Translations under genes and position numbers: made by a program
NCBI GenBank assembly: GCA_014729505.1
Contig: WJJS01000013.1
Span: forward strand, 8,457 to 72,456
Source: Candidatus Woesearchaeota archaeon
GTDB lineage: Archaea; Nanobdellota; Nanobdellia; Woesearchaeales; ARS49
DNA: 64,000 bases
Direction of reading: 5' to 3'
The notes under the pieces: model-generated
Database searches by the model: none
What the model saw: only the letters and a program-made list of their open reading frames with translations
Told to the model about the DNA's origin: nothing
In this document: one piece after another, positions 1 to 64,000 of the stretch
How positions within the stretch are numbered: position 1 is the first letter of the stretch
Layout: the number at the start of each line of letters is the position of its first letter

Positions 1-12
1 TTTTTATCATAC

Positions 13-393
13 TTGGCCTCATCGTGTATGTCAATCTCGTGTGGACCTTTGGACTCTACGCAGACAGCTGGCCAAAAATCTAATAAACCTATGAACGAAC
101 TCATGAATATGAACCGAGAAGAACTCGCAGAAGCACTCCTCACACTGAAAGTCGTAGCAGACAAAGGAGAGGCAGAAACAATAGCAGCAGATCTGCTTGC
201 CACCGAAGACGACATGATCATTGAAGACTTTCTCAGCGTTGTCAAGCAACTACGACACGACTTACTCACCGACATTGCAAAACATAACAAAGAAAAGAAA
301 CACATAGCAAAACTAGTGAACACGCTAGCACATCTCAAACAACATCTTGACGACACAGAATACCTGCTTGGACAGGCTAAAAAGTACCAATGA
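13..393 (+). CDS. hypothetical small alpha-helical protein
   Basis: 126-aa ORF; its stop overlaps the ATG of the next gene (ATGA). No recognisable motif. Confidence 0.4.
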   Translation: MASSCMSISCGPLDSTQTAGQKSNKPMNELMNMNREELAEALLTLKVVADKGEAETIAADLLATEDDMIIEDFLSVVKQLRHDLLTDIAKHNKEKKHIAKLVNTLAHLKQHLDDTEYLLGQAKKYQ

Positions 394-731
394 AACAAGC
401 CATACTCGTACGGCACGATCTGAAACTTTCTCGAGGAAAACTTGCAGCACAAGCAGCACATGCAAGCGTAGAAGCAGTCCTTCGTTCAACAAAAGAACAG
501 ATCAAGAACTGGCATCGCGAAGGTATGAAAAAAATCGTGCTCAAAGTCCCAACAAAAGACATCCTCTACAAGTACATTCAACTGGCAAAAGATGCAGGCC
601 TCACTACTGCCATTATCACGGATGCCGGACACACGCACGTCGCGCCAGGAACAGTAACGTGCGCAGCAATAGGGCCAGACGACGAAGAAAAGATCGATCG
701 CGTTGTTGGCGAACTCTCACTGTACCCGTAA
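390..731 (+). CDS. pth2: peptidyl-tRNA hydrolase, archaeal/eukaryotic PTH2 type
   Basis: 113 aa; family-typical length. Conserved PTH2-like blocks LVRHDLKLSRGKLAAQAAHAS and VAPGTVTCAAIGP. Confidence 0.85.
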   Translation: MKQAILVRHDLKLSRGKLAAQAAHASVEAVLRSTKEQIKNWHREGMKKIVLKVPTKDILYKYIQLAKDAGLTTAIITDAGHTHVAPGTVTCAAIGPDDEEKIDRVVGELSLYP

Positions 732-1622
732 GTACTCCAAAAACTCCTTTGTTCTTGGTAGCTTTTGTTCAAACAAGGTCGAGTACAATTCACGAACAAC
801 AGGACTGCGCAACACAATGCCCGTCGACATATTCAGATGGGTTAAGGCAAGTACGAGTATATTGTCACCAATATCAATTTGCATAGGCACATATTCTTCA
901 ATGGCACGAACCTTTATGTTGCCCTGATTAATAAGAGCAGTAATCTGTTCGACATACTTGTTAAACCAGGACTCTCCAAAAGTATCTTTAATGAGACTGA
1001 TATGATCCAATAAAGTCCATTTCTCGACAATAATATCAAATTTTTTCTGTTCTTCAATCGCTCGGCGATACGTCTGAAAAATAATGTAGAGCGCATCAGC
1101 ATCTACAAAAGAAATCGTTGGACGAAAATCAGCAATAGCACGCCGCAGATCGAGGAACTCCTCAAACTTTTCAGGATACAAAATAAACGGAAACGAACGA
1201 TGAAAACAACTCAAGCGAATATTTTTTGACTCAGAAATGAGCTTAATATGAGCATGCGTATAATCCTCCTTGGACTTGATTAACTCAATATTTTCAGGCG
1301 CATCACCCTTCATCAATTCAAGCACCTCTCCTTCGGCCTTGATGAACTTGTTCATGCGATGACGCATAAAATCAATAACCGCATGATTAAAATCCTCTAT
1401 ATAATATCTGTAGGGTTTTCTTGGTGTACGATATACTAGTTTCATAGCGCACAATTCGTTGAGATACGTATACAACCGACCAAGAGGGATATCAGTTACC
1501 CTTGACAGCTTATCAGCAGGAATATCAGTGTGCTGAGCAACAGTACGCAAAATCAGCACGTGTTTGTTCTTTAGACCATAGTCCTCTTTGAGTTTTTGCA
1601 AGATCCGTTCGCGATCCATCAA
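717..1622 (-). CDS. TrmB-like transcriptional regulator (N-terminal wHTH plus C-terminal TrmB domain)
   Basis: 301 aa. N-terminal HTH-like segment (LILRTVAQHTDIPADKLSRVTDIPLGRLYTYLNELCAMKLV) followed by a long C-terminal domain typical of the archaeal TrmB family. Confidence 0.65.
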   Translation of the reverse strand: MMDRERILQKLKEDYGLKNKHVLILRTVAQHTDIPADKLSRVTDIPLGRLYTYLNELCAMKLVYRTPRKPYRYYIEDFNHAVIDFMRHRMNKFIKAEGEVLELMKGDAPENIELIKSKEDYTHAHIKLISESKNIRLSCFHRSFPFILYPEKFEEFLDLRRAIADFRPTISFVDADALYIIFQTYRRAIEEQKKFDIIVEKWTLLDHISLIKDTFGESWFNKYVEQITALINQGNIKVRAIEEYVPMQIDIGDNILVLALTHLNMSTGIVLRSPVVRELYSTLFEQKLPRTKEFLEYLRVQ

Positions 1623-1928
1623 GCATTCGTATGCGCTGCAAACATATAAAAATATCCGTTTTCAACACGTTTTAACGGATTTTGGTTGGTTAGCCTTATA
1701 TACGATAAAACCATATGATGATTTATAGCCCATGCGAACGTCTCTATTTGCCCACAATTTGAAGAAGCATTCGTACATAAAGAGGAGAATCGGCTCTGTA
1801 CGTCAAGTGAGTGTAAGAAAGATTTCGCTTAGTTTGCCTGTTACCTATTGCGGTAACACACTCATTGCAGGCTAACTACGCGAGGATAGTACTAAAGTCT
1901 TTTATACCGACTTACTGTGAAGAACACT

Positions 1929-2921
1929 ATGGTACGAGTAGCTATTAACGGCTTTGGCCGTATAGGACGACAAGTGCTCCAAGCAGGAATTGGGGATCCC
2001 GCTATTGAATGGGTTGCCATCAATGACTTAAGTAAAGTTGAAGACCTCGCATATCTTCTCAAATACGACAGCGTCTACGGCACATTCCCCGGCACCGTCG
2101 ACGTGAAAGATAACGCGCTCGTGATCAACGGCAAAACCGTACAAGTCTTTTCTGAAAAAAATCCAGCAGCATTACCATGGAACACATTAGACATTGATGT
2201 CGTCTTAGAATGCACAGGATTCTTCACGGCACGAGAAGGTGCTGCACTGCATTTAGATGCAGGAGCAAAAAAAGTACTCATCAGCGCACCAGGAAAAAAC
2301 CCTGACTTTTCCATCGTACGAGGCGTTAACGAACACGAGTATGACAACAAGAAACATCACATCGTCAGCAATTGTTCCTGCACAACCAATGCAAGTGCGC
2401 CATTATGCAAAGTCCTCCACGACAACTTCACCATCAAACGCGGCATGCTTGTCACAGCACACGCATACACCGCATCACAACGACTTATTGATGGACCGTC
2501 AAAAAAGGATCCTCGCAGAGGCCGCCATGCTGCCATTAACATCATTCCCACGTCAACAGGAGCAGCAAAATCAGTCGTTGAAGTCATGCCCGAACTCAAA
2601 GACAAACTCGACGCATTCGCATGGCGAGTACCCGTGCCAGTAGGCAGCATTGTCTCACTCATCTGCGAAGTTAAAAAAGAAGTCACAGAAGAAAAAATAA
2701 ACTGGCTCTTTGAACAAGTCAGCCAACACCATATGAAAGGAATACTCGCCTACGCCAAAGATCCACTCGTCCTTCAAGACATCGTCAAAGACCCGCACTC
2801 AGTCATCTTCGATTCCCACTCAACAAAAATCGTAGACAATACGTTTGTAAACATCAGCGGCTGGTACGATAACGAATGGGGTTTTAGCCATCGTATGGTC
2901 GAAGTCCTCAAATTCTTATAA
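1929..2921 (+). CDS. gap: glyceraldehyde-3-phosphate dehydrogenase, type I (bacterial/eukaryotic type)
   Basis: NGFGRIGR Rossmann motif; catalytic SNCSCTTN block (canonical SNASCTTN); C-terminal WYDNEWGFS. Start taken at MVRVAING; the ORF opens at 1917. Confidence 0.9.
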   Translation: MVRVAINGFGRIGRQVLQAGIGDPAIEWVAINDLSKVEDLAYLLKYDSVYGTFPGTVDVKDNALVINGKTVQVFSEKNPAALPWNTLDIDVVLECTGFFTAREGAALHLDAGAKKVLISAPGKNPDFSIVRGVNEHEYDNKKHHIVSNCSCTTNASAPLCKVLHDNFTIKRGMLVTAHAYTASQRLIDGPSKKDPRRGRHAAINIIPTSTGAAKSVVEVMPELKDKLDAFAWRVPVPVGSIVSLICEVKKEVTEEKINWLFEQVSQHHMKGILAYAKDPLVLQDIVKDPHSVIFDSHSTKIVDNTFVNISGWYDNEWGFSHRMVEVLKFL

Positions 2922-2961
2922 GATCGCAAAACTTAAGAAGAAGCACTGCGAGACACAACCC

Positions 2962-3378
2962 ATGCCACTACAAGAACCAGAAAGCATGGACGATTGCGTC
3001 TACTTCACAAAAAGAGTCATCGATGGAAACACTATCAAAGCATGGGTGTATAAAGGCAAATGTCCAAAATGCGCAAAAGCACTCATGGGAAAACCCGTTG
3101 ATGAAAAAACAGGAAAAGTCAAAATACGCGCAAAAGACTACGTCTGCCCTTCCTGCGGCTACACCGTTGCAAAAGAACAATACGAAGAAACACTCTTTTG
3201 TGAAATCAAGTACAAATGCCCAACCTGCAAAGCAGAAGGAGAAACCAGCGTTCCATTCAAACGAAAAAAAGTCTCTCGCTTTGACGAAGAAAAACAAAAA
3301 CGCGTCTCTGTTGATGCGATACGTTTTGAATGCGGCAGTTGCGGAGCCAAAATCGATATTACAAAAAAGATGAAGTAA
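2962..3378 (+). CDS. multi-CxxC zinc-ribbon protein
   Basis: 138 aa with four CxxC pairs (CPKC, CPSC, CPTC, CGSC), i.e. two predicted zinc ribbons. Confidence 0.5.
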   Translation: MPLQEPESMDDCVYFTKRVIDGNTIKAWVYKGKCPKCAKALMGKPVDEKTGKVKIRAKDYVCPSCGYTVAKEQYEETLFCEIKYKCPTCKAEGETSVPFKRKKVSRFDEEKQKRVSVDAIRFECGSCGAKIDITKKMK

Positions 3379-4135
3379 GTCGCTTGACCTCTATAGACAT
3401 TGCAGGATCGAGAATACGAATCTTTTTTGGACACAACACAAACGGCAGGTCGTGATTCCTGCAATACTTCTCAAGAGCCAAACGTTCTTCATCCGAGGAA
3501 AAACGAACAATCACGTTAATACCCGAATGATGTTTGTGCACGATAGCATACTTATGTAAATCCTTCTTAATATCTTCTGCTTTTGAACGCAACCAGGCAA
3601 GACGCGCGTCAAGACCTGCAAGATGAGACTGCAATTCAGCAATGCGTTCCTTGTCAAAAGAAGCACTCACCTCCCCAAGCCAGTCACTTGGCGCCCCAAC
3701 AAAACCACCATAATGCATATTGACAGGCTTATGCTTTCCAAAACTACCAACAAACACATCACCACAGGATGCAAGATTCGTTCCAATACTACCAGACACG
3801 TCATTAATCAACAAAATACCAAGATCCTTACACCGTTTACGAAGAGCAACCATGTCCTGCTCAAAAGCATATGCCGGCAAGGAATTAAGTATCAACGCGG
3901 CACGAGATACTTTAGGTATTGTTTTATGATCAAGAAGGCCAGCATCGGTCGGCAATTCGAGAATCTCAAACTTTTTTCGCTTAGCATAAGGCACATAAGT
4001 AAGCCACCCTCCCTGATCAGGCGTTAGTATAGTAGAAAAACCTCTGCGTTTCAGCACGCGATACACTGCATCAATAGCATGATCACCACTCTTAACAAGG
4101 ATTTGCACCTCACCGCAGCGATCAAGATGTTTCAT
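3359..4135 (-). CDS. putative PLP-dependent (class V aminotransferase-fold-like) protein, short form
   Basis: 258 aa. LINDVSGSIG and SFGKHKP blocks resemble the Asp and Ser-x-His-Lys PLP-binding motifs of cysteine desulfurase/SepCysS-like enzymes. The assignment is tentative. Confidence 0.35.
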   Translation of the reverse strand: MKHLDRCGEVQILVKSGDHAIDAVYRVLKRRGFSTILTPDQGGWLTYVPYAKRKKFEILELPTDAGLLDHKTIPKVSRAALILNSLPAYAFEQDMVALRKRCKDLGILLINDVSGSIGTNLASCGDVFVGSFGKHKPVNMHYGGFVGAPSDWLGEVSASFDKERIAELQSHLAGLDARLAWLRSKAEDIKKDLHKYAIVHKHHSGINVIVRFSSDEERLALEKYCRNHDLPFVLCPKKIRILDPAMSIEVKRLTSSFL

Positions 4136-4224
4136 ACACTACTCGAATGAGGAAGCGCATATAATACTTTTCCACAAAAACGCACACAGCAAGGTTTAAA
4201 TAGAAAACAACAGCAAAAGAACAC

Positions 4225-6189
4225 ATGAACTCATACTATATTACGACGGCAATCGATTACCCAAACGGTCGCCCGCACATGGGCCACGCTTATGAGAAAA
4301 TCATAGCAGACGCGCTTGCACGATGGCAACGATTGCACCAACAACAAGTATTCAGTTTAACAGGAACAGACGAGAACAGTCAAAAAATCGTAGAAAAAGC
4401 AGAAAAAGAAGGCATTCCCACCAAAGAATTTCTCGACAGAAACGTTACACTCTTCAAAGAACTTTGTGAGAAACTCGATACCTCTTTTGATAACTTTATC
4501 CGTACAACGCTTCCCGAACACAAAAAAACAGCGCAAGAATTGTTTACCAAAGTCTATGAGAAAGGAGATATTTACAAGGGCACGTATAAAGGGTTATACT
4601 GCGTTGGTTGTGAACGATTCTATACGGAAAAAGATCTCGACGACGGCAAATGCCCCGTGCATCTGGAAACAGTTAAACAATTAGAAGAAGAATCCTATTT
4701 CTTTACCCTCTCAAAATACCAAGAACGACTCATCAAACACATCGAAGATCATCCAGAATTCATACAACCAGCACATAAACGCAACGAAATCCTAAACCGA
4801 CTCAAAGAACCATTACAAGATCTCAGTGTAAGCCGCACATCCATTTCATGGGGTATTCCCGTTCCTTTTGACAAAAAACACGTGATCTATGTTTGGTTTG
4901 ACGCACTCATCAATTACCTGTCAGGCATTGACTACCCCTCACAAACATTTCGCACTTTTTGGCCATGCAACGTGCACATTATCGGCAAAGACATCACCTG
5001 GTTTCATACCGTTATCTGGCCGATCATGCTCATGGCAGCAGACATACCACTACCAATTGCTGTGCATTCGCACGGATTTGTCAATCTCAAAGGAGAAAAA
5101 CTCTCAAAAAGTCGAGGCATTATCGTGGATCCACTCTCACTCATCGAAGAATACGGCAGCGATTCAATGCGCTATTACTTACTGCGAGAAATTCCGGCAG
5201 GACAAGACGGGGATTTCTCAGAAGAAGCGCTCGTTGAACGAGCAAATGCAGACCTTGCAGACGCTCTTGGCAATCTCGTGAATCGTGCGTGCGTCATGAT
5301 CAACAAATACTGTGAAGGTAAGATACCAACGCCAGGACGCGCAAGTGCATTAGAAGTTCATCTTGAAGAAAGACTGACAAGCGCTTTTCAAGCAGCAGAC
5401 AAAGCCATGAATTCACTGCACTGGCATAGAGCAGCAGAGTACATCTGGCAATTCATCCATGACGTCAACAAATACGTCAACGACAGTGCACCATGGAAAC
5501 TTGATAACGAACAACAACGGGCAACAGTACTTTACTATCTCGTAGAAGCTATCAGAAATATAACGCTACTTACCCATTCCTTTGTTCCGCGATTAAGTGA
5601 GCGCATCGCCCATATGATAGATCAGGACATCACGCATTTTGCAGATCTAGGTTTTCAATCCACCACAACCGGCACCATCGACACACCGGCAATAGTATTT
5701 TCTAAACTCAGTGTCAAACAAGTTGATCCGTTCAGCAAAGTGCTCCTGAAAGTAGGAGTGATACAAGACGTAACTGATCATCCAAACGCAGACAAACTCT
5801 ATATCCTTAAAGTACAAATAGGTCAAGAAGAACGACAACTCGTCGCAGGCATAAAATCATTCTTTACAAAAGAAGAATTAAGGGGAAAACATATCGTGAT
5901 CGTGGCAAACTTGAAACCGGCAACACTGCGAGGCGTGGAAAGTCAGGGCATGCTCCTAGCCGCAGAAAAAGCACACGACGTGGTATTGATTGAAGCACCA
6001 CACACTCCATCGGGCGAACAAGTAATGGTTGAAGGCATATCAAGTGCAGGCGGACAAATCACATTTGACGAATTCAGCAAGATCACACTCACCACCAAGG
6101 ACCACAAAGTGCTGTACAAAGACAAGTTTTTGCACAGCTCACAAGGCCCGATCACTGCAGATATTGCTGACGGAGCACGTATTCGATGA
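4225..6189 (+). CDS. metG: methionyl-tRNA synthetase with C-terminal EMAP/tRNA-binding domain
   Basis: Class-I HMGH (HIGH-type) and KLSKS motifs; CxxC knuckle (CVGCERF...CPVH); C-terminal OB tRNA-binding domain (VGVIQDVTDHPNADKLYILKVQIG). TATA tttaaata at 4195-4202, about 27 bp upstream of the ATG. Confidence 0.95.
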   Translation: MNSYYITTAIDYPNGRPHMGHAYEKIIADALARWQRLHQQQVFSLTGTDENSQKIVEKAEKEGIPTKEFLDRNVTLFKELCEKLDTSFDNFIRTTLPEHKKTAQELFTKVYEKGDIYKGTYKGLYCVGCERFYTEKDLDDGKCPVHLETVKQLEEESYFFTLSKYQERLIKHIEDHPEFIQPAHKRNEILNRLKEPLQDLSVSRTSISWGIPVPFDKKHVIYVWFDALINYLSGIDYPSQTFRTFWPCNVHIIGKDITWFHTVIWPIMLMAADIPLPIAVHSHGFVNLKGEKLSKSRGIIVDPLSLIEEYGSDSMRYYLLREIPAGQDGDFSEEALVERANADLADALGNLVNRACVMINKYCEGKIPTPGRASALEVHLEERLTSAFQAADKAMNSLHWHRAAEYIWQFIHDVNKYVNDSAPWKLDNEQQRATVLYYLVEAIRNITLLTHSFVPRLSERIAHMIDQDITHFADLGFQSTTTGTIDTPAIVFSKLSVKQVDPFSKVLLKVGVIQDVTDHPNADKLYILKVQIGQEERQLVAGIKSFFTKEELRGKHIVIVANLKPATLRGVESQGMLLAAEKAHDVVLIEAPHTPSGEQVMVEGISSAGGQITFDEFSKITLTTKDHKVLYKDKFLHSSQGPITADIADGARIR

Positions 6190-6776
6190 AATGGGAGGAG
6201 ACACTCCTCATAGCATTCTTTCCCCTCGCCATCATGATTGTCAGCGCTCATGCGCTCGTCTTTTGGCCTGGAGTCTACGAACATTTCCAAACAAAAGAAG
6301 AAGTCGACCTCTCTCATGGCGTTGCCTTAACACACTCGCTTCTCTCCTACTTTACAACAAGCAAGTACACATTACCTGATGCAGAACTGAGCAACAGGGA
6401 AGCAGAACACATTCTCGATGTCAAAATCCTGCTGCATCTGCTGCTTGCAGCAAGCGCACTCTATCTCTTAGTATTCTTGTTTTCTATAGACCACATCAAT
6501 ATGACAAAAGTACTGCTCTATGGTTCGAGTATCACACTGGGACTGCTCGCACTGAGCACGCTCATACCGTTTACTACACTCTTTGTCTTTTTTCACGAAC
6601 TCTTTTTTACGCCCGGCTCGTGGACCTTTGCAAGTGATTCAGCACTTATCCGCGCATACCCTTTTGGATTCTTTTTACGATTTGCAAGCGCTATTGCAGG
6701 ACTCGCAGCAGGACTATGCAGCACACTATTCGCAGTCACCCTTTATCGCACGTTCATGAGCAAACCTCTAGATTAA
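6186..6776 (+). CDS. hypothetical integral membrane protein
   Basis: 196 aa, about 5 hydrophobic segments; start overlaps the metG stop (ATGA). Confidence 0.5.
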   Translation: MKWEETLLIAFFPLAIMIVSAHALVFWPGVYEHFQTKEEVDLSHGVALTHSLLSYFTTSKYTLPDAELSNREAEHILDVKILLHLLLAASALYLLVFLFSIDHINMTKVLLYGSSITLGLLALSTLIPFTTLFVFFHELFFTPGSWTFASDSALIRAYPFGFFLRFASAIAGLAAGLCSTLFAVTLYRTFMSKPLD

Positions 6777-6842
6777 ACCACAATAAAGCTTAAATAAAAA
6801 ATACCATTCGAGAATAGTAAAAAAGTTTTGGGGTTTGATAGT

Positions 6843-8096
6843 ATGGCTCGAATAATTGCACTTGTAATGCTTCTAGGATTTCTTGCAGCGTGTAGCAGCA
6901 CGCCAACAGGAAACGCACCACTGCAAGGATCTGATGATCCACAATTAATGATTTCCGGCGATCCGCTCGACGGAGACACCACTGATTTCAATGATATCAA
7001 CGATGTAGAAGACAGTGTTGACACGCTCGATGACACGCCAACCATTGACGATACACTCGACACGTCAGACGATACCACAGACACTGCAGACACAGAAGAC
7101 CTACCAGTCAAACGTGTCAAAGAAGGCGAACTCGTCAGTTTCAGCAATCTTGCAGCATCAGACCCTGATGGAGACGAGATCACCTTTAGTTTTGAAGAAC
7201 CACTCAATAATAAAGGAGAATGGCAGACAGGACGAGGAGATGCAGGCACATACATCGTCACGATCACGGCAAGCGATGGAACAACAAGTGCGACCCAAGA
7301 CGTCAAAATTATCGTCGAATCCGTCAATGCCGCACCCACAATAGAAGTAGCAGATGTCACCGTAAAAGAAGGAGAAAAAGTAACACTAGCAGTACAAACA
7401 AGCGATGAGAATGATGACGAAGTAACAGTTGTGTTTTCAGGATGGATGGACAGCGCAACACGAGATACAAGCAGCGAAGATATAGGAGAACACGAAGTCA
7501 CCATCACAGCAAGCGACGGTATGGAAACCACCAGCAAAACCATCACCGTCACCGTTATCGACGTCAATCACGCTCCAGTACTCGATGCACTCTCTCCCAT
7601 CGTCGTGACAGAAGGAGAAAAAGTCGTCATTGTGCCAACAGCAAGTGACACTGACAAGGACACACTCACGTACACCTTTTCAGAGCCCGCAGACAAAAAC
7701 GGCATATGGCAAACAAGGAAAGGAGATGAAGGACAATACACCATCACCGTTACTGTTAGCGACGGGGAACTCGAACACAGCATTGATGTGGATGTCACGG
7801 TAGAACATCTCAATACACCGCCAGAACTGTCATTAGCAGATGATCTTATAACCGTTACAGAGGGGGATACCGTCACCATCGCGTACAGCACCAGCGATGA
7901 AGACGACGACGAAGTGACCGTCACCTTTTCAGGTTGGAAAGACAGTGCAACGTTTACCACAACCTATGACGATGCAGGAGAACACACGATCACCGTTACT
8001 GCAAGCGACGGTAAAGACGAAGTGTCACAAGACGTCACGATCATCGTCGAGGACAAGAACAGACCGCCAGTGTTTGACAAAAACGCCTTTATCTAG
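6843..8096 (+). CDS. secreted lipoprotein with four tandem cadherin-like/Ig-like repeats
   Basis: Signal peptide with lipobox (LGFLAACSS). Acidic D/T-rich linker. Four repeats of about 75 aa, each ending ...ITASDG...VT(I/V)xVxxVNxxP. Confidence 0.7.
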   Translation: MARIIALVMLLGFLAACSSTPTGNAPLQGSDDPQLMISGDPLDGDTTDFNDINDVEDSVDTLDDTPTIDDTLDTSDDTTDTADTEDLPVKRVKEGELVSFSNLAASDPDGDEITFSFEEPLNNKGEWQTGRGDAGTYIVTITASDGTTSATQDVKIIVESVNAAPTIEVADVTVKEGEKVTLAVQTSDENDDEVTVVFSGWMDSATRDTSSEDIGEHEVTITASDGMETTSKTITVTVIDVNHAPVLDALSPIVVTEGEKVVIVPTASDTDKDTLTYTFSEPADKNGIWQTRKGDEGQYTITVTVSDGELEHSIDVDVTVEHLNTPPELSLADDLITVTEGDTVTIAYSTSDEDDDEVTVTFSGWKDSATFTTTYDDAGEHTITVTASDGKDEVSQDVTIIVEDKNRPPVFDKNAFI

Positions 8097-8749
8097 GCGT
8101 CCTTTTTTTTCTTATACCATTTTAGCGCGTCACGCACATCCTCAGAACCGAAAGTAGAACCGCTCTTCATGTAAAAAAACGCATAACGGGAATCCCACAA
8201 CAAAAAACCATCGAGTTTTGCAGAACCCACCTGAATAAGCAATTGCGGCGGGATCAACGAAGAAGTAAACAAATTCTCCTTAACCATCTTTGAAGTGATA
8301 AGTTCAGGACTTAAACGACCGCTTTGAATCTGCAGACCAATCAATTTAACAGCCTCAACAACCTCCTCATGACCATCATAATTTACACAAATATTAACAA
8401 AAAAACGATCAAAATCCCTCGTAGATTCAATAACATCCTTGATAGCTTCACGAACCCTCTCAGGAAGATCATACCATTTACCAAGAACGCTGACCTTCAC
8501 CTGCTGCGACGCCCACAATTCACAATTCTTAACATCAGCAAAAAACGAAGCAATCATCGAGGCAAACTCCGTACCAGGTTTTTTTGGAAAACCAAACGTC
8601 ACAATAGGAATCCGTTCTTCAATAATACAACGCACAAGAGGTTCAATCACCTCAAGAGATACTGCAGTAGCAGGCAAGGAAATCGCCACATGCAAAGGCC
8701 CCTGTCCGAAGAGAAAAGACTGCACCATAACATATTTCCATGCAAGCAA
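8093..8749 (-). CDS. degenerate cis-prenyltransferase (UppS-fold) paralog lacking catalytic DGN/RxG motifs
   Basis: Aligns along its length to the UppS family (PLHVAI.., NYDGHEEVVEAV, LLIQVGSAKLDGFLLW). DGNGRW is replaced by SLPATA and there is no C-terminal RxG. Confidence 0.65.
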   Translation of the reverse strand: MLAWKYVMVQSFLFGQGPLHVAISLPATAVSLEVIEPLVRCIIEERIPIVTFGFPKKPGTEFASMIASFFADVKNCELWASQQVKVSVLGKWYDLPERVREAIKDVIESTRDFDRFFVNICVNYDGHEEVVEAVKLIGLQIQSGRLSPELITSKMVKENLFTSSLIPPQLLIQVGSAKLDGFLLWDSRYAFFYMKSGSTFGSEDVRDALKWYKKKKDA

Positions 8750-8781
8750 GCTTTAAATAAGTTAGGACGCATCACAGTACC

Positions 8782-9618
8782 ATGTATATCGCCCTTGTCT
8801 TTGCCATACTGCTCATAGCCACGTACACCGATCTGCGATGGAGAGAAGTACCTGACTGGATCTCATACTCAGGCATACTCGCAGGCATAGGACTGCACGC
8901 AATACAAAGCATTACAGAACAATCAGTACTACCACTACTGCACGGAATAGGAGGGCTAACCTTTACAAGCATTCTGGGCGTAGGACTCTTTTATCTCGGA
9001 CAATGGGGAGGGGGCGACAGTAAAGCACTCATGGCCATGGGCAGTCTGATAGGTCTAGAACCCCGGCTAGACAGTACGCTTTTTACCTTCTTATGCTACC
9101 TCGCCATCGTCGGAGGACTCTACGGCATCATATGGACAGTGGGAAGCGCTGCTCAACACTGGTCGCGCGTCTCAATAGCACTGCGACAACGCTACACACG
9201 AGGAATAATGACCGCACAATTAGCGCTCATCCTTCTCGCACTGGGCATTACAGGAACTGCCATTCATCTTGCACCAACCTCCGACATCCTGATCGCCTCA
9301 TTTTTGCTAGCATTCCTCTTACCACTAACGTTCTTCCTCTTTACAAGCATGCGCGTCATTGAACAACACTGCTTTTTCAAAGAAATACACGTCCGAGAAT
9401 TAACAGAAGGAGACTGGATAGCACACGACATCATTCACGACGGAAAAAGACTCTGCGGACCACAAGATCTCGGCATTTCAACAACACAAATCGCACAAGT
9501 ACAAGAAGCAGGAATACAAAAAATACTGATCAAAACAGGCATGCCGTTTCTCCCAGCATTTCTTATGGCCTTTATCCTCACCACAATACTAGGATCATTA
9601 CTCCCTTATCTATTCTAA
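8782..9618 (+). CDS. type IV prepilin/preflagellin peptidase (A24 family, PibD/FlaK-like)
   Basis: N-terminal TM with first catalytic Asp (IATYTDLRWREVPDW) and second Asp in GGGDSKAL; polytopic membrane protein with C-terminal extension. Confidence 0.8.
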   Translation: MYIALVFAILLIATYTDLRWREVPDWISYSGILAGIGLHAIQSITEQSVLPLLHGIGGLTFTSILGVGLFYLGQWGGGDSKALMAMGSLIGLEPRLDSTLFTFLCYLAIVGGLYGIIWTVGSAAQHWSRVSIALRQRYTRGIMTAQLALILLALGITGTAIHLAPTSDILIASFLLAFLLPLTFFLFTSMRVIEQHCFFKEIHVRELTEGDWIAHDIIHDGKRLCGPQDLGISTTQIAQVQEAGIQKILIKTGMPFLPAFLMAFILTTILGSLLPYLF

Positions 9619-10097
9619 GGCAAACGATGCAATTGATCAAGCAAATACTGTTCATCACTTGACACTTCAGATACTGAAGACGAAAGAGATTTTTTCTCAG
9701 CAAGAGCGTCACTTAAAGAAACAATCACGGCATCCAATTGCGCTTCTTCTACCTGCTGTGGCTGCCAGGTAAAATCCACACCGTCTTGTTGAAAACGAGG
9801 TAACAAATGAAGCATGACATGATTATGCGTTTGACCAGCAGCAATCCCATTTTGAATCAACAGATTGGAACCCTGAGCTTTAAGACCATCAAAAGCCGCA
9901 GCACCCAATTTATTTGCCACAACAAACAAATGATGCATTACCTCATCAGGAACTTGCTCAATAATAGCAAAATGTTCTTTTGGCAACAAGACAATATGAC
10001 CAGTAGTTGCAGGACGACGCACAAGCTTTGCAAAACACAGCTCATCCTCGTAGAGATGATCGCCTTCCCTCGCCTTACAATACGCACATTCAGTCAT
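9615..10097 (-). CDS. HIT-family hydrolase
   Basis: 160 aa. Histidine-triad region GQTHNHVMLHLLPR and HIT-like N-terminus (CAYCKAREG...). Confidence 0.8.
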   Translation of the reverse strand: MTECAYCKAREGDHLYEDELCFAKLVRRPATTGHIVLLPKEHFAIIEQVPDEVMHHLFVVANKLGAAAFDGLKAQGSNLLIQNGIAAGQTHNHVMLHLLPRFQQDGVDFTWQPQQVEEAQLDAVIVSLSDALAEKKSLSSSVSEVSSDEQYLLDQLHRLP

Positions 10098-10723
10098 TTT
10101 GTCAAAAAATCGGTCAACTCATCAAGACCCGAACCGCCCTTTTTTTCATCAACAATCGCAGCCTCATCCTCTTCGAAACCCTGACCATCATTTTCTGACG
10201 CCCCGTCACTACCGTCACCAGTATCTATCCCGTCAGCAGACTCCTCCTTATCGGATCGTACTTCAACTCCCGGCACATCAAAACCCAAAACCGTCTTAAT
10301 CGATGGCGCAATAGCAGCACGCACCTGCAAGAATTGTTTCTCAGACAGTTCATGTTTTGGAAGATCAAAATGAATACCATCATCAGGAAGGCGGGGAATC
10401 ACATGCACCATAAAATGCTGAGCACGCTGACCACCAGCAACACCATTAGCCACAAACGTTGTCGTGCCCTGAGCCTTTAAACCCTTAATCAATGCACGGG
10501 ACACTTTCTTGGCCACCACTCCCAAATGCCCCATGAGATCATCAGGCAATTGCGGCATAATAGCAACATGCTCACTTGGAATAATCAGCACATGACCCGG
10601 ACTGGCAGGATTAATATCAAGAATCGCAATACACTTATCATCACGATACACCGTTCTAGTGGGCACGGATCCAGCAATCATCTGGCAAAAAATACATTGA
10701 TCGTCCATAAAAAATGCAAACAA
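10094..10723 (-). CDS. HIT-family hydrolase with acidic Gly/Asp-rich C-terminal tail
   Basis: 209 aa tandem paralog of the upstream HIT gene (CIFCQMIAG..., GGQRAQHFMVHVIPR). C-terminal about 50 aa low-complexity acidic tail. Confidence 0.8.
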   Translation of the reverse strand: MFAFFMDDQCIFCQMIAGSVPTRTVYRDDKCIAILDINPASPGHVLIIPSEHVAIMPQLPDDLMGHLGVVAKKVSRALIKGLKAQGTTTFVANGVAGGQRAQHFMVHVIPRLPDDGIHFDLPKHELSEKQFLQVRAAIAPSIKTVLGFDVPGVEVRSDKEESADGIDTGDGSDGASENDGQGFEEDEAAIVDEKKGGSGLDELTDFLTK

Positions 10724-10783
10724 CGCCTCGTTATATAAACATTACCTGAGACGTGCAAGAACAGGCCCCAAAAATATATAAAT

Positions 10784-11248
10784 TTGCAAAAGCTTCCACA
10801 ATGCATGGCACGCGGTTTATCACCCCTCACCACCACAGGACTGCTCCTCTTTATCAGCATATTACTGGGCGCAACAGTCATGACGTTTGGCGAAGAATTC
10901 ATTGAAGAAAGAAACACATTAGCTACGCCGCGATGCGACACCATAAGCATGCACGTCATAGACGTAGGAGGGAACAGCACGCTGTGCTACACGACAAACG
11001 AAGTACGACTCTTTATCGAAAACACAGGAGCAGCATCACTAACCGGTTTTCGCGCACAAATCGTCGGCACAGAAAACGTCCATGATGCAATGAGCGATAC
11101 AAGCATTGAAGCAGGAACAAGCGGATTACTCGTGTTTACCATACCACCACTGGGCATCCCGCAACAAATCCGACTCACTCCAGAACTCGACGCAGGACTG
11201 TGCCCGCAAGAATCACTCACTATTACACCCTTACACCCCTGTTCATGA
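10784..11248 (+). CDS. hypothetical secreted/membrane-anchored protein
   Basis: 154 aa; N-terminal hydrophobic segment then a Cys-containing soluble domain. Confidence 0.4.
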   Translation: MQKLPQCMARGLSPLTTTGLLLFISILLGATVMTFGEEFIEERNTLATPRCDTISMHVIDVGGNSTLCYTTNEVRLFIENTGAASLTGFRAQIVGTENVHDAMSDTSIEAGTSGLLVFTIPPLGIPQQIRLTPELDAGLCPQESLTITPLHPCS

Positions 11249-12024
11249 CACGCATCATTCTCGACATTAAAAAAAATTTAGAAGAAAACGCATCCATCTA
11301 TTTTGATCGCGCAAAAAAAGCAAAGAAAAAAATCAAAGGAGTTGAAGAAGCACTCAAAAGATTTGCACAACAACAACAGACACTAGAAAAAAAACAAGAC
11401 GAATACGCCAAAGAACAACGCACAAAAGCACAACCAAAACAACTCCAACACTGGTATGAAAAATTCCGATGGATACGAACAAGTCAAGGACTTCTCTGCA
11501 TAGGAGGACGAGACGCAACACAAAACGAGATCCTCATCAAGAAATACACAAAACCAACAAGCATCGTGTTTCATGCAGAAATGTCAGGAAGCCCCTTTTT
11601 TATCATTATAGAAGACCACGCAAGCGAGCAAAGCCTCAAAGAAGTAGCAACAACAACAGCAGTATACAGTCGGGCATGGAAACTAGGTCTTGGAAGCGCA
11701 GAAGTATACTACGTTCTCGGCGAACAAATCTCAAAAACCGCACAAAGCGGCGAATACCTTACTAAAGGATCATTCATGATCAGAGGAAAACGCACCAGCT
11801 ATCATCCGCGACTAGAATTCGCAATAGGACTACGCGAACAAGAATTACTCGCAGGACCGCCACAAGCAGTACAAGCACATACAGAAAACATGGTTCGACT
11901 CGTACAAGGAACACAAAAAGCATCAGAAATTGCACGGGAGATCAAAAAGAAACTATCCTACAAAGGACATATCGATGACATCATACGATTATTGCCTACA
12001 GGAAAGATATCGCTTTCTCGATAA
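11245..12024 (+). CDS. NFACT-R/DUF814-domain protein (Tae2/FbpA/RqcH-like C-terminal module)
   Basis: WYEKFRWIRTSQGLLCIGGRDATQNEILIKKY matches the DUF814 signature (F.W..T.dG..v.gGrdA.qNE.L). Start taken at MTRIIL; the ORF opens at 11200. Confidence 0.7.
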   Translation: MTRIILDIKKNLEENASIYFDRAKKAKKKIKGVEEALKRFAQQQQTLEKKQDEYAKEQRTKAQPKQLQHWYEKFRWIRTSQGLLCIGGRDATQNEILIKKYTKPTSIVFHAEMSGSPFFIIIEDHASEQSLKEVATTTAVYSRAWKLGLGSAEVYYVLGEQISKTAQSGEYLTKGSFMIRGKRTSYHPRLEFAIGLREQELLAGPPQAVQAHTENMVRLVQGTQKASEIAREIKKKLSYKGHIDDIIRLLPTGKISLSR

Positions 12025-12079
12025 ACCATATTATATTTATAGATGAAGTACTAACTACAAACCAAAAAAGAGGACGTGC

Positions 12080-13780
12080 ATGAACGATTTAATTATTGAT
12101 ATCGGACTGGTTCTTATCATAGCCACCATACTCGCAATTATAGCCAGGCGACTCGCACAACCCATCATCGTCGGTTATTTAGTAGCGGGCATACTCATGG
12201 GTCCTGCAGGATTTGGGCTCGTTACCAATTCAGAAACCATCGCGTTTCTCTCAGAACTTGGCGTTGTATTTCTACTCTTTATCGTCGGACTCGAAATAAA
12301 CCTGAAACGCATCAAAGGAGCAGGAACAGCAGCATTACTCGTCGGACTCTTGCAAGTACTACTCACCTTTGCAGCAGGATTTGCGCTTGCACGATTCCTA
12401 GGATTTAACAGTGTGACAGCAAGTTATATCGCCATCATTCTCACCTTATCAAGCACAGTTACCGTCATAAAATTGTACGGCGATAAACACGAACTCAACA
12501 CATTACATGGCCGCGTAGCACTAGCAATACTGCTGGTACAAGATCTCGTAGCTATCATAGCACTATCCCTTCTTGCCACACAAGAAACAAGCACCTGGTC
12601 GTTTAGCACGATACTCGTTGGCATTGGAGGCCTGCTCACCATCGCAGTACTCAGTAAACTATTTCTTGACCGACTCTTCACCCTTGTCAGCCGCTGGCCG
12701 GAACTCTTGTATATTACCAGCATCGCATGGTGTTTTCTCTTTGTCATCGCCGCACAGCTACTCGGCATATCAACAGCAATAGCCGCACTGCTTGCAGGCA
12801 TCAGTCTTTCCCCACTGCTCGTTCATCACGAAATAAGCGCACGAATACGACCATTACGAGACTTCTTTGCCACACTCTTCTTTGTCTCCATAGGCATGAC
12901 TATCACGTTTAGCGGCACCAGCGCAACACTCATCGGCATACTAGCACTTTTTGTGATCCTTGTCTGCCCACTGCTGATCATGACAGTAATGAGCATCATC
13001 GGATTTAAGGCAAAACCAAGCTTTTTAACAAGCATCGGACTAGGACAAATCAGCGAGTTTAGCCTCATCATTGCAGGAGCAGGAGTACAAGCAGGACTCA
13101 TCAACATAGAAATCCTCAGCATAACCGCATTACTCGCCGTTATCACTTTTGTCAGTTCCTCCTATTTTATCACGTACGACACCACCGTCTATAGCAGATT
13201 TTCCAGAGTGCTGCGACAATTCGAAAAATTAGGAATCCGACACTTACGACTCCAGTACGGCAACACATCACCCAAACCAGAATATATCATCTTTGGAGCG
13301 CACCGCATGGGCATGCGCATCATCAACACGCTGCGATCAATGAAAAAAAAAGTATTTGTCGTAGATCATGATCCGCAAGTCATCAAAAAACTGATGAAAA
13401 AACGCATCCCCTGCAGGTATGGTGATATCGAAGATCCACACATCATGGAACAAATAGGAATCCACCATGCAAAAATGGTCATATCAACAATTCCACGATT
13501 TGAAGACAACCTGCTCCTCATACAACGCGTTACTGTACTCAATCCACAAGCAGCCATCATAGTAACTGCAGACCACGAACATGAAGGACTGCAACATTAT
13601 GAACACGGAGCACACTACGTAATACTGCCACAAGTACTGAGCGGCAAACACGTCAGCACACTCATGCAAGATCCCATATCCGCAGTAATCAAACGAAAAA
13701 CAAAATACCACAACGCACTGCACAGGGCAAAGAATAATAAACAACGAGGTACACACAACACCTATGATCACCGGAAGTGA
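12080..13780 (+). CDS. monovalent cation:proton antiporter (CPA2/KefB-like) with C-terminal TrkA-N (RCK) domain
   Basis: About 11 TM N-terminal transporter domain; C-terminal Rossmann-type block IIFGAHRMGMRIINTLRSMKKKVFVVDHD. Confidence 0.85.
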   Translation: MNDLIIDIGLVLIIATILAIIARRLAQPIIVGYLVAGILMGPAGFGLVTNSETIAFLSELGVVFLLFIVGLEINLKRIKGAGTAALLVGLLQVLLTFAAGFALARFLGFNSVTASYIAIILTLSSTVTVIKLYGDKHELNTLHGRVALAILLVQDLVAIIALSLLATQETSTWSFSTILVGIGGLLTIAVLSKLFLDRLFTLVSRWPELLYITSIAWCFLFVIAAQLLGISTAIAALLAGISLSPLLVHHEISARIRPLRDFFATLFFVSIGMTITFSGTSATLIGILALFVILVCPLLIMTVMSIIGFKAKPSFLTSIGLGQISEFSLIIAGAGVQAGLINIEILSITALLAVITFVSSSYFITYDTTVYSRFSRVLRQFEKLGIRHLRLQYGNTSPKPEYIIFGAHRMGMRIINTLRSMKKKVFVVDHDPQVIKKLMKKRIPCRYGDIEDPHIMEQIGIHHAKMVISTIPRFEDNLLLIQRVTVLNPQAAIIVTADHEHEGLQHYEHGAHYVILPQVLSGKHVSTLMQDPISAVIKRKTKYHNALHRAKNNKQRGTHNTYDHRK

Positions 13781-15317
13781 TTTACTCATCGCGCATGGCT
13801 TTGTCAAAAAAGGAGTGGACAAAAGCAAGTATAAAGGAGAGACACCTCGAGAAATAAAATCATTCATCAGATCAGAACTTAAAAAAAAGAAAGGAAAAGA
13901 ACGACAAGAATACAAACAACAATTACACGACGACGCAGACCATGACGAATTTGAAATGGTCAAAAACCAAGTTATGCTCGTCGACTATCCCAAACCAGAC
14001 AATAAATACTATCTACTCACAGAAAACTTTCATCAAAGCATTGAACCGCTCTATTTTTGGAGTCTCAACCATTTACAATACGATTTAGGCTTTGGATGGG
14101 TCGAAAAAATCACAGACATCTTCAGCGCTTCAGAACACAGTTCGTTTTGGGGAGCTGCCACAAGCCGTTTAGGATTAGCACAAGACAAAGTACAAAGCTA
14201 TATGGCCCTCATCGGCCAATTCGTGCGCAAAGACCTCTTTCAACTCGTGCGCGATATACGATGGATCGATGAACGACTCGATTATCACCGCAAAGCACGA
14301 AAAGGAGACAAAGACGCCATCACAGTACTCAAAGGCATCTGGTCCGATCTTGTCGATGGCGTCGTACAAGGACAACGAACAGGAGCAAACATCTTCCAAC
14401 TCGCACAACAATTAGGTTTTACACACCTGCCAACACTCTTCTTTGAAACAAACCCTCCAAGCGCAGATGAAGTCGACACATACGTTGATGATCTTGACAC
14501 CACATTACAGGTAAAAAGTATACTGCGGCGAAAACTGCTTGAATTCATGACCTGGATGGATCACAATTTCAAAGAACTCAAACAACGAAAACAATTCGAA
14601 CTCAAATACCTGCGACAACACTATAACATCATCCGCATGTACATTAGCTGGATCAAACCCTACCTCACACATATCGAACGATTAGGAACAGACATGTCAA
14701 AACTCAAAGGACCTGACCTCGTTGCAGCATTTGAAGGCAGCATGATCAACATAGAAGTAGCAGCCATGAAACTGCCAGAAGATAATTCAGAGATCTTTGC
14801 CACAGTCGTCATGACGTTTGATTACCGCACACGACCACAAATGGGAGGAGCATTTACACAAAAAACACCAGGATACCACGAGGGACCGGTTCACGTCGGG
14901 GAAACAAAAATAACATGGCGCGCGTACGCATGGACAGCAGAACAAGTCGAACTATTCAAACAAATGAAGGAACGAGAAGACATAGAATTACTCACAACAA
15001 TTGATGCAGGGATAAAAGCAGCAATGGACGCGATTGGAGACGAATTATGGGAATACCTCGAGCAGGCAGATCAAGAAGTACCAAAAAAAGAAGAAAAACA
15101 AGAAGAAAAAAAGACACCACCAAAACCGGGCATGTTAGACCCATTCAAAGAAGTAGGTAAAGGAGCAGCATCACTCTTTCGCGCATTCATCCCCAAGAAG
15201 AACCACAAAGAAGAAGATCTTGGAAAAGAAAAAGAAAAAGCAGCAGAAGAAGCAAGCAAACTTCTCTACACCCATTACAAGAATTTCAAAAAAAGTCACG
15301 GTATGAGTCACTGGTAA
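13764..15317 (+). CDS. hypothetical protein with K/E-rich C-terminus
   Basis: 517-aa ORF, no recognisable catalytic motif; low-complexity K/E-rich C-terminal about 80 aa. Confidence 0.5.
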   Translation: MITGSDLLIAHGFVKKGVDKSKYKGETPREIKSFIRSELKKKKGKERQEYKQQLHDDADHDEFEMVKNQVMLVDYPKPDNKYYLLTENFHQSIEPLYFWSLNHLQYDLGFGWVEKITDIFSASEHSSFWGAATSRLGLAQDKVQSYMALIGQFVRKDLFQLVRDIRWIDERLDYHRKARKGDKDAITVLKGIWSDLVDGVVQGQRTGANIFQLAQQLGFTHLPTLFFETNPPSADEVDTYVDDLDTTLQVKSILRRKLLEFMTWMDHNFKELKQRKQFELKYLRQHYNIIRMYISWIKPYLTHIERLGTDMSKLKGPDLVAAFEGSMINIEVAAMKLPEDNSEIFATVVMTFDYRTRPQMGGAFTQKTPGYHEGPVHVGETKITWRAYAWTAEQVELFKQMKEREDIELLTTIDAGIKAAMDAIGDELWEYLEQADQEVPKKEEKQEEKKTPPKPGMLDPFKEVGKGAASLFRAFIPKKNHKEEDLGKEKEKAAEEASKLLYTHYKNFKKSHGMSHW

Positions 15318-16114
15318 TGATCATCTTTAGCCATCGCGCAAACGGGTACGGATTTTTAGAAAACAGCCGAAACGCCATACAACACGCACTTGCAAGCGAT
15401 GTGGACGGTATTGAAATTGATCTTCGACTCACAAAAGACAACCACTACGTCGTCTGTCATGACGCGTATCTTGATCGCGTCTCGCGAGGAACCGGACTGC
15501 TACGCAAAAAAACTGCAGCACAACTGCAAAAAGAACGATTACTTGACGGACAAGGACTGCTCTTTTTTAATGAGTTTTTGCAACTCTTACAAACATCAAA
15601 CAAACAGTGCATCATCGAACTCAAAGATAACGGACAAGAACAAGAAGTCATCACACAACTCAAAAAGCATCACCTACTCAAGCAGTGTTTTCTCGCCTCA
15701 TGGAATCCGCACGCACTAGAAAAAATACGACACCTCTCAACACAAGCACAAACACTACTCTACTACGTACCTGTACCGCGCTTTCTCAGATTCATAACAC
15801 TTTCAAGGAAAAAAATGTTTGACGGTGACGAGGTCACGATCGGTCTTAATACCTTTTCAGCAATGAGACCTCAAGATTTCACCGTACTCCTGAGTTCATA
15901 CGTACCACAACTCTCATGTAACGGCATAGGCATACCGCACGTTGCAATACAACCACACGTGATTAAGGCATGCAAGACGCGAGGATTACATCTTATCACA
16001 TATGCAGTCAACAACACAAGTACCTACACGCGTCTACGCGCCCTAGGACTCTACGGCGTGATCAGTGACCGCCCGCGAAGTCTTTATGCAGCACGGTCCG
16101 GAGACTCCATGTAA
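15317..16114 (+). CDS. glycerophosphodiester phosphodiesterase (GDPD family)
   Basis: N-terminal FSHRANGYGFLENSRNAIQHA... and IEIDLRLTKDNHYVVCHD match the GDPD HR(G) / E-N-(T/S) / E-x-D / H-D signature. Confidence 0.85.
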   Translation: MIIFSHRANGYGFLENSRNAIQHALASDVDGIEIDLRLTKDNHYVVCHDAYLDRVSRGTGLLRKKTAAQLQKERLLDGQGLLFFNEFLQLLQTSNKQCIIELKDNGQEQEVITQLKKHHLLKQCFLASWNPHALEKIRHLSTQAQTLLYYVPVPRFLRFITLSRKKMFDGDEVTIGLNTFSAMRPQDFTVLLSSYVPQLSCNGIGIPHVAIQPHVIKACKTRGLHLITYAVNNTSTYTRLRALGLYGVISDRPRSLYAARSGDSM

Positions 16115-16388
16115 CGTCCAAGTTTGGTCACCACCCTGGATTCTTCTTGATTCCTATCATAATGTACTCTGTACAGTGTTTGATTGTCATACACAAAATA
16201 ATATCCATCACCCACATATGCAAAATCCTCATTCATCGCTTCACTAATCAATTCTTCCAGCATACTATCACCCAACACCACAGTATTGACAGTCTTTACA
16301 TAGCTTTACCAGGACAGCCCGAAAAAAAGCCATAAAAATCCCTAAAAATTTCGAAATATTTAAGAAACACGCCCGGGCAAGAAACCAA

Positions 16389-16724
16389 ATGAGAGCACTA
16401 ATCGTTCTCGTCGCGATAGCAATGCTTTGGGGTTGCACAAGCTACCAGGCAACGCTTGAAGAAAATACGACCGCACCGGAAGGAATCAAGGTACTTATAA
16501 GCGACTACAAATTCCATCCACAAACACTTATGGCGAGTGTTAATGATACGATTATTTGGCAAAACCTCGACAAAGACCCTCACAGCATACTATTTCAAGA
16601 AGAGGAATCGCCACTGCTGGAAAAAGGCGACACGTACAGCGTGCGCGTAGAACAACCCGGCAGATTTAATTATTCAAGCGGCAACCACCCGTTTATAGAG
16701 GGAATAATACGGGTAGAGACATAA
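16389..16724 (+). CDS. cupredoxin-fold-like lipoprotein (lacks canonical Cu ligand Cys)
   Basis: Lipobox (AMLWGCTSY); beta-rich plastocyanin-like segment (YKFHPQTL...DTIIWQNLDKDPHS...GNHPF) with no C-terminal Cys/Met ligand set. Confidence 0.45.
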   Translation: MRALIVLVAIAMLWGCTSYQATLEENTTAPEGIKVLISDYKFHPQTLMASVNDTIIWQNLDKDPHSILFQEEESPLLEKGDTYSVRVEQPGRFNYSSGNHPFIEGIIRVET

Positions 16725-16771
16725 AAACAAGACAGAAACCTTTATAAATGGATCGATGGTTTGAACGAGGT

Positions 16772-17035
16772 ATGAAAGGAGTTATCGCCAATTTTCGGGG
16801 AAGTAGACGGAGAAAACGTGGAGACTACATGCTCATCGTTATCGATGGCATTAGTACACGAGAAAAAGCACAAGCACTCGAAGGAAAACCAGTGACATGG
16901 ACTAGTGCTGGAAAGAACAAAACAGCCATTTCGGGCAAAGTAACAGGCGCACACGGCAACAAGGGCCTTGTAAAAGCGCAATTTGAGCGAGGACTGCCAG
17001 GCCAAAGTCTCGGACAAGAAGTGAGCATCGAATAA
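16772..17035 (+). CDS. rpl35ae: ribosomal protein L35Ae (eL33)
   Basis: GKVTGAHGNKGLVKAQFERGLPGQSLGQEV matches the L35Ae signature. TATA tttataaa at 16740-16747, about 28 bp upstream of the chosen ATG. Confidence 0.85.
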   Translation: MKGVIANFRGSRRRKRGDYMLIVIDGISTREKAQALEGKPVTWTSAGKNKTAISGKVTGAHGNKGLVKAQFERGLPGQSLGQEVSIE

Positions 17036-17076
17036 TTCTTCTCTCTTCAGACAAAGTCAGTAATTTCTAATTGGAG

Positions 17077-17574
17077 CTATCTTAAGAAAGCCGGAAGAGC
17101 CGGGAGAATCAAATTCCAAATATAGGGCGACGCAGCTACCAGTCCGCCAACAAAAAACGTGTGAAACCAGGTTTCAGACAAACCACTGATATTTGCCTGA
17201 GCCTTAGTCGCCCGACTCACCGCGTGCACTTTGATTGCCGTAATCACACCAATAATAATACGAATACCTAGCACACTGCTAATCACGGGAACAGTCTTTA
17301 GCGCAGGAATAAGACCCAACACAAACTCTACATTAAATACAGCAAAAGTAGCAACAAGTGCATAAATAAACGCATGAGCGGCATGACCAAATTTGTGCTG
17401 TGGCACAGCTACGTCCTTCATAAGCGTAATTGCTTCATACAAACCAATAATAAGACCGCAAACAATAGCAGACTTCAACTGCAACTCAGGACTGGCCGAT
17501 TTAGCTGCGGTTCGCTGAGCAAACACAATAGGAACAATCACCAAATAAAGCAGCCACCGCAGATGTTTCATCAT
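17077..17574 (-). CDS. hypothetical integral membrane protein
   Basis: 165 aa with signal/TM N-terminus and 4-5 hydrophobic helices. Confidence 0.5.
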   Translation of the reverse strand: MMKHLRWLLYLVIVPIVFAQRTAAKSASPELQLKSAIVCGLIIGLYEAITLMKDVAVPQHKFGHAAHAFIYALVATFAVFNVEFVLGLIPALKTVPVISSVLGIRIIIGVITAIKVHAVSRATKAQANISGLSETWFHTFFVGGLVAASPYIWNLILPALPAFLR

Positions 17575-17616
17575 AACCTCTTTTTATCACTGCATGGTTC
17601 TGCGATTATATAAATC

Positions 17617-18486
17617 TTATGCGGATTCCACATACAAGCGAGAAATTTCCCGTTCCCGTCGCGAAGAAAAATACGCTTCCTGTGCCGCTTCAAAATACGA
17701 TATCGCTTCATCAGGCTGTTCATGAACCGCATGAAATCTCGCAAACCATTCCAGTAGTGCTGATCTACGCACACCAACAGCACGATTCAAGTGACGCTGC
17801 ATAAACGTTACTGCACGTTCCTTATCTCGCAGAGCATACGTATCAGCAACAGCACAAATACTGCCCATGTCACGCAACGACGACGCACCAAGAGTATAAC
17901 GACGCGCACATGATTGATGAAAATGGTCAATAAAAGAATAGTGCTCAGTGGCAAACTCCTCAATAACAACACGAGGCATTTCACGACCATCGAGCGCGCG
18001 ATGCAAACGTTCATGATACCTATTATTTACTTTATTACGAAACCACCCATGAGCACCACTGTACTCCGGGGGAGGATCATGAAGCACTGTATCACTACTT
18101 GCCAGCAAACGATACCCAAAAGGTGAAAGAACCGCGTACTGACGCGTTTTTGGCAACTTCTCACACCAACTATTAGTTACAGCATATTCTGGCGGCAGTT
18201 GATCACAGTCTACGGGCAAACAATACTTGTGCTGCCCATCAAACAAGTGAACATCACCATCCTCTCTGCACAAGCGCAGCTGAAAGACTTCCTTATATGA
18301 CGGTTGCCACGTCATACCCTGTTCATCTGGGAAAAAAACCTGGTGCTGCTCATCTGCAGCAAGTACACACCATTCAGATTCAATAATGCCAATCATCTTC
18401 TTCCTCCACCGCAGGAGAGCGCAGTGCGCGACGATACTCTTGACGAACATGTCTGCGAATACCTCCCGCACGTTCATAGGCTTCAT
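17617..18486 (-). CDS. hypothetical protein (GC-rich, R-rich; helical-repeat-like C-terminus)
   Basis: 289 aa in a local high-GC stretch (about 58%) unlike the neighbours; no known motif. The start may be the internal MIGIIESEW. Confidence 0.45.
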   Translation of the reverse strand: MKPMNVREVFADMFVKSIVAHCALLRWRKKMIGIIESEWCVLAADEQHQVFFPDEQGMTWQPSYKEVFQLRLCREDGDVHLFDGQHKYCLPVDCDQLPPEYAVTNSWCEKLPKTRQYAVLSPFGYRLLASSDTVLHDPPPEYSGAHGWFRNKVNNRYHERLHRALDGREMPRVVIEEFATEHYSFIDHFHQSCARRYTLGASSLRDMGSICAVADTYALRDKERAVTFMQRHLNRAVGVRRSALLEWFARFHAVHEQPDEAISYFEAAQEAYFSSRREREISRLYVESA

Positions 18487-18688
18487 CCAACTCCTCCATT
18501 GTCATACACTCCAAACGCTGCTCAATCGCATCAAAATCCCGTTGTGTCTTGATTCTGCGACGCTCAATGGAATACTCCTGCAGTATCCGATCGTGAAGAC
18601 GAGGTACAGAAAAACAACACGAGATAACACCCACAGCAATAGCAGCATATAGTACCACTCGCGGCCGTTCATAGTCGTAAATTGCCAT
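18380..18688 (-). CDS. small membrane-anchored protein (GC-rich islet)
   Basis: 102 aa; one N-terminal TM (VVLYAAIAVGVISCCF) then a charged R/E-rich tail; same GC-rich composition as the overlapping downstream gene. Confidence 0.4.
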   Translation of the reverse strand: MAIYDYERPRVVLYAAIAVGVISCCFSVPRLHDRILQEYSIERRRIKTQRDFDAIEQRLECMTMEELDEAYERAGGIRRHVRQEYRRALRSPAVEEEDDWHY

Positions 18689-18877
18689 ACTCCTCCTGTG
18701 TTTTGAGCCTTAAAGAACTTTTTTTCCATCATCTGCCATCACTTGCAAAGAAAGCGAAACATGCAACGATCGCAGCGAAGATTATTCGACAAAGAACACC
18801 ATAACCGAAAATCCTGCGACCAGTCTGCAAAACATTTATATACGTCACTATCGCCTTAGTCATTAAAGAGGTGCAAC

Positions 18878-19936
18878 ATGCGACGATTGTTCAACTACAG
18901 CCTACTCACGGTGTTATTTTTACCTGCAGCTTATGCATCAAATCCTGCAGTTGATCGTGTTTTAACCTTTATTCGCGATATCTTCACATCAATCTTCAAT
19001 CCAAGTGCAGAAGGCCTTGGCATTTTTCTAAAATTCCTCATTATTGTTACCACATTTGGCATCGTCTACGAACTGCTGCCAAGCGACTGGAAAAAAGGAG
19101 TGCGCGGCGTTATTGCAGGAGGACTCGCTCTTGGCGCAGGACTCGCCATCCCAACAAGTCTTGCACTAACATCAGGCACACTGCTTGGCGCCATCGTCGT
19201 CGCAGTCATTTTCCTTATACCCTTCGCACTCTTATCCTTAGCAACATATCACGGTATGAACTATGTAGACACGAACTGGAAATATCCGGCCTTTGCACTA
19301 ATGTGGCTGGTCTATTTCACCATACTCGTGTACTTCCTGGCACATTGGGGGCAACTGCTTCAAGCATTCGCATGGGTCTTTTTTGTCGTACTCATCCTTG
19401 CCATCATCTCGCCAATCATCGTACTTGTCCTCATAGGTGTCGCCATTCTCGGCGGCGAAACACGAGAAGGAACGTCATGGAAAAACCTCATGAAAAACAT
19501 CTCACGCAATGACGTCAAAAACAAAGCAACAGATGCCAACAAACATCTGGGACGCGCACAAGCATTACTGCGGGCAGTACCAAAAACCAAGAGCGTCGAA
19601 GCAAAACATGCCAAAATACGCGAAGCTCTATCAGCATTGCGCGCAAGCAAGAACTCTGTAAACCTTATCGCGGCACAAGCAGCAAAACTCTTAGCCGATA
19701 AAGAAATCGCAGATACCACAAAAAAAGACGCCGTGCGAGACGCGCAAGACCTAGTAGGAGAACTCAACGCACTCATGTTCGACCTGCATCCACTGCTCGA
19801 TGAAGAGAAAGGCGATACCATCGATACCTATCTCAAGGATAACGATTACCATGAAAAGGATAAATCAAAGAATCCGATCGCGTTTTTCATGGATCGGATC
19901 AGCATAGTGTCACAAATCACCCGTCAGGGCGATTAG
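18878..19936 (+). CDS. polytopic membrane protein with signal peptide and soluble helical C-terminal domain (paralog 1)
   Basis: Signal peptide (LLTVLFLPAAYAS), about 6 TM segments, then a K/A-rich helical cytoplasmic or extracellular domain. TATA-like tttatata about 40 bp upstream. Confidence 0.6.
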   Translation: MRRLFNYSLLTVLFLPAAYASNPAVDRVLTFIRDIFTSIFNPSAEGLGIFLKFLIIVTTFGIVYELLPSDWKKGVRGVIAGGLALGAGLAIPTSLALTSGTLLGAIVVAVIFLIPFALLSLATYHGMNYVDTNWKYPAFALMWLVYFTILVYFLAHWGQLLQAFAWVFFVVLILAIISPIIVLVLIGVAILGGETREGTSWKNLMKNISRNDVKNKATDANKHLGRAQALLRAVPKTKSVEAKHAKIREALSALRASKNSVNLIAAQAAKLLADKEIADTTKKDAVRDAQDLVGELNALMFDLHPLLDEEKGDTIDTYLKDNDYHEKDKSKNPIAFFMDRISIVSQITRQGD

Positions 19937-19983
19937 GCGCAAACATTAATAAATATCACATTATTACAAAGGCTCGAGGTGCA

Positions 19984-21144
19984 ATGATTATGAAAAAGAG
20001 GAACCTATTATCATTCGGATTCTTAATTACAATTTTTTTGGCCAGTATGGTCTATGCGCAAAGCCCAGTGGATGTTATTATTAGCATCTTTGCAGGGATT
20101 GGTCGCGCATTAAGCGGGATCGGCAATGCGCTCTTTGGCAGTCTAGATACGCAAGCAGGAGTCATCGGACTCTTACAATTTATAGCGTGGCTCTTAATGG
20201 CAGTCGTGACCTATGAACTCTTACGATTTGTCAATCTAAGCAAAGGCGTACGCATCATCATTGGTGCACTCGTCTCACTAGGTCTTGTACTCGTCATACC
20301 AGGAACACTCATCTTGACACTGTTTGCACAGTTCGGCGCACTAGTAACGCTTTTTGTGCTCGTCATCTTTGGAGCAGTACTCACCTTAGCAACAAGCTGG
20401 CTCAAACCAATAGACAGCTGGCAGAAACTGCTCATCGTCTGTCTCGTCTGGGGTAGCTTTTTGTGGATCATGTGGAATCTGTTCCTCGGCATCAACACCT
20501 CAAATGCTATTCCAGGAGAACTCGCACAATGGCCCATGGTCGTCTTTACCATTTATGGCGTAGGTGTTCTTGCATGGCTCATCTTGAGCGTGCTGTTTTC
20601 AGGCGGACAAACAGTTGCAGAAGGAAAAACATTCAAAGCCATAAAAAAAGCTGCAAGCAAAAAATGGGAATCAGCAGTGCTATCAAAAGTAGGTCGCGAA
20701 ACAGAACGAGTAGCATCATCACTAGACAAACATTACAACGAACTCAAATCGAAAGGAGCAACATGGGATGCAAACGCGCTCAAAGATAATTTTTGTCAAC
20801 CAGTAGAACTCGAACTGGCAAAGATTTCTTCACTTCTCAACGTCGAAGTAAGCAAAATGGATGCGGTCTCAGGAAAACCCCATCAAACATTAGTGGACTA
20901 TATCAAAAACAATGTGATAAAATTTATTGAAGCAACAGGAAATCCTACCATCGGAGGATTCCACCTCAAGCACGGAGGACTAGAACCATGGCTCAAGGAA
21001 GGAGGATGGTTGCACAGTAATTGGGAGACTGGCGATAATGTCAAGTCAGACCTTGCAACGTACTGCACGGCAGAATTAGGGCCTGCTCTTGCCACCTTCC
21101 ACGACATGCTCTACAAAGTCAATAAAGATCTTCCCAACCTATAA
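19984..21144 (+). CDS. polytopic membrane protein with signal peptide and soluble C-terminal domain (paralog 2)
   Basis: Same architecture as 18878-19936 (signal peptide FLASMVYAQSP, about 6 TM, soluble C-terminal domain); similar size. Confidence 0.6.
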   Translation: MIMKKRNLLSFGFLITIFLASMVYAQSPVDVIISIFAGIGRALSGIGNALFGSLDTQAGVIGLLQFIAWLLMAVVTYELLRFVNLSKGVRIIIGALVSLGLVLVIPGTLILTLFAQFGALVTLFVLVIFGAVLTLATSWLKPIDSWQKLLIVCLVWGSFLWIMWNLFLGINTSNAIPGELAQWPMVVFTIYGVGVLAWLILSVLFSGGQTVAEGKTFKAIKKAASKKWESAVLSKVGRETERVASSLDKHYNELKSKGATWDANALKDNFCQPVELELAKISSLLNVEVSKMDAVSGKPHQTLVDYIKNNVIKFIEATGNPTIGGFHLKHGGLEPWLKEGGWLHSNWETGDNVKSDLATYCTAELGPALATFHDMLYKVNKDLPNL

Positions 21145-22142
21145 TGGCTTTCCAACGATTTGTCCGGATGCGCGCAGAACTCTCGGTACTCTACAATAAA
21201 ATAGACGGGCCGAAAGTCAAAACAACAAGCGACGTAGACGATTTAGAAAAGAAATTCATCCCTCTGGCCGCCGAGCGTGTACAAACATTTCTTAAACACG
21301 ACGGTAAAACAAGACTGCACGTTATCCAACAAGAATATAACGAGCTAGGCGTGAAAAATCTCGACACTGTCAACAAAAGCGTGTTTCGCGCACCAAGTGC
21401 AACAATGCCCCAACTGCTCGAAGCAAGCAAACATGTCAAAGTCGCTACTATCGATAAAGAAATCGTACGACAAGAAGAGAAAAAAGCAGAAGCACAACGA
21501 ACAATCGACGAAGTCAAGAATTGGATCACAGATAACTACGGCGCGGTAGCAGGAGCTGCAGACGCAGCCAAAGCAGAACGGGCGACAAAACGAGCAGAAG
21601 AAGACGAAGCTCTTGAAGCAGTCACAGAAAAAAAAGCAGAACTACAAGCACTGAGTGGCGCAAACGCACTAGCAAAAGAAATATTCTTGCGTAGTCAAGC
21701 AGGCATGCCCAACCCACAAATACGCAGCGAACTCATCAGCGAAGGTAATGCAGAAGCAGACGTAGACGCAGCATTTGCACTTACCGATCCACTCATGATG
21801 GCATTGAGTGCACGACTTGATACGTGGAAAGAAAAAAACACTGCGAAAAAAGATGCAGAAGCACAGTACCAAGAACTCAAAAGTCAGATGCGCAAAGGCG
21901 TCAAAGCAAAAGAGAAACGCAAAGCAGCAGAAGAACAACTAGACGAACTACAAAAAAATCGCGTACAAATTATCACTCTAGGACTCGATCTTCAAGAACT
22001 CTGGCGCTTGCACACGCAGATAGTGAGTATCGACTTGACAGGTACGTACGACGAACAACAACTCAAACTCGAAATACTACACTTCAAAGCGACGATCTAC
22101 CATCTCACACACCGCGTTCTCACACCGCTTATCGAAGCTTAG
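21144..22142 (+). CDS. hypothetical alpha-helical/coiled-coil protein
   Basis: 332 aa; ATG overlaps the stop of the preceding gene (taATGg), suggesting translational coupling; E/K/A-rich helical regions. Confidence 0.5.
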   Translation: MAFQRFVRMRAELSVLYNKIDGPKVKTTSDVDDLEKKFIPLAAERVQTFLKHDGKTRLHVIQQEYNELGVKNLDTVNKSVFRAPSATMPQLLEASKHVKVATIDKEIVRQEEKKAEAQRTIDEVKNWITDNYGAVAGAADAAKAERATKRAEEDEALEAVTEKKAELQALSGANALAKEIFLRSQAGMPNPQIRSELISEGNAEADVDAAFALTDPLMMALSARLDTWKEKNTAKKDAEAQYQELKSQMRKGVKAKEKRKAAEEQLDELQKNRVQIITLGLDLQELWRLHTQIVSIDLTGTYDEQQLKLEILHFKATIYHLTHRVLTPLIEA

Positions 22143-23548
22143 TAAAACCTGGCAATTCTTGTCAGTTTTCGCACAACATCCTGACGTTCTTCAGTACTTA
22201 AAGGCAAATCCAAAAGACATTCATAACAGGAACGGGCTCCTACAGCATCCGGACGATCCTGCTGGAGATACGCTTCGGCCATCCATTCAAGAGAACGACG
22301 CTGGAACGTCTCGCTGGCTTGAGAGTTTATACGAGACAAGAACGGAATCGCAAACGGAGCGCGAAACCCTGCCTTGTTCGAAAACACTTCTAAGTCATTC
22401 TCAATAATACCTCGCCAACCCGCATCAGCAGCACGCCAAACGTCTGCATAAATACGCTGCGCTTTCTCCCGACTCTCAGGAGTACCAAGATCAAGCAAGG
22501 AACGCGCATACGTGATCTTTGCAGTCATATCCGGTAAGTCAAGCGTAGCAAATCGGCCAGCAGCTGTCGACGCATCGCCATTCGCGTATGCGTTATACGC
22601 GCGCTTAAGCCAAAAATTCAAAACACTCGGTTCAGGCAAACGAGACCAGCGAGTCTGTCCACGAGGTTGAGGACGTCTAGGCAAAGTCGCCCTTGCAGCA
22701 GAGCCGCCTCCAGACATACCTGCAAGTCCGCCCCACACCTGTCTATACATATCAGTTAAATCAGTCATTGCACTTCCTCCACCACTTGGCATGGCGCCGG
22801 CGGCTCCAGCAGCAGGCACACTACCAGCTCCAGTCGAGCCACTAGGTGCGGGCGAAGCCAGCCCCCCACGTTCAGCAACATAGCCGGCCAAACGGCTCAG
22901 CTCGTCACGTGTTAATCCTAATTGTTCGCGCGCTGTTTCAAGATCTTCAGTGGCGCGATCACGTTCACGTTCAGCAAACGCATAATTCGTCTCGAGTTGT
23001 TCGCGATTACGCTGTTCATGCATCAAATCAATTTCAAGATCAACAACATTGGCTCTTTCATCACTTAACTCTTGTTCGACCTCTTCAATACGGCGTTCGT
23101 AATCTGCAATCTGACGATCAAGATAACGCACTTCAACTAACGCGTCGACAAGATCTCCGACAAGATCGTGAACATACTGACGAGCCTCACCAAGATCTCT
23201 TCGATTGCGCTCATCAACCGTTAACCACGCATCACGCTCATCACGACGATCAGCACGATCATCAGCTAACGCATCCATCCATGCATCACGCTCATCACGA
23301 TGATTCGCATCAGCAAGACGACGAGCAGCATTACGGTCAGCATACAAACGACGACGTTCAAGATCACGATCAGTATAAAACTGCCTTCGTTCATCAGCAC
23401 GATCATCAACCCACGCATCACGCTCATCACGACGATCAGCACGCTCATCACGACGATCACGCAACACACGAACAAGCGCTTGAAAGAGCGCTCCCGCTGG
23501 CAAATTGCTATAATCAAATCCACTCATTCCTATATGTTGTCTAGCCAC
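22139..23548 (-). CDS. ORFan protein: N-terminal RDERDAW tandem repeats, coiled coil, Gly/Ala/Ser linker, helical-repeat C-terminal domain (GC-rich island gene E)
   Basis: 469 aa. About 26-aa repeats (DRRDERDAW.DD.AD) encoded by three copies of the about 27-nt motif (g)catcacgctcatcacga(c/t)ga within 23225-23445; GC about 60%. Confidence 0.55.
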   Translation of the reverse strand: MARQHIGMSGFDYSNLPAGALFQALVRVLRDRRDERADRRDERDAWVDDRADERRQFYTDRDLERRRLYADRNAARRLADANHRDERDAWMDALADDRADRRDERDAWLTVDERNRRDLGEARQYVHDLVGDLVDALVEVRYLDRQIADYERRIEEVEQELSDERANVVDLEIDLMHEQRNREQLETNYAFAERERDRATEDLETAREQLGLTRDELSRLAGYVAERGGLASPAPSGSTGAGSVPAAGAAGAMPSGGGSAMTDLTDMYRQVWGGLAGMSGGGSAARATLPRRPQPRGQTRWSRLPEPSVLNFWLKRAYNAYANGDASTAAGRFATLDLPDMTAKITYARSLLDLGTPESREKAQRIYADVWRAADAGWRGIIENDLEVFSNKAGFRAPFAIPFLSRINSQASETFQRRSLEWMAEAYLQQDRPDAVGARSCYECLLDLPLSTEERQDVVRKLTRIARFY

Positions 23549-23567
23549 TGTCGTTACTTATTGTTGT

Positions 23568-24671
23568 TTATAGATCGTCAAAGTCGTAATCACTCGGGTC
23601 CGGCACTCCGCCAAACATATTATAGACTTCATGAGCCTGTTCACAAAAACCGTCAAGAACCGTCCTCATTTCTTCAGTTCCCAAACTTCGTTGGAAGCCG
23701 CGATACTGCGGACTGCGACGAAACGCTGCCAAACGAGCAGCATCAACACGCCGAGCAAGTTCTCGCTGCGCATCAGTTTGTGAATACGAAGAGGTCGTTA
23801 ACGGATCCGCAGCAGCATCAGGAAGATCAGCAGGAACTCTGCTGTCACGCTCAAAAGCTGCAAGATCTTCATCAGCAACATAAATGTCTGCCACCTTTGC
23901 AATACGATGCCAATCTTGCTGCATATTCGTACCATATTGTGCCATCACACCAAGAATGGCCATTCTACGCTGCAAAGAGCTTATCTCTGACTGTTGGTCT
24001 TCAATAATTTGATACAATTCGCCTGCTCGTCGATCAACACGCTTGACAAAGTCATGCGTTCGATAACCCCGAGGGCCAATCTGTGAAGGTCCGTCTTCAC
24101 TCTTATCATCAGGATAGCGAGGCGCATCACCGTTAGCATCAGGTCGCATATACTCGTGCTCACCAACACTAGTATCAGTCATGGTATGAGAATCTGAAAG
24201 ATCTGGGTTGCCAGGTTCTTCATGCGCTGCTTCAATAGCCATACGATGGACATTCGTATTTCTTGGAAACACAAACATGCGTCGCACCTGATCCAAAAAG
24301 TGATTTTCCATCAAAAAATTCTGCAAAGTGGTCCGTCCATAGTCTGAACGAAGCATATGACGAAAACGATTAAAATAATCGCCCGCAGCAGGTGATTCTC
24401 CAGCCCGATGAGCTTCATAACCGCGAACAACTTCTCGCCAGCAAATAGGACCTGTCTCATCGCGCACCGTGTTAGCGCCCATGCGATTACTGTACTGATC
24501 ATAATTCCAGATGACAAGATCAATTAACAATTTTGCATCACGGGCTTCATCAACACTTCCACCATGAAAACCAAAACCATTCATAGCAACGTGGCGTCGT
24601 CGACGCGGAAAATCTTCTCTTTGTTCACTCATAATAACCCCTCCTAGGTTCTTCACAAGACGAGTAACCAA
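23568..24671 (-). CDS. ORFan protein (GC-rich island gene D)
   Basis: 367 aa, no recognisable motif, acidic C-terminus (…DYDFDDL); co-directional and closely spaced with neighbours. Confidence 0.55.
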   Translation of the reverse strand: MVTRLVKNLGGVIMSEQREDFPRRRRHVAMNGFGFHGGSVDEARDAKLLIDLVIWNYDQYSNRMGANTVRDETGPICWREVVRGYEAHRAGESPAAGDYFNRFRHMLRSDYGRTTLQNFLMENHFLDQVRRMFVFPRNTNVHRMAIEAAHEEPGNPDLSDSHTMTDTSVGEHEYMRPDANGDAPRYPDDKSEDGPSQIGPRGYRTHDFVKRVDRRAGELYQIIEDQQSEISSLQRRMAILGVMAQYGTNMQQDWHRIAKVADIYVADEDLAAFERDSRVPADLPDAAADPLTTSSYSQTDAQRELARRVDAARLAAFRRSPQYRGFQRSLGTEEMRTVLDGFCEQAHEVYNMFGGVPDPSDYDFDDL

Positions 24672-24727
24672 TTTCCTCTTTTTAAATCTTTCTATTATTC
24701 ACTACTCCAGAGTGTTAACCGTTGGCT

Positions 24728-25420
24728 CTATTCTCGTTCGACAAAACCATACTTTTCAGGACAGGGACGCAACTGCAGCACCTGATACATACTCACTGCC
24801 TGACCACACACTATCTCAGCTACCAGACGCATTTCTTCAGTATGCAAACCCTCAAGAAAATCATCAAAATCCGCAGAAGCACCAAACGCCGCCACACGAT
24901 CAATGCTCAACGCAGGAGCACACTCGCGCTGCTCATCAGTCATAGCACGCAAAGAGGTTGTCTGATACCGATCAACGCCCTGACGACGACGATCATCTGC
25001 GTCATCAAACACCGCGGCATCAGTTTCAGGAATAACAAGACCAACACGCTCTGCAAAAGAGGCAAAGTCAGAAAGCAAATGCAAACCATACTGTGCCACT
25101 CTAGCATACGCCTCAGGAACAGCAGGCCCCGCAGCGCCATACTCCACACTCGACGGATCTTGCCCGCGAGATTCCCAGACCCTTCTCACGACCGGATGCA
25201 ACCCGTCAAAATCAACAGAACCCATAGGCCTACCCAAACGCGGCGCAACAAACAACTCGTACAATGCACGACCCTCGCGCGTCTTCAGTGTCGGAGGCTC
25301 GTCAACGCCCAAACGCGAGCCAATAGCATTAGAAAGAATCACGACAAGATCTGACCAGGACCTTGCAGCAAGACGCAACCGCGCTTCGTCCTCATCCAAA
25401 TCACGTTGTCGACGATTCAT
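24728..25420 (-). CDS. ORFan protein (GC-rich island gene C)
   Basis: 230 aa; stop/start overlap with the upstream gene (25417-25420) suggests operon coupling. Confidence 0.55.
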   Translation of the reverse strand: MNRRQRDLDEDEARLRLAARSWSDLVVILSNAIGSRLGVDEPPTLKTREGRALYELFVAPRLGRPMGSVDFDGLHPVVRRVWESRGQDPSSVEYGAAGPAVPEAYARVAQYGLHLLSDFASFAERVGLVIPETDAAVFDDADDRRRQGVDRYQTTSLRAMTDEQRECAPALSIDRVAAFGASADFDDFLEGLHTEEMRLVAEIVCGQAVSMYQVLQLRPCPEKYGFVERE

Positions 25421-25941
25421 TCTTCACCCTTCTTATACAGCCCGCGAATAGCATCTCCAAGCGTGTCAGGCGCTTCACGATCAAAGTCACGCATCAAGCG
25501 ATCGTAATTATCCGCCTTAGGCTGCAATCGCGCAATGATCCGTTCTGCTTTTTCTAGACGAGAGCGTAAATTCGTTTGCTCGCCACGAACTCTTTCTGTC
25601 ATGCGAGAAAAATACGCCGACGCATTGGCAGGAACAAAGGGCTTTTGTGCACGATCTGGAATAATACCTACTTCCTTTGCCGTCTGTTCAAGAGCACTAC
25701 CCATACCCACCATATAATCAAACCATTGACGCACTCCTGAATCAGCAATATTGCTAACGATTGTCGCGTACGCACCATCTGGCGCATCCTTTGATTCAAT
25801 AACATCCCGACAAAGCGTCTGGGCTCTTGGATCTGCAGACAACCATAACTCTCCGAGCGCTCGATATTGTTTTAGCACTCCTTCAGCATGGCGCTTTGCC
25901 TGCAATGCTCGTTGTACTTCATCATCTGATTTGTTTGCCAT
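25417..25941 (-). CDS. ORFan protein with C-terminal LGDxIxxLxxxGEE motif (GC-rich island gene B)
   Basis: 174 aa; C-terminus ...PDTLGDAIRGLYKKGEE parallels the C-terminus of the upstream 556-aa protein. Confidence 0.55.
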   Translation of the reverse strand: MANKSDDEVQRALQAKRHAEGVLKQYRALGELWLSADPRAQTLCRDVIESKDAPDGAYATIVSNIADSGVRQWFDYMVGMGSALEQTAKEVGIIPDRAQKPFVPANASAYFSRMTERVRGEQTNLRSRLEKAERIIARLQPKADNYDRLMRDFDREAPDTLGDAIRGLYKKGEE

Positions 25942-25943
25942 TT

Positions 25944-27614
25944 CTACTCCTCCCCTCTTCCTAATAATTTGTTAATCACATCTCCCAAGGGATCTTCGAT
26001 GGGCTCTTGGAGGCCCTTTATCAAAGTTCCGAAAGAATCACGCAATTGCTCTGCAGCCTCAACATGTTGTGCCATTTGCTGCAAACGCTCATCGAGCTGT
26101 GCCTGCCAGGGAGGCACTTCTTCCGATCCTGCATTCGCAGGATACTGCACTACACGTTGCTTTTCAGACATCATCGGACCGCCCAGGCGAGACCGAATAT
26201 CCTGGAGCAATGCCACCACAAGAGCCGTATCCGGCGAGATAGCAGGTTGAATATCTTGTAAGCGTTGCTCCACAACGTCAAGACGACGAGATAAGGCACG
26301 TACGTCATCAGGTGCTTTCACACTCGGAGCATCGCAGGCATCACTCGAATCGCCACGTTGATCTGCAGTGCGCTTTTTAGCACTGTCAGACTGCTGACGA
26401 TCAAGTGAAGCACGCAACGCATCCATTTCGTCATGCAAAATAGAGACCGCTTCATCATTACGTTCTTGGCGAACCTGTTGTGTACGCAAATACGCAACGA
26501 TATGTTCTTGAGCCCGCGCCGCTTGTTGTGACGCCACACGCATCTCCTGCATCATCTCATCTCTTAACATTTCAAAATCGTTATACGTTCTACTCTCCTT
26601 TTCGGCATCTCTTGCACGACCAGCATGGTAGCGCACCAACGCGTGCAAGCGCTCAATATGCACACTCTGCTCATCAATACGGGCCAAAAGATCAGCAATC
26701 AAACCGCCCTTCTCCTCAGACTCGAGATGAGCAACTGCTTCTTCAATAGACGCTAAACGCACAGCACGTTGTTTGGTCTGCTCAATACTCTCTGTTAGTA
26801 CAGCCACAACTCGCTCATTATATCCTTCATGTATTTTTCGCGACGTCTCTTCAAGAGTAGCAATATGTTCTTGAGATAAACGACCGTGTTCCTTTAAAAT
26901 CGAGGCCAATCGCTGCAAACCCTCAAACGCATAGCGTATACGAGGGCCTGCCTGATCCGGGTCGAGAATCGTTTTTAACACCTCGCCTGTTAACGGCTTT
27001 CCCAACTGTCCATGCGTCTGCAAATAAGTGACTGCAGACTCCACAATCACGTCCAGCACAGTATTAAAAATCCTGCGCGTTCGAGGATCAAGACTCTCTG
27101 CCAACTCCACATACCACCGCATGCATCGATTATCAGAAAATTTTTTCGGTGAGCGAGACTTGAGCGCTGCGCGAGCCGCCAAACAATATCGAAGCGGCAC
27201 GGTATCAGAACCGTAAAGAACAGTCGAGACTTTTCGCATACTTTCTCGAAGAGAACAATCCTGTTCAATACTTGCAGCCCTCCTGCAGAACTCATCAAAA
27301 GCAGCACGACCCCAGTCTGATTTCAAACGTTCGCGAGTCAAACGATAATACTCTCTGGCAGGTCCCTTCTTATCAAGTCTCACTAATCGATAGCCGTCAA
27401 GAGCAGACTGAGCTCGCTTGGACGCTTTTGAAAATTGGCGCTGCAAGTACAATGCATCCTGACGCGCGTCATGCTCTACAGGCACATCCTGCAATATGCG
27501 CGCCAAGGGTTCTTCATACTTCTGCTCTCCTCGACCAGCAATGTCCTTACTCATTTCCCGTTGCCATTTGGTTCCCATCTTAAATCTGCCGTTCACAAGA
27601 CGATACTGCAGCAC
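25944..27614 (-). CDS. ORFan long coiled-coil protein with C-terminal LGDxIxxLxxxGEE motif (GC-rich island gene A)
   Basis: 556 aa, extensive coiled-coil (E/R/Q/A-rich heptads), C-terminus ...EDPLGDVINKLLGRGEE. First gene of the five-gene minus-strand block. Confidence 0.55.
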   Translation of the reverse strand: MLQYRLVNGRFKMGTKWQREMSKDIAGRGEQKYEEPLARILQDVPVEHDARQDALYLQRQFSKASKRAQSALDGYRLVRLDKKGPAREYYRLTRERLKSDWGRAAFDEFCRRAASIEQDCSLRESMRKVSTVLYGSDTVPLRYCLAARAALKSRSPKKFSDNRCMRWYVELAESLDPRTRRIFNTVLDVIVESAVTYLQTHGQLGKPLTGEVLKTILDPDQAGPRIRYAFEGLQRLASILKEHGRLSQEHIATLEETSRKIHEGYNERVVAVLTESIEQTKQRAVRLASIEEAVAHLESEEKGGLIADLLARIDEQSVHIERLHALVRYHAGRARDAEKESRTYNDFEMLRDEMMQEMRVASQQAARAQEHIVAYLRTQQVRQERNDEAVSILHDEMDALRASLDRQQSDSAKKRTADQRGDSSDACDAPSVKAPDDVRALSRRLDVVEQRLQDIQPAISPDTALVVALLQDIRSRLGGPMMSEKQRVVQYPANAGSEEVPPWQAQLDERLQQMAQHVEAAEQLRDSFGTLIKGLQEPIEDPLGDVINKLLGRGEE

Positions 27615-28088
27615 TTTTGCTAGTGCCTAAGCAAGGTACAAGGCCCTTCACTCAGCATTCTGCACCATCCTGCGCGCAACGAGCAAAAACTCTGCGCCTT
27701 ACAGGAACTCTCACTTTTTCCATATTTTTTCACTATTGCAAATTAATGTGCGAATTTCTTTTTATACTTTTTGTTCTTCTATATTCTTTCCTCTATTTTC
27801 TCTTGTATTGCCCTTCTTAGTTGTAATGTTTTGTATATTATGTTACATATATTCTACAATAACCCATTTGTTTCAAATCCATTTCTCCAGACGAACCAAT
27901 CTTGCCAATTCCCGTCGGGAAACGGAAACACACTACAAGAACACCCCAGAATTCGGCAGAGGAGAACGAGCACATCGCATCATCTGGTTCGCGAAAAAAA
28001 CACTTCAAACACCAAACAAAATAGGCCTTTAGTCAGGTCATTTCAGAGCCTTTACTGCGCAAAATCTTTAATCAATAGAGGCTGTCAG

Positions 28089-28240
28089 GCATAATGCCAG
28101 AATCACTGAGAAATCGACAACAACTCCGTTTTTTCGTCTGAAATCTCGCCCTCGCAAGATTCTGAGATAACTTACTTTGTCGATATTTTCCCAGAAATTT
28201 TGTTATAATGCCGTCAGCGCAGGGATAATGCCAGAATCAC
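28089..28240 (+). repeat. two copies of 17-bp direct repeat (g)ataatgccagaatcac plus a partial third copy (ttataatgcc) in the AT-rich spacer
   Basis: Copies at 28089-28106 and 28224-28240; a shorter ataatgcc at 28203-28210. Each copy carries an ATG (MPES...) opening short ORFs of 15 and 44 codons. Confidence 0.6.
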
Positions 28241-28500
28241 CCATTTTTTGTGTTATCGATGCTCTGCCCGCATGGGAGAACGTGTCGGGATTTTTTACGA
28301 CAATTAAAACTTATGCTCGTCAGATTTTGGTTTTGAGTATAGAAAACCCTTTGGTCGCATAAAACGCCGCTCCAAGAGGCCCTATTGATGAAATTCGCCA
28401 AAAAAACCGCGCTAACCACATTACGATCCAAAAATAGTATGCAATCTTTAATCAAATCGCAATTATTATTTTCCTTTGACGAATTAAAACTCTTTGATCA

Positions 28501-29058
28501 ATGATCATTGATTTCTTTGTCGCGATAATGAGAAAGCAGTGTCGGGAAAATCAAAAATTATTTATAAACTCGTTGCTTTGCATCCTCATGAATATCCAAC
28601 TCGAACCACGAGAACCAAGCACACACGGCGTCGACGAATTAGCCACCACGCTACTTGCACGCTTCGGACTCCTACCACGCAAACGCGACAGTGCAGCAAC
28701 AATGCACCAGCTACTCCTAGAACTCACCGAAAAAAAGAAAGAAGCGATAAAGCACAAACAGCCGGAATTAGGCATCCTTACCGTCGAAGAAATGGGCAAA
28801 CACGCGGGCATTGCACGGCAAACGATGTACGATTATTTATCCCGCTGGTTATCTCTGCATATCCTGAAAAAATCAAGCTTCGTGCAAGGCGGCAAAGTCA
28901 TCATCGGCTACGAGCTTAACGGCACCTCACTTGAAAGCGCATTTAGAAAAGCAGAAACAGTGATAAAAAATCACGTCGAACAAAGCTTCAAAATCCTCGA
29001 CACCATGCAAAAGGAAATCAAACGAGAAAAACTCAAGCGCGCTACATCCAGCGAGTAA
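28501..29058 (+). CDS. HTH transcriptional regulator
   Basis: HTH-like segment LTVEEMGKHAGIARQTMYDYLSRW; the real start may be an internal Met (MNIQLEP...). Confidence 0.55.
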   Translation: MIIDFFVAIMRKQCRENQKLFINSLLCILMNIQLEPREPSTHGVDELATTLLARFGLLPRKRDSAATMHQLLLELTEKKKEAIKHKQPELGILTVEEMGKHAGIARQTMYDYLSRWLSLHILKKSSFVQGGKVIIGYELNGTSLESAFRKAETVIKNHVEQSFKILDTMQKEIKREKLKRATSSE

Positions 29059-29563
29059 GCGGCACTTCAAGACCAACAATATTCTTTTGAATCTGCAATT
29101 GGCGAAAACGAGGATGCAGAGCAATACCAATCTTTCCCTTCTTTACCTTCTTTACAAAAGGAACGCCCTTCTCGACGAGACGCGCCACATAACTGCCCAC
29201 CACGCTTGTCGACGTGTTCAAATGCGTTGCGATCTGCGCATACGTGACATACGTAAATGATTCAGTAAGCGACAAAATAGCCCAAAATACTGCCTTTTCT
29301 CGAGTGTTTAACGGCGAGACTGCAAAGGATTCCCTTCTTGTTTTTCCCGATACAACGAGAAACAGTTCATCAATACGGTCTTGAAGATGATTGATACGAT
29401 TATCTAGTTCGCACAAAAAATCAAAGTTCGTCTGCACTTCTGTCGTGTTTTCGTTAATCGCGGTTCTATGTTCGTCAATTTCTCGTCGCATAGAGTGCAA
29501 AATATCTTCAAATATTTTAGCCCCCGATCTAGACAATAACTCTTTTTCTCGAATACATACCAC
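29042..29563 (-). CDS. coiled-coil plus winged-HTH regulator (paralog of 29585-30307)
   Basis: N-terminal coiled coil; C-terminal HTH (TYAQIATHLNTSTSVVGSYVARLVEKGVPF). Confidence 0.55.
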   Translation of the reverse strand: MVCIREKELLSRSGAKIFEDILHSMRREIDEHRTAINENTTEVQTNFDFLCELDNRINHLQDRIDELFLVVSGKTRRESFAVSPLNTREKAVFWAILSLTESFTYVTYAQIATHLNTSTSVVGSYVARLVEKGVPFVKKVKKGKIGIALHPRFRQLQIQKNIVGLEVPLTRWM

Positions 29564-29584
29564 CCCTTTGGTACTTCTTACGTT

Positions 29585-30307
29585 CTAATCTTCAGTGAGC
29601 CTGCGACCTTTAAATACTTTTCTGTTCGATGAAAAAACACGTTCCCTTCCCGACGAGACAACATCGATCAGACCCTCTTTGACCAATTCTTCGAGCAAGC
29701 GATAAAACGAACTCCTACTGCACAATTTCTGTTCATCAACTACAATCTCGCGCAAACTCGTACCGGAAATGCGCTCGTACTTTGCGAGCAACGATAACAG
29801 TGTTTTTTTTATGTACTCCTTGCTCTTTCGCGAAACGTTTTGAACAATCTTTTGCTGCAGATTACTCGTACGAGGACGTTCGCTCACTTTTGGCACCTCA
29901 ACAGGCACGATTTTAGGTCTGCGCGCCTCTTCAAGCAAGGTCTCCATACGCGCCATGCGCCTCTCGAATGCCTCAATACGCTCCAGTTGGCGATCAACAG
30001 GATACTCACTACGCAGAATATGTATCACTTCTGCGCGACCCAGAGAGTCCCGTTGAGCCTTGACCACCCTATTAATAGTACTTCGATGAGCATTGTTTTG
30101 CTCACGTAAGTACTGCACCCATCGAAACAAGTTCTGATTATCCTTTTTTGCCTGGGCCAATTCCTTTTGCACCCCATCCATATCTGTGCGAACTTTGGCA
30201 AACGAAGACTTCACTTGAGCGTGCAAGTCATCCACTTTTTTTTGCGTCTTCCAAAAGACCATCGAGTAATAAGAAGTGGCAGTGCTATAAAATTGTTTCG
30301 AACACAA
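29585..30307 (-). CDS. coiled-coil plus winged-HTH regulator
   Basis: N-terminal coiled coil; C-terminal wHTH (ISGTSLREIVVDEQKLCSRSSFYRLLEELVKEGLI); the palindromic element lies immediately upstream. Confidence 0.55.
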   Translation of the reverse strand: MCSKQFYSTATSYYSMVFWKTQKKVDDLHAQVKSSFAKVRTDMDGVQKELAQAKKDNQNLFRWVQYLREQNNAHRSTINRVVKAQRDSLGRAEVIHILRSEYPVDRQLERIEAFERRMARMETLLEEARRPKIVPVEVPKVSERPRTSNLQQKIVQNVSRKSKEYIKKTLLSLLAKYERISGTSLREIVVDEQKLCSRSSFYRLLEELVKEGLIDVVSSGRERVFSSNRKVFKGRRLTED

Positions 30308-30312
30308 AAAAA

Positions 30313-30526
30313 CCCAGTCCCAGTCCTAAAATAGGACTGAGACAGTCCTATAATGAGACTGAGGCGGGACTGAGACTGAGATCGAGAGACCGCCGCACAA
30401 CAGAACTAGAATCTATTTCCCGTCGTGAACGGTAATTTCCATCCAAAAATCACGTAACAAGAGAGACGCGAGTGAGACAGTCCCAAGACAATCCCAGGAC
30501 AGTCCTAGGACTGAGACTGGGACTAA
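30313..30526. repeat. MITE-like element: about 215 bp bounded by imperfect about 30-bp inverted repeats containing perfect palindromes
   Basis: Left end cccagtcccagtcctaaaataggactgagac; right end gtcctaggactgagactgggact, its near reverse complement. Perfect palindromes cagtcctaaaataggactg (30321-30339) and cagtcctaggactg (30500-30513). Motif ggactgagac repeated three times. Confidence 0.6.
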
Positions 30527-30570
30527 GAAAAATGCAAGAAATTATATAAGAAAATAATATCCTTAAGCAC

Positions 30571-31257
30571 ATGCTTGCAGGAATTACTCCAAAAACACTC
30601 GCCATAGCATTGTCCAAATTACAAGGATTCTCTGATCCAAAAGTTTCAGTAGAACAGTACTGCACAGATCCCACTATCGCAGCAGAAGTGATATATCGGG
30701 CAAGCACATTGGGAGATGTCGCAGAACGAGTCATTACTGATCTTGGAGCAGGAACAGGACTACTCGGACTTGGATGTGCACTAGCAGGAGCCAAGGAAGT
30801 GAGTCTTGTAGAACAAGACCGAGAAGCCCTAGAAATCGCCGCACAAAATGTCCTACAGGTCAAAGAATGGATGAACAGTGAGAAACACCACCCAGTACAG
30901 ATCCACACTATCTGCGCCAATATCACAGAATTCACAGGTAAAAGTGAGACTATCATTATGAATCCGCCATTTGGGACAAAACAGAAACATGCGGACAGAC
31001 CTTTTTTTCTCAAAGCATTCGAGCTGGCACCCGTGATTTACGTGTTTGCAAAGAGCTCCACGCGTGAATTCGTGCGAAAAGTGAGTCTTGATCACGGATA
31101 TTTGATGAGCCACAAGTGGCGCTATACGCGATTTCCCCTTCCCCGCAGTTACGGATTCCACAAAAAACCGCGAGCATGGACCGATGTGACCGTGTTTCGG
31201 TTAGAAAGTGAGTCATGTGCTCAAAAACGTAAGGCAAACCGCAAGGACAAATCATAA
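30571..31257 (+). CDS. SAM-dependent N6-adenine RNA methyltransferase (METTL5/COG2263-like)
   Basis: Motif I DLGAGTGLLGLG and motif IV NPPFG. Confidence 0.8.
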   Translation: MLAGITPKTLAIALSKLQGFSDPKVSVEQYCTDPTIAAEVIYRASTLGDVAERVITDLGAGTGLLGLGCALAGAKEVSLVEQDREALEIAAQNVLQVKEWMNSEKHHPVQIHTICANITEFTGKSETIIMNPPFGTKQKHADRPFFLKAFELAPVIYVFAKSSTREFVRKVSLDHGYLMSHKWRYTRFPLPRSYGFHKKPRAWTDVTVFRLESESCAQKRKANRKDKS

Positions 31258-31267
31258 CTGCGAAAGA

Positions 31268-31275
31268 TATATAAA
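31268..31275 (+). promoter_or_regulatory. archaeal TATA box for rpoL
   Basis: tatataaa centred about 27 bp upstream of the ATG at 31298, implying a leaderless transcript. Confidence 0.5.
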
Positions 31276-31297
31276 GAGGTGCTTCGGCAAGGAATGC

Positions 31298-31570
31298 ATG
31301 GAAGTGCAGGTAAAAGAAGAAAAAAAAGGACATCTTCACGTCGACATCGTCGACAGTCCAATCATCGCCATGAACATGCTCAAGCAGGAATTATGGCAAA
31401 ACAACCACGTCAAAGCAACAGGGACTAATATCGATCACCCACTTCTCAACAAACAAACCTTTGTTCTTGATACAGACGGCGCAGAACCGCGCAAAGTCAT
31501 CGCTTCTGCAGTGAAAAAACTACACAAAGAACTCGACAAAGCAGCCGAAAGCCTTAAATCAGTACGATAA
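31298..31570 (+). CDS. rpoL: DNA-directed RNA polymerase subunit L (Rpo11)
   Basis: GHLHVDIVDSP...NIDHPLLNKQTFVLDT...ASAVKKLHKELDK matches Rpo11/Rpb11. Start at MEVQV; the ORF opens at 31208 inside the previous gene. Confidence 0.8.
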   Translation: MEVQVKEEKKGHLHVDIVDSPIIAMNMLKQELWQNNHVKATGTNIDHPLLNKQTFVLDTDGAEPRKVIASAVKKLHKELDKAAESLKSVR

Positions 31571-31591
31571 ACACTCCCTAACTAGTGCCTA

Positions 31592-32098
31592 ATGGGATTT
31601 ATACGCTGCAAAATAATAGGTAAAGGAACATACGCCTACCTCGTAGAAAACCAGTGGACAAGCAAAGGAAGCCGACAAAAAATACAAGGATATCTTGGCA
31701 AAGTGATCGCACTCACCCCTTGTGCAAGCGCCACGTATGTACCGTCAAAAGAGTATGGCGCACTAGTACACCATCTCATAGAACAAGAACTGATAAAACA
31801 CGGTTTTACACAAGAAGGAACAACCTGGCGCCATCAAGATATTATCGTCGATATTGAACAAGAAAGTGTACGGGAGGGCACGCGCGCAGTCGTCCTAGCA
31901 CTCAACGACGGATATCTCTGCACGCACACACTGCGAGAAATCCACACCTACACTCCGCACTTGGACAACTTTGAAGAAGAACTCGCCACGCGCATCATTG
32001 CAACAGGTATCGCAATGCCCCCGTCATTTTTTATCCACCTCTATGAAGCGGCAAAACATTTAAAAACGAATACGCAGCCAACGAAAAGCAATGGTTAA
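31592..32098 (+). CDS. hypothetical protein
   Basis: 168-aa ORF between rpoL and uppS, same strand, tightly packed; no recognisable motif. Confidence 0.45.
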   Translation: MGFIRCKIIGKGTYAYLVENQWTSKGSRQKIQGYLGKVIALTPCASATYVPSKEYGALVHHLIEQELIKHGFTQEGTTWRHQDIIVDIEQESVREGTRAVVLALNDGYLCTHTLREIHTYTPHLDNFEEELATRIIATGIAMPPSFFIHLYEAAKHLKTNTQPTKSNG

Positions 32099-32783
32099 AC
32101 ATCTCGGCGTCATTCTTGATGGCAACAGACGGTTTGCTCGACGACTCATGATGCAACCGTGGAAAGGACATGAATGGGGGGCAAAAAAAGTACGCCAGCT
32201 CATGGAATGGTCTCAAGAACTTGGCGTTAAGGAACTCACACTCTTTGCTTTTTCTATGCAGAACTTTAACAGACCACAAAAAGAATTCGATTATCTCATG
32301 AAAGTCTTTAGCACAGAATTCGACAACCTACAACAAAAAGACAACCTGCAACAATTACAGGAAAAAGGCATACGCATACGATTCATCGGCCGCACACACC
32401 TCTTTCCTCAAGACATCCATGAGAAAATGAAACAATTAGAAGAAAAAACAAAAGATAACAACAACTACCGCGTCAATTTTGCAATGGCCTACGGCGGACA
32501 AGAAGAAATACTGGATGCCATAAGCGCAATGGCAGACAAAATACGCACAGGAGACATCAAAGAAATCACCAAAGACCTCTTTGAACAACACCTCTACATG
32601 TCCAGCGAACCAGACCTCATCATACGCACAGGAGGCGACAAACGCACAAGCAACTTCCTCACATGGCAAAGCTGGTACTCAGAATGGCTCTTCTTAGACA
32701 AGTTCTGGCCAGAATTCGAACGCGAAGACCTCGTTAGAGCAGTCAATGATTTTAACGAGCGCGAAAGAAGATTCGGAAAATAA
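32091..32783 (+). CDS. uppS: cis-prenyltransferase (undecaprenyl/dehydrodolichyl diphosphate synthase)
   Basis: ILDGNRRFA (DGN), FAFSMQNFNRP, IRTGGDKRTSNFLTWQ, C-terminal ERERRFGK (RxG). Confidence 0.9.
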   Translation: MVKHLGVILDGNRRFARRLMMQPWKGHEWGAKKVRQLMEWSQELGVKELTLFAFSMQNFNRPQKEFDYLMKVFSTEFDNLQQKDNLQQLQEKGIRIRFIGRTHLFPQDIHEKMKQLEEKTKDNNNYRVNFAMAYGGQEEILDAISAMADKIRTGDIKEITKDLFEQHLYMSSEPDLIIRTGGDKRTSNFLTWQSWYSEWLFLDKFWPEFEREDLVRAVNDFNERERRFGK

Positions 32784-33770
32784 TCATCTAGACAATTCTA
32801 CACGAAAACGGCGAGGGCCAAGACAATACACTCCCACCTCGGGCCAAGCCTCTAACTGCTTACGAGCAATCATCGCCACAAGGGGCAGCGAGCAATTTCT
32901 GGCATCAGCAAGTTCAGCATAATGCTGTTTAGCACGCATCACCACATTACGACGAACCTCACTACTCACTTCACGCGTACTACGCACCTGTCTATCATAC
33001 CCGCGCACCTCCTTGAGCAGTGTGAGAAATGCAGTAGGATACAACGGTCCTGGAAATTGTTCATGCGTAATAGTCAGATCACCCATGCGATACCCAAGAC
33101 ACACATCTTCGACATGCTGATACTCATGATCAACAATCGTACTCAAGAGATCGCGAGGATGACGAAAAACAGGCGCAGGATGATCAGATTCAGTAAACAT
33201 ACAATCCCCCACAAAAATCGGTGCACACAGTACACAACCCACCACTGATATCGGCATCACCACCGACGCCAAAGGATCGCCGGAAAACGCCTGCGGATCA
33301 AACACATAACGGTCAACAAGACTTTTCAAATACTCTTGAACGTTCCGGTATCCAGGATCATACACTATACGAGAACACAAAGAAAACGGATTCTCATCCA
33401 AAATACGATCAAGAAAGACCTGGCGCAATGCAGGATCCTTTCTTGCCATCGCATAGGCAGTATCCAAAGAGTCATGACACACCCAATACTTGTCAGACCA
33501 GCGACTAGCCCTAGACCATCCAAAAGGCAAAACACATGCCACAGTTGCAAGACCAGAACCGATCAGCCATTGTCGTCTGCTGATACCCACTGATTTCGCG
33601 GAGCATTTTGGCGATCGTCCAATTCCTGCCGCTACATGATTTGGAGGACGACGTTTTTTTCTACGCGAGGATCCCATGAGCAATTCCCCAACACATGTCC
33701 TTAAAAGGCTTTGTTCGAACACACCAAAACCTTTATAAAAGACCTCCAGTCTTGCAGGAATATCCCGCAC
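32784..33770 (-). CDS. hypothetical Tat-signal secreted protein (GC-rich)
   Basis: Twin-arginine-like signal SRRQWLIGSGLATVACV; HEYQH possible metal site; GC about 58% unlike the flanks. The start may be the internal MGSSRR. Confidence 0.5.
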   Translation of the reverse strand: MRDIPARLEVFYKGFGVFEQSLLRTCVGELLMGSSRRKKRRPPNHVAAGIGRSPKCSAKSVGISRRQWLIGSGLATVACVLPFGWSRASRWSDKYWVCHDSLDTAYAMARKDPALRQVFLDRILDENPFSLCSRIVYDPGYRNVQEYLKSLVDRYVFDPQAFSGDPLASVVMPISVVGCVLCAPIFVGDCMFTESDHPAPVFRHPRDLLSTIVDHEYQHVEDVCLGYRMGDLTITHEQFPGPLYPTAFLTLLKEVRGYDRQVRSTREVSSEVRRNVVMRAKQHYAELADARNCSLPLVAMIARKQLEAWPEVGVYCLGPRRFRVELSR

Positions 33771-33793
33771 GGACTACGTCGGTAGGAGGGTAC

Positions 33794-34450
33794 ATGGACA
33801 AACAACAAGTATTACACACACTGCAAAAAGCGCAGGAAGCTTCTAAGAAACGAAAGTTTGAACAAACTGTCGACCTCGTCATTAACCTACGCGACATCAA
33901 TGTCAAACGCACAAACGAACGAGTGAACCTGTTTATAGACCTGCCACACCCACACGGCAAAACAGTGCGCGTCTGCGGATTAGTTGACGCACAACTTGCA
34001 CAGGCAGCAAAACAACACTTTGATACGACAGTTCAAAAAGAAGAATTCGACGCCCTACAAGCAGACACAAAAAGACTCAAAAAGCTCGCCTCAAATCACG
34101 ATTACTTTGTTGCACAGGCAACAATCATGCCACTGGTTGCCAGATCCATGGGAGCAGTGCTTGGAAAAAAAGGAAAAACACCAAACCCAAAAGCAGGCTG
34201 CGTGGTACCACCAACAGCAGACCTGGCCGCAGTGAAAAAACGACTCGAAAAACTAGTCAAAGCAGAAGCAAAAACCGAAGCAAGCATCAAGTGCCCAGTG
34301 GGCAAAGAATCAATGGACAAAGAAAAAATCGCAGAAAACGTCATGGCCGTCTATAACAGCGTCAAAACAGCATTACCACAAGAAGAACACAATATCAAAA
34401 ACGTCATGCTAAAACTTACCATGGGCCCGGTAATAAAGGTGGAAAAATGA
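33794..34450 (+). CDS. rpl1: ribosomal protein L1
   Basis: VDLVINLRDINVKRTNERVNLFIDLPHP...; GGAGGG Shine-Dalgarno 5-10 bp upstream of the ATG at 33794. Confidence 0.9.
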   Translation: MDKQQVLHTLQKAQEASKKRKFEQTVDLVINLRDINVKRTNERVNLFIDLPHPHGKTVRVCGLVDAQLAQAAKQHFDTTVQKEEFDALQADTKRLKKLASNHDYFVAQATIMPLVARSMGAVLGKKGKTPNPKAGCVVPPTADLAAVKKRLEKLVKAEAKTEASIKCPVGKESMDKEKIAENVMAVYNSVKTALPQEEHNIKNVMLKLTMGPVIKVEK

Positions 34451-35289
34451 AACCAAAACCACATATCAACCCGGAAAAAGTAGAACAACTCAATAAGGCA
34501 CTGACACTTATCAACAACAACCCAATCATAGGAGTTGTCAACATGCAAAACCTACCTGCAAGACAACTGCAAATCATGAAAGAGCAATTACGTGACAAAG
34601 TAACACTTTTTATGACAAAACGACGACTCCTTCGCATCGCCTTTCAAAAAAGCGACAAAAAAGGACTAGACGCATTAGAAGACTACCTGCAAGGCATGCC
34701 TGCACTACTCGTAACAAAAGACAATCCCTTTACACTATACAAAGCAATCAAGAAAAATAAATCACCTGCACCTGCAAAAGCAGGACAAGTCGCGACAAAA
34801 GACATTATCGTAAAAGCAGGACCCACACCATTTGCTCCAGGACCCATCATCGGAGAACTAGGATCCATAGGTCTCAAAGCAGGAATCGACGGTGGCAAAG
34901 TAGCAATCAAAGAAGACAAAGTAGTGTGCAAAGAAGGAGAAGTCATCAGCGAAGAACTCGCAAGCATATTGACGCGACTCGATATTAATCCTATGGAAAT
35001 AGGACTGGACCTGCTTGGTGTTTACGAAAACGGCACACTCTATCCAAAGAAATTACTCGATATTGATGAGGAAGAATTCCTCGATGACTTGAAAAGAGCA
35101 GGAGCTAACGCTCTGGCACTCGCCATGGAGACAGGCATACCAACAACAGAGACAACCCAGGCACTCCTCGTCAAAGCAGCAAGAGAAAGCATGGCCTTAG
35201 CAAGCAGCCAGGACATCCTCACAAAGGATACTGTAGGAACAATGCTTGCAAAAGCACAATCACAAGCAAATATACTCAAGAAAGAATAA
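34447..35289 (+). CDS. rplP0: ribosomal protein P0 (L10)
   Basis: Family-typical N-terminal domain (GVVNMQNLPARQLQIMKEQLR...) and start/stop overlap with rpl1. Confidence 0.9.
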   Translation: MKPKPHINPEKVEQLNKALTLINNNPIIGVVNMQNLPARQLQIMKEQLRDKVTLFMTKRRLLRIAFQKSDKKGLDALEDYLQGMPALLVTKDNPFTLYKAIKKNKSPAPAKAGQVATKDIIVKAGPTPFAPGPIIGELGSIGLKAGIDGGKVAIKEDKVVCKEGEVISEELASILTRLDINPMEIGLDLLGVYENGTLYPKKLLDIDEEEFLDDLKRAGANALALAMETGIPTTETTQALLVKAARESMALASSQDILTKDTVGTMLAKAQSQANILKKE

Positions 35290-35302
35290 GCGGAGGAACA
35301 TC

Positions 35303-35608
35303 ATGGAATATATATACGCAGCAATGCTGATCCACAAAGCAGGAAAAAAGGTTGATGAAGCAACCTTGAAAAAAGTACTTGAAGCAGCAGGAGTCACCGT
35401 TGATGACGCAAAAGTAAAGGTAGTCATCGCAAGTCTTGACGGCGTAGACATTGATGAAGCAATCAAAAACGCAGCCGTAGCAGCACCAGCTGCAGCACCT
35501 GCTAGCGAGACAGCAGAAAAAACCGAAGCAAAGAAGGAGGAAAAGAAAGAAGATACCAAGAAAGCTGAAGAAAGCTCAGCTGCGGGACTCTCATCCCTCT
35601 TTGGTTAA
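35303..35608 (+). CDS. rpl12: ribosomal stalk protein P1 (L12)
   Basis: MEYIYAAMLIHKAGKK... with Ala/Pro-rich hinge and acidic tail ending GLSSLFG; GGAGG SD at 35293. Confidence 0.85.
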   Translation: MEYIYAAMLIHKAGKKVDEATLKKVLEAAGVTVDDAKVKVVIASLDGVDIDEAIKNAAVAAPAAAPASETAEKTEAKKEEKKEDTKKAEESSAAGLSSLFG

Positions 35609-35632
35609 TTTTTTTCCTTTCTTCTTCATTAC

Positions 35633-36463
35633 ATGGACAAGAACATAAAAAACGAAATACAAGAACTGCGAAACCAGCTTACAGAACTCAATGAGCAAAA
35701 GCAAGCAGGATTTGCTACAAAAGATCCTATTAGACAACAAATTCTCGATGGTATCGCAAGCATAAAACAATGGCGAGCAGATCGCAACATACTCACTGAA
35801 GAAGTAAAAAAACTCAAAGAACAGCGAGGAGAACTCAATGAAAAAGTAGCTCCACTAGCAAAAGAACTGCGAGAATTAAACAATCAAAAAAAGACATTAC
35901 AACAAAAACTTGGCCTGCGTCACGATCCAGTACAACTCTCAACACAAATTGCGCGTATCAACCAACGAATAGAAACAGAAGTACTCTCATTTGACAAAGA
36001 ACAACAACTCATGAAACAAGTCAAAGAGTTGGAAAAAAAATTCAGCGAAGCAAAAGGGACACGAGAACTCTTTGAAAAAATATCGACAAGAGCTGGTGAA
36101 CTAAAAGTTCTGCGACAAGAAGCTGACAAAATACACGCCATCATCCAAGACAAAGCTTCACAAAGCCAGGCATTACACAAAAAAATACTCAGTAAGAGCA
36201 AAGCGCTCGACCTATTGCGAGAACAAGAACAAGAACAACGAGAAAAAATAGGAGAAATAAAAGAACAAATAAAACCAGTAGCCGCCCAACTCGAAGAAAA
36301 ACTCGGAGAAATAAGCAAGCACCAACAACAAAAGAAATCACATACAAAAGAACGAACACAAAAAAGACTGGCACAAAAACAAAAAGAAGTGCAAGAAAAA
36401 CTGTCACGAGGAGAAAAACTCACGACAGAGGATTTAATGATTCTACAAAGTATGGATGATTAG
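35633..36463 (+). CDS. archaeal coiled-coil protein (COG1340-like)
   Basis: 276 aa, almost entirely heptad coiled coil, sitting after the stalk proteins as COG1340 commonly does in archaea. Confidence 0.55.
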   Translation: MDKNIKNEIQELRNQLTELNEQKQAGFATKDPIRQQILDGIASIKQWRADRNILTEEVKKLKEQRGELNEKVAPLAKELRELNNQKKTLQQKLGLRHDPVQLSTQIARINQRIETEVLSFDKEQQLMKQVKELEKKFSEAKGTRELFEKISTRAGELKVLRQEADKIHAIIQDKASQSQALHKKILSKSKALDLLREQEQEQREKIGEIKEQIKPVAAQLEEKLGEISKHQQQKKSHTKERTQKRLAQKQKEVQEKLSRGEKLTTEDLMILQSMDD

Positions 36464-36711
36464 GCTCCCACAGAGATAGTTTTAGTTATAAAAAAACTGT
36501 CGGACCTTTCAATGAAAAGAAGCAATTGATTATTTGCCTGTTTTTCACTGCTTACAGACAGTCCCTTAATAATGCAAATTTCCTGCAAAGTGTATCGCAG
36601 CGATACCACTTATCGCCTTTGGATCATTTGTACAAGTATAGTTCCTGCTTTCTCCCATCACTCTTTAGAACTCTCTTGCACAATACTTGCGAAAATAATT
36701 CTGGAACTATA

Positions 36712-36894
36712 CTAGTTAAACTCACAATAGTGACACTTACCACAGGTAGAACGATTCTTATGTGTTGCCATAAACGTACCAGCACCACACTTTGGACAAC
36801 TCTTCTTCTCACGCTTTAACGCATCGCCTTCCTTCTTGTAATACTCGTGCACCTTGATCGGCTTACTCGGTTTCTTTTCTTTTTTCTTTGCCAT
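36712..36894 (-). CDS. rps27ae: ribosomal protein S27a (eS31)
   Basis: CPKCGAGTFMATHKNRSTCGKCHY zinc ribbon with basic N-terminus. Confidence 0.85.
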   Translation of the reverse strand: MAKKKEKKPSKPIKVHEYYKKEGDALKREKKSCPKCGAGTFMATHKNRSTCGKCHYCEFN

Positions 36895-37163
36895 TATTTC
36901 TTTTTCGTCTTCACTGGAGGTTCTACTACTTTTTGAGCTTCAGCAGATTCATAGACAAAAGCTGTTACCTTAGCACGATTACCACCAAAAGCAGTATAAA
37001 TACTTTTTACCACCGTTTGTTCTTTTGAACCATTTACTTTAGCAGCGATAGCTTCTTGAACCTGCGCATTAGAAGGCGTGGTACCGGTATACTTCAAAGT
37101 GGCCTTTATTTCCTTTCGCCCAAGCAACACATTATCAACAGTATTCGTTATATCGAGTTCCAT
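36894..37163 (-). CDS. rps24e: ribosomal protein S24e
   Basis: NVLLGRKEIKATLKYTGTTPSNAQVQEAIAAK...VVKSIYTAFGGNRAKVTAFVYES matches S24e. Confidence 0.85.
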   Translation of the reverse strand: MELDITNTVDNVLLGRKEIKATLKYTGTTPSNAQVQEAIAAKVNGSKEQTVVKSIYTAFGGNRAKVTAFVYESAEAQKVVEPPVKTKKK

Positions 37164-37348
37164 TATACTACCTTAATTGCGAATTCGCCGTCAGCCTCCA
37201 AACCCATTTTGTCAGCAACGCGACTCTCCTTGTGATTAAGAACAATAATACGCCCTTTCCAATTAGGAACAAACTGCGCCCCTTTACATAAAGGACAAGT
37301 ATCACCCGTCACCAGAATTTTGCAAAGTTTACATGCGAGCTTTTTCAT
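37163..37348 (-). CDS. spt4: transcription elongation factor Spt4 / RNAP subunit E''
   Basis: CxxC...CxxC zinc ribbon (ACKLCKILVTGDTCPLCKG) plus ...KGRIIVLNHKESRVADKMGL; sits downstream of rpoE' as is typical. Confidence 0.8.
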   Translation of the reverse strand: MKKLACKLCKILVTGDTCPLCKGAQFVPNWKGRIIVLNHKESRVADKMGLEADGEFAIKVV

Positions 37349-37884
37349 TTCTTTTCCTCTTCAGCAAGCCATTCAATTTTACCAAGACCAGCTTGGCGCA
37401 TCGTCAATCCAATCTTAGGATTTGAGAGATCCTTAAAACTTACTGCAACACAACGCGCACGACACACATCACCAACCTTTAAGACACGCTTTGAATCACG
37501 ACCTGTTAAGACCTTCTCTTTTGAAAAAGAGACAAAATCGTCCATTGTCTGAGAGATGTGAATCATACCCTCAATAGGGCCTAACGTAATAAACGCTCCA
37601 AAGTCAGTAATATCCTTAATCTTACCGACACAAACCTCTTGCAATTCAGGACGAAACACTATGGCACTAAACACCGTTTCAAAATAACTGGCCCCGTCAC
37701 CAGGAATAATTTTTCCCTGACCAACTTCGTTAATATCATCAATCTCCACAACAATACCAAGATTTTGGTCGATACGACCCTCATATTTTTGGCGGATACT
37801 CTTCGCCACAGATTCCTTACGATCATCGCCAAAATAGATTGGCGGTACTCTGATGTGATCCTTTATCTCAACACGATAGAACAT
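37345..37884 (-). CDS. rpoE: DNA-directed RNA polymerase subunit E' (Rpo7)
   Basis: N-terminal MFYRVEIKDHIRVPP... and C-terminal S1 domain (GMIHISQTMDDFVSF...GDVCRARCVAVSF). Confidence 0.9.
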   Translation of the reverse strand: MFYRVEIKDHIRVPPIYFGDDRKESVAKSIRQKYEGRIDQNLGIVVEIDDINEVGQGKIIPGDGASYFETVFSAIVFRPELQEVCVGKIKDITDFGAFITLGPIEGMIHISQTMDDFVSFSKEKVLTGRDSKRVLKVGDVCRARCVAVSFKDLSNPKIGLTMRQAGLGKIEWLAEEEKK

Positions 37885-37946
37885 ATACCGGATTTTGAAC
37901 AGACTTATTTATAAAGCTTTCTGTTGATAACCGCCACCATATCCGT

Positions 37947-38333
37947 TTAGGGCAGGACAAGCTGTGCATACTTTCGCTGACGCAAAATAATGACAGGACA
38001 CGGCAGAGCAAGCACACGCTTTTTGAGCAGCGTATCATGCGTCGCCACTATCACGCCTTTATGATGCGAAGCATAGTCGACAATCAAATCGTCGACAAGA
38101 CCCTCCTCTTTAGGCACAAGAACAGACATCTTCTTTAAAAACAGTCGCGCCACCCGCACAGCAGTCTTCATCTTGCCACCACCAGGCTCTACTGCATCAA
38201 GTTCCTGAGCAGTACCTTTTATCACACAAAATTCGACATTGCTATCAACAACCTTTTGGACTTGATCGAAAATATCAATACCATATTCTGCGCATTTGAT
38301 CAAAAAACTAGTATCAATGAGAACTTTTACCAT
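37947..38333 (-). CDS. PIN-domain nuclease (Fcf1-like, COG1412)
   Basis: VLIDTSFLI (first PIN Asp), ..ATHDTLLKKR..; sits beside rpoE'/spt4 as COG1412 typically does. Confidence 0.7.
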   Translation of the reverse strand: MVKVLIDTSFLIKCAEYGIDIFDQVQKVVDSNVEFCVIKGTAQELDAVEPGGGKMKTAVRVARLFLKKMSVLVPKEEGLVDDLIVDYASHHKGVIVATHDTLLKKRVLALPCPVIILRQRKYAQLVLP

Positions 38334-39525
38334 TGGGCAATAAGAAGCCTGAAAACTTCAATGTAACAGTAGAGATAAACAAGGAATACAGGATAAAGAG
38401 CAAAGACATGTCAAGAACAAGACGTACATTTCCAAGACCAGCTGCCTGAGTAGCGCCGATACCAATAGCAAAGGAAAGAATCAACGTAGCAGTAGCAATA
38501 CCCTTAGTCACCTGCAGCGTTGCAAAGATCTTCTCACCCCACGAAAAATCCCTGCTCGCTAAAGATACCATAACTGCAATAAATCGGATAACAAGATACA
38601 ATCCAAAAAGGATAAGCGATTGCCACACATACGTCATGCTCGGTGGAATAGAGATAAGCAGACCAATCAATACAAAAACCAACACATACAAGGCCCTGGA
38701 AAAAACAGATTCAATAGTAATCACCTTCTCCTTTTTCTTTTTCATGAAATTTCCAAACAACAAACCAAGAGTAGTTACAGAAAGCACACCATCACCACCA
38801 ATGTTTTCAGCAAGAACATAGGCAAGAATAGCCGAGACAATCACAGACAACGGCGTGTAGACCTTTGAATAGCGACGTTTGAGCACCTTATATAATAATA
38901 CAAATAATACCGCGCCCGCGCCGACTCCGGCCACTATCTTGATCGTCAAGGGCCGAATAATAGGAAGAAGATCCACACCAGTGCCCATCTGCCATGAAGA
39001 AGCAATATCAGCAATAATAAAAGGAATAATCACAATAATAGGAGTGTTAAAGATCGATTCAAACTTAATAACCTCTACAATACGCTGACGATAATCAGCA
39101 AGCATAGTCGTGATCACATCAGAAGAACTACCACCTACAAGCGCAGCAAAAAACACCGACTGCATCCACGACAACCCAACAATATAATGAGCGGCAATAG
39201 AGAAAAGAATCAATTCAAAAAAAAGAAAAATCGCTGTTAAACGCAAAGCACCACCCGAATGTTCTGAAAGACTACGAAGTTTAATCTTTGTTGCACCATC
39301 AAAAACAACAAGAGCAAGAGCAAGCAAAGCCGTCGTTGTCAAGAACAATTCAGGAAACTGTATAAGCCTCGCCTCACCAAGAGGAATATACGCCAACACC
39401 ATGCCTGAGAGTATAAGCAACAAAGCAGTAGGAATCTTGACACGTTCAGCAAAAAAAGAAACTATAAGACCTACGAGCAACAACACTACAAGAGAGGTTG
39501 CAATGGAAATCGCCGTAAACACCAT
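38314..39525 (-). CDS. Na+/H+ (cation:proton) antiporter, NhaP/CPA1-like
   Basis: About 11-12 TM polytopic protein. The ORF extends to 39675, but the start at MVFTAISIATS avoids overlap with cca. Confidence 0.65.
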   Translation of the reverse strand: MVFTAISIATSLVVLLLVGLIVSFFAERVKIPTALLLILSGMVLAYIPLGEARLIQFPELFLTTTALLALALVVFDGATKIKLRSLSEHSGGALRLTAIFLFFELILFSIAAHYIVGLSWMQSVFFAALVGGSSSDVITTMLADYRQRIVEVIKFESIFNTPIIVIIPFIIADIASSWQMGTGVDLLPIIRPLTIKIVAGVGAGAVLFVLLYKVLKRRYSKVYTPLSVIVSAILAYVLAENIGGDGVLSVTTLGLLFGNFMKKKKEKVITIESVFSRALYVLVFVLIGLLISIPPSMTYVWQSLILFGLYLVIRFIAVMVSLASRDFSWGEKIFATLQVTKGIATATLILSFAIGIGATQAAGLGNVRLVLDMSLLFILYSLFISTVTLKFSGFLLPNGKSSH

Positions 39526-39605
39526 CTTTTGTTCTCGAAAGTCTTTGAACGTATAAAAGGTTTGCGCGCGAAACACATAAATAGCGCGCAAGACTTGATA
39601 ACCGC

Positions 39606-40856
39606 ATGCGTCTGGCAAACCTAGTACAAGACATTGCAGCACAATTGCGACCGTCACCAACACATGAAAAAGCATACCAGCACACCATAGGTCTTTTTCT
39701 CACCCAGATCAACAAACAATTACAAGCAACACATCTCAAAGCAAAAGCAGTACTTGGTGGAAGCTTTGCAAAAGGGACGTGGCTTGCAGAAGAATTCGAC
39801 GTGGACATCTTCGTCCTCTTCGACAATTCCTACCCTGATACTGAACTCAGCGATTTGCTCGAGCGCGCACTCCAACCCTTCTCACCAACACGAGTGCATG
39901 GAAGTCGCGATTACTACCACATAAACGACAAAACGATACGCTATGAAATCGTACCTGTCACTGCTATTGATAAACCAGAACAAGCGCGCAATGTTACCGA
40001 CTTTAGCCCATTACATGTTCAATGGGTACAAAAGAATGCAGGCACTTTACGCGACGATATCAGAGTTGCAAAACAATGGTTTAAAGCACAGCGACTCTAC
40101 GGAGCAGAGAGCTACCTTCATGGTTTTTCAGGGCACGTACTCGACATACTCGTCATCCATTACAAAGGTTTTCTTGCATTATTACGAAAAAGCAAAGAAT
40201 GGACAGCGCCAGTCATACTAGACCCTGAAAAGCATTACAAAGGACGAATACTACACCACCTCAACAAATCAAAAACACAAGGACCTCTCATCATTGTTGA
40301 TCCACTTGATAAAACACGAAACGCAGCAGCAGCAGTAGGACAGAACACCTTTATACGATTCAAAAAACAAGCACAAGCATTCCTCGATGCGCCAAGTGCA
40401 GACGCATTTACCCTTCCAGTCATAACGATCAAAGAACTGAAAACTAAAGCCGACATTATCATTGAAGCCAAAGCGAAAAAAGGAAAAGTAGATGTCGTCG
40501 GCACAAAACTCTACAAAGTACATGAACATCTCATTCGTGCTCTGCAAGACTTTAAGATCATTACCGCAGACTGGCATTGGAAGCCAGGCAAGACCGCGCT
40601 GCTCTGGTATACTGTCAAACACCACACACTGTCAAAAACAAAAGAAGTACAAGGACCTCCACTCAACATCAAAGAAGCAGTGAAGCGATTTAAACAAAAA
40701 CACCCCCGCACGTACGAAAAATCAGGACGGCTCTATGCGACCGTCAACAGAACACATCGCACACCACACAGCACAATACAAGCAGCCCTGAAGAGCACAT
40801 ACGTCACCTCGAGAGTCATGCAGACCAAAATCCTCAAAGCCCCAAAAGATTTATAA
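39606..40856 (+). CDS. cca: tRNA CCA-adding enzyme (archaeal class I nucleotidyltransferase)
   Basis: GGSFAKGTWLAEEFDVDIFV nucleotidyltransferase GS...D.D motif; about 416 aa. Confidence 0.85.
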   Translation: MRLANLVQDIAAQLRPSPTHEKAYQHTIGLFLTQINKQLQATHLKAKAVLGGSFAKGTWLAEEFDVDIFVLFDNSYPDTELSDLLERALQPFSPTRVHGSRDYYHINDKTIRYEIVPVTAIDKPEQARNVTDFSPLHVQWVQKNAGTLRDDIRVAKQWFKAQRLYGAESYLHGFSGHVLDILVIHYKGFLALLRKSKEWTAPVILDPEKHYKGRILHHLNKSKTQGPLIIVDPLDKTRNAAAAVGQNTFIRFKKQAQAFLDAPSADAFTLPVITIKELKTKADIIIEAKAKKGKVDVVGTKLYKVHEHLIRALQDFKIITADWHWKPGKTALLWYTVKHHTLSKTKEVQGPPLNIKEAVKRFKQKHPRTYEKSGRLYATVNRTHRTPHSTIQAALKSTYVTSRVMQTKILKAPKDL

Positions 40857-40879
40857 ATACCTGCTTGAGACCTCAACAT

Positions 40880-41338
40880 ATGGCACGAATGCACAGTCGT
40901 CGCAAAGGAAAGAGCACAAGCAGCTCACCACTACAACCAACAAAGCCCACCTGGCTTAGTTATTCAGCAAAAGAAGTAGAACTCCTCGTGACAAAACTCG
41001 CAAAAGAAGGAAAAAACGCCGCAATAATCGGCACTATACTTCGCGACAGTTACGGCATTCCCTCAGTACACTTGCTCACAAACAAGAAAATAACAACACT
41101 CTTAGAAGAAAAAAAACTACAAGGACAATTTCCAGATGATATGATGAGCCTGCTGCGACGCTCAGTACAAATCAGAAAACACCTGGAGCGCAACAAACAC
41201 GACAAAACAGCTCTACGCGGCCTACAATTAACCGAATCAAAAATTCTTCGATTAGCAAAATATTACAAAAACACAAAGAAACTAGCAACAGATTGGAAGT
41301 ACAATCCACAAGAAATATCGCTGCTCGCTTCTGATTAA
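40880..41338 (+). CDS. rps15: ribosomal protein S15 (uS15; S13e)
   Basis: MARMHSRRKGKS... N-terminus and conserved C-terminal S15 helix. Confidence 0.9.
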   Translation: MARMHSRRKGKSTSSSPLQPTKPTWLSYSAKEVELLVTKLAKEGKNAAIIGTILRDSYGIPSVHLLTNKKITTLLEEKKLQGQFPDDMMSLLRRSVQIRKHLERNKHDKTALRGLQLTESKILRLAKYYKNTKKLATDWKYNPQEISLLASD

Positions 41339-41416
41339 CGCTCTTTTTGTAACAGACCAAGTACGATACTGATAGAATTATCAGTCAACACTTATGGCAA
41401 TGCTACAGCAATACCA

Positions 41417-41692
41417 TTAATTTTTAAGAATACTGCGAATAGAATCAATGCGATCAGCAACATCAAAACCACGTTTTGTTAAAGTAAGCAGCTTGAGACG
41501 TCCCTGCTTATCAAAATTAATCAATCCCTCACGCTCCATTTCCTGGAGAATCTTAACGACGTGGGAATACGTGCAATCGATTTGTTTTGCAAGAGAAGAA
41601 GCATATACATCCGCTTTCGCGTTCTTAAGCTCGACGAGCATCATCGCCGGTTTTTCACGAAAAAATGTTTTGAATATTTCTTTATTTTTCAC
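41417..41692 (-). CDS. small winged-HTH transcriptional regulator
   Basis: 91 aa; HTH in LAKQIDCTYSHVVKILQEMEREGLI. Confidence 0.6.
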   Translation of the reverse strand: MKNKEIFKTFFREKPAMMLVELKNAKADVYASSLAKQIDCTYSHVVKILQEMEREGLINFDKQGRLKLLTLTKRGFDVADRIDSIRSILKN

Positions 41693-41800
41693 TCTTCCAA
41701 CCCCAAACAGATACTAAAAAAAACATATTCGTGCCGATATTTAAATGTTTCGAAATGACCGCTCATCGACGATAATAACAGATTCGCCACGAATAACAAA

Positions 41801-41808
41801 TTATATTA
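41801..41808 (+). promoter_or_regulatory. archaeal TATA box for the XPD-like helicase gene
   Basis: ttatatta centred about 27 bp upstream of the ATG at 41832. Confidence 0.45.
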
Positions 41809-41831
41809 AGGAACTCTCTGGCCGAGCAGAC

Positions 41832-43694
41832 ATGGACTTTCTCTTTGCACATCCACAATTACGAAAAGAACAAGCAAAACTCGCACAAGCCATTTTCAAG
41901 ACGATACAAGATAAAGGACAACTCGTTGCCCACGCACCAACAGGACTGGGAAAAACAGCAGCAAGTCTTGGACCCGCGCTTACCATAGCACAACAACAAA
42001 AACTTACCATCTTCTATCTCACTTCACGACATACACAACACCGCATCGTTTTAGAAACAGTCAATAACATTAACACACTCCACGGCACAGCATTTTGTGC
42101 CACTTCAGTCATTGGAAAAAAATGGATGTGCCTACAAGAAGGAGCAGAACAAATGAACGCAGGAGATTTCTTTGCATTTTGCAGAACACTACGTAAAGAC
42201 AACAAGTGCCTTTTTTACACGAAAGCCCGAGGAAAAGGAAACGTTGTTGCAGACATTGCACTCACACAATTGCGCAGTAGCCCTGCAACAGCAGAGCGCA
42301 TCATTGAAGAAAGCAAAAAACACGAACTGTGCCCGTATGAAGTAGGGCTCATGTATGCAGAACAAGCAGACGTCATTATCGCGGACTATTTTTATCTCTT
42401 TTACCCACACATACGGGATCGTTTCCTCGACAAAATAAAAAAACGACTAGAAGAAAGCATTCTCATAATAGACGAAGGACATAACCTGCCACATCGATTA
42501 CGAGACATCCTCTCAAAAAAAATGACAAGCATCATGATCAAAGGAGCACGAACAGAAGCAGAAAAATATGAACTGGAAGACATAAAAGAACCACTAGAAG
42601 AACTCGAACGATTACTTACCAGTCTTAGTCCAGCACCAGGAAAAGAACGACTCCTCACAAAAGAACAACTACACAAGACTATTACTACCATCAAACCATA
42701 TGATGAATTCGTAGCAGAACTCGTATTTTGCGGAGAACTCGTTCTTTCACAACAAAAACAAAGCAGAATAGCGTGGATCGCCTCATTTCTAGAAGAATGG
42801 ACTGCTCACGACAAAGGATTTGCACGCATCATCTCGCGAGATAACACACAAACCACGATCACACTGCGCTGTCTAGACCCCGCACTGTTGAGCAAAGACG
42901 CCACACAACAAGCATACGCAAGCATACTCATGAGCGGAACACTCACGCCGCCAGAAATGTACCGCGACGTGCTGGGATTTACAAAAGCAAACACGCAAGA
43001 ATTCCGCAGCCCATTTGAACAACACAAACGACTGCCCATCATTATTCCAAAAACAACAACAAAATTCACAAAAAGAAGCGAAACAGAATTCAAACGGATA
43101 GCCGCAGTCTGTGCATCAACTGCAAACACAATACCTGGCAATGTCATCATCTTTTTTCCAAGCTATCACCTTCGAGATAAAATCTATGAACACTTCATTG
43201 AATGGTATGATCACACCATCTTCATGGAACAACCAGGACTAACACAAGAGAAAAAAAACGAACTCCTTGAGCGATTCAGCACACACAAAGAACGAGGAGC
43301 ATGTCTTTTAGCAGTCTCAACAGGATCATTTGGTGAAGGAGTAGACCTTCCAGGAGTACTAAAAGGAGTGCTCATTGTCGGCCTACCACTTAATAAACCA
43401 GATCTTGAAACACAAGAACTCATAAAATATTACGATCAACAACTCGGAAAAGGATGGGATTACGGGTACACACAACCTGCGATGAACAAAACATTTCAAA
43501 ACGCGGGACGATGCATACGAACAGAAAACGATTATGGCGTGCTCGCATTTATCGATGAACGCTACGCCTGGGAACAATACAGAAAATGCTTTCCAAAAAG
43601 CTGGGATGTACACCTCAGCCACGATCATTTAGCAGACATCGAGGACTTCTTTCTCACACATCAACGCAGATGCCAAAAGATGAAAAAACAGTAA
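41832..43694 (+). CDS. xpd: XPD/Rad3-family Fe-S DNA helicase
   Basis: Walker A HAPTGLGKT, DEGH box (IIDEGHNL), four-Cys Fe-S insert (FCATS...WMC...FC...KC), C-terminal helicase motifs. Confidence 0.9.
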   Translation: MDFLFAHPQLRKEQAKLAQAIFKTIQDKGQLVAHAPTGLGKTAASLGPALTIAQQQKLTIFYLTSRHTQHRIVLETVNNINTLHGTAFCATSVIGKKWMCLQEGAEQMNAGDFFAFCRTLRKDNKCLFYTKARGKGNVVADIALTQLRSSPATAERIIEESKKHELCPYEVGLMYAEQADVIIADYFYLFYPHIRDRFLDKIKKRLEESILIIDEGHNLPHRLRDILSKKMTSIMIKGARTEAEKYELEDIKEPLEELERLLTSLSPAPGKERLLTKEQLHKTITTIKPYDEFVAELVFCGELVLSQQKQSRIAWIASFLEEWTAHDKGFARIISRDNTQTTITLRCLDPALLSKDATQQAYASILMSGTLTPPEMYRDVLGFTKANTQEFRSPFEQHKRLPIIIPKTTTKFTKRSETEFKRIAAVCASTANTIPGNVIIFFPSYHLRDKIYEHFIEWYDHTIFMEQPGLTQEKKNELLERFSTHKERGACLLAVSTGSFGEGVDLPGVLKGVLIVGLPLNKPDLETQELIKYYDQQLGKGWDYGYTQPAMNKTFQNAGRCIRTENDYGVLAFIDERYAWEQYRKCFPKSWDVHLSHDHLADIEDFFLTHQRRCQKMKKQ

Positions 43695-43727
43695 TGTTTT
43701 TAAAGCACCTCTAAGTTCGCAGGAAGT

Positions 43728-43892
43728 ATGGAACAATGTAGTTCATGCAAAGCAAATATTGCGAACAAACCGGGCACTGTTACCTTTGCGTGTCCACAAT
43801 GCGGAAAAACAACAATCATTCGCTGTCCGAACTGTCGAAAAACAGCAGCAAAATACATCTGTTCAGAATGCGGATTTGAGGGACCTAACTAA
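43728..43892 (+). CDS. Zn-ribbon protein preceding aEF-1beta (COG2888-like), 54 aa
   Basis: Below the ORF-track cutoff. MEQCSSCKANIANKPGTVTFACPQCGKTTIIRCPNCRKTAAKYICSECGFEGPN has four CxxC pairs. TATA tttttaaag centred about 28 bp upstream; its stop overlaps the aEF-1beta ATG. Confidence 0.6.
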   Translation: MEQCSSCKANIANKPGTVTFACPQCGKTTIIRCPNCRKTAAKYICSECGFEGPN

Positions 43893-44176
43893 TGGCAGTA
43901 GAAGTTATTACACTCCATATCATGCCAGTGGATCCAGACGTTGATCTTGAAAAAATCCTGCACCAAACACTTGACTACCTGCGAAAATTCACAAACAAAG
44001 AAGATATGGAGAGCAAGCACCAGATCAAACCAATGGCATTTGGTCTTCAAATGCTTGAAATTATCTTTGTGCGCCAGGAAGGACAAGGCAGCCTTGAGAA
44101 TCTCAGCAAGGATATTAACGCATTTGAAGGCGTAAAAAGCGTTGATATTGCAGACATGCGACGCGCTATTGGCTAA
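43892..44176 (+). CDS. ef1b: translation elongation factor 1-beta
   Basis: LHIMPVDPDVDLEKI...IKPMAFGLQMLEIIFV...EGVKSVDIADMRR matches archaeal aEF-1beta. Confidence 0.85.
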   Translation: MAVEVITLHIMPVDPDVDLEKILHQTLDYLRKFTNKEDMESKHQIKPMAFGLQMLEIIFVRQEGQGSLENLSKDINAFEGVKSVDIADMRRAIG

Positions 44177-45224
44177 GCAACTCAAGACATTCTTTTAACG
44201 GCATTGTCGTGCGAATACTATTAGGATTGAAATGAGTGCGCGACGCAGCATAACCCATCGATCTCATACGCATCATCACACTATCCAAGGGCGGAACTGT
44301 GCATTTCTTACGCTTACACCACGACGGAGGATCAAAAAAACCCACCACAGGAATGGCGGCTTCTTGTTCAATAACTGAAAAAAATTTCTCATGATGACCC
44401 TGAGCCAGCGCGCGCATCTTTTTGACGAGCAATACATCCCACAATGGACCATCATAAAACGGTCCGAACTCCTGAGCAGTACCACATGATGCAGAATATG
44501 CAAGACCACAACAAGAACACCACCAGGCACTCACGTGGCGAGCAAGTTCTTTATCCACAGCAGACTTTCCCGGCCTTGCCATCATGTACGCCCTCACATA
44601 ATGCCTCGTAGCGTGCACAAAGACAGGCACAAGAGCTTTATCATACTGCGCGCCAATCAATTGCACTTTGCGAATAAGAATGCGCAACCCGATCTCATGC
44701 ATGAGTTCATTACGCAAAGGCCGCGACCAGTACTTTCGAGCGCAAGCCTTGGGATACGTCCCTGCAAGCGCTGCAGTATCAGTAGCAGTCACTGCAAGAA
44801 TACCTCCTCGAGACATTCTTTTACAACTGGCATCAAGAAAAGGATTGGGTGATCCAAAAACATCAAGATCAATATACTCAAAACCTCCAGAAGAAAGCAG
44901 CAATTCATTAGCATCCCTGTTTTCAATATCAAACCGTACCTCATTCATCTTCGCATTTGAACGCATCAAAGAAACAGCCCGAGGATTAACATCATTTGCA
45001 CATATTACTGCTTCAGGCACCTGCTTAGCAAAACGGATAGCACGAATACCGGACGCTGCAAGAGGCAAACACATCCTTTGAGGCCTGAGCACCCCGACTA
45101 GTAGAACAGAAATATCGCGATTAAAAGCCATGTGCGGATTATAAAAGACAGGCATCTTTTTTGATATGCCGACGGCCTTTGGGATACGAATACGCGCAGA
45201 ACCTTCAACAATCGTAGGCATCAC
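44166..45224 (-). CDS. trm1: tRNA (guanine26-N2)-dimethyltransferase
   Basis: VFYNPHMAFNRDISV Trm1 signature plus C-terminal Cys cluster (WWCSCCG...SC). Confidence 0.85.
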   Translation of the reverse strand: MMPTIVEGSARIRIPKAVGISKKMPVFYNPHMAFNRDISVLLVGVLRPQRMCLPLAASGIRAIRFAKQVPEAVICANDVNPRAVSLMRSNAKMNEVRFDIENRDANELLLSSGGFEYIDLDVFGSPNPFLDASCKRMSRGGILAVTATDTAALAGTYPKACARKYWSRPLRNELMHEIGLRILIRKVQLIGAQYDKALVPVFVHATRHYVRAYMMARPGKSAVDKELARHVSAWWCSCCGLAYSASCGTAQEFGPFYDGPLWDVLLVKKMRALAQGHHEKFFSVIEQEAAIPVVGFFDPPSWCKRKKCTVPPLDSVMMRMRSMGYAASRTHFNPNSIRTTMPLKECLELLSQ

Positions 45225-45589
45225 CGATCCTGATCACGACACTCAACAGAACAATACACGCGACGCACATGCTCCACTTCACGTTCAAAAATATCATCTG
45301 ACTCCTGATCGAGCACCTTGCCACAGGTATAACATTCCGCCATAGAACCACCATGAAGTTCGCCATGCATGAAACCTTCCTCCCACGGTTCGATCTCATC
45401 ATTTTCCATCTCTTCATCAAGTCCTTCTTCACTATACACATCAACAGGAGTCTCACCAATGTGCATCTGCATCTCTATCTCATCACTCGTCTCAGTATGT
45501 TCTTCAGGCTCATCAAGAAATTCAAATTCCTCAGGTTCTATACCTTCCTCTTCATAGTCACCATCAAAGATGCTCTTTTTTTTCGCCAT
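45221..45589 (-). CDS. acidic protein with C-terminal Cys pairs
   Basis: Start taken at MAKKKSIFDG. Highly acidic (E/D-rich); C-terminal CYTCGK...YCSVEC. Confidence 0.4.
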   Translation of the reverse strand: MAKKKSIFDGDYEEEGIEPEEFEFLDEPEEHTETSDEIEMQMHIGETPVDVYSEEGLDEEMENDEIEPWEEGFMHGELHGGSMAECYTCGKVLDQESDDIFEREVEHVRRVYCSVECRDQDR

Positions 45590-45898
45590 ACACGTGTCTT
45601 TGCCATCACAATATTTAACAGTTTCGGTCAGTACCTGACACGTACTGCCACACGACAGCGAGATGAACACTTGCCATTTATCGCACAGAATTATTTCTGT
45701 AATTCAAAAAAGGGATAGTACTTGTTACGAGGACCATGCGCCGTCCTAGACAATACTGCGCAAATGTCCTGTGCACCCACACGAATAGACACATCGCTTC
45801 TAGCCAGCAAACCAGCGCAGTAGCAGACCGGTCTTGGCATCAGTATACAACAGAGTTAGCCCAGCTACTTATGCTAGCGCAGTATTCCTCTTCCGTTT

Positions 45899-46591
45899 TT
45901 ACCAATACCGCCACGCAATCACAATCAACACTACAATTAAGAACAGACCAAACGATAACCAACCTAAGTACTTTTCCACAAACTTCTCAATACGCTTGCC
46001 AAAAAAGAAGAGCAAGGATGCTTCAAGAAAAAAGCGCAGACCACGACCCGCGAGACTGGCAATAAAAAAAACCCACAAATCAATAGACCAAAAACCAGCA
46101 GCAATAGTGAAGACCTTGTAAGGAATAGGAGTAAACGCAGCACCAGCAATAGTGAGAAACGCACCAGCAGAGAAATACTCACCCACAATGGCAAATTCAT
46201 CATGCAACGACCAACTGTCAAGGATAAGCTGCCCAACAGAATCAAAAAGAACCGCTCCGACATAATAACCCAACAATCCGCCAAGCACAGATCCTACCGT
46301 TCCCACAACAGCATACCAGAACGCACGAGAAGGTCGCGCCAATGCAAGCAGCACAATGAGCGTGTCTGGAGGCAAAGGAAAGATACTGCTTTCAAGAAAA
46401 GCAACAATAAAGAGCACAAGAGCAGCATACTTCGTATACGCCCAACTCAATACCCACGCATACATTCGTCGAAGCCAGGCACTCGCACTCTTATGCCAGC
46501 GCACCAGACGATCAAAGACCACATTCATGACGTACGAGTACCTGACTGATATAAAAGAGTAGCGCGCACCACACACAAGGATCACAAACAT
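45899..46591 (-). CDS. DedA/YqaA-family membrane protein
   Basis: ALVLFIVAFLESSIFPLPPDTLIVLLA is the DedA/SNARE-associated signature region. Confidence 0.7.
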   Translation of the reverse strand: MFVILVCGARYSFISVRYSYVMNVVFDRLVRWHKSASAWLRRMYAWVLSWAYTKYAALVLFIVAFLESSIFPLPPDTLIVLLALARPSRAFWYAVVGTVGSVLGGLLGYYVGAVLFDSVGQLILDSWSLHDEFAIVGEYFSAGAFLTIAGAAFTPIPYKVFTIAAGFWSIDLWVFFIASLAGRGLRFFLEASLLFFFGKRIEKFVEKYLGWLSFGLFLIVVLIVIAWRYW

Positions 46592-46647
46592 TCACTATTT
46601 ATTAATAATGACAAAAGATTATAAAGAAAGTTCAGCTTTCTTATAGT

Positions 46648-49614
46648 ATGGCCAGTTCTGCGTCACTCAGTCGTGAAATTGAAAAAAAGAAAGAGAAGCT
46701 TGAACATCTCAAAAAACAACTAAAAACCACGCAAGACATTATCGATCACGGTAAAGAAGTAGAAAAAAGTATCAAATACAATACTGCACTCGTCAAGGAT
46801 ATTAAAAAGAGGCAAGAACAAGTAAAAGATCTTCTGCATACAGTCAATCAAAAAAAACGAGCACTCGACGCGCAGGAACGACGCATAGACAAAAAACAGA
46901 CAACACTCAAACGACAACAATCGCGCTATGAAACCATCGCAGAACAACATTCTGAAGAACACGAACAACTCGTAGCCAAACGAAAAGAACTTGCACGAGC
47001 ACAAAAAGATGCTCAAAAAGCCCGACGCGCACTAGCCGAACAACGGGAAGTCGCCTCAGCAATACGCAAAGAACGAGAAGCTATACAAAAAGAACGGGAA
47101 AAAATCGCACAAGAAAGAAAAGTCATCTCGCAAACAAAAAAAGACATTCTCAAACTGCAAAAAAACCTCGCCAAACAAAGCGATCAAGCAGAAAAAAAGC
47201 TCACCGCCCTTGAAGCCAAAAAAACAGAACTGGCAGAACAAGTTGAAGAGCACAAAACATTACAACAGCACGCGCGCGACGTAGAACTCAAACTACTGGC
47301 ACTCAATCAACGAGAAAAAGAACAACAACAACGACTTGAAAAGATGCAACGAGAACGACGAAAACTCCAGGAATTACATAAAAAAGTCAAATCATTTCCT
47401 CGCCTGGAAAAACAACTACAACGGGCACGAGAGAAACTCCAACAAGAACGAGAAACCCTTTCACAAGAGAAAAAACAATGGAAAGAAGAACTGCAAGAAC
47501 AAAAAGACGCACTTGCAGCACAAGTCATAGAAATCAGGTCCCTGCAGCAACAACAACACACCGCACTTGTAGAACAACGAAAAGAGCACAAAGAAAAATT
47601 AGCACGGGCCCGAGAGAAATACAAGCAACAATACCAAGAACAACTACAGGCTCTAAAAGCAGAACGCAAACAACTACAACAAACACTGGAAAAAGAACGA
47701 GAAAAACAAAGAGTAACACATCTTGACCGCAAAAGAGAGCTTAACGAAGAAAAAGCAGCACTACAAGAAGAAATCATCGCACAACGAGAAGCACTCGAAG
47801 GCAAGTATAACGATCTTAGGCAAACACTCAAAGCACAACACACACAACTCGTCAAAGAATTAGAAAAAGAACGAGCAGCACTCCATCAAGATATTGTCGC
47901 ACAACGAGAAGCACTGCGCGCAAAAGACAGAATACTCGAACAAGAAAAAAAGGAATATGAAAAGCGCTTGGAAAAACAGCTCAAAGCCGAAGAACATGCA
48001 TTTAAGGAACGAGAAGCACAGCGACAATCACGAGAATGGGAACGCATTGTAGCAAAAAAGAAAGAATTAGATGAGCTGGCAACAACACTAAAAGAAGCCA
48101 AAAAAGCACAGAAAAAAGCACACGAACAACAACACGAATTACACAAAGAACAATGGACTCTGAAAATAGCATCAAAAGAACAACAACTCAAAGCAATACA
48201 AGCATCCATTGAAGCTGCAAAAAAACAACAAGAAAAAATAGAAGCACATCACGAAGAACTCGCAAAACAAATTCAACAAGACAGAGAACGCGTCGATGCA
48301 GAACGTGTACGACTCACCAGAGAACAAGCACAATTTGAAGAAGACAGCAGAAAAGAAAAGGAAAAACTCGATGCACGAGAAGCAGAACTCGATGCACAAG
48401 CCAAAGAAATCAAACGCATACTCTCACAAGCATCACAAGTAGAATCACAGGCACAAAAAAACAAAAAAGAGCAAGAACAACTCGCACAACAAAAAGAAGA
48501 ACTCAAAGAACTGCAAAAACAAGCAAGCTCGATTACCAAAGCACAACAATCATTAGAACAAGCACAGCAAACACTGGAAAAACAGCGAAAAGAACTCTTA
48601 ACACGAGAAGAATCACTCAAAAAAACAGAAGACAACATTAACAAAAAACTCAAAAAATTAGATGAAGAAAGCCAAACATTCCACAAACGAGAACAACAAT
48701 TTGCAAAAGAAAGAAAACTACTCAATGATCTGCGAGCAGACATCCAAGTCGAAAAACAAAAACTAGACGAGATGGACGCGGCAGTCAGAGCACAACTCAA
48801 CCTATTTACTGAACACTACAGCGAACAAGCACAGTTCATCCAAGGACATACAGAAGAATCTCGAAAAGCTCTCAAAGCAGTCAATACTCTTGTTGACTCC
48901 GATCTACTTCTCCTCAAAGAAAAAGAAAAAGAACTACACGACACAGTAACTGCTTATCAAAAATATTACAACAAAATGTCACAAGAAGAACAATCGCTAC
49001 TCGCAGCAGTACAAAAAATGGAACAACAACAAGCGAAGCTTGAAACAAAACAAGCATTTATCGCAAAACGACAAGAAACACTCGATACTCGAGCAAAAGA
49101 AATAGCAAAACAAGAAATCCAACTCAAAAAACAACAAGAATTACTCCAAGAAGAGCAAAAAGTCGTTGCACGAGCAAAAGCACTAAAGGCACAAATACCA
49201 AAATTGGAAAAACGAGAAGCACGACTCAAAAAACTTATTAAAAAAGCAAAAGCGGATCTCATGTCTGCAGCAGTAGATCCAAAAATTGAAGAACACCTCC
49301 TCAAAGAAAAAGAGAAGGAACTCAAAGAATTAGAGCAACAAGTAGATCGCAGGATCAAAGACATGGTCAAACGAGAAAAAGCAGAACATATCCATCCAGA
49401 ACTGCATAAACCTATTTTTTCCCACGGCAATATTCATGAAGAACTGGAGTACATCAAGAAACTCATTGAACGCGGCGACACTCAAGGAGCAATAGTACGC
49501 CTCTCAAAAGTAGAAGTACTTCTTGACAAAATCAAAAAATCAGATGAGAAAAGAATCCTCAGCTATGAGATAAAAGTACTCAAAAACAATCTCAAACTAG
49601 CCGAACTTGCTTGA
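46648..49614 (+). CDS. giant (988 aa) K/E/Q-rich coiled-coil protein
   Basis: Almost continuous heptad coiled coil with internal repeats (…IVAQREALEGKYNDL… / …IVAQREALRAKDRIL…); no Walker motifs; short globular C-terminus. Confidence 0.65.
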   Translation: MASSASLSREIEKKKEKLEHLKKQLKTTQDIIDHGKEVEKSIKYNTALVKDIKKRQEQVKDLLHTVNQKKRALDAQERRIDKKQTTLKRQQSRYETIAEQHSEEHEQLVAKRKELARAQKDAQKARRALAEQREVASAIRKEREAIQKEREKIAQERKVISQTKKDILKLQKNLAKQSDQAEKKLTALEAKKTELAEQVEEHKTLQQHARDVELKLLALNQREKEQQQRLEKMQRERRKLQELHKKVKSFPRLEKQLQRAREKLQQERETLSQEKKQWKEELQEQKDALAAQVIEIRSLQQQQHTALVEQRKEHKEKLARAREKYKQQYQEQLQALKAERKQLQQTLEKEREKQRVTHLDRKRELNEEKAALQEEIIAQREALEGKYNDLRQTLKAQHTQLVKELEKERAALHQDIVAQREALRAKDRILEQEKKEYEKRLEKQLKAEEHAFKEREAQRQSREWERIVAKKKELDELATTLKEAKKAQKKAHEQQHELHKEQWTLKIASKEQQLKAIQASIEAAKKQQEKIEAHHEELAKQIQQDRERVDAERVRLTREQAQFEEDSRKEKEKLDAREAELDAQAKEIKRILSQASQVESQAQKNKKEQEQLAQQKEELKELQKQASSITKAQQSLEQAQQTLEKQRKELLTREESLKKTEDNINKKLKKLDEESQTFHKREQQFAKERKLLNDLRADIQVEKQKLDEMDAAVRAQLNLFTEHYSEQAQFIQGHTEESRKALKAVNTLVDSDLLLLKEKEKELHDTVTAYQKYYNKMSQEEQSLLAAVQKMEQQQAKLETKQAFIAKRQETLDTRAKEIAKQEIQLKKQQELLQEEQKVVARAKALKAQIPKLEKREARLKKLIKKAKADLMSAAVDPKIEEHLLKEKEKELKELEQQVDRRIKDMVKREKAEHIHPELHKPIFSHGNIHEELEYIKKLIERGDTQGAIVRLSKVEVLLDKIKKSDEKRILSYEIKVLKNNLKLAELA

Positions 49615-50682
49615 AATCATTTCTCCCTCTATTGTAAACCTCGAAGACAAGAATTTCTCGCACACATAAATATTCGTTCTCGTATGCGAAGTCACGTTTT
49701 GAACAAGAATAGTGCTAGGACAAAGCAAGGCCATCAAAGGAATAAGGTTGTCAGCCGCATGAGCATCAACCGCAGCACCAGAGTCCATTGCAGCAACCAA
49801 CTCGCGAGCGGCCCGAAGTCCCACCTCATGAGCAGGAACATTCAGCTCGCCCAGGCGATCAGCGCCAAGCACGACTTGAGGCATCACATCATCGGCATGA
49901 CTGTAGCGCGCCCATAACGTAATACCCGTTCCCGTACTCAACGTATCAGCGTATTCAACACGGATCCTCGTCAAAGCTCTTGGCGCAAGAACTTGTTTTG
50001 CACCCTGCGCAATGCGTTCTGCAACATGACGGGAAGCAAGATCAGAAGATGCATGAGCAAGACCCTGAATCATCTGCAACGTGCCCTGCTCTTTTCTCGT
50101 AAAATTCAAACCACTCGTACGAACATCCTCCCAAAACGCTTCAAAACTGTCATAGTCATTTACAGAAAAACGAGGCCTTACCTTCACTTCAATTTCTCCA
50201 CCACCCTTTGGAAAATAACCCCTGCGCAGAACAGCAACTTCAACCTCACGAGCCAAGGGTCGAAGAAAAGGAAGAAACACATGCTGCAAATATTCAACAG
50301 GCATGGACCACCATGTATTCGTACCACCTCTCACACGCACACGCACCAGTTTATCACCAAAAAGAAGAGGAAGCCATAAGGATTGCAGTAACAAAGTAAC
50401 AGAACCGGCTGTACCAATATCAATTTTCACACTCTTAGACTGCAGTTTTCCAGGAATATACTCCACTTCAAAAGATCCAAGATCACCTCCAGTCACTTCA
50501 GCATTACACAATTTTTCAAGCGCTTTAATAGCATGCACATGCTGCGCTTTAAGACCAGAATTTTTTCGACCCTTACGAATATTGCGAATACGAAAGGCCT
50601 TCCCAGTAATCGTTGATAAGGCAAGAGCGGTACGCACAATCTGGCCACCACCCTCAAGATAACTGCCGTCAATATCAATCAT
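49597..50682 (-). CDS. rtcA: RNA 3'-terminal phosphate cyclase
   Basis: MIDIDGSYLEGGGQIVRTALALSTITGKAFRIRNIR... matches RtcA. Confidence 0.9.
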   Translation of the reverse strand: MIDIDGSYLEGGGQIVRTALALSTITGKAFRIRNIRKGRKNSGLKAQHVHAIKALEKLCNAEVTGGDLGSFEVEYIPGKLQSKSVKIDIGTAGSVTLLLQSLWLPLLFGDKLVRVRVRGGTNTWWSMPVEYLQHVFLPFLRPLAREVEVAVLRRGYFPKGGGEIEVKVRPRFSVNDYDSFEAFWEDVRTSGLNFTRKEQGTLQMIQGLAHASSDLASRHVAERIAQGAKQVLAPRALTRIRVEYADTLSTGTGITLWARYSHADDVMPQVVLGADRLGELNVPAHEVGLRAARELVAAMDSGAAVDAHAADNLIPLMALLCPSTILVQNVTSHTRTNIYVCEKFLSSRFTIEGEMISSKFG

Positions 50683-50707
50683 AAAAAGAGAAAAAGAAAA
50701 GAGTTTA

Positions 50708-50977
50708 TTATGTTAGGGTAAGATCGCCGAGATCCTCATCGAGACTAGACTCAAGACTTTCAAGATCCTCAAGATCAAGATCATCAACGATATCAGTAAC
50801 ATCATCAGCGACAGCTTCACTCTTAGAAGCAGCAGTATCAGCAGACGTATCAGTGTCTCCCTGATCAGTGTCCATCCCATCATCCGGTGCGGTACCATCA
50901 GTAGGAGTGTCAACGTCGCCCTTACAAGCCACAAAGATGATCAGCAGCACTGTTACAACAAGCAGCAACTTTTTCAT
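50708..50977 (-). CDS. small acidic lipoprotein
   Basis: Start at MKKLLLVV; lipobox IFVACKG; D/T/E-rich low-complexity body. Confidence 0.4.
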   Translation of the reverse strand: MKKLLLVVTVLLIIFVACKGDVDTPTDGTAPDDGMDTDQGDTDTSADTAASKSEAVADDVTDIVDDLDLEDLESLESSLDEDLGDLTLT

Positions 50978-51020
50978 ATGTATCACCAAAAAGGAAAAAA
51001 GAGTAAGGTACATTTAAACC

Positions 51021-52040
51021 TTACGCCGCATTTCCTCCATTACCAGTGCTGTTATTGCCACTTGCGCTATTGTCATCATCGTCGCTTTCATCCTGATCAT
51101 CAAGATCATCACTGTCAGAGTCATCAACATCATCAGCTTCTACTTCATCCTGTGCCTTTCGCAATAAACCTCGAGCTTCTTGACTTTGTTCTCGCAATTG
51201 TTCGCGAATCTCTCTGACTTCACCAGCGGCTTCACGAATACGATTCTTGACTTGCTGCAATTGTTGCGCTGCATTTTTCATATCACCAGCATCAATATAT
51301 CCGTTCATCACATCAATAGCGTCCTCAACCTCAACAACAGCCTCATCAAAATCGGTACGATCAATATCGCTTACATTAAGCCCTGCCGTTCTTGCACGTT
51401 GCATAAATTTGTCCAACGTAGCTTCGAGCTTTTCAAGATTCTTCAAGGCGCCACCATATCGTTCACGGGCAACCTTTGCAACAGTACTTCGAGCCTCTTC
51501 TTTTCCCTTAGACCAGGCTTCACGAAGTGTTTGAGTAGCTTCTTGAAATTCTTCTCGAGTACTCTCGTCATCAAGAGACTCAATCAATACTCGCGCAGCC
51601 TCCACTTCTGCTAATCGCTCATCAAGATCTGCGAGCTGTTCTTCCTTATTCTTAGCAGATGACGCTTCAAGTCGCTCCTGAGCCTTTGCCAAAATATTTA
51701 ACATACGATCAGCAGCGGAAAGTAAAAATTCCCGAGCATTATCTTTAGCATTCAAACGAAGCTGCTGACATTCCTGAGTCTCAGCATCCCCACATTCTTT
51801 TACTTGTTCAAGACGTTGCTTAGCTGTTTCGTGACGCTCTTTTGCCTGTTCACGAATATTTTTTACACGTTCCTTTACCTGATCCAAACGATTCTTTGCT
51901 ACTTCAAGACGATTCTTTGCCGCCTCCATACGATCTTCAGCGTTTCTTCCACGATCCTCGGGTTGCGAAGCAACCAAGGGCATCATACTCAATAGGAAAA
52001 CACCCAAGACCACCAAAGCCATAATTTTCTTCATCATCAA
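51021..52040 (-). CDS. secreted coiled-coil protein with poly-acidic C-terminus
   Basis: Signal peptide (MMMKKIMALVVLGVFLLSMMPLVAS); coiled-coil core; C-terminal DDVDDSDSDDLDDQDESDDDDN. Confidence 0.5.
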   Translation of the reverse strand: MMMKKIMALVVLGVFLLSMMPLVASQPEDRGRNAEDRMEAAKNRLEVAKNRLDQVKERVKNIREQAKERHETAKQRLEQVKECGDAETQECQQLRLNAKDNAREFLLSAADRMLNILAKAQERLEASSAKNKEEQLADLDERLAEVEAARVLIESLDDESTREEFQEATQTLREAWSKGKEEARSTVAKVARERYGGALKNLEKLEATLDKFMQRARTAGLNVSDIDRTDFDEAVVEVEDAIDVMNGYIDAGDMKNAAQQLQQVKNRIREAAGEVREIREQLREQSQEARGLLRKAQDEVEADDVDDSDSDDLDDQDESDDDDNSASGNNSTGNGGNAA

Positions 52041-52173
52041 TCCTCCAGAGCCATGCTCTAGGCTCTAGGGGGCAAAAGTTCCTTATAAATACACTTGCCT
52101 AAAGCTTTAGAAAAGCTTTACGAGCGATGAAGAACGAGCAATCTTTATAAGTAAAATACGAGTACGCACACAC

Positions 52174-52845
52174 ATGAACTGGGCTATCATCATCGCAGTG
52201 CTGCTCACCAGTCAAGCAGCGCTTGCAGCAACACTGCACGGCACGGTGTATGATCTCTCACTACAAGAAGTTGACAATGCGATCATAGAACTCAGCTCAG
52301 CACAAAGCAAGCAACAATTGGTCGCACGTAACGGAACATACTCTTTTGAAGTCACACCAGGAACATACAAACTGGTCGCCCGAACTGAACAACTCGCAGT
52401 AATCGAAGACGTACAAATACCACACGAAGGAACATACATCGTTGACCTTATCCTTGTTGACACGTTTGAAGATCTCGAACAACTACTCTTAGATCTTGAA
52501 GACACCAGCGCAGAAGAACCATATGTTGAAGAGACAACAACGTACACTGCATGGTATGTTGTCGTGGTGGTCGCCGTTCTCGCGCTGATGGGAGCGTGGT
52601 TAGTCATACGTCACAGGAAAAAACGAGAACACTCAGAATTCGATCAACAAGTGGATGACGAACTACTGCAAAACATTATCTCCTTTCTACAAAGTCAACA
52701 AGGACGCACAACACAAAAAGAAATACGAAAACAATTCTCCTACTCTGAAGCAAAAATCTCTTTAGCACTCAGCCAACTTGAACACGAAGGACGCATAAAA
52801 AAACTCAAGAAAGGGCGAGGCAATATCATCATCTTACATGGATAA
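52174..52845 (+). CDS. membrane-anchored winged-HTH protein with extracellular carboxypeptidase-regulatory-like beta domain
   Basis: Signal peptide; beta-sandwich-like segment (GTVYD...GTYSFEVTPGTYKLVA); one TM (WYVVVVVAVLALMGAWLVI); cytoplasmic wHTH (QKEIRKQFSYSEAKISLALSQLEHEGRIKK). Confidence 0.55.
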   Translation: MNWAIIIAVLLTSQAALAATLHGTVYDLSLQEVDNAIIELSSAQSKQQLVARNGTYSFEVTPGTYKLVARTEQLAVIEDVQIPHEGTYIVDLILVDTFEDLEQLLLDLEDTSAEEPYVEETTTYTAWYVVVVVAVLALMGAWLVIRHRKKREHSEFDQQVDDELLQNIISFLQSQQGRTTQKEIRKQFSYSEAKISLALSQLEHEGRIKKLKKGRGNIIILHG

Positions 52846-53941
52846 ACTTCTCATAGCAGGCATTGATCCGGGCACCACAACAGGCTACGCATTTCTCGAT
52901 CACCACGGATCGCCCATCCACATCGGTTCAGCAAAAGGATTGGGACATGACGAAGTCGTTCGCATCTGCCGCGAACAAGGCCACGTGCTTATCATCGGCA
53001 CAGACAAAGCAAAAACTCCAGACCTCATCTCCTCGCTTGGCACCACAATAGGCGCTATTGTCATCACACCATCACAAGACCTCCTCTCAAAAGACAAAAT
53101 AAAAGAACAAGGAAAAAACCATCACGAACGCGACGCTCTTAGCGCAGCACGCTTTGCATACAAAAAACAACAAACACTGCTTAAAAGAATAAAGCGCTTT
53201 GCAGACAACAAACAGATCTCCTTTGTCCCGCTTGCGCGCATAGTCTTACAACGACAACTCAGCATAGTCCACGCATATGACCTGCTCAACACAAAAGAAT
53301 CGCATAACACCATTACCAAAACGCCATCAAGAGACTTTGCAAGCGAGATACAACGACTGAGCAAAAGAATAATTGCACTTAAAGAAGAACTTTTCCGAAA
53401 AAAACAATGCTATCAGCAACAACAAAAAAAAGTACAGCAACTGCAACAACAACTACGCGAAAAAAAGAAACAACCATCTCCGCGAATACCATATAGCGAA
53501 AAACACGCAAGAATCATTGCAGAACTCTACAAAAAACTGCGAGAAAAGGACAGATATCTTACCCAAGAAAAGAAAAAACACGCAGATCTACAGATTTTTT
53601 TACAACAAGACACAAAAAAACTGTTTGTACAACACCTGCACACCCTGGCAAAAAAAGTTAAACGTACCAGCAAACACCTCTATATTGATAATCCGGAAGC
53701 ATACAGCACAGCATTTCTCAATACACTATGCGACGTGCACCTCTATTTTTCCCAAACACCAGGAGAACAGATCTGCAAAGAATTGGCACGGAGAAGCATA
53801 CCATATACCTGTCCAGTCACACTCCATAATATCCAAAATATACCTTACCTATTCACAACAGAGATCACACAAGCGCAACAATCAAAACAACACCTCTCAC
53901 ACCTCATAAAAACGTACCAACAACGATTCAAAGAACAGTAA
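52838..53941 (+). CDS. DUF460/COG2433-like protein: N-terminal RNase H-fold (RuvC/YqgF-like) domain plus coiled coil
   Basis: LIAGIDPGTTTGYAFLDHHGSPIHIG...VLIIGTDKAKTPDLI matches the DUF460 N-terminus; Q/K-rich coiled coil follows. Confidence 0.6.
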   Translation: MDKLLIAGIDPGTTTGYAFLDHHGSPIHIGSAKGLGHDEVVRICREQGHVLIIGTDKAKTPDLISSLGTTIGAIVITPSQDLLSKDKIKEQGKNHHERDALSAARFAYKKQQTLLKRIKRFADNKQISFVPLARIVLQRQLSIVHAYDLLNTKESHNTITKTPSRDFASEIQRLSKRIIALKEELFRKKQCYQQQQKKVQQLQQQLREKKKQPSPRIPYSEKHARIIAELYKKLREKDRYLTQEKKKHADLQIFLQQDTKKLFVQHLHTLAKKVKRTSKHLYIDNPEAYSTAFLNTLCDVHLYFSQTPGEQICKELARRSIPYTCPVTLHNIQNIPYLFTTEITQAQQSKQHLSHLIKTYQQRFKEQ

Positions 53942-54416
53942 TCTGCTCGGGGTTAACCCATTCTTTCTTGTGCGACTTCACATGTTTTACTTGCACCTTG
54001 TTGCGCAATTGTTCGACCACATACTCCTCGCCACCGACAAGCACAAGATCGCCCTGCTTAAAATCATACAAACGAAAAAGTATCGTAATACGATACAATT
54101 TATTACCCATCTTATCCTGCGTATGCAAAGTGGAAGTAAGTTTATACTCCCCCCAAAACTTTTTCTTGATCTTTTTTCCAAGAATCTGCAAATATTTCTG
54201 CGACGAAATATAATAATCAAGACCGCCCTTGACTTCCTTAATTTTGGTAATCACCGCCCTCTCATCGTCTTGGACAGTAGTAAGTACAAACTCTACCAAC
54301 TCTTCAGAAGGATTGCGCAACTGCAAAATGCCCTCGTAATAATTAGCGTGAGGAATATCAACCATGAAAGTATAAAATAAACCGCGCTTATAAGATTGTC
54401 TACTATCAAGCAGCAA
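53928..54416 (-). CDS. hypothetical protein
   Basis: 162-aa ORF, start possibly at MVDIPHANYY; no confident motif. Confidence 0.4.
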   Translation of the reverse strand: MLLDSRQSYKRGLFYTFMVDIPHANYYEGILQLRNPSEELVEFVLTTVQDDERAVITKIKEVKGGLDYYISSQKYLQILGKKIKKKFWGEYKLTSTLHTQDKMGNKLYRITILFRLYDFKQGDLVLVGGEEYVVEQLRNKVQVKHVKSHKKEWVNPEQITVL

Positions 54417-54481
54417 TAACCACTATTGACGTGAAACAAAGAACCATCACGTTTAAAAAGGAGTCCTTATTGCTCCACCGT

Positions 54482-55078
54482 ATGAGTTTTGCAAAGCAAT
54501 TAAAGCGATTTTGGCGATACGTGTGGTACGGAGACAGTCTCGGCAGCCTCGCACTTAATCTCATCCTTGCATTTATTATTATACGATTTCTCCTGTATCC
54601 CTTTCTCGGACTGATACTGGGAACGGGTTTTCCCATCGTTGCAGTCGTCTCGGGAAGCATGGAACATGACGGAACATTCGACCAGTGGTGGACCTCCAGT
54701 TGCAGTTCGTCACCACAAGCATCCTTTTATGACCAGTACGGCATAACAAAAGAAACATTCCTCGACTATCGTTTTGCACACGGATTCAACAAAGGAGACA
54801 TCATGGTCCTTGCAGGAGCAGAGAACGTAGAGATCGGCGAAGTCATAGTGTTCATGAGTCCACGACGAAGCGAACCCATCATCCACCGGCTCATCGATAA
54901 CACGAACGGCACGTATCGTACAAAAGGAGACCATAATTGCGCGGTGGCAGCTTTTGAACAAAGCATACAACCAGAACAAGTCGTTGGTAAAGCATTATTC
55001 CGCATACCATGGGTGGGCTACATCAAAATTATCTTTGTCGAATTATTAGCACTCGTCGGCATTGGAGGGGGCATATGA
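54482..55078 (+). CDS. archaeal signal peptidase I (S26B/Sec11-like)
   Basis: Catalytic Ser box VAVVSGSMEHDG; N-terminal TM. Start at MSFAKQLKRFW; the ORF opens at 54431. Confidence 0.8.
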   Translation: MSFAKQLKRFWRYVWYGDSLGSLALNLILAFIIIRFLLYPFLGLILGTGFPIVAVVSGSMEHDGTFDQWWTSSCSSSPQASFYDQYGITKETFLDYRFAHGFNKGDIMVLAGAENVEIGEVIVFMSPRRSEPIIHRLIDNTNGTYRTKGDHNCAVAAFEQSIQPEQVVGKALFRIPWVGYIKIIFVELLALVGIGGGI

Positions 55079-55383
55079 TCTTTTGCAAAAAGTGCGGATC
55101 AATGATGATGCCAAAACAAGAAAAAAAAAGAAAAATCTTCATCTGTCAATGCGGAGAAACCGTTGAAGATGCAACAGTCACTTTCACTGAAGAAGGAAAC
55201 AAAGAGATAGAAAATGTGGAAGTAGCAGACGAACCAAACGTTAACCCACTCATCGATGCCGTTTGTCCAAAATGCAAACACGGCAGAGCACATTATTGGA
55301 CCATACAAATGAGAGGAGCAGATGAGCCGGAATCACGATTCTTCAAATGCGAAAAATGCGGTCACACGTGGCGCGAGAAATAA
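55075..55383 (+). CDS. tfs: transcription factor S / RNAP subunit M
   Basis: N-terminal zinc ribbon (FCKKCGSMMMP...CQCGE) and C-terminal TFIIS-type ribbon (CPKCKHGRAHYWTIQMRGADEPESRFFKCEKCGHTW). GGAGGGG SD upstream. Confidence 0.85.
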   Translation: MIFCKKCGSMMMPKQEKKRKIFICQCGETVEDATVTFTEEGNKEIENVEVADEPNVNPLIDAVCPKCKHGRAHYWTIQMRGADEPESRFFKCEKCGHTWREK

Positions 55384-55622
55384 GCCTAAACGAATATGTC
55401 AAGAACGGACAGCTGCACGTCATTATCAAGGCGGGAGCTGCAAAAACAGAAATTCTCGGATACGACCATGAACGGGAAGCCGTACACATCTCCATTGCAG
55501 CACCAGCCAAAGACAATAAAGCAAATCTTGCCCTCGTCAAATTTGTAGCGAAACACACAAAGAAGAAAGTGCGCATACTAAGAGGACATCGCTCACGCGA
55601 AAAAATTCTAGAGCTCACGTAA
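55347..55622 (+). CDS. DUF167/UPF0235 (YggU-like) protein
   Basis: LHVIIKAGAAKTEILGYDHEREAVHISIAAPAKDNKANLALVKFVAKH...VRILRGHRSREKIL matches DUF167. The start is uncertain because the ORF overlaps the tfs 3' end. Confidence 0.65.
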   Translation: MRKMRSHVAREISLNEYVKNGQLHVIIKAGAAKTEILGYDHEREAVHISIAAPAKDNKANLALVKFVAKHTKKKVRILRGHRSREKILELT

Positions 55623-55903
55623 ACTTTGTGGACGGACCTGCACAAGAACTAATAAGCAAAAGCATACTTATACTAGTATGTCGCTCGTGACATTGATCAT
55701 CATACACCGACAACACATCTTTGTGATGCAAAGCCATTACCGAGTGATCGAAGACCTCATAGACCAGGGTCCAGAACAACTCCGCATAGTACGCAGCAAA
55801 GGTACGTTAGAAAAAGACGCAGGATACATCATCTACGATGCGAACGAATCACTCATCATAAATGGACAACACGCTTTTCCCGTGGTCAAGCAAGGATTCA
55901 CCA

Positions 55904-56371
55904 TCATTCACGCGCTGTAGCATCCCTGTAAAAAATATTTTCACGAATATTATCAAGGATCTTCCTGCTGGCAAAGAAAAGAGGAGTAGGCAAGGCATCA
56001 AGAGAGAACCAACGCCACTGCGTTATTTCGTCCGGCTCACAAACATGAGGTTCGCCGATAAAACTCTCACACATCATTCCTATAGTCACAAAATGCGCTC
56101 CCTCAACCCTATCATTATTAATGCACATGATCCGGACCTTTTTTACTTGTATCCCTGTTTCTTCGCGCACTTCACGAATCGCTCCTTCTTCAAACGATTC
56201 ACCAAATTCCAATTTGCCACCAGGCATAGTCCAGGTTCCTTCACCCCGCAATTCACTCGAAGCCTTCTTGGGATCATCATGACGCTTACCAAGAAGAATC
56301 AAGTTACCTTTACGGATAAGCACGCCAAAACCCACTCCGACTCTTTTCTTTTCACCCATTGTTAAACGCAT
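55904..56371 (-). CDS. NUDIX hydrolase
   Basis: Nudix box GGKLEFGESFEEGAIREVREETGIQ. Confidence 0.85.
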   Translation of the reverse strand: MRLTMGEKKRVGVGFGVLIRKGNLILLGKRHDDPKKASSELRGEGTWTMPGGKLEFGESFEEGAIREVREETGIQVKKVRIMCINNDRVEGAHFVTIGMMCESFIGEPHVCEPDEITQWRWFSLDALPTPLFFASRKILDNIRENIFYRDATARE

Positions 56372-57098
56372 CTAATCTCGACTGATCACGATCAAAACGT
56401 TGCAAATACATCGGAGGAGTCACCTGCTTAAAAGAAAAACCCCAGTCCTCCAACATCTTTAATGCATTACCAGTAATCTTTGGCGCAGCAATGATACCGC
56501 GCACTTGATCAACACCCTTTGACTTCTTGACCTTCTCCACATAACGACGAAGTTGAGTTACCGCTCCAAGATCCGCACGAAAACGCTTGCACTCCACAAT
56601 CGTGAGCACACCATCCTTATCAGTGCCAAACACGTCAATAAAACCATACGTCGTTTGCTCCTCGCGACTTACAGGAGTAAAACCCGTCTCAACCATGGAA
56701 GGATTATCATAAAGCATGTCAGACATATCTTTTTCAGTACCCTGCACCGTAATCGATTGCCCATCCTCCAACTTATGCGTGTTAAAGAAATACACTTTTT
56801 CAATCTCAAGACTCATAAAATCCTTATTTTTAACATTGCTCGTCTTAATAATCAAATTATGCCTTTTCACAAAAGCATGAATATCAGTGTCGGGCCTCAT
56901 ATAATTAACAGGTGCATTACCAGAAGGCTGATGTACAATAACCACATTATCAGGCTTAATCAGGACCACACGATCACCAAATTCAAGAAAACTCTCCACA
57001 CGACCAGAATAACGAACAGTACAATAACAGGCAAGCACAATACATTCATTGCGCTTTAAAGCATCCTGAATGAGTAGCGCATACTCCTCTTTATCCAT
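56352..57098 (-). CDS. nucS: endonuclease NucS/EndoMS
   Basis: C-terminal RecB-like nuclease core GVLTIVECKRFRADLGAVTQLRRY (E-x-K) plus N-terminal NucS DNA-binding domain. Confidence 0.8.
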   Translation of the reverse strand: MDKEEYALLIQDALKRNECIVLACYCTVRYSGRVESFLEFGDRVVLIKPDNVVIVHQPSGNAPVNYMRPDTDIHAFVKRHNLIIKTSNVKNKDFMSLEIEKVYFFNTHKLEDGQSITVQGTEKDMSDMLYDNPSMVETGFTPVSREEQTTYGFIDVFGTDKDGVLTIVECKRFRADLGAVTQLRRYVEKVKKSKGVDQVRGIIAAPKITGNALKMLEDWGFSFKQVTPPMYLQRFDRDQSRLDAFNNG

Positions 57099-57420
57099 AG
57101 CGCGAACAAAAAAGGCAGAGTATTAAAGCATTTATGTAGAAAAGAAAAGAAAAGCGACTAGTCGTCCTCAAAGAATTCATTCAAACTTTTATTTTTTATC
57201 ACGTGTTCCCATTTAACTGCTTTCATAACTCTCACCCCTTCTTTTGAATGAGGTTCACCGAAGTGAACCCCAGAAAAGCATCACCTTTTTTCCCGGTATT
57301 TTTTTAGAAAGACCAACTGGTATATAAGCACTTTGAGACGCAAACATACAAAACAAAAAGTATACTCCGCACGATCAGTGTCAGTACTCCAAGGTGTCTC
57401 ATTATTTACACTATGAAAAA

Positions 57421-58167
57421 TTAAAGAAGAAGTGTGTGCAACCACTCATCAAGCAGCGCCACAGTAGGACTGCGAGCAGCAACCACTTGTGTATGAGCCA
57501 AGAAATCCTTAACAAAACGACATAACAACCCAGCATGCTCCATACGATCCAATTCCCTAGCATGACGCTTACGATCAAGTAACAACAACAGCTCAGATCT
57601 GATCCTCTCAGGCAACGCGACCTTCGCTATCGCACGATCCAAACGAATAGGAGGAACCTTCTTGAACTGAGCCACATACAATGCATTGACCAAACCACGA
57701 AACACATACAAATACTTTTTCATAGTAGGCTTTTTGCCAGACACAATATATTTCTCAAAATTTTTACGACACAAGCTACGATAATGATGATACAAACTAG
57801 CAGGATTACACTGTCGAAGAGCAAAACGACGAAGAGGAGCAGGTTGCTCGCCCACATACACACAATCAGACACCAACCATTCAATCACCGTCGGATTAGA
57901 CGCTGCAAGAAGCTTGAGAAACTTCATCACATCAAATCCTACCACATCAAACAATCCCATCGTATGATCAATAACAGCAAGAGGCGGACGAAGAGCAATA
58001 TAACGCTCAAGAGGATGGACAAACACAAAACGCACATCATAATCACTATTGTGAGATTGCATACCCCACGCACGAGAACCATTCTCAACAGCAAAAAGAA
58101 TCTTTACCTTATTATCGCGCTCAATATGACGGCATAAACGGACGATCTCAGACTCAACACCTACCAT
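57421..58167 (-). CDS. predicted nucleotidyltransferase (RlaP/pfam10127-like)
   Basis: AVENGSRAWGMQSHNSDYDVRFVFV fits the GS...D.D nucleotidyltransferase signature. Confidence 0.6.
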   Translation of the reverse strand: MVGVESEIVRLCRHIERDNKVKILFAVENGSRAWGMQSHNSDYDVRFVFVHPLERYIALRPPLAVIDHTMGLFDVVGFDVMKFLKLLAASNPTVIEWLVSDCVYVGEQPAPLRRFALRQCNPASLYHHYRSLCRKNFEKYIVSGKKPTMKKYLYVFRGLVNALYVAQFKKVPPIRLDRAIAKVALPERIRSELLLLLDRKRHARELDRMEHAGLLCRFVKDFLAHTQVVAARSPTVALLDEWLHTLLL

Positions 58168-59468
58168 TTGAAACGCTTGACCTCCTTTCTCACCAAACGC
58201 GCTGCCTTATGAACACCCTTTTCAGGATGAAACTCTGCCATTTTCAAAAACACTGTTCCCATAGGTGCCTTAGGCTTACCAGGAATACGCCACAACATAC
58301 TCGCACTGAACAACCGCAACACCGCTGAAAGAATGAACACCAAAGGAATACCGCCCAATACCCACGCGACATTATCCGCAATCCATCCGCCAAGAAGAGG
58401 AGCAACAACAAGAGGTGCCGCAGCCATGACCACATATGCTGACATGTAAAACGAACGATCCTTATCAGAGGTAAAATGAAACAACATATTGATCACGGTA
58501 AGATCAGCACCCGCAAAAGCGAAACCCACCAGCATGTGAGCAGCAACCAACATCCATGGACGGCCGTCACTTGCCAAAAACACTAAAGGAATCAACGCAG
58601 TAAGTGCGACGCTTATATATGCTACAGGCTTTTCACCATAACGTGCACAAATCTTTGCCAAATGCAGTTGAGACAAGACACGAGTAACCATTGCAATCAC
58701 AATAAGACCCGCATAAAAACGATAACTCAAAGCCAAATGATCCAACTGGTACACTGTAATAAACGGGCTTGCCAACTGCACAGCAAAATTAAAGACAACC
58801 ACAAACATCATGAAACGAACAAAACCGGGACGCAAATGAAAGTAATCGCGAATACGATGAATACGCCTGCGAGGCTCTGTCTTGGTCGTCACACCAGCCA
58901 TAAAATATGACGCGATAATAGCAAAAATCACACCCATAAGCATCAGATTTGAAAAACCAAGAGTAGAATCGCGAGGATACAAATCAAGATAATAACCCGC
59001 AATAAAAAAACAACCAGTATTAAACAACACCTTCACAGAATTCTTAGTAGCGAAAAACCATGCACGCGTCTTCCTATTTACCACTTCAGCAATCATCGTC
59101 AAATACCCAGGCTCAGCAAAATATTCCAAAAAATTGATCACAAAGAAAAACACCAAAAGAACACCAAGACTACCACCAAAATAAATGGGAACTAAAAGAA
59201 TCACCATCCATAATAAACGCGCCAAAGTCGTTGTAGCAAAAAAAACAACACGCTTACCCACACGCTCCACCGCGCGCTCACCAGGAATTTGAGCAAGCAT
59301 GATAGCAAGAAACTGCGCGGCAGTCAAAAAACCAATAAACACATTAGACGCTCCCAACGCAAGAGCAAAAGGAACAATCAAGGATAAGGTAAGAGAAGAA
59401 TAAATAGCGTAAAAACTCGACTCACGCAAAATGTTCCGCTGATCACGCGACAAATACATACACCACAA
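58161..59468 (-). CDS. MFS transporter
   Basis: 435 aa, 12 predicted TM in two six-helix halves; loop motif GERAVERVGKR. Confidence 0.8.
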   Translation of the reverse strand: MWCMYLSRDQRNILRESSFYAIYSSLTLSLIVPFALALGASNVFIGFLTAAQFLAIMLAQIPGERAVERVGKRVVFFATTTLARLLWMVILLVPIYFGGSLGVLLVFFFVINFLEYFAEPGYLTMIAEVVNRKTRAWFFATKNSVKVLFNTGCFFIAGYYLDLYPRDSTLGFSNLMLMGVIFAIIASYFMAGVTTKTEPRRRIHRIRDYFHLRPGFVRFMMFVVVFNFAVQLASPFITVYQLDHLALSYRFYAGLIVIAMVTRVLSQLHLAKICARYGEKPVAYISVALTALIPLVFLASDGRPWMLVAAHMLVGFAFAGADLTVINMLFHFTSDKDRSFYMSAYVVMAAAPLVVAPLLGGWIADNVAWVLGGIPLVFILSAVLRLFSASMLWRIPGKPKAPMGTVFLKMAEFHPEKGVHKAARLVRKEVKRFKW

Positions 59469-59496
59469 AAAGGGCGAGAACTATATAAGCATGGCG

Positions 59497-60711
59497 TTAG
59501 GAGAGCAAACTCTCATAATCCTCAAGAACAATACGATCAACCTGCTCAAGATTCCTCACCAGAGAGAGCCGACCATCACCTAGCTCAGTACAACGCTTAG
59601 CAAAAGACATTGCCTTCTTATCAAGACCAATACCAACAATACTCACCGTAATACCTGCATCCTTTGCCAAGGAAATAGCACGCAATGTCTCCGTTTCAGG
59701 CGCATCACCGGCAGTGGGTAAAGCATCAGTCAACACAATAAGATGTTTGGTTACGCCTTCAAGAGGAAAAAGACGGGCAGCACGCTCGAGCATTACAGCA
59801 AAGTCAGTCTGTTTTGAGGCGCGCACACGAATAATCCTTTGAAGCAACACACTAAAATCACTCGTTGGAGCAACAGCAGTATGCACATCCTTGCTAAACA
59901 CAATCAAACCTACCTTATCCTGTTGCGACAAGGCCTTAAACGCCAAAGCCATACCAGCACGTTTTGCCACAGCAATCTTTTTACCCTTCATACTCGCAGA
60001 AGCATCAACAGCATACACGATATAGATCGTTCCCAACTTGTGACGCGTATGAGTACGCAAATCCTCTTTATGCAAACTCTTATGACTGCGCCGTACTGCC
60101 ATACGCACACTCTCGCGCACAGCAAGATCACGGTACGAATCACCCTTCTTTGTAGGCCGTGTTTCATGACGATCACCATACTGCGAAGATTCCTTAAGGA
60201 GTTTTTCACCAAACATGCCACGAGGAAGAACACGTTCCAATTCACGAGTATACATCACGAGCGCGGCAAGCTGAATACCCTGATCAGTAAACTGACCAAA
60301 ATCATCAATAATCTTCTTTCGACGCATCTGCTCAACAGCAGCGTCCATATTCTTCTTCATCTCCTTTTGAAACTCAGGAATACGAACATTCTTCTCAACA
60401 TACGATTCATCAAAACCAGTAAGATAACGAATAATTTTTGGACCAAGAATCTTCTTAGCCATCTGAAAATTATTAACAAGCTGTTCAAAAGAAAGATCAG
60501 GCGTAAAAGAATGAATATTACGATTCAAAGCCTCCTCAATTACTGCACCCTCATCAATAGTCTTCTTATCACCTTCAAGAACAGAATGCATCAAGGCCTC
60601 ATCAAGACTCGTCTTCAGCTTCCCTTCCGCCTCTTCAGCCTTAGTAAGTTGTTTTACCTCGACCTCAAGGTCAAAGGCCATCACCACCGTCAAGACCCAT
60701 ATCACGAGCAA
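59497..60711 (-). CDS. von Willebrand factor A (VWA) domain protein, partner of the upstream AAA+ ATPase
   Basis: MIDAS DASASM in IVYAVDASASMKG; C-terminal VWA fold; 41-nt overlap with the ATPase gene. Confidence 0.8.
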   Translation of the reverse strand: MLVIWVLTVVMAFDLEVEVKQLTKAEEAEGKLKTSLDEALMHSVLEGDKKTIDEGAVIEEALNRNIHSFTPDLSFEQLVNNFQMAKKILGPKIIRYLTGFDESYVEKNVRIPEFQKEMKKNMDAAVEQMRRKKIIDDFGQFTDQGIQLAALVMYTRELERVLPRGMFGEKLLKESSQYGDRHETRPTKKGDSYRDLAVRESVRMAVRRSHKSLHKEDLRTHTRHKLGTIYIVYAVDASASMKGKKIAVAKRAGMALAFKALSQQDKVGLIVFSKDVHTAVAPTSDFSVLLQRIIRVRASKQTDFAVMLERAARLFPLEGVTKHLIVLTDALPTAGDAPETETLRAISLAKDAGITVSIVGIGLDKKAMSFAKRCTELGDGRLSLVRNLEQVDRIVLEDYESLLS

Positions 60712-61690
60712 ATTTTTCCAGCTCTTGGGCGAGGAATTCCTTAGGCGTCTGCAGGTACTTGACAGAAGGTTTGAGTTCGATACGATGACTCAATACAGAA
60801 ATAATAGCCTCTTGCACTTCCTTCATAGACACCGTTGAAAGACCATGAAGAAACGCATTAGCCTGTGCACGTTCAAATAATCCAATCGATACACGCACAG
60901 AAGGCTTCTTTTGCACATCCTTATGCTCACGAATACGACGAACAAAAACAATTAACAAACGCAAAACCTTCTGCGGAAACTCAACATCCAAGGTCTTGCC
61001 CTTTTTTCTCACAATCTGCTCTTCTAAATCCTGACTGTCAGGATATGACATGTGCACCACATCAACGCGATCCATAAAAACAGCAGACAATTTCTCCGTT
61101 GCAGCAGCCTCTTCAGGATTCATCGTGCCAATAAACAAGAAATTCGTCGGAACCTCAACACGAAAACCGCTCAATGTAGCAGTTCCCTCCTCTAAGACCT
61201 GCAACAAACTATTCTGAATCTTTTCAGGAGCACGATTAACCTCATCAAAAAACAAAATACCATGATTAGCACGAAAAATTTTTCCAGGACTAAACGCTTC
61301 CGGCGATGAAGGACCAAACTTAAGAGCCATAATTGGATCAATATCTCCAAGCAAATCCTCAACAGTCAAATCAGGACTTCCCTGCACACGAACAAAACGC
61401 TCAGCACCAGGAATCCTTGCAGTCCTCGGTTGTTTTTTGCGACAAGCAGTACAGCGCGGTTGTTTTGGATCACAATGAAACTCGCAAGTAGACAAGGTTT
61501 TTGGAGGCAACAGCTTAGCAACGTTTTTTGCAAGCGTCGTCTTGCCAATGCCGGGAGCTCCAACAATCAAAAGATGACGATTCATCAAAAGCGCAGATTT
61601 AAGCTGAAACTTCGTACGATCCTGACCCAAAATATCAGTAAAAGGATCATCGCCAGTAAATTGCTTGGCAAAATCAAATTTCATTGCCAA
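60671..61690 (-). CDS. AAA+ ATPase (MoxR/ChlI-like) with Cys4 insertion
   Basis: Walker A GAPGIGKT, Walker B ILFFDEVNRA, GTMNPEE; CEFHCDPKQPRCTAC insertion between Walker A and B. Confidence 0.85.
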   Translation of the reverse strand: MAMKFDFAKQFTGDDPFTDILGQDRTKFQLKSALLMNRHLLIVGAPGIGKTTLAKNVAKLLPPKTLSTCEFHCDPKQPRCTACRKKQPRTARIPGAERFVRVQGSPDLTVEDLLGDIDPIMALKFGPSSPEAFSPGKIFRANHGILFFDEVNRAPEKIQNSLLQVLEEGTATLSGFRVEVPTNFLFIGTMNPEEAAATEKLSAVFMDRVDVVHMSYPDSQDLEEQIVRKKGKTLDVEFPQKVLRLLIVFVRRIREHKDVQKKPSVRVSIGLFERAQANAFLHGLSTVSMKEVQEAIISVLSHRIELKPSVKYLQTPKEFLAQELEKFARDMGLDGGDGL

Positions 61691-61729
61691 AACAAAAAAG
61701 AAGAAGTATAAAAAACTTAGTTTTTCGCC

Positions 61730-62143
61730 TTATTTCTTTGATTTTCTAGACGATTTTCTGCCTGACCTCTTTTTACTTGATTTTGACGAAGACTTCTTTG
61801 ACTTACCCTTGCCTGAAGTTGATTTCTTGCCTGATTTCTTAGAAGACCTTTTCTTCGTTGACTTTCCAGACTTCTTAGAAGGTTTTTTGGCCATCTTCTT
61901 GAGCTTCTTTTCCGTATACTTTCTGGCTTTGCCCATTTCAGACTTCATCTCTCTTTTCATATACTTCGCTACTTTTTTACCTTCCGAAGTCACCTCAGAA
62001 TAGACATCCTTTAAGATCTGCTTTCCTTCTTTTGGCGATAACACACCTGCCTCCATACACTTCTCAACACATTGCTGTGCAGAACGCTTACTTGCCTTTG
62101 CTACCTTTAAACCAAGAGTGAGAAACTTCTTTAACGTTGCCAT
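61730..62143 (-). CDS. basic Lys/Ser-rich protein with histone-H1-like low-complexity tail
   Basis: C-terminal about 55 aa is almost pure K/S/G/R (KKPSKKSGKSTKKRSSKKSGKKSTSGKGKSKKSSSKSSKKRSGRKSSRKSKK); N-terminal about 80 aa helical. Confidence 0.5.
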   Translation of the reverse strand: MATLKKFLTLGLKVAKASKRSAQQCVEKCMEAGVLSPKEGKQILKDVYSEVTSEGKKVAKYMKREMKSEMGKARKYTEKKLKKMAKKPSKKSGKSTKKRSSKKSGKKSTSGKGKSKKSSSKSSKKRSGRKSSRKSKK

Positions 62144-62194
62144 GAACGATCACCTCACGAGAAAGAATGCGACACTCGTTTAAAATTCTTTTGT

Positions 62195-63844
62195 TTAGGA
62201 ACGATGAGGATCATACTCTTCAGATCCTTCCCGCAAAATGGACACTACAAGAGGAGCGCAAAAGAAGAGCGCAAGACCAAAGAACACCAGCGAGATAAAC
62301 GACACATGACCAAACATCGGACCGATATTAATCGTGATAGCACCCGTCAATGCCAAAGCACTTATGAGCAGTGCAAAAGACAAACGATTGCTACTCTTGT
62401 TAATATCTGATCCAAGATGACGAATATCAGTATCTTCAATATCCAGATTAAACCTTCCATGCTTAATATGATCAAGAAGATGCAACGTCTCGACAGGAAT
62501 CTGATACGCCACATTTGACAATTCCTTAGCTTTTGAAAAAACCTGATGAGCCAGATTTGCAGGCTCAAATTGGCGACGAGCGATCTCCTCCGCTTTAACA
62601 TTGGCATACCTGTAGAAGTCAAAGGACGGATCAAGAGAAAGACAAGTCCCTTCAGTAGTCAAAAACGCTTTTGCCAACAAAATAATATCAACAGGAAGAG
62701 AAATCTTATACTTCATACACGTATTGAACAATAAACGTAGCACATGAGACGGACGCCTGCCGTGTTCAGACGGGTGACGCCAATCTCTCATCGCATCAAA
62801 AACACTCTTTCGAAAAGCCTCCAGATCAAGAGGTCCCCTAGCAAACCCCATATCAGTCAACGTGCGCACCATGCCATCAATATCATGACTTGACATGGCA
62901 ATCCACAATTGCGTACCTTTTTCACGAAGATCTTCAGAAAGCCTGCCTACAATACCAAAATCAATCAATCCAAGACGATGACGAGGAAGCATCAAGATAT
63001 TGCCAGGATGCATATCCGCATGAAAAACACCCAACTCAAAGACCTGAAAAATAGAAGTATCAATGATACGCTTGGCAATCCTTTGAGGATTTTTTACAGA
63101 CACGTGAGATAATTTAACGCCCTCAAGATATTCAATCACCAACACCTGTTTTGTACAATAATTCCAAAACACCTTAGGAATACGCACGTCTTGCACATGA
63201 CGATACTGACGATAAAACACATCAATATTGTTAGCTTCATTTGTAAAATTTAATTCCTGATTAGTATACCGCTCAAACTCCTCAACAATATCAATTGGAG
63301 AAACAGTATCCTGAAGACGCGGAGCAATTTTTCGAGCCAAATAATAAAGCAACTCAATATCTGCTTGAAAACTCTCAGCCACATAAGCCCTTCGGATTTT
63401 AACCACAACACGCGTTCCATTTGGCAAGACTGCGCGATGCACCTGAGCAATAGACGCTGAACCAATAGGTTTCTCCTCAATAGAACGAAAAATCTTATCA
63501 ACAGGCTTGCCAAACTCCCGTTCAATAACCTTTTTTATCTCACTAAACGGTTGTGCTGGAACCTCGTCAAGAAGCTTCTTGAACTCATCAGCATACTCAT
63601 GAGGAATCAGATCTTCACGCAAGGAAAGCATCTGACCAAGCTTAATAAAAGAACCACCCAATTCTTCAAGAGCATGACGCAATCTTCGCTGAACGCTCTC
63701 CTTTTCCGAATCAGGACGCGGTTTTGGTTTGAAAAACGGCACATGCCAACGCAAACCATACTCTTCAACAACCCACTCGAGTCCATTACGTACCAGAACA
63801 CGCACAACATGAGCGGCACGCTTCGTTTGCTTTGAGAACACCAT
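62195..63844 (-). CDS. ABC1/UbiB-family atypical protein kinase
   Basis: LGGSFIKLGQMLSLREDLIP, IGSASIAQVH, kinase-like HADMHPGNI and DFG (IDFGIVG); C-terminal TM. Confidence 0.85.
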   Translation of the reverse strand: MVFSKQTKRAAHVVRVLVRNGLEWVVEEYGLRWHVPFFKPKPRPDSEKESVQRRLRHALEELGGSFIKLGQMLSLREDLIPHEYADEFKKLLDEVPAQPFSEIKKVIEREFGKPVDKIFRSIEEKPIGSASIAQVHRAVLPNGTRVVVKIRRAYVAESFQADIELLYYLARKIAPRLQDTVSPIDIVEEFERYTNQELNFTNEANNIDVFYRQYRHVQDVRIPKVFWNYCTKQVLVIEYLEGVKLSHVSVKNPQRIAKRIIDTSIFQVFELGVFHADMHPGNILMLPRHRLGLIDFGIVGRLSEDLREKGTQLWIAMSSHDIDGMVRTLTDMGFARGPLDLEAFRKSVFDAMRDWRHPSEHGRRPSHVLRLLFNTCMKYKISLPVDIILLAKAFLTTEGTCLSLDPSFDFYRYANVKAEEIARRQFEPANLAHQVFSKAKELSNVAYQIPVETLHLLDHIKHGRFNLDIEDTDIRHLGSDINKSSNRLSFALLISALALTGAITINIGPMFGHVSFISLVFFGLALFFCAPLVVSILREGSEEYDPHRS

Positions 63845-64000
63845 CTTTTCAACCTACTGAAGGCTTACGACAATATAAATAATTTGCTATAACAAAGCTT
63901 AAATACTCTCCTCCCTGGGAGTGGAACATGTCGGACGCGGAGTTCAATAAGGATATGGACAGTTACATCAAAAAACGCCGCAAGTATCCCGCTCAAGAGA

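Follow-up and report, generated by a model that had tools for sequence, protein, structure and literature searches.

The window analysed here, a 64,000-nucleotide stretch of contig WJJS01000013.1 from a Candidatus Woesearchaeota archaeon, encodes two proteins of the cis-prenyltransferase (cis-PT) family. The host is a tiny symbiotic-type archaeon, and the cis-PT UppS normally makes the lipid carrier of sugar chains. Both open reading frames (ORFs) were found where the first-pass annotation had placed them, at 8093-8749 on the reverse strand and at 32091-32783 on the forward strand. The former can be read as 218 amino acids from a TTG at 8749 or as 211 amino acids from an ATG at 8728. Its true start is likely to be the ATG, since the protein in the NCBI record (P0001) also has 211 residues. 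A terminator-like hairpin was seen at 8083-8100. A 53-bp spacer (8729-8781) separates this gene from a divergent gene (8782-9618, forward strand) for a class III signal (prepilin/preflagellin, FlaK-type) peptidase of family A24 (PF01478, 47.4 bits), the best PDB match of which was FlaK (3s0x). Only one TATA-like octamer, TTTAAATA, occurs in the spacer (8753-8760), about 25-28 nt from the ATGs of both genes, and the spacer probably serves as a bidirectional promoter that the two genes share and from which leaderless mRNAs would be transcribed. The peptidase gene is followed by a convergent gene for a HIT-family protein (9615-10097, reverse strand; PF01230, 62.7 bits), a member of the conserved block considered below, and beyond it one for a second HIT-family protein with a HIT and a DcpS_C-like domain (10094-10723, reverse strand; PF01230, 76.2 bits, and PF11969, 49.7 bits). 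This HIT pair recurs at locus L001. The ORF at 10784-11248 (forward strand) had no Pfam match, and its motif, a class III signal peptide (…MARG, then LSPLTTTGLLLFISILLGA…), marks its product as a putative type IV pilin-like protein and a likely substrate of the adjacent A24 peptidase. Homologs with KGISPLIATVLL-type N-termini were present in 12 related loci.

The ORF at 32091-32783 encodes a canonical, intact cis-PT (archaeal UppS) of the homodimer type. It matched PF01255 over the full length with 250 bits and TIGR00055 with 241.6 bits, and it aligned over its full length with the Micrococcus luteus enzyme UPS (1f75; E 3e-52). The motifs DGNRR, GH, FSMQNFNRP, RTGGDKRTSNF and E are retained, as is a C-terminal RxG in the form RRFGK. 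This bears out the earlier claim that the canonical enzyme keeps the three motif blocks that its paralog has lost. Orthologs with 57-75% identity are abundant in Woesearchaeota, and RxG was retained in 118 of 120 close relatives. Among the best 120 of thousands of canonical matches, degenerate and intact copies were found on one contig in two genomes, one case being the contig of the window itself (P0001 and P0106, respectively; 90,052 bp) and the other JANQNC010000001.1 (L063 and P0369, respectively; 1,301,350 bp), where the two copies are about 435 kb apart.

The product of the ORF at 8093-8749 is clearly related to UppS. It scored 77.6 bits against PF01255 (27-bit cut-off), with only profile positions 57-215 of 219 aligned, and BLASTP showed 27% identity with the UppS of the window over 158 amino acids (E 6e-17). 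Its score against the TIGR00055 equivalog, 77.7 bits, stayed under the cut-off of 109.55. The AF2 model of the protein is confident (pLDDT 91.5, pTM 0.87) and was superimposed by Foldseek on UPS 1f75 with a TM of 0.82 and an rmsd of 2.2 Å over 218 aligned columns. The end-to-end match to UppS that had been proposed is therefore found in the structure, but not in the sequence profile. The 50 best PDB matches of the model were all cis-PT-family enzymes with TM values of about 0.8, and neither NgBR/Nus1 nor any other accessory subunit was among them. The model shows the six-stranded parallel sheet and the seven helices of the cis-PT fold, minus helix 1. All the motifs on which the relationship had been proposed (PLHVAI, NYDGHEEV and LLIQVGSAKLDGFLLWDSRYAFFYM) are present in the ORF.

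To locate the losses, the active-site columns were mapped one by one onto E. coli UppS numbering. In the P-loop, D26, G27 and N28 are replaced by P, A and T, and R30, W31, R39 and H43 are deleted. In the loop with S71, N74 and R77, S71 is replaced by K and N74 by G, and W75 and R77 are deleted. At the remaining IPP-site columns, R194 is replaced by Q, R200 by K and S202 by D, and E213 is gone. The C-terminus (...KWYKKKKDA) is missing R242-x-G244. The mapping thus agrees with the first-pass annotation, which had described a catalytically degenerate UppS-fold paralog beside a canonical enzyme, without the catalytic Asp, the RTSGE.RLSNF block and the RxG. The 8 residues that follow strand A include neither Asp nor Glu, and the stretch from this strand to the next helix is just 7 residues long, compared with 17 in UppS. 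No alternative register can therefore restore the P-loop.

This protein is one member of a family, for which a protein search returned 105 homologs and species-representative genomes at least 279 relatives. About 118 of the top 143 clusters at 50% identity fall in this family. It is monophyletic (bootstrap 100/100) and restricted to DPANN archaea of the Woesearchaeota/Nanoarchaeia type. It has not been described previously; indeed, no prior description was found in the literature on cis-PTs, undecaprenyl and UppS in DPANN archaea and Woesearchaeota. Many members carry database names of active undecaprenyl or polyprenyl diphosphate synthases. In a neighbour-joining (NJ) tree, an intact sister type (P0313, P0323) groups with the family at a bootstrap of 64/100. 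The family profile matched catalytic cis-PTs over the full length with an E-value of about 1e-37, and NgBR/Nus1 with E-values of 0.01-0.06. No Rosetta-stone fusions were found in the family: the extra length of longer members comes from insertions of low complexity or from doubtful extensions at the N-terminus. The only true tandem, P0340, has an NgBR-like arrangement and is unrelated.

The family as a whole keeps the alpha/beta fold, and it has lost the residues for Mg2+ and the two diphosphate substrates together with the RxG tail. At the D26 column, the 101 members aligned have E (37), D (14), G (13), N (9) or other residues, and the column is thus unconserved. N28, R30 and R39 are lost family-wide, H43 is replaced by Y and N74 by hydrophobic residues, W75 is deleted, R194 is replaced by K, E or I, and S202 and E213 are variable. 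RxG is missing in 97 of the 101 members, with 78-93% gaps in the tail columns. The columns of the former lipid tunnel show changes from small to bulky residues (A47 to F, A69 to L, V, I or F in all members, and A92 to F), which would occlude the tunnel. The copy in the window belongs to a derived subclade in which the P-loop helix (helix 1) is deleted as well. It has all the family signatures, VLGKWYDLP, NICVNYDG and FLLWDS, the general forms of which are (V/I)LGKWYDLP, N(F/L)C(V/I)NYDG and LLWD, and it deviates at the near-invariant family residues in Y113F, I130V, Y161F, Y164S and F165L.

The family is nonetheless maintained. The dN/dS values within it were 0.07-0.29 for pairs with dS of 0.3-0.9, which indicates purifying selection. 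The gene is thus not a pseudogene. Family proteins are only 35-45% identical, yet their motifs are invariant, and so are G90, W92, Y93, Y124, G126, K157, L184 and D186. Conservation scores were 0.43 for the N-terminal half and 0.70 for the C-terminal half. The former active sites scored low (0.33 for the P-loop site and 0.40 for the S71-R77 site), and the region from strand D through NYDG to helix 5 scored 0.72-0.82 and the GKWYDLP loop 0.97. Helices 5 and 6 and the linker between strands E and F form the dimer interface of cis-PTs (PMC7573591). Conservation is thus centred on the half predicted to hold the dimer interface and on a family-specific GKWYDLP loop, probably at the surface, beside NYDG.

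The position of the gene relative to the A24 peptidase gene is strongly conserved. Of all associations in the genomes this is the strongest, and it had escaped the first-pass annotation. In tblastn searches, the divergent A24 gene was found at 77 of 82 loci, within 400 bp at 71 of these, and ORF clustering detected it at 80 of 83 loci. Other neighbours are less conserved, a HIT gene being located beyond A24 at 64 of the 83 loci and an L7Ae gene at 37. The A24 catalytic residues D17 and G76-x-G78-D79 were intact at 78 of 78 loci. The promoter layout of the window, that is, a spacer of 51-63 bp in which one TTTATAAA stands at the centre, about 26 nt from either ATG, was seen at 19 of 67 related loci. 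In contrast, there was no gene for a catalytic cis-PT within 10 kb of the degenerate gene at any of the 82 loci. It should be noted that the order HIT-HIT-A24-degenerate cis-PT-L7Ae-S28e-NDK partly represents a generally syntenic block of the clade, and the adjacency to A24 could therefore be partly historical. The idea that the degenerate copy is the original A24-linked uppS in its ancestral position is unsupported, as no A24 gene was seen next to the genes of the intact sister type.

The reading that we prefer, with a probability slightly better than even (about 0.55), is that the degenerate protein is a non-catalytic dimeric adaptor or regulator that is co-expressed with the prepilin peptidase and acts outside polyprenyl synthase. 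Judged from its residues, the protein would be incapable of polyprenyl diphosphate elongation, and likewise of completing the active site of a partner in the manner of NgBR. Selection appears to preserve the C-terminal half, which holds the dimer interface in all cis-PTs, and the almost invariant GKWYDLP loop. We propose, with moderate to low certainty and on the basis of alignment and literature, that the protein dimerises, and that the GKWYDLP/NYDG patch is probably its new binding surface. The degenerate gene and the class III signal peptidase gene would be co-expressed, often from one shared TATA box, which would point to a role in the biogenesis of surface filaments and the envelope rather than to a subunit of polyprenyl synthase. 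This link to the peptidase is suggested by gene adjacency, that is, by guilt by association. The UppS of the window, encoded 23 kb away, would remain a self-sufficient homodimer. Typical family members may, however, have residual affinity for a ligand, such as a phosphate-bearing lipid, because the D26 column is still acidic (Asp or Glu) in about half of them and there is Lys at the R77, R194 and R200 columns.

The main rival is an attenuating or regulatory heterodimer, which we regard as possible but rather unlikely. Here, the degenerate paralog would pair with the intact cis-PT of the cell through the conserved interface and, having no RxG to insert in trans, would leave the single active site of the pair crippled. 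In this way, the protein could titrate or tune the synthesis of carrier lipid, either its rate or the length of the chains, perhaps in coordination with the production of pilins. Where an obligate dimeric enzyme has a degenerate paralog, the latter usually targets the live one, for which prenyltransferases provide several precedents, and known inactive partners of active prenyltransferases include the paralogs NgBR, Nus1, MM_0618 and Af0707. As RxG works in trans in cis-PT homodimers too, a partner without it should lower activity. The interface half is also the best conserved part of the protein, its elements closely resemble those of the intact sister type, with NFCINYDGQ.EIV and (G/A)F(L/M)LWDS shared with P0313 and P0369, and degenerate and intact copies share a contig in two genomes among the matches listed. 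However, the intact partner is of the window type in one of these two genomes and of the sister type in the other, and at all 82 loci the degenerate gene is unlinked to a catalytic one. A constitutive inhibitor of an essential enzyme would be odd in a streamlined genome, and the invariant GKWYDLP loop, found in no intact cis-PT, suggests a new partner and not the old one. Such a partner could be the peptidase itself, in which case the fold would have been co-opted to serve specifically alongside the class III signal (prepilin) peptidase of archaea. We consider this more specific proposal doubtful. The protein might then dock on the cytoplasmic face of the peptidase via the GKWYDLP/NYDG patch, or a bound isoprenoid lipid might couple the cleavage of the pilin leader to lipid-linked glycosylation.

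The remaining readings fare worse. It is improbable that the protein still catalyses a reaction, though a different one, for instance as a non-canonical prenyl or lipid transferase with Glu or Asp at D26 and Lys in place of Arg. Glu or Asp does occupy the D26 column in 51 of 101 members, K predominates at the R77, R194 and R200 columns, H20 is nearly invariant, and the cis-PT MM_0014 is active without RxG (PMC8131916). However, conservation does not exceed about 60% in any would-be catalytic column, these residues are all missing from the window protein, conservation of the protein is lowest in the P-loop and the S71-R77 loop, and helix 1 is entirely deleted in the subclade of the window. Invariant polar residues do exist (K85, S87, K91, D94, T110, D114, N119, N123, K157 and D186), but they are located in the interface half and not in the S1 site. 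The first-pass annotation had likened the pair to the eukaryotic DHDDS/NgBR enzyme and to archaeal two-subunit enzymes, while observing that the RxG is on the catalytic partner rather than on the degenerate subunit. Both C-termini confirm this observation, and it is precisely this inversion that breaks the analogy. An intact enzyme with an RxG of its own is of the homodimer type, and the degenerate protein, with a truncated tail, has none to offer. Its full fold in the model, the 50 best structural matches of which include neither NgBR nor Nus1, a profile far closer to catalytic cis-PTs and the lack of linkage to uppS argue in the same direction. The presence of a degenerate homolog alongside a catalytic one, a W-R-R-G C-terminus in 4 of the 101 members and the finding that the motif Arg is not absolutely needed in yeast Nus1 (PMC7573591) speak for an activating accessory subunit of the NgBR/Nus1/Af0707 type, which we nevertheless deem very improbable. 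The heteromer reading as a whole is thus only partly supported. The least credible reading is that of a functionless relic, a decaying duplicate kept only by the conserved syntenic block. Its catalytic residues have decayed, and the window copy departs from five near-invariant residues. At the family level, however, this reading is already refuted by intact ORFs at 82 loci, dN/dS values well below 1, motifs that stay invariant in otherwise divergent proteins, the confident fold prediction and the presence of the family in so many species-level genomes.

These findings have consequences for the annotation of DPANN genomes. Metabolic reconstructions can over-count carrier-lipid synthesis, because degenerate members are annotated as active synthases, and a simple motif test (GKWYDLP present, DGN and RxG missing) identifies the family. 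With this family, non-catalytic paralogs of cis-PTs have arisen by a second route that is independent of the first, from a catalytic lineage of which an intact sister survives. The family and this sister together provide a clean system for studying how an obligate-dimer enzyme evolves into a pseudoenzyme. The near-universal pairing with a prepilin peptidase gene, often with a shared promoter, offers a lead into the type IV pilus-like structures of host-dependent archaea. If the degenerate protein is indeed a dedicated partner of the peptidase, the cis-PT fold would have a role wholly outside polyprenyl synthesis, in the host-attachment filaments of DPANN archaea.

Comparison with known systems helps to place the family. 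Like NgBR, Nus1 and the plant CPTL proteins (Lew1, CPTBP), it consists of cis-PT homologs that have lost the catalytic residues, coexist with a catalytic paralog and are conserved mainly in the C-terminal dimer-interface half. In DHDDS/NgBR, as in MA3723/MA4402, MM_1083/MM_0618 and Af1219/Af0707, the accessory subunit supplies the C-terminal RxG in trans to a catalytic subunit without its own. Unlike NgBR, Nus1 and CPTL, the degenerate family has no RxG (or NxG) tail, and its catalytic paralog keeps its own RxG. It further differs from them in its full-length fold with the N-terminal half retained, in having no transmembrane region, in the affinity of its profile to catalytic enzymes and in the linkage of its gene to that of a prepilin peptidase. 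In contrast to NgBR, it would thus be unable to contribute to catalysis at all. With MA4402 (MaUPPS-B), MM_0618 and Af0707 it shares an archaeal origin, solubility and degeneracy beside a catalytic cis-PT. However, as far as a comparison by descriptions goes, the RxG arrangement is reversed in the genomes that encode the degenerate family, and those systems are euryarchaeal whereas the family is confined to DPANN. Among plant enzymes, the small subunit of heteromeric geranyl diphosphate synthase is an inactive paralog that acts only through dimerisation with, or regulation of, an active one. Its fold, that of an all-alpha trans-PT, is not related to the cis-PT fold, and as a precedent it bears only on the mechanism of the heterodimer.

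The single cis-PT MM_0014 of Methanosarcina mazei resembles the family in having no C-terminal RxG, but it keeps the catalytic Asp along with the residues for substrate binding, and it catalyses both C- and O-prenylation (PMC8131916). The family profile matched MM_0014 over the last ~60 profile positions only (E 2e-9). With canonical homodimeric UppS (TIGR00055), the family shares the fold (TM about 0.8), the region IV motif N-Y-x-G-x-x-E-I, the LLW motif and probably, as far as alignment can tell, the dimer geometry. It differs in that the window copy falls under the equivalog cut-off (77.7 versus 109.55 bits), and in that D26, N28, R30, R39, H43, S71, N74, W75, R77, R194, R200, S202, E213 and RxG are unconserved in the family and without exception missing from the window copy. 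In the NJ tree, the branch closest to the family is the sister type represented by P0313, P0323 and P0369, which shares with the family the otherwise specific motifs KVK(I/V)SVFG, NFCINYDG and (G/A)F(L/M)LWDS. Unlike the family, these proteins retain all the catalytic motifs and carry R/KxG at the C-terminus (P0369 ends in RRYGQ), they have GDY..LP in place of the GKWYDLP loop, and their genes have no A24 peptidase gene next to them.

Both open reading frames described in the first-pass annotation were confirmed at their coordinates, and one 90,052-bp contig of a Candidatus Woesearchaeota MAG carries the two of them. The intact enzyme (32091-32783, + strand; the window UppS) matched the cis-prenyltransferase (cis-PT) profile PF01255 over its full length with 250 bits, and TIGR00055, which has a cut-off of 109.55 bits, with 241.6 bits. 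It aligns with solved UPP synthases along its full length and retains the DGNRR, GH, FSMQNFNRP and RTGGDKRTSNF motifs, the Glu after LTWQSWYS and the C-terminal RRFGK, which bears out its description as canonical. The degenerate protein (8093-8749, - strand; the dead copy) reached 77.6 bits against PF01255, at profile positions 57-215 of 219, and 77.7 bits against TIGR00055, and it is 27% identical to the window UppS over 158 residues. The proposed end-to-end match to UppS thus fails at the level of sequence profiles. It does hold structurally, since Foldseek aligned the AF2 model of the dead copy (101 homologs, pLDDT 91.5, pTM 0.87) with M. luteus UPS over 218 columns at a TM of 0.82. The likely start is the ATG at 8728, giving a protein of 211 aa in agreement with the NCBI record; the longer reading frame begins with ten residues that were poorly modelled.

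To map the active site, the dead copy was aligned with 40 canonical relatives and with E. coli UppS, the numbering of which matched the literature positions D26, R30, R39, H43, S71, N74, W75 and R77. D26 is replaced by P, and R30, W31, R39 and H43 are deleted. In the S71-R77 region S71 is replaced by K and N74 by G, and W75 and R77 are deleted. Further on, R194 is changed to Q, R200 to K and S202 to D, and both E213 and the RxG motif are absent. The alleged loss of the catalytic Asp and of RxG is therefore real. In the AF2 model, strand A (residues 20-24) is followed only seven residues later by the equivalent of UppS helix 2, so that the P-loop and helix 1 are physically missing. An intact site in another alignment register, which was to be checked for, is therefore impossible.

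The degenerate copy is neither absent nor pseudogenised in relatives. When one genome of each GTDB species was scanned with a pattern, 279 loci encoding a relative came to light, and dN/dS values (Nei-Gojobori, pairs with dS 0.3-0.9) were 0.07-0.29, indicating purifying selection on these dead-family genes. A word-indexed protein search returned 105 homologs, the named sources of which were all Woesearchaeota, Nanoarchaeota or Nanoarchaeia. A profile search run exhaustively on 1.84 billion cluster representatives gave 346 matches at E<=1e-30, and for about 118 of the best 143 of these the dead-family profile outscored the canonical profile. Across the family N28, R30 and R39 are lost and W75 is deleted. 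The D26 column holds E (37), D (14), G (13), N (9) and others, the H43 column is mostly Y, the N74 column is hydrophobic, the R194 column is K, E, I, L or V, and the S202 and E213 columns are variable. An RxG-like ending (WRRG) occurs in only 4 of 101 members; RxG is retained in 118 of 120 canonical relatives.

Conservation in the dead family, measured as mean top-residue frequency, was strongly polarised, with 0.43 for residues 20-81 versus 0.70 for residues 82-195. It was lowest at the sites of the former P-loop (0.33) and the S71-R77 loop (0.40), and highest in the GKWYDLP loop (0.97), strand D, NYDG and helix 5. Helices 5 and 6, together with the linker between strands E and F, are described as the site of the cis-PT dimer interface (PMC7573591), and selection therefore appears to maintain the dimerisation half of the protein together with a family-specific loop. 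The tunnel-lining columns are still hydrophobic, having changed from small to bulky residues (A47 to F, A92 to F, and A69 to L, V, I or F in every member). A69L and L137A are chain-length mutants of E. coli UppS, and the bulky columns thus suggest that the lipid tunnel is filled or shortened.

The dead family was monophyletic in 100 of 100 bootstraps of a neighbour-joining tree, a coarse method for sequences so divergent, and it grouped with the intact enzymes P0313 and P0323 in 64 of 100, separate from the window-type UppS clade. It thus has a single origin in a catalytic archaeal lineage. These two representative matches, and later P0369, keep DGNRRWA, GH, S..N.KR, RSGGEKRLS, the Glu and a C-terminal R/KxG, and they also carry motifs that are otherwise characteristic of the dead family (KVKISVFG, NFCINYDG, and GFLLWDS or FMLWDS). 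The changes Q208D, G146D and N203G are older than the loss of catalysis and therefore cannot be read as pseudoenzyme adaptations. GKWYDLP is found only in the dead family, the three intact sisters having GDY..LP. The window's dead copy groups with P0002, P0314 and P0299 in a long-branched subclade that has also lost helix 1 by deletion.

The dead gene is divergent from a gene for a class III signal (prepilin) peptidase, Peptidase_A24 (8782-9618, + strand, in the window), in 77 of 82 loci according to tblastn, 71 times within about 400 bp. Independent ORF clustering found the two genes adjacent in 80 of 83 loci, always on opposite strands. None of the intact sister-type genes examined adjoins A24, so that this linkage is peculiar to the dead family. 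The best solved relative of the peptidase is the preflagellin peptidase FlaK, and the catalytic aspartates D17 and GxGD79 are retained in 78 of 78 loci; the enzyme is intact. Only one TATA-like octamer (TTTAAATA, 8753-8760) is present in the 53-bp spacer (8729-8781), at a similar distance (~25-28 nt) from either ATG. In 19 of 67 related loci a spacer of 51-63 bp has a single central TTTATAAA ~26 nt from both ATGs; in some others there are two TATA boxes within 80-100 bp. The spacer may act as one bidirectional archaeal promoter from which both genes are transcribed into leaderless mRNAs. At 1.2 kb from the peptidase, a 154-aa reading frame (10784-11248, + strand) with no Pfam match has a putative signal peptide of class III (type IV pilin-like), MARG|LSPLTTTGLLLFISILLGA, and homologs with KGISPLIATVLL-type N-termini lie near the A24 gene in 12 related loci. 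Looser neighbours of the dead gene are HIT genes (64 loci) and an L7Ae-S28e-NDK-EF2 block (~37 loci); the window lacks this block and has a convergent gene for a secreted PKD-repeat protein there.

In one relative (L002/L003, 1-9941) the A24 gene and the 3' end of a gene for a Wzx/MurJ-like flippase (Polysacc_synt) overlap. The flippase gene is the last of a glycan-biosynthesis cluster (GT2, GT4, DegT aminotransferase, two radical-SAM/SPASM genes, ATP-grasp, CapK-like). This single case hints at a link of the pair to lipid-linked glycans. Many loci (L010, L019, L020, L023, L029 and others) with the Woesearchaeota-type HIT-A24-dead cis-PT block come from TPA bin records labelled 'uncultured Methanosarcinales archaeon', and one from 'Pseudobdellovibrionaceae bacterium'; these labels are probably wrong.

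The first-pass annotation likened the two window proteins to DHDDS/NgBR and to archaeal two-subunit enzymes. Heteromeric cis-PTs include human DHDDS/NgBR, yeast Rer2/Nus1, plant CPT/CPTL and the archaeal pairs MA3723/MA4402, MM_1083/MM_0618 and Af1219/Af0707. Their catalytic subunit lacks RxG, and the C-terminal RxG of the accessory subunit reaches the catalytic site across the dimer interface; RxG also acts in trans in homodimeric cis-PTs. Unlike NgBR-class subunits, the dead copy has no donor tail, and unlike heteromeric catalytic subunits, both intact enzymes that accompany dead copies carry their own RxG (RRFGK in the window UppS, RRYGQ in P0369). The dead-family profile matched catalytic cis-PTs over the full length (~1e-37) versus 0.01-0.06 for NUS1/NgBR chains, and no accessory subunit was among the 50 best Foldseek matches of the dead copy. 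Moreover, pairing with UppS would leave a single live site without a trans RxG, so that attenuation is to be expected rather than activation. The analogy is therefore not supported, and NgBR-type activation is very improbable. Residual or altered catalysis by the dead copy, which lacks every catalytic and substrate-binding element, is scarcely less so, and least probable of all, given the purifying selection, is a functionless relic.

A heterodimer with an intact cis-PT that attenuates or tunes the latter is a more serious, if doubtful, candidate. Such an arrangement has precedent, and the interface motifs of the sister-type enzyme are very similar to those of the dead family. However, the genes are not linked: across 82 loci, no catalytic cis-PT gene is located less than 10 kb from the dead gene, and the distance is 23 kb in the window and ~435 kb in JANQNC010000001.1. 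These are the two genomes with both copies on one contig, and the only ones in which co-occurrence was directly shown, yet the type of intact partner differs between them. GKWYDLP, a new invariant loop, also speaks against this view. We favour a dimeric pseudoenzyme of a pilin and envelope module (probability about 0.55). The dead copy would be non-catalytic, would dimerise via the conserved cis-PT interface and would be co-expressed with the prepilin peptidase, GKWYDLP and NYDG forming a new binding surface. That the family is dead, conserved and A24-linked is highly certain; the exact role of the dead copy is much less so.

Several other features of the window deserve mention. About a dozen consecutive reading frames of 165-556 aa at 17077-29058 have no Pfam match at E<=1e-3 and might represent an integrated element or genes specific to the lineage; the GC content is slightly higher at 22-28 kb (0.475-0.497 versus ~0.42-0.45 elsewhere). 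A 168-aa reading frame without Pfam match (31592-32098, + strand) overlaps the window uppS start by 8 nt, and the two are therefore probably co-transcribed. Immediately upstream of this region are genes for RpoL and a small methyltransferase, and downstream are the ribosomal L1-L10-L12 genes. A homolog of the bacterial lipoprotein intramolecular transacylase Lit (6186-6776, + strand; PF07314, 57.8 bits) and a glycerophosphodiester phosphodiesterase (15317-16114, + strand) are lipid-related enzymes unusual in a DPANN genome. On the + strand (1-64000, 2-kb bins) the GC skew is negative in every bin (-0.02 to -0.27) and the AT skew mostly positive (up to +0.55). The cumulative GC skew decreases monotonically, reaching -5.05 and never reversing, a persistent strand asymmetry.

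No published description of the dead family was found in the literature searched, and NCBIfam has no specific model for it, all its matches being far below equivalog cut-offs. Database names of members are hypothetical protein, UPP synthase family protein, polyprenyl diphosphate synthase and di-trans,poly-cis-decaprenylcistransferase; some members are thus annotated as active enzymes despite absent catalytic residues. A tandem fusion of two cis-PT domains from the representative search (P0340, 522 aa) is unrelated to the dead family. Its N-terminal domain is intact (DGNRRWA ... RTSGELRLS) and its degenerate C-terminal domain ends in RSRRFGA, which amounts to a covalent pair of catalytic subunit and RxG donor, a Rosetta-stone for NgBR-type heteromers. 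Non-catalytic cis-PT paralogs as such are already known, and what should surprise a specialist is the A24 linkage and the RxG-less design. Compared with these known paralogs, the dead family lacks RxG, retains the complete fold while having arisen from a catalytic lineage, and has a prepilin peptidase gene as its partner.

Follow-up and report, generated by a model that had tools for sequence, protein, structure and literature searches.

A clade-restricted five-gene cluster of a Woesearchaeota genome that may encode a cytoplasmic helical scaffold

Five minus-strand genes and their products

The window analysed here, a whole stretch of 64,000 nucleotides from a Candidatus Woesearchaeota MAG, carries on its minus strand five co-directional ORFs, designated g5, g4, g3, g2 and g1 in the order in which they are read and annotated by NCBI as hypothetical proteins (GF342_02625 to GF342_02605). 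An earlier note had described five such genes in tight packing, and both the ORFs and the packing were confirmed: a spacer of 2 nt separates g5 from g4, the stop of g4 and the start of g3 overlap by 4 nt (ATGA), and gaps of 95 nt and 19 nt lie between g3 and g2 and between g2 and g1. Searches of Pfam, NCBIfam, PHROGs, PADLOC and the PDB gave no significant relative of any block protein, in agreement with the previous description of the products as ORFan proteins without recognisable domain. TM segments, signal peptides, P-loops and enzyme domains could not be recognised in any of the products, their KD19 hydropathy maximum is below 1.5, and a Walker A-like motif is found in 0 of the 5. All five are mildly acidic, soluble proteins with a mostly alpha-helical structure.

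Each block protein forms a singleton in a set of 15 billion sequences, and domains were not found in any, as would be expected if the ORFs were mis-called or non-functional, a by-product of strand-biased sequence. Hardly any credence can be given to this explanation. The ORFs are 174 to 536 codons long, are accompanied by Shine-Dalgarno motifs and display the order GC1 > GC2 > GC3 that is typical for coding sequence; moreover, W, C, Y and G positions are invariant across three loci (the window and two other Woesearchaeota contigs, L001 and L003) at 23-33% protein identity, where the DNA is not alignable. Because the protein sequences are conserved, a mis-call is essentially refuted already, and g1-g5 are real, uncharacterised genes of this DPANN archaeon.

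The first gene of a conserved triad is g5 (25944-27554, minus strand, 536 aa). The end of the gene placed earlier at 25944-27614 stood, but its start did not: the mechanical ORF continues to a GTG at 27614, and the most likely start is 27554. Some 230 aa at the N-terminus of the protein form a conserved domain, and a long helical region of poor conservation and a C-terminal tail follow; no family match was obtained for it in the searches, and its orthologues lie at 2821-4290 in L001 and 3611-5089 in L003 (M5 against Lg5, E 7e-12; M5 against g5, E 2e-6). Next to it, g4 (25417-25941, minus strand, 174 aa) has a conserved N-terminal domain of ~90 aa with invariant W33, C44, Y58, F74, Y76 and G81, followed by a heptad helix at residues 116-159 with an LxP...Y motif. 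Orthologues of g4 were found at 4317-4829 in L001 (33% identical, E 8e-25) and at 3063-3590 in L003 (25%, E 3e-12).

Both g5 and g4 terminate in LGDxIxxLxxxGEE, as the earlier note had seen: the tail of g5 is LGDVINKLLGRGEE-COOH (25947-25988, minus strand) and that of g4 is LGDAIRGLYKKGEE-COOH (25420-25461, minus strand). The tail score of 42 was reached by 0 of 492 interior 22-mers of g5. The near-identity is significant in this genome only (p ~0.06 in L001 and ~0.26 in L003), hhalign found no link between the two tails, and the extreme C-terminus is not conserved in the orthologues, which end in DNNV, NEHS, KDAL and LNGQ. The shared ending is a possible docking peptide; since it is significant in one genome and hhalign does not link the tails, it could instead be the product of local gene conversion.

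Conservation within the block is highest for the motif VDEPxLKTREGxxLYxxFxAPxxGxP, which lies in the N-terminal half of g3 (24728-25420, minus strand, 230 aa). The C-terminal half of this protein (aa 109-230, nt 24731-25096) duplicates the C-terminal domain of g2 (hhalign probability 97.4%, E 1.5e-11). The copy is confined to the present genome: the orthologues at 4816-5244 in L001 and 2546-3073 in L003 are devoid of it. It resembles the g2 of its own genome more than the g2 of L001, which indicates that the block evolved in situ. In g2 (23568-24632, minus strand, 354 aa), for which the most likely start is 24632 with an AGGAGG Shine-Dalgarno motif upstream of the ATG, the domain in common spans ~120 aa (nt 23571-23942). 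A search of 1.84 billion representative proteins found a single relative of g2, P0007 (L001 5338-6393, 27% identical). The AF2 model of g2, built from the single sequence, has a pLDDT of 45 and is unusable.

The last gene, g1 (22139-23548, minus strand, 469 aa), is predicted by AF2 to form one continuous helix of ~190 residues (18-210, nt 22919-23497), R/D/E-rich in its first half and with a heptad pattern in its second. The RDERDAW tandem repeats noted previously are there in three copies, (R/H)RDERDAW at aa 39, 83 and 101 in the first half of the helix (nt 23411-23434, 23279-23302 and 23225-23248, minus strand), yet they are dispersed, 18 and 44 aa apart, and not in tandem. A G/A/S/P-rich linker of ~110 aa, predicted with low confidence, leads to a C-terminal region of ~170 aa (nt 22142-22651) that is predicted as a helical-repeat, TPR-like domain. 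No TPR profile matched it significantly (TPR_CcmH_CycH E 0.092, SPO22 0.17 and TPR_4 0.21, all far under the gathering scores); AF2, run on the single sequence, placed eight helices within residues 300-468 at pLDDT 35-89, and the best Foldseek matches in the PDB were TPR proteins at E >= 0.15. These sub-threshold matches and the low-to-moderate-confidence model lend weak support to a TPR-like fold. By a crude home-made score, heptad segments occur in g1 (135-211), g4 (116-159) and g5 (28-56 and 412-444) and are absent from g2 and g3. Thus the coiled-coil character ascribed to all five genes applies to g1 in its N-terminal half, to g4 in its C-terminal helix and to g5 in parts, but not to g2 and g3.

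Two sequence elements may bear on expression. A TATA-box-like element, GATTTAAAAAG (24678-24688, minus strand), lies in the 95-nt gap between g3 and g2, ~45-55 nt upstream of the g2 start, and the equivalent place holds GATTTAAAAAG in L001 and GGTTTATAAAT in L003. It is a putative internal promoter, which would divide the block into two transcription units: the triad g5-g4-g3, which is conserved and coupled in translation, and g2-g1, an accessory pair that varies. The second element, AGGCACTA (27621-27628, minus strand), is found ~70 nt upstream of the g5 start; as judged by eye, it also precedes the g5 orthologue of L003, and L001 has GGGCACTAGGC. It is a possible regulatory site.

Synteny, composition and origin of the block

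The block occupies a variable region flanked by two conserved anchor genes, one bPH-like (17077-17574) and the other d1, a gene outside the block for a wHTH-like protein (28588-29058, plus strand) that diverges from g5 across a spacer of ~1 kb. Homologues of d1 number 631, with 55-79% identity among the matches listed, and are conserved across Woesearchaeota. At the equivalent chromosomal site beside d1, L001 and L003, the nearest relatives whose upstream DNA could be inspected, carry orthologues in the same order, and in 3 of 3 loci the g5/g4/g3 junctions overlap or abut, so that translational coupling of the triad is kept; two of these three loci are on truncated contigs. Where d1 identity reaches 72% or more and the DNA upstream is available, the block is present. 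It is absent upstream of d1 in L005, L006, L007, L008, L010 and L011 (d1 65-67% identical), seven more distant relatives in all being without it, and profile HMMs of the block retrieved the window, L001 and L003 loci only. In L003, a different coiled-coil gene of 824+ aa stands in place of g1 and g2. The region upstream of d1 is different in every lineage examined; in L008, VapBC lies near it. Orthologue identity is 23-33% for the block proteins vs 72-77% for d1, 55% for d2, 44% for d3 and 66% for the UPP synthase.

The earlier note had regarded the block as compositionally foreign, at 57-67% GC against a background of 38-42%, and acquired horizontally from a higher-GC donor. Measurement gave 49.0% (46.6-52.2% per gene, 58% in the highest 300-bp window) vs 43.5% in the rest of the window. 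The excess is confined to the first two codon positions and stems from proteins that contain much R, D, E and A but little K. The R/D/E-rich character claimed for them is real, with R making up 10-14% of the residues and K 0.9-1.1% (g1-g3) or 4.5-5.7% (g4 and g5). Third positions are host-like: GC3 is 0.34-0.43 in the block and 0.28-0.54 elsewhere in the window, and the third-position bases are T42/G26/A20/C12 vs T45/G28/A16/C11 in the other 22 minus-strand genes. The likelihood of the synonymous codons under a host model built on the 64-kb window gave z = -0.2 to -1.4, and Arg codon choice is that of the other minus-strand genes. Within the 64-kb window, the proposed check by windowed GC and codon usage spoke against a foreign composition.

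Strand bias in the window is very strong: minus-strand genes have coding strands rich in T and G and poor in A, and R/(R+K) is 0.38 in plus-strand vs 0.51 in minus-strand genes (p = 5e-4). With 0.82, the block exceeds the other minus-strand genes (p = 0.002), so that strand bias explains its composition incompletely. Across the three loci, K-depletion is graded and tracks the third-position T-over-A skew.

A genomic island recently acquired from a higher-GC host, partner or mobile element would account for a GC content 5.5 points over the rest of the window, for an R/D-rich, K-poor make-up like that of high-GC or halophile proteomes, and for the same site without a block in more distant Woesearchaeota. 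We consider this improbable, and the view is already largely refuted: GC3, third-position bases and synonymous codons resemble those of the host and bear the local strand signature, and two related genomes have the block in synteny, in deeply diverged copies. No tRNA genes were found within the 64-kb window, no integrase or transposase domains among the neighbouring genes and no flanking direct (att-like) repeats in 16000-30500, and housekeeping genes lie on both flanks. No relatives of the block were found in GTDB representative genomes or, for the g3, g4 and g5 families, in IMG/VR, and in the 1.84-billion-protein library none beyond L001. The odd arginine-rich make-up is thus a matter of amino-acid content and does not support a recent foreign origin. 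Host-like third positions, synteny and low orthologue identity together indicate a resident, clade-restricted, fast-evolving cluster and not a recent import, although the ancestral origin of the block in the subclade could have been a transfer long ago.

A possible scaffold and its alternatives

The explanation that we prefer, and that we hold to be an even call, is a resident Woesearchaeota cluster of a narrow subclade whose helical products form a cytoplasmic hetero-oligomeric scaffold or tether. The five proteins probably form one complex; the multi-protein assembly suggested earlier is favoured by the coupling of g5-g4-g3, kept in three loci, and by modules common to members. A scaffold is suggested by these shared modules (the g2/g3 C-domain and the g4/g5 tail), by the predicted helix of ~190 residues and by the weakly supported TPR-like domain of g1. 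In such an assembly, g5 and g4 would supply helical or coiled-coil rods with similar amphipathic, acidic C-terminal tails, g1 would supply a helix of ~29 nm, a flexible linker and the TPR-like domain, which would be the most plausible receptor for the two tails, and g2 and g3 would have a globular C-domain in common. Given that g1 and g2 are replaced in L003, the proposed receptor is not universal. As to composition, strand bias may shift weakly constrained charged positions from Lys/Glu (AAA/GAA) to Arg/Asp (CGT/GAT), and the fast-evolving helical block proteins may have drifted beyond all other genes of the window.

A minor but serious possibility is that the block is a fast-evolving conflict or interaction module in a variable region, such as a defence, toxin-immunity-like or symbiont-host cassette. 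Divergence, module shuffling and gene replacement would then reflect an arms race, and by avoiding lysine the proteins would escape lysine-directed modification inside a partner cell. The d1-upstream region does differ per lineage, with the VapBC of L008 nearby; divergence is two to three times as fast in the block proteins as in the flanks, domains have been shuffled inside the block, g2 and g1 are replaced in L003, and K is ~1% in g1-g3. However, PADLOC matched 0 of the 5 proteins at E <= 0.01, Pfam nuclease, toxin, ATPase and sensor domains are absent from them, and neither signal peptides nor secretion-system genes were found. Fast evolution is also normal for coiled-coil or disordered proteins without conflict, and the K-depletion is graded and follows strand skew. 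A degraded provirus or plasmid remnant encoding helical structural or scaffolding proteins is a quite improbable reading of the block. All 5 proteins are ORFans, one long coiled-coil protein has internal repeats, and the block sits in a variable region, but PHROG gave only insignificant low-complexity matches, nothing in IMG/VR matched the g4, g5 or g3 profile and BFVD offered no fold match at E <= 0.001. Integrase, capsid and terminase genes are absent, the flanks are housekeeping genes, and the insertion context is the same in three lineages.

Comparison with known systems

The helix of g1 gave weak NCBIfam matches to the coiled-coil arms of SMC proteins and the archaea-specific SMC-related ASRP. 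These were rejected, at 17-18 bits vs cut-offs of 567 and 300 and with neither a Walker A/B head nor a hinge; the similarity is that of coiled coil only. Residues ~25-110 of g1 consist almost entirely of R, D, E and A, offer few hydrophobic core positions and lie inside a confidently predicted continuous helix; they recall charged single alpha-helix (SAH, 'ER/K') domains. In SAH domains the basic partner is usually Lys, whereas in g1 it is Arg, the acidic partner is often Asp, and Trp-containing RDERDAW repeats interrupt the helix.

ESCRT-III paralogues, whose C-terminal MIM helices dock on a common MIT-domain ATPase, compare with the block as several co-encoded helical proteins that end in a short amphipathic helix, by which a common partner could be addressed. 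An ESCRT-III/Cdv identity was discarded, as there was no Snf7 or PspA profile match and the tails depart from the MIM1 consensus on inspection; no Vps4/CdvC-type AAA ATPase or MIT domain was found in or beside the block (AAA ATPase sought in 15-36 kb). With TPR adaptors (Hop/Sti1 with the EEVD-COOH of Hsp70/Hsp90, Tom70/71 and IpgC-type chaperones) the block would have in common the helical-repeat C-domain of g1 and an acidic ...GEE-COOH tail on two other operon proteins, g4 and g5. It differs from them in that no TPR profile reaches threshold and the g1 domain is modelled at pLDDT 35-89, in tails that are not EEVD-like and vary at their extreme C-terminus among orthologues, and in having no chaperone context; binding of the tails is a proposal made from sequence.

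Crescentin, FilP/Scy, DivIVA-like proteins and CdvA are cytoplasmic, long helical or coiled-coil rods without enzymatic domains, and prokaryotic coiled-coil cytoskeletal or scaffold proteins show low sequence conservation, rapid divergence and restriction to lineages. The block proteins bear no sequence or profile relation to them, yet they too are fast-diverging, lineage-restricted and devoid of enzymatic domains, and they appear rod-like and cytoplasmic. What sets the block apart from crescentin-type scaffolds is that it is a five-gene set, in which g2 and g3 are not coiled coil and non-rod modules are shared.

Organization of the block and modules of its proteins

The earlier note had described five co-directional genes on the minus strand, and these proved to be real, with transcription running from g5 to g1. 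The window comes from the metagenome-assembled genome of a Candidatus Woesearchaeota (DPANN), where it lies on a contig of 90 kb; NCBI labels g1 to g5 there as GF342_02605 to GF342_02625, all hypothetical proteins. The genes, all on the minus strand, occupy positions 22139-23548 (g1, 469 aa), 23568-24632 (g2, 354 aa), 24728-25420 (g3, 230 aa), 25417-25941 (g4, 174 aa) and 25944-27554 (g5, 536 aa). The starts originally given for g2 and g5 were those of the longest ORFs; on the basis of Shine-Dalgarno motifs, the NCBI gene calls and orthologue alignment, we favour 24632 and 27554 instead. Two nucleotides separate g5 from g4, g4 and g3 share a 4-nt ATGA overlap, and gaps of 95 and 19 nt lie between g3 and g2 and between g2 and g1, respectively. 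The core triad g5-g4-g3 was found in three of three loci (the window and the related Woesearchaeota contigs L001 and L003), and in all of them its genes overlap or lie almost end to end, an arrangement that suggests that they are translationally coupled and their products made in stoichiometric amounts. A TATA-box-like element (24678-24688) lies in the ~95-nt gap that follows g3, about 45-55 nt ahead of the next start codon. This element reads GATTTAAAAAG in the window and L001 and GGTTTATAAAT in L003, where it is retained despite a different downstream gene. We read it as a putative second promoter of a variable accessory unit, here g2-g1.

The description of the encoded proteins as rich in R, D and E was borne out: arginine makes up 10-14% of residues, aspartate 7-10%, and lysine about 1% in g1-g3 and 4.5-5.7% in g4 and g5. 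Their pI values range from 4.9 to 6.6, and none of the five contains a hydrophobic segment, a signal peptide or a P-loop. The proposed dominance of coiled coil was overstated, since a crude heptad score flagged g1 135-211, g4 116-159 and g5 28-56 and 412-444 but left g2 and g3 unflagged. AF2 modelled g1 residues 18-210 as a single continuous helix (pLDDT 80-95). In the predicted architecture of the protein, this helix of ~190 residues is followed by a linker of ~110 residues, rich in G, A, S and P and modelled with low confidence, and then by a helical-repeat domain that takes up the C-terminal ~170 residues. This last domain gave three sub-threshold matches to TPR-type Pfam families (E 0.09-0.21), so that "TPR-like" is to be taken as a lead and not as a result. 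The RDERDAW repeats claimed for g1 do exist, as three (R/H)RDERDAW copies at residues 39, 83 and 101, but they are dispersed and not in tandem; two of the repeat DNA copies (40 nt) are 98% identical. The AF2 model of g2 from a single sequence was unusable (pLDDT 45).

We also confirmed that g4 and g5 end with a common LGDxIxxLxxxGEE-COOH tail whose similarity is well above chance (local alignment score 42; 0/492 interior g5 22-mers reach this score). The BLASTP similarity between both proteins spans 71 residues, the last ~70 residues being common to both; in an hhalign comparison of the two, the tail was not recovered. The g4/g5 pairs of L001 and L003 have short amphipathic or acidic ends, FERLIEDNNV / LEKLINEHS and FTDALDDLL... 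/ FGNEVDKLLNGQ. Within-genome tail similarity was not significant in these two orthologous pairs (p ~0.06 and 0.26), and co-variation of the g4 and g5 tails within genomes was consequently dropped as unproven, with significance for the window pair only. A second module is shared by g2 and g3, whose C-terminal ~120 residues are homologous (hhalign probability 97.4%, E 1.5e-11). Because this C-domain is missing from g3 orthologues and is nearer to g2 of the same genome than to g2 of L001, we conclude that it was duplicated inside the block in this lineage. A similarity between the N-termini of g2 and g5 ("RLxSxWG" by eye, BLAST E 0.004-0.02) received an hhalign probability of 2% and was rejected as a sign of homology.

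Base composition and strand bias

The GC content of 57-67%, against a background of 38-42%, that had been put forward for the block is wrong. Values are 49.0% for the block, 46.6-52.2% for its individual genes and 43.5% for the rest of the window, and the highest GC of any 300-bp segment is 58%. The excess of the block is confined to codon positions 1 and 2 (GC1 0.63-0.68), and its GC3 of 0.34-0.43 falls inside the range of the other genes in the window (0.28-0.54). Likewise, CGN codons account for 81-89% of arginine codons in the block, as they do elsewhere. Base frequencies at third positions are A42/C29/G12/T16 % for genes on the plus strand and T45/G28/A16/C11 % for those on the minus strand, and the block, with T42/G26/A20/C12, carries the signature of its own strand. 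Under a model built from the remaining genes, the synonymous choices of the block had per-codon likelihood z scores of -0.2 to -1.4, within the spread of those genes. These results indicate that the block has equilibrated with the local strand-specific mutational bias and has therefore long been resident in this orientation. Horizontal acquisition of foreign DNA, as proposed from composition, is thus unsupported, given the native synonymous sites found by the codon-usage check and the syntenic position of the block in L001 and L003. No tRNA, no integrase or transposase among the neighbours and no flanking repeats were detected, and ordinary chromosomal genes lie on both flanks (MetRS, GDPD, a methyltransferase, UPP synthase and ribosomal proteins L1 and L10).

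Strand asymmetry across the window (1-64000) is extreme, with a GC3 skew of -0.41 in plus-strand and +0.46 in minus-strand genes and a cumulative GC skew that drops monotonically to -10; it strikes us as unusually strong for an archaeon. The bias extends to the proteins of the window, whose R/(R+K) is 0.38 ± 0.11 when they are encoded on the plus strand and 0.51 ± 0.13 when they are encoded on the minus strand (p = 5e-4). The K/E-rich coiled-coil proteins that had served as the host-like comparison (e.g. 46648-49614, 35633-36463 and 21144-22142) are all encoded on the plus strand. Since lysine and glutamate codons are A-rich, they are disfavoured on the coding strand of minus-strand genes, and the codons CGT (47% of arginine codons in the block) and GAT (79% of its aspartate codons) both suit the minus-strand bias. 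With an R/(R+K) of 0.82, and of 0.91-0.93 in g1-g3, the block goes beyond other minus-strand genes (p = 0.002). This ratio tracks the third-position T-over-A skew across loci (0.82/0.37 in the window, 0.72/0.15 in L001 and 0.50/-0.02 in L003). From these three loci, we infer that, in helical proteins evolving this fast, charged residues under weak constraint have followed the mutational bias; some selection against lysine may act on the block in addition.

Relatives and genomic setting

With g2 and g5 as queries, word-indexed searches across 5.8 billion proteins returned self-matches only. When 1.84 billion representatives were searched exhaustively in HMMER with a g2+g3 profile, a single outside match appeared, P0007 (E 1e-9), encoded on L001, a 7.2-kb contig from a Logan assembly (SRR22808039). 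All five genes are present in L001 in the same order, beside the same coiled-coil/wHTH genes d3, d2 and d1 that lie beyond g5 in the window. We chose d1 (28588-29058, plus strand), which has 631 homologues across Woesearchaeota, as a handle and inspected its neighbourhoods in other genomes. L003 (JGI 3300041081), with a d1 72% identical, carries orthologues of g5, g4 and g3, and an unrelated K-rich coiled-coil gene of >824 codons (L003 1-2472, minus strand) replaces g2 and g1. The product of this gene (>824 residues) includes an acidic low-complexity region rich in P, E, D, N and Q, and the same TATA-like element stands in front of it. In L005, L006, L007, L008, L010 and L011, whose d1 is 65-67% identical, other genes lie upstream of d1 and no block member was found. 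Local HMM searches, run on every retrieved locus and across the entire window, confirmed this absence and revealed no more paralogues or hidden members. GTDB representative genomes gave no match to g5 or d1, JGI metagenomes searched with d1 yielded one short contig with no DNA upstream of d1, and the contigs of P0009, P0013, P0067 and P0105 were without the block or had too little upstream DNA. The order to the right is constant (d1-d2-d3-methyltransferase-RpoL-x-UPP synthase-L1-L10-DUF7121), and a left-hand anchor at window positions 17077-17574 is likewise shared. The variable content upstream of d1 within syntenic surroundings therefore places the block in a variable region, confined to a narrow subclade.

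Orthologue identity was 25-33% for g4, 29-49% for the N-terminal half of g3, 27% for g2 and about 23% for g5 compared with its L003 orthologue; BLAST found no match between g5 and its L001 orthologue, and the orthologue match of g1 was marginal only. The corresponding values were 72-77% for d1, 55% for d2, 44% for d3 and 66% for UPP synthase. Each block protein of the three loci is a singleton among ~15 billion sequences.

Several features of the surroundings deserve mention in their own right. A gene-less, AT-rich spacer of ~1 kb (27555-28587) precedes d1 and is kept in most related loci examined (L001 1710-2715, L003 5105-6114, L005 8880-10000, L007 8826-10000 and L008 2136-3027); in L002 and L011 it measures about 240-550 bp. 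Within the window, short patches of the spacer are conserved (about 28279-28315 and 28489-28567), and positions 28086-28106 and 28220-28240 are the two copies of a 21-nt direct repeat, CAGGSATAATGCCAGAATCAC. Rfam gave no match on the window or on this spacer, which could hold a large regulatory region or an RNA that has escaped annotation. The small coiled-coil and winged-helix proteins d1-d2-d3 (28588-30307; L001-L011) are conserved across Woesearchaeota; d1 shows 55-79% identity among the matches listed and belongs to no Pfam family, and in L002 it is inverted relative to d2 and d3. On the other side, three co-directional plus-strand genes (18878-22142) converge on g1, none of them with a family match. 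The first two (18878-19936 and 19984-21144) encode paralogous polytopic membrane proteins (E 5e-12) with N-terminal signal-like segments and helical tails, and the third (21144-22142) a K-rich coiled-coil protein whose stop codon overlaps that of g1. Farther away, the plus-strand gene at 46648-49614 encodes a 988-aa protein (16% K, 15% E), apparently one giant coiled coil, whose sole match was a sub-threshold one to HAUS1.

A putative helical assembly and its place among known systems

Searches of Pfam, NCBIfam, PHROGs and PADLOC with the five proteins, their sub-domains and orthologues returned nothing significant. PDB sequence and profile searches (g2 and g5; family profiles of g4, g5, g3 and g2; the g1 C-domain) gave no match, and IMG/VR was empty for three profiles. 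What we have, then, is a set of real genes with conserved synteny and coupling and with shared modules, encoding soluble helical proteins in which known domains are absent. The best-supported reading is that the block encodes a cytoplasmic, non-enzymatic, hetero-oligomeric helical assembly acting as a scaffold or tether, although complex formation, docking and cellular role are all inferred. That the proteins may form a multi-protein assembly, as first suggested from the operon layout and tail motif, is plausible. The co-translated triad g5-g4-g3 would be the core of the assembly, and g1 would act as a long spacer with a peptide-binding-type domain that could receive the g4 and g5 tails.

Other explanations were weighed against this reading. 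Fast evolution, location in a variable region and module shuffling would all suit a cassette for conflict or host interaction, which we nevertheless consider unlikely because no PADLOC hit, toxin, nuclease or secretion signal was found. A more elaborate version of the assembly, which we regard as quite improbable, is a novel cytoplasmic tethering apparatus specific to one Woesearchaeota subclade. Here g5 and g4 would be helical rods addressed through their C-terminal tails to a TPR-like hub in g1, itself seated on a 29-nm Arg/Asp single-helix spacer, and membrane anchorage might come from the two paralogous polytopic proteins encoded next to the block (18878-21144). Such an apparatus might serve cell-cell contact or the division machinery of an episymbiotic DPANN cell, and its near-total avoidance of lysine would have been selected, for example as resistance to lysine-directed modification. 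Recent horizontal acquisition is contradicted by the synonymous-site data and by synteny, and we hold it to be very improbable. Descent from a provirus or plasmid, for which PHROG, IMG/VR and BFVD gave no support, seems if anything more doubtful still, and the idea that the ORFs are spurious is barely credible in view of their conservation at the protein level.

If the assembly reading is true, the block would represent a new structural-protein family in DPANN archaea. Hardly anything is known about the cell biology of these archaea, be it attachment, division or the cytoskeleton, and a large share of their genes carries no annotation; operons of ORFans restricted to one clade are frequent in DPANN genomes. 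The novelty of the block lies in its unclassifiable families, and nothing yet indicates an exceptional mechanism. The firmer lesson is one of method: under extreme strand bias, a native block can look foreign in GC and amino acid content while its synonymous sites are native, and the strand of a fast-evolving gene can suffice to explain why its charged helices are rich in Arg/Asp rather than Lys/Glu. This caution about strand bias when calling islands in small archaeal genomes is the most useful by-product of the analysis.

All in all, the block fits no described family or system. Matches to SMC/ASRP proteins reached 17-18 bits, against cut-offs of 567 and 300, and the block has no ATPase head, which sets it apart from them. 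One of the nearest functional analogies is the MIM/MIT arrangement of ESCRT-III, from which the block differs in having no Snf7 core, MIM consensus or AAA ATPase. Another is offered by prokaryotic coiled-coil-rich scaffold proteins, to which the block cannot be assigned either. The third is with TPR adaptors that bind C-terminal peptides, such as Hop with EEVD and Tom70/71; the TPR profile matches of the block lie below threshold, and the analogy does not extend to family membership.

Follow-up and report, generated by a model that had tools for sequence, protein, structure and literature searches.

The operon and its duplicated modules

Carried on the minus strand of a 64-kb stretch of DNA (the window, meaning here the whole stretch analysed) from a Candidatus Woesearchaeota archaeon, a member of the DPANN archaea, is a predicted operon of five genes (Table 1). 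Genes 1 and 2 end in a common C-terminal peptide, referred to here as the tail, which belongs to a longer element, module A. Both tail-bearing open reading frames (ORFs) are present in the ORF list of the window and both are annotated by NCBI; the annotated GF342_02625 starts at an internal ATG at 27554 and has 536 residues, and GF342_02610 has 354 residues from an ATG at 24632, which is preceded by TAGGAGGGG. The 556-aa protein is helical and rich in Arg and in Asp/Glu. The 469-aa protein encoded by gene 5 comprises an N-terminal part with a DERADRRDERDAW repeat and a coiled coil, a Gly/Ala/Ser/Pro linker and a C-terminal helical domain, in which hints of tetratricopeptide repeats (TPR) are sub-threshold only (E of 0.09–0.21).

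Table 1 Features of the predicted operon (positions in the window)
Feature	Position	Strand	Description
Gene 1	25944..27614	(-)	556-aa ORF; NCBI GF342_02625
Gene 2	25417..25941	(-)	174-aa ORF; NCBI GF342_02620
Gene 3	24728..25420	(-)	230-aa ORF
Gene 4	23568..24671	(-)	367-aa ORF; NCBI GF342_02610
Gene 5	22139..23548	(-)	469-aa ORF
Module A, copy 1	25947..26141	(-)	Residues 492–556 of the 556-aa protein
Module A, copy 2	25420..25632	(-)	Residues 104–174 of the 174-aa protein
Tail 1	25947..25991	(-)	Last 15 codons of gene 1, PLGDVINKLLGRGEE
Tail 2	25420..25464	(-)	Last 15 codons of gene 2, TLGDAIRGLYKKGEE
SD-like sequence in tail 1	25947..25955	(-)	GGGGAGGAG, codons G-E-E
SD-like sequence in tail 2	25424..25430	(-)	AGGGTGA, within codons K-G-E
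Module B, gene 3 copy	24743..25099	(-)	C-terminal ~120 residues of the 230-aa protein
Module B, gene 4 copy	23580..23945	(-)	C-terminus of the 367-aa protein

Common to the 230-aa and 367-aa proteins is a second C-terminal module, module B (E = 7e-12, z > 20), which is distinct from module A; the existence of this second pair with a module of its own indicates that module duplication and reuse recur within the operon. A candidate N-terminal motif, RxH(V/I)xMxGFx(F/Y), is present on genes 4 and 5. Adjoining the operon are two paralogous multi-pass membrane proteins with cytoplasmic helical tails. The GC content at third codon positions (GC3) of the operon genes is 0.34–0.43 and is not above that of the rest of the window. 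On this evidence the local GC bump does not stem from a recent horizontal acquisition out of a high-GC donor but from the Arg/Ala/Asp/Glu-rich composition of the proteins. A search for flanking att-like repeats and an integrase found none, and the window contains no tRNA or Rfam matches.

DPANN archaea carry a large share of genes without an assigned function. Homologue searches with the 556-aa, 174-aa and 367-aa proteins against a word index of 5.8 billion proteins returned self matches only, as did an exhaustive HMMER search of 1.84 billion representatives with a profile of the 556-aa protein and the module of the 174-aa protein. Scans of genome, metagenome and viral contigs recovered nothing beyond the query proteins, no exact match to the 174-aa protein was on record in assemblies, and no island protein scored above threshold in Pfam, NCBIfam, PHROGs or PADLOC. 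In the PDB, sequence searches recover generic coiled coils only; the module profile matches canonical coiled coils, with a myosin rod chimera at E = 0.0016 and APC and keratins weaker. Foldseek finds no significant PDB match for a model of the 174-aa protein (pLDDT 57) or of the 469-aa protein C-terminus (pLDDT 64), and owing to the low confidence of the latter model and its insignificant Foldseek matches, the notion that this C-terminus is a TPR domain receiving the acidic tail is unsupported. Both proteins and the module are orphans within the databases searched.

Module A and its C-terminal tail

When anchored at the stop codon, the two tails are identical at 8 of 15 positions, the maximum among 5,671 pairs in a C-terminus-anchored comparison of window ORFs of at least 100 aa; the runner-up value of 6 occurs only once. 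This bears out the original prediction of a common peptide at the very C-terminal end of both proteins. The pattern LGDx[ILVM]xx[LIVM]...G[DE][DE] has only two matches in the six-frame translation of the window, each exactly 14 residues before a stop, and a shuffle test of the tails alone gives z = 6.5 (0/2000). Each tail is predicted to form a 12-residue amphipathic helix behind a Pro-containing break, followed by an acidic G-E-E end, with a hydrophobic moment of about 2.0 (top 1–3% of shuffles) and a net charge of -1 in one tail and 0 in the other. These properties fit a shared interaction element.

The similarity does not stop at the tail. BLASTP aligns the 556-aa and 174-aa proteins over 71 columns (65 and 71 residues) with 30% identity and E = 1e-4, so that the two proteins, originally taken to be otherwise unrelated, are alike for about 65 residues upstream and unrelated only in their N-terminal parts (shuffle z = -0.3). 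After removal of the last 15 residues the similarity of the module is still significant (z = 4.0, 2/500 shuffles). Copy 1 consists of the sequence PANA, about five coiled-coil heptads, an EPIEDP break and the tail helix LGDVINKLLGRGEE; copy 2 has PANA, a 6-residue insertion, the coiled coil, a break at residues 157–161 and the tail helix at 162–173. The heptad a and d positions are aligned and hydrophobic (L/L, V/I, I/M; L/L, M/A, A/L, F/Y, L/F), 9 of 10 such columns being hydrophobic in at least one copy and 8 in both, and the pattern extends over at least 4 heptads, in keeping with a coiled-coil oligomerisation module. An AF2 single-sequence model of the 174-aa protein, of low confidence (pLDDT 57), is all-helical, with a helix at 107–156, a break and a helix at 162–173. 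Analysis of g-e' charges reveals no preference for a 556/174 heterodimer relative to homodimers. Judged by sequence, each tail terminates a copy of one ~65-residue paralogous coiled-coil module.

Synonymous sites of the module are saturated (pS 0.81), and 12 of 21 identical residues are encoded by different codons. A recent DNA duplication or gene conversion is therefore rejected; the module was copied long ago, and at the amino-acid level the peptide has been kept since. Preservation of the a and d positions despite this saturation indicates that the whole module is under protein-level selection. Similarity beyond the motif, adjacency of the genes and synonymous divergence together characterize module A as a paralogous domain arising through tandem duplication.

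As no homologue was found, conservation of the tail is judged from this one sequence pair only. The pN of the tail is 0.35 versus 0.54 for the upstream part, and its identity is 8/15 against 13/50 in the rest of the module, a marginal difference (p = 0.05). The original prediction was to be abandoned if the likeness proved restricted to these two genes, as a local duplication of 3′ ends with no conservation. The first half of this description applies, since the similarity is confined to the two genes and no homologue was found in the databases searched. The peptide is retained despite saturation; without its last four residues, which overlap Shine-Dalgarno-like (SD-like) sequences, the tail has 5 of 11 identities and no significant excess over the module (p = 0.18).

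Shine-Dalgarno-like sequences within the tails

Embedded in the last codons of gene 1 is GGGGAGGAG. Its end and the downstream start codon of the 174-aa gene are 5 nt apart (…GGGGAGGAGTAGAAATG), and, given its sequence and spacing, it would act as the ribosome-binding site of that gene. In gene 2 the corresponding AGGGTGA, similar to the GGTGA half of the Shine-Dalgarno sequence, is followed after 3 nt by the start codon of the 230-aa gene, which shares bases with the gene 2 stop codon (GAATGA); this site makes a weaker case than GGGGAGGAG. At the junctions of the operon, TAGAAATG and an ATGA overlap point to tight coupling. Motifs of the GGAGG or GAGGTG type precede the starts of genes 2–4 and of four neighbouring island genes, and across the window SD pentamers are 1.6–2-fold enriched before the starts of long ORFs. 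Protein ends rich in G, E and K that are encoded over SD-like sequences also occur in other coupled gene pairs of the window. Ribosome-binding sites may thus explain part of the terminal (K/R)GEE identity.

Possible roles and comparison with known systems

The reading that we prefer, and to which we give a little less than an even chance, is that the duplicated module A is a shared assembly element of subunits encoded by one orphan, coupled operon. An old partial tandem duplication would have placed the module on two adjacent genes of a lineage-restricted, translationally coupled set of five, where it would unite the 556-aa and 174-aa proteins in one complex encoded by the operon. The two coiled coils could pair with each other, or each could bind at an equivalent position on a third subunit; the terminal helix would cap or extend the interface so formed. 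The (K/R)GEE identity is probably maintained in part at the nucleotide level by ribosome-binding sites. A bolder version, in which the operon encodes a new DPANN-restricted multi-subunit assembly wired by modules A and B and by the N-terminal motif of genes 4 and 5, with the tail as a docking helix of a new type, is distinctly unlikely.

A functionless relic of an old 3′-end duplication, with (K/R)GEE kept as downstream SD sites, is a rather unlikely account of the tails. The placement of GGGGAGGAG and AGGGTGA before the next start codons, the recurrence of SD-type motifs in the island, their enrichment in the window, the comparable ends of other coupled pairs and the loss of the tail's excess conservation without its last four residues all speak for it. 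The LGDxIxxL part, however, is located 21–44 nt upstream of the next start, beyond any SD window, and retains 5 of 8 identities, with both Leu encoded by different codons; a and d positions are kept past synonymous saturation, and unlike SD-like sequences (GGAGGAG versus GGGTGA) encode the same G-E-E. An autonomous docking peptide of the MIM1 or HbYX kind, binding a single outside partner encoded elsewhere in the genome, for example an AAA+ ATPase or a ring, is improbable. The likeness to docking tails invoked in the original prediction holds in so far as a short amphipathic helix at the extreme C-terminus follows a Pro-containing break and ends in an acidic residue, and the peptide is kept; it fails in that the peptide is the end of a larger homologous coiled-coil domain and not an isolated element. 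Nor does the island offer the proposed common partner, as it has no AAA+ or other ATPase gene and no ring or shell gene. In the 64-kb window there is no MIT-domain ATPase (Vps4/CdvC), PAN/Cdc48 or proteasome gene, and the sole AAA+, a MoxR-type ATPase, lies 33 kb from the island and forms a pair with a VWA protein.

A cargo-targeting or export peptide, analogous to those of encapsulins, to microcompartment encapsulation helices or to secretion signals and perhaps acting via the neighbouring membrane proteins, is very improbable. The presence of a C-terminal L-G peptide of about 10–15 residues on side-by-side genes recalls the encapsulin-cargo design, and the adjoining membrane paralogues with their cytoplasmic tails would suit an export role. 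No HK97-fold/Linocin_M18 shell was found, however, among the scanned window ORFs of at least 150 aa, and the island has no secretion ATPase. The chance that the tail is a membrane-targeting amphipathic helix, anchoring both proteins in the manner of the MinD or FtsA C-terminus, is slighter still: the high hydrophobic moment of the terminal helix and the membrane-protein neighbours are compatible with such a role, but the tail is neutral or acidic and ends in two glutamates, and other membrane-related signals are absent. To our knowledge, known membrane-targeting helices are net basic.

If module A does end in a true docking peptide, it would be an entry point into a wholly uncharacterised DPANN protein complex. 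More generally, what looks like a C-terminal motif shared by unrelated proteins can turn out to be the terminal part of a duplicated coiled-coil domain, the part that has been preserved best, and ribosome-binding sites within the 3′ ends of operon genes can mimic peptide conservation.

The HbYX motif of proteasomal ATPases and activators has a hydrophobic residue, Tyr and any residue as its last three. The tails would likewise be functional elements at the extreme end of a protein, but they end in G-E-E with no penultimate Tyr, and their hosts are not ATPases, so the suggested likeness to HbYX is not upheld. The MIM1 consensus is (D/E)xxLxxRLxxL(K/R), with a spacing of L-x3-L-x2-L. Like the MIM1 of ESCRT-III proteins of the Vps2/24/46 class, the tail is a C-terminal amphipathic helix after a break, common to several paralogous helical proteins, and it matches the hydrophobic i, i+4, i+7 positions (L-x3-I-x2-L) and the Asp in front of them. 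Where MIM1 has Arg ahead of its second Leu the tails have V/A, and where it has K/R behind its third Leu they have L/Y. The proposed MIM likeness thus amounts mainly to the hydrophobic spacing. Neither host gives an ESCRT-III/Snf7 or PspA/Vipp1 signal in Pfam or NCBIfam at E ≤ 0.1, and the Foldseek matches to CdvB2 and Vipp1 are insignificant (E of 2.5–6.6, TM < 0.3, model pLDDT 57). MIM1, a leucine-rich C-terminal helix, has been reported from eukaryotes and Asgard archaea, and crenarchaeal CdvB lacks it (PMC7240154), which also argues against an autonomous peptide of this kind.

Encapsulin cargo peptides include NTGGDLGIRK of native T. maritima, in which LGI is the key contact, PLTVGSLRRGG and the consensus DGSLGIGSLKG (PMC7925596). 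As in encapsulin cargo, a short C-terminal L-G peptide recurs within one operon on proteins of unlike length and with different N-terminal regions. The tails, LGD(V/A)I…G(K/R)GEE, differ in having no GSL/LGI core, in an acidic instead of a basic end and in following a coiled coil instead of a flexible Gly/Pro linker; in native systems, moreover, the shell gene comes directly after the cargo gene (PMC7925596).

The acidic -EE end, together with the faint TPR-like signals in the last operon protein, also brings to mind chaperone C-termini. The EEVD C-termini of Hsp70 and Hsp90 dock into the TPR carboxylate clamps of co-chaperones. The present tails, however, end in GEE, and the 469-aa protein has sub-threshold TPR matches and no significant fold match. 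Heteromers of tandem-duplicated coiled-coil paralogues provide a further comparison. The pairing of the 556-aa and 174-aa proteins is putative and their g-e' charges do not favour a heterodimer, but, as in such heteromers, the a/d register is kept, the genes are adjacent and coupled, and the remainder of the proteins is diverged or unrelated.

A shared C-terminal module

At the C termini of the first two proteins of an orphan five-gene operon (556 and 174 residues; exact matches to NCBI GF342_02625 and GF342_02620) is a 15-residue tail with the pattern LGDxIxxLxxxG(K/R)GEE. A regular expression for this motif finds two sites only in the six frames of the window, each exactly 14 residues before the stop. 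The presence of the same peptide on two adjacent proteins, as put forward in the original prediction, is real and not a product of chance: in a C-terminus-anchored alignment the tails share 8/15 identities, the maximum among 5,671 ORF pairs of the window, with a shuffle z-score of 6.5 (0/2000).

Although the two proteins had been described as otherwise unrelated in length, their similarity extends over a domain, referred to here as module A. The BLASTP alignment spans 71 columns, covering 65 residues of the longer protein and 71 of the shorter (30% identity, E = 1e-4); it opens with an identical PANA and contains one 6-residue indel. The similarity remains significant without the last 15 residues (z = 4.0, 2/500), and no relationship is seen between the N-terminal parts (z = −0.3). 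Both copies carry hydrophobic residues at the a and d positions of about five heptads, in the same register, and the only PDB matches of a module A profile are to classical coiled coils (myosin rod chimera, E = 0.0016; APC and keratins more weakly). An AF2 model of the 174-residue protein (single sequence, pLDDT 57) comprises a long helix (residues 107–156), a break (157–161) and a terminal helix (162–173), and the helical hydrophobic moment of the tail falls in the top 1–3% of shuffles. Together, these features give the anatomy of module A: PANA, coiled coil, Pro-containing break, amphipathic helix and G-E-E-COOH. The description that fits the tail best is that of the conserved end of a coiled-coil module present in duplicate.

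No relatives were found. A word-index search of 5.8 billion proteins with the 556-, 174- and 367-residue queries returned only the queries, an HMMER profile run exhaustively against 1.84 billion cluster representatives returned only the two window proteins, pattern scans with tblastn confirmation across genome, metagenome and viral contigs gave nothing, and Pfam, NCBIfam, PHROGs and PADLOC held no match above threshold. The similarity is confined to these two genes and derives from local duplication, which the original prediction had named as part of what would speak against it. The duplication is old: synonymous differences between the two 3′ ends are saturated (proportion 0.81), ruling out a recent DNA copy. 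Codons differ at 12 of the 21 identical residues, within the tail at both Leu, one Gly and both Glu. At non-synonymous sites divergence is 0.54 in the upstream part of the module and drops to 0.35 in the tail, and the excess of identity in the tail over the rest of the module is marginal (8/15 versus 13/50, p = 0.05).

Operon layout and gene junctions

Genes 1–5 (556, 174, 230, 367 and 469 residues) form one minus-strand operon running from 27614 down to 22139. Gene 1 ends …AGA GGG GAG GAG TAG AA ATG, this ATG being the start of gene 2, and gene 2 ends …AAG GGT GAA GA ATG A, in which the start of gene 3 overlaps the gene 2 stop codon; from these junctions the operon is predicted to be translationally coupled. 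At the end of gene 1, GGGGAGGAG reads as a strong Shine–Dalgarno (SD)-like sequence, and AGGGTGA at the end of gene 2 resembles the GGTGA half of one. Owing to these sequences, the final (K/R)GEE of the tails is probably dual-coded, its four codons specifying the peptide and also being constrained by the putative ribosome-binding site of the next gene. GGAGG- or GAGGTG-type motifs lie 3–8 nt before the starts of genes 2–4 and four neighbouring island genes, and are missing there from genes 1 and 5; SD pentamers are 1.6–2-fold enriched ahead of long-ORF starts in the window.

Shared by genes 3 and 4 is a second C-terminal module, module B, which ends …EEMRxV…CxQA…Y…PxPxxYxF, is unrelated to module A (copies 32–41% identical, E = 7e-12 to 1e-11, z > 20) and likewise has no homologues elsewhere. 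A possible N-terminal motif of genes 4 and 5 has marginal statistics (z = 3.1, 10/1000 shuffles); if real, it would support placing the start of gene 5 at the GTG of position 23548. Gene 5 carries the DERADRRDERDAW repeat in its N-terminal coiled-coil region; a TPR-like receptor in this gene is unsupported.

Features of the island and its surroundings
Feature	Position	Strand	Details
Gene 1, 556 aa	25944–27614	−	terminates in PLGDVINKLLGRGEE
Gene 2, 174 aa	25417–25941	−	terminates in TLGDAIRGLYKKGEE
Module B, genes 4 and 3	23580–23945 and 24743–25099	−	C-terminal, about 120 residues
Possible N-terminal motif, genes 5 and 4	23510–23545 and 24567–24602	−	R(R/Q)H(V/I)xM(N/S)GF(G/D)(F/Y)
Internal DNA and protein repeat	23225–23471	−	DERADRRDERDAW, about three copies, inside 469-aa gene
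Arg-over-Lys-biased proteins	17617–27614	−	289, 102, 469, 367, 230, 174, 556 aa
Two tandem paralogous multi-pass membrane proteins	18878–19936 and 19984–21144	+	28% identity over 228 aa
21-nt direct repeat	28086–28106 and 28220–28240		CAGG(C/G)ATAATGCCAGAATCAC, copies 95% identical
Three small helical proteins	28501–30307		185, 173, 240 aa; directly upstream of operon
Lys/Glu-rich coiled-coil protein, 988 aa	46648–49614	+	16% Lys, 19% Asp+Glu, GC3 0.28
MoxR-type AAA+ ATPase (339 aa) and VWA-domain protein (404 aa)	59497–61690	−	ATPase gene directly upstream of VWA gene

Genomic setting and composition

The window is chromosomal, from a Candidatus Woesearchaeota (DPANN) archaeon, with archaeal housekeeping genes around the island (MetRS, GAPDH, ribosomal proteins L1, L10 and S15, Rpo7, CCA-adding enzyme, XPD, Trm1, RtcA and NucS); the island is not marked by an integrase, an att-like repeat, a tRNA or an Rfam element. 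In its seven Arg-biased proteins R/(R+K) is 0.64–0.94, versus about 0.2–0.59 in other window genes, and Asp+Glu is 14–20%. The local GC bump at 21–27 kb is an amino-acid composition effect, because GC3 of these genes is not raised; recent import from a high-GC donor is rejected on the same ground.

On the opposite strand, converging on the operon, are the paired membrane-protein genes and a following gene for a 332-residue coiled-coil protein. Both membrane proteins, neither of which is assigned to a family, combine a signal-like N terminus with a helical tail on the cytoplasmic side. The three small proteins are possible local regulators. Winged-helix matches of the 173-residue protein (HTH_36, HTH_24, HTH_11) are all sub-threshold, the 185-residue protein has a weaker Crp-type HTH match (E = 0.018), and the 240-residue protein has no Pfam match at E ≤ 0.001. 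The 21-nt repeats, which may be an operator pair, lie in a non-coding gap of unusual length (~0.9 kb) that separates the operon from the divergent putative winged-helix gene (28501–29058); a palindrome, GGCAT-N-ATGCC, lies inside the first copy, and Rfam finds nothing in the gap. The 988-residue protein has extreme AT skew and a sole, sub-threshold Pfam match (HAUS1, E about 1e-3).

Likely role and comparison with known tails

The leading, tentative reading is assembly: module A would bring the 556- and 174-residue proteins together in one operon-encoded complex, as suggested by its coiled-coil architecture, by the translational coupling of the genes and by the recurrence of shared modules in the operon. 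That the tail is instead a functionless relic under SD constraint seems unlikely; without (K/R)GEE it retains 5/11 identities, no significant excess over the rest of the module (p = 0.18), but the LGDxIxxL core, 21–44 nt ahead of the next start codon, falls outside any SD window and cannot be explained by SD constraint. Least probable of all is a membrane-targeting helix. The sequence family of module A, known from this single sequence pair, is new, and the kind of feature is ordinary.

The likeness to docking tails proposed originally holds in part. The HbYX motif needs a penultimate Tyr and is rejected, as the tails end G-E-E. Of MIM1, the tail has the i, i+4, i+7 hydrophobic spacing and the preceding Asp, but not the basic residues conserved in that motif. 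No ESCRT-III signal is seen in the host proteins. The sole AAA+/ring ATPase in the window is of MoxR type; it lies 33 kb away beside a gene for a VWA protein and has no evident link to the island. An autonomous MIM-like peptide docking on an external ATPase or ring is improbable. MIM1, a leucine-rich C-terminal helix, has been reported from eukaryotes and Asgard archaea, and crenarchaeal CdvB lacks it (PMC7240154). That the tail serves as a cargo or secretion signal is very improbable: no HK97-fold shell gene was found among the scanned window ORFs of at least 150 residues, although one short C-terminal peptide on dissimilar proteins of one operon is an encapsulin-like design (PMC7925596). Encapsulin targeting peptides, which include NTGGDLGIRK and PLTVGSLRRGG (PMC7925596), have an LGI/GSL core and a basic end; the tails lack this core and end acidic.
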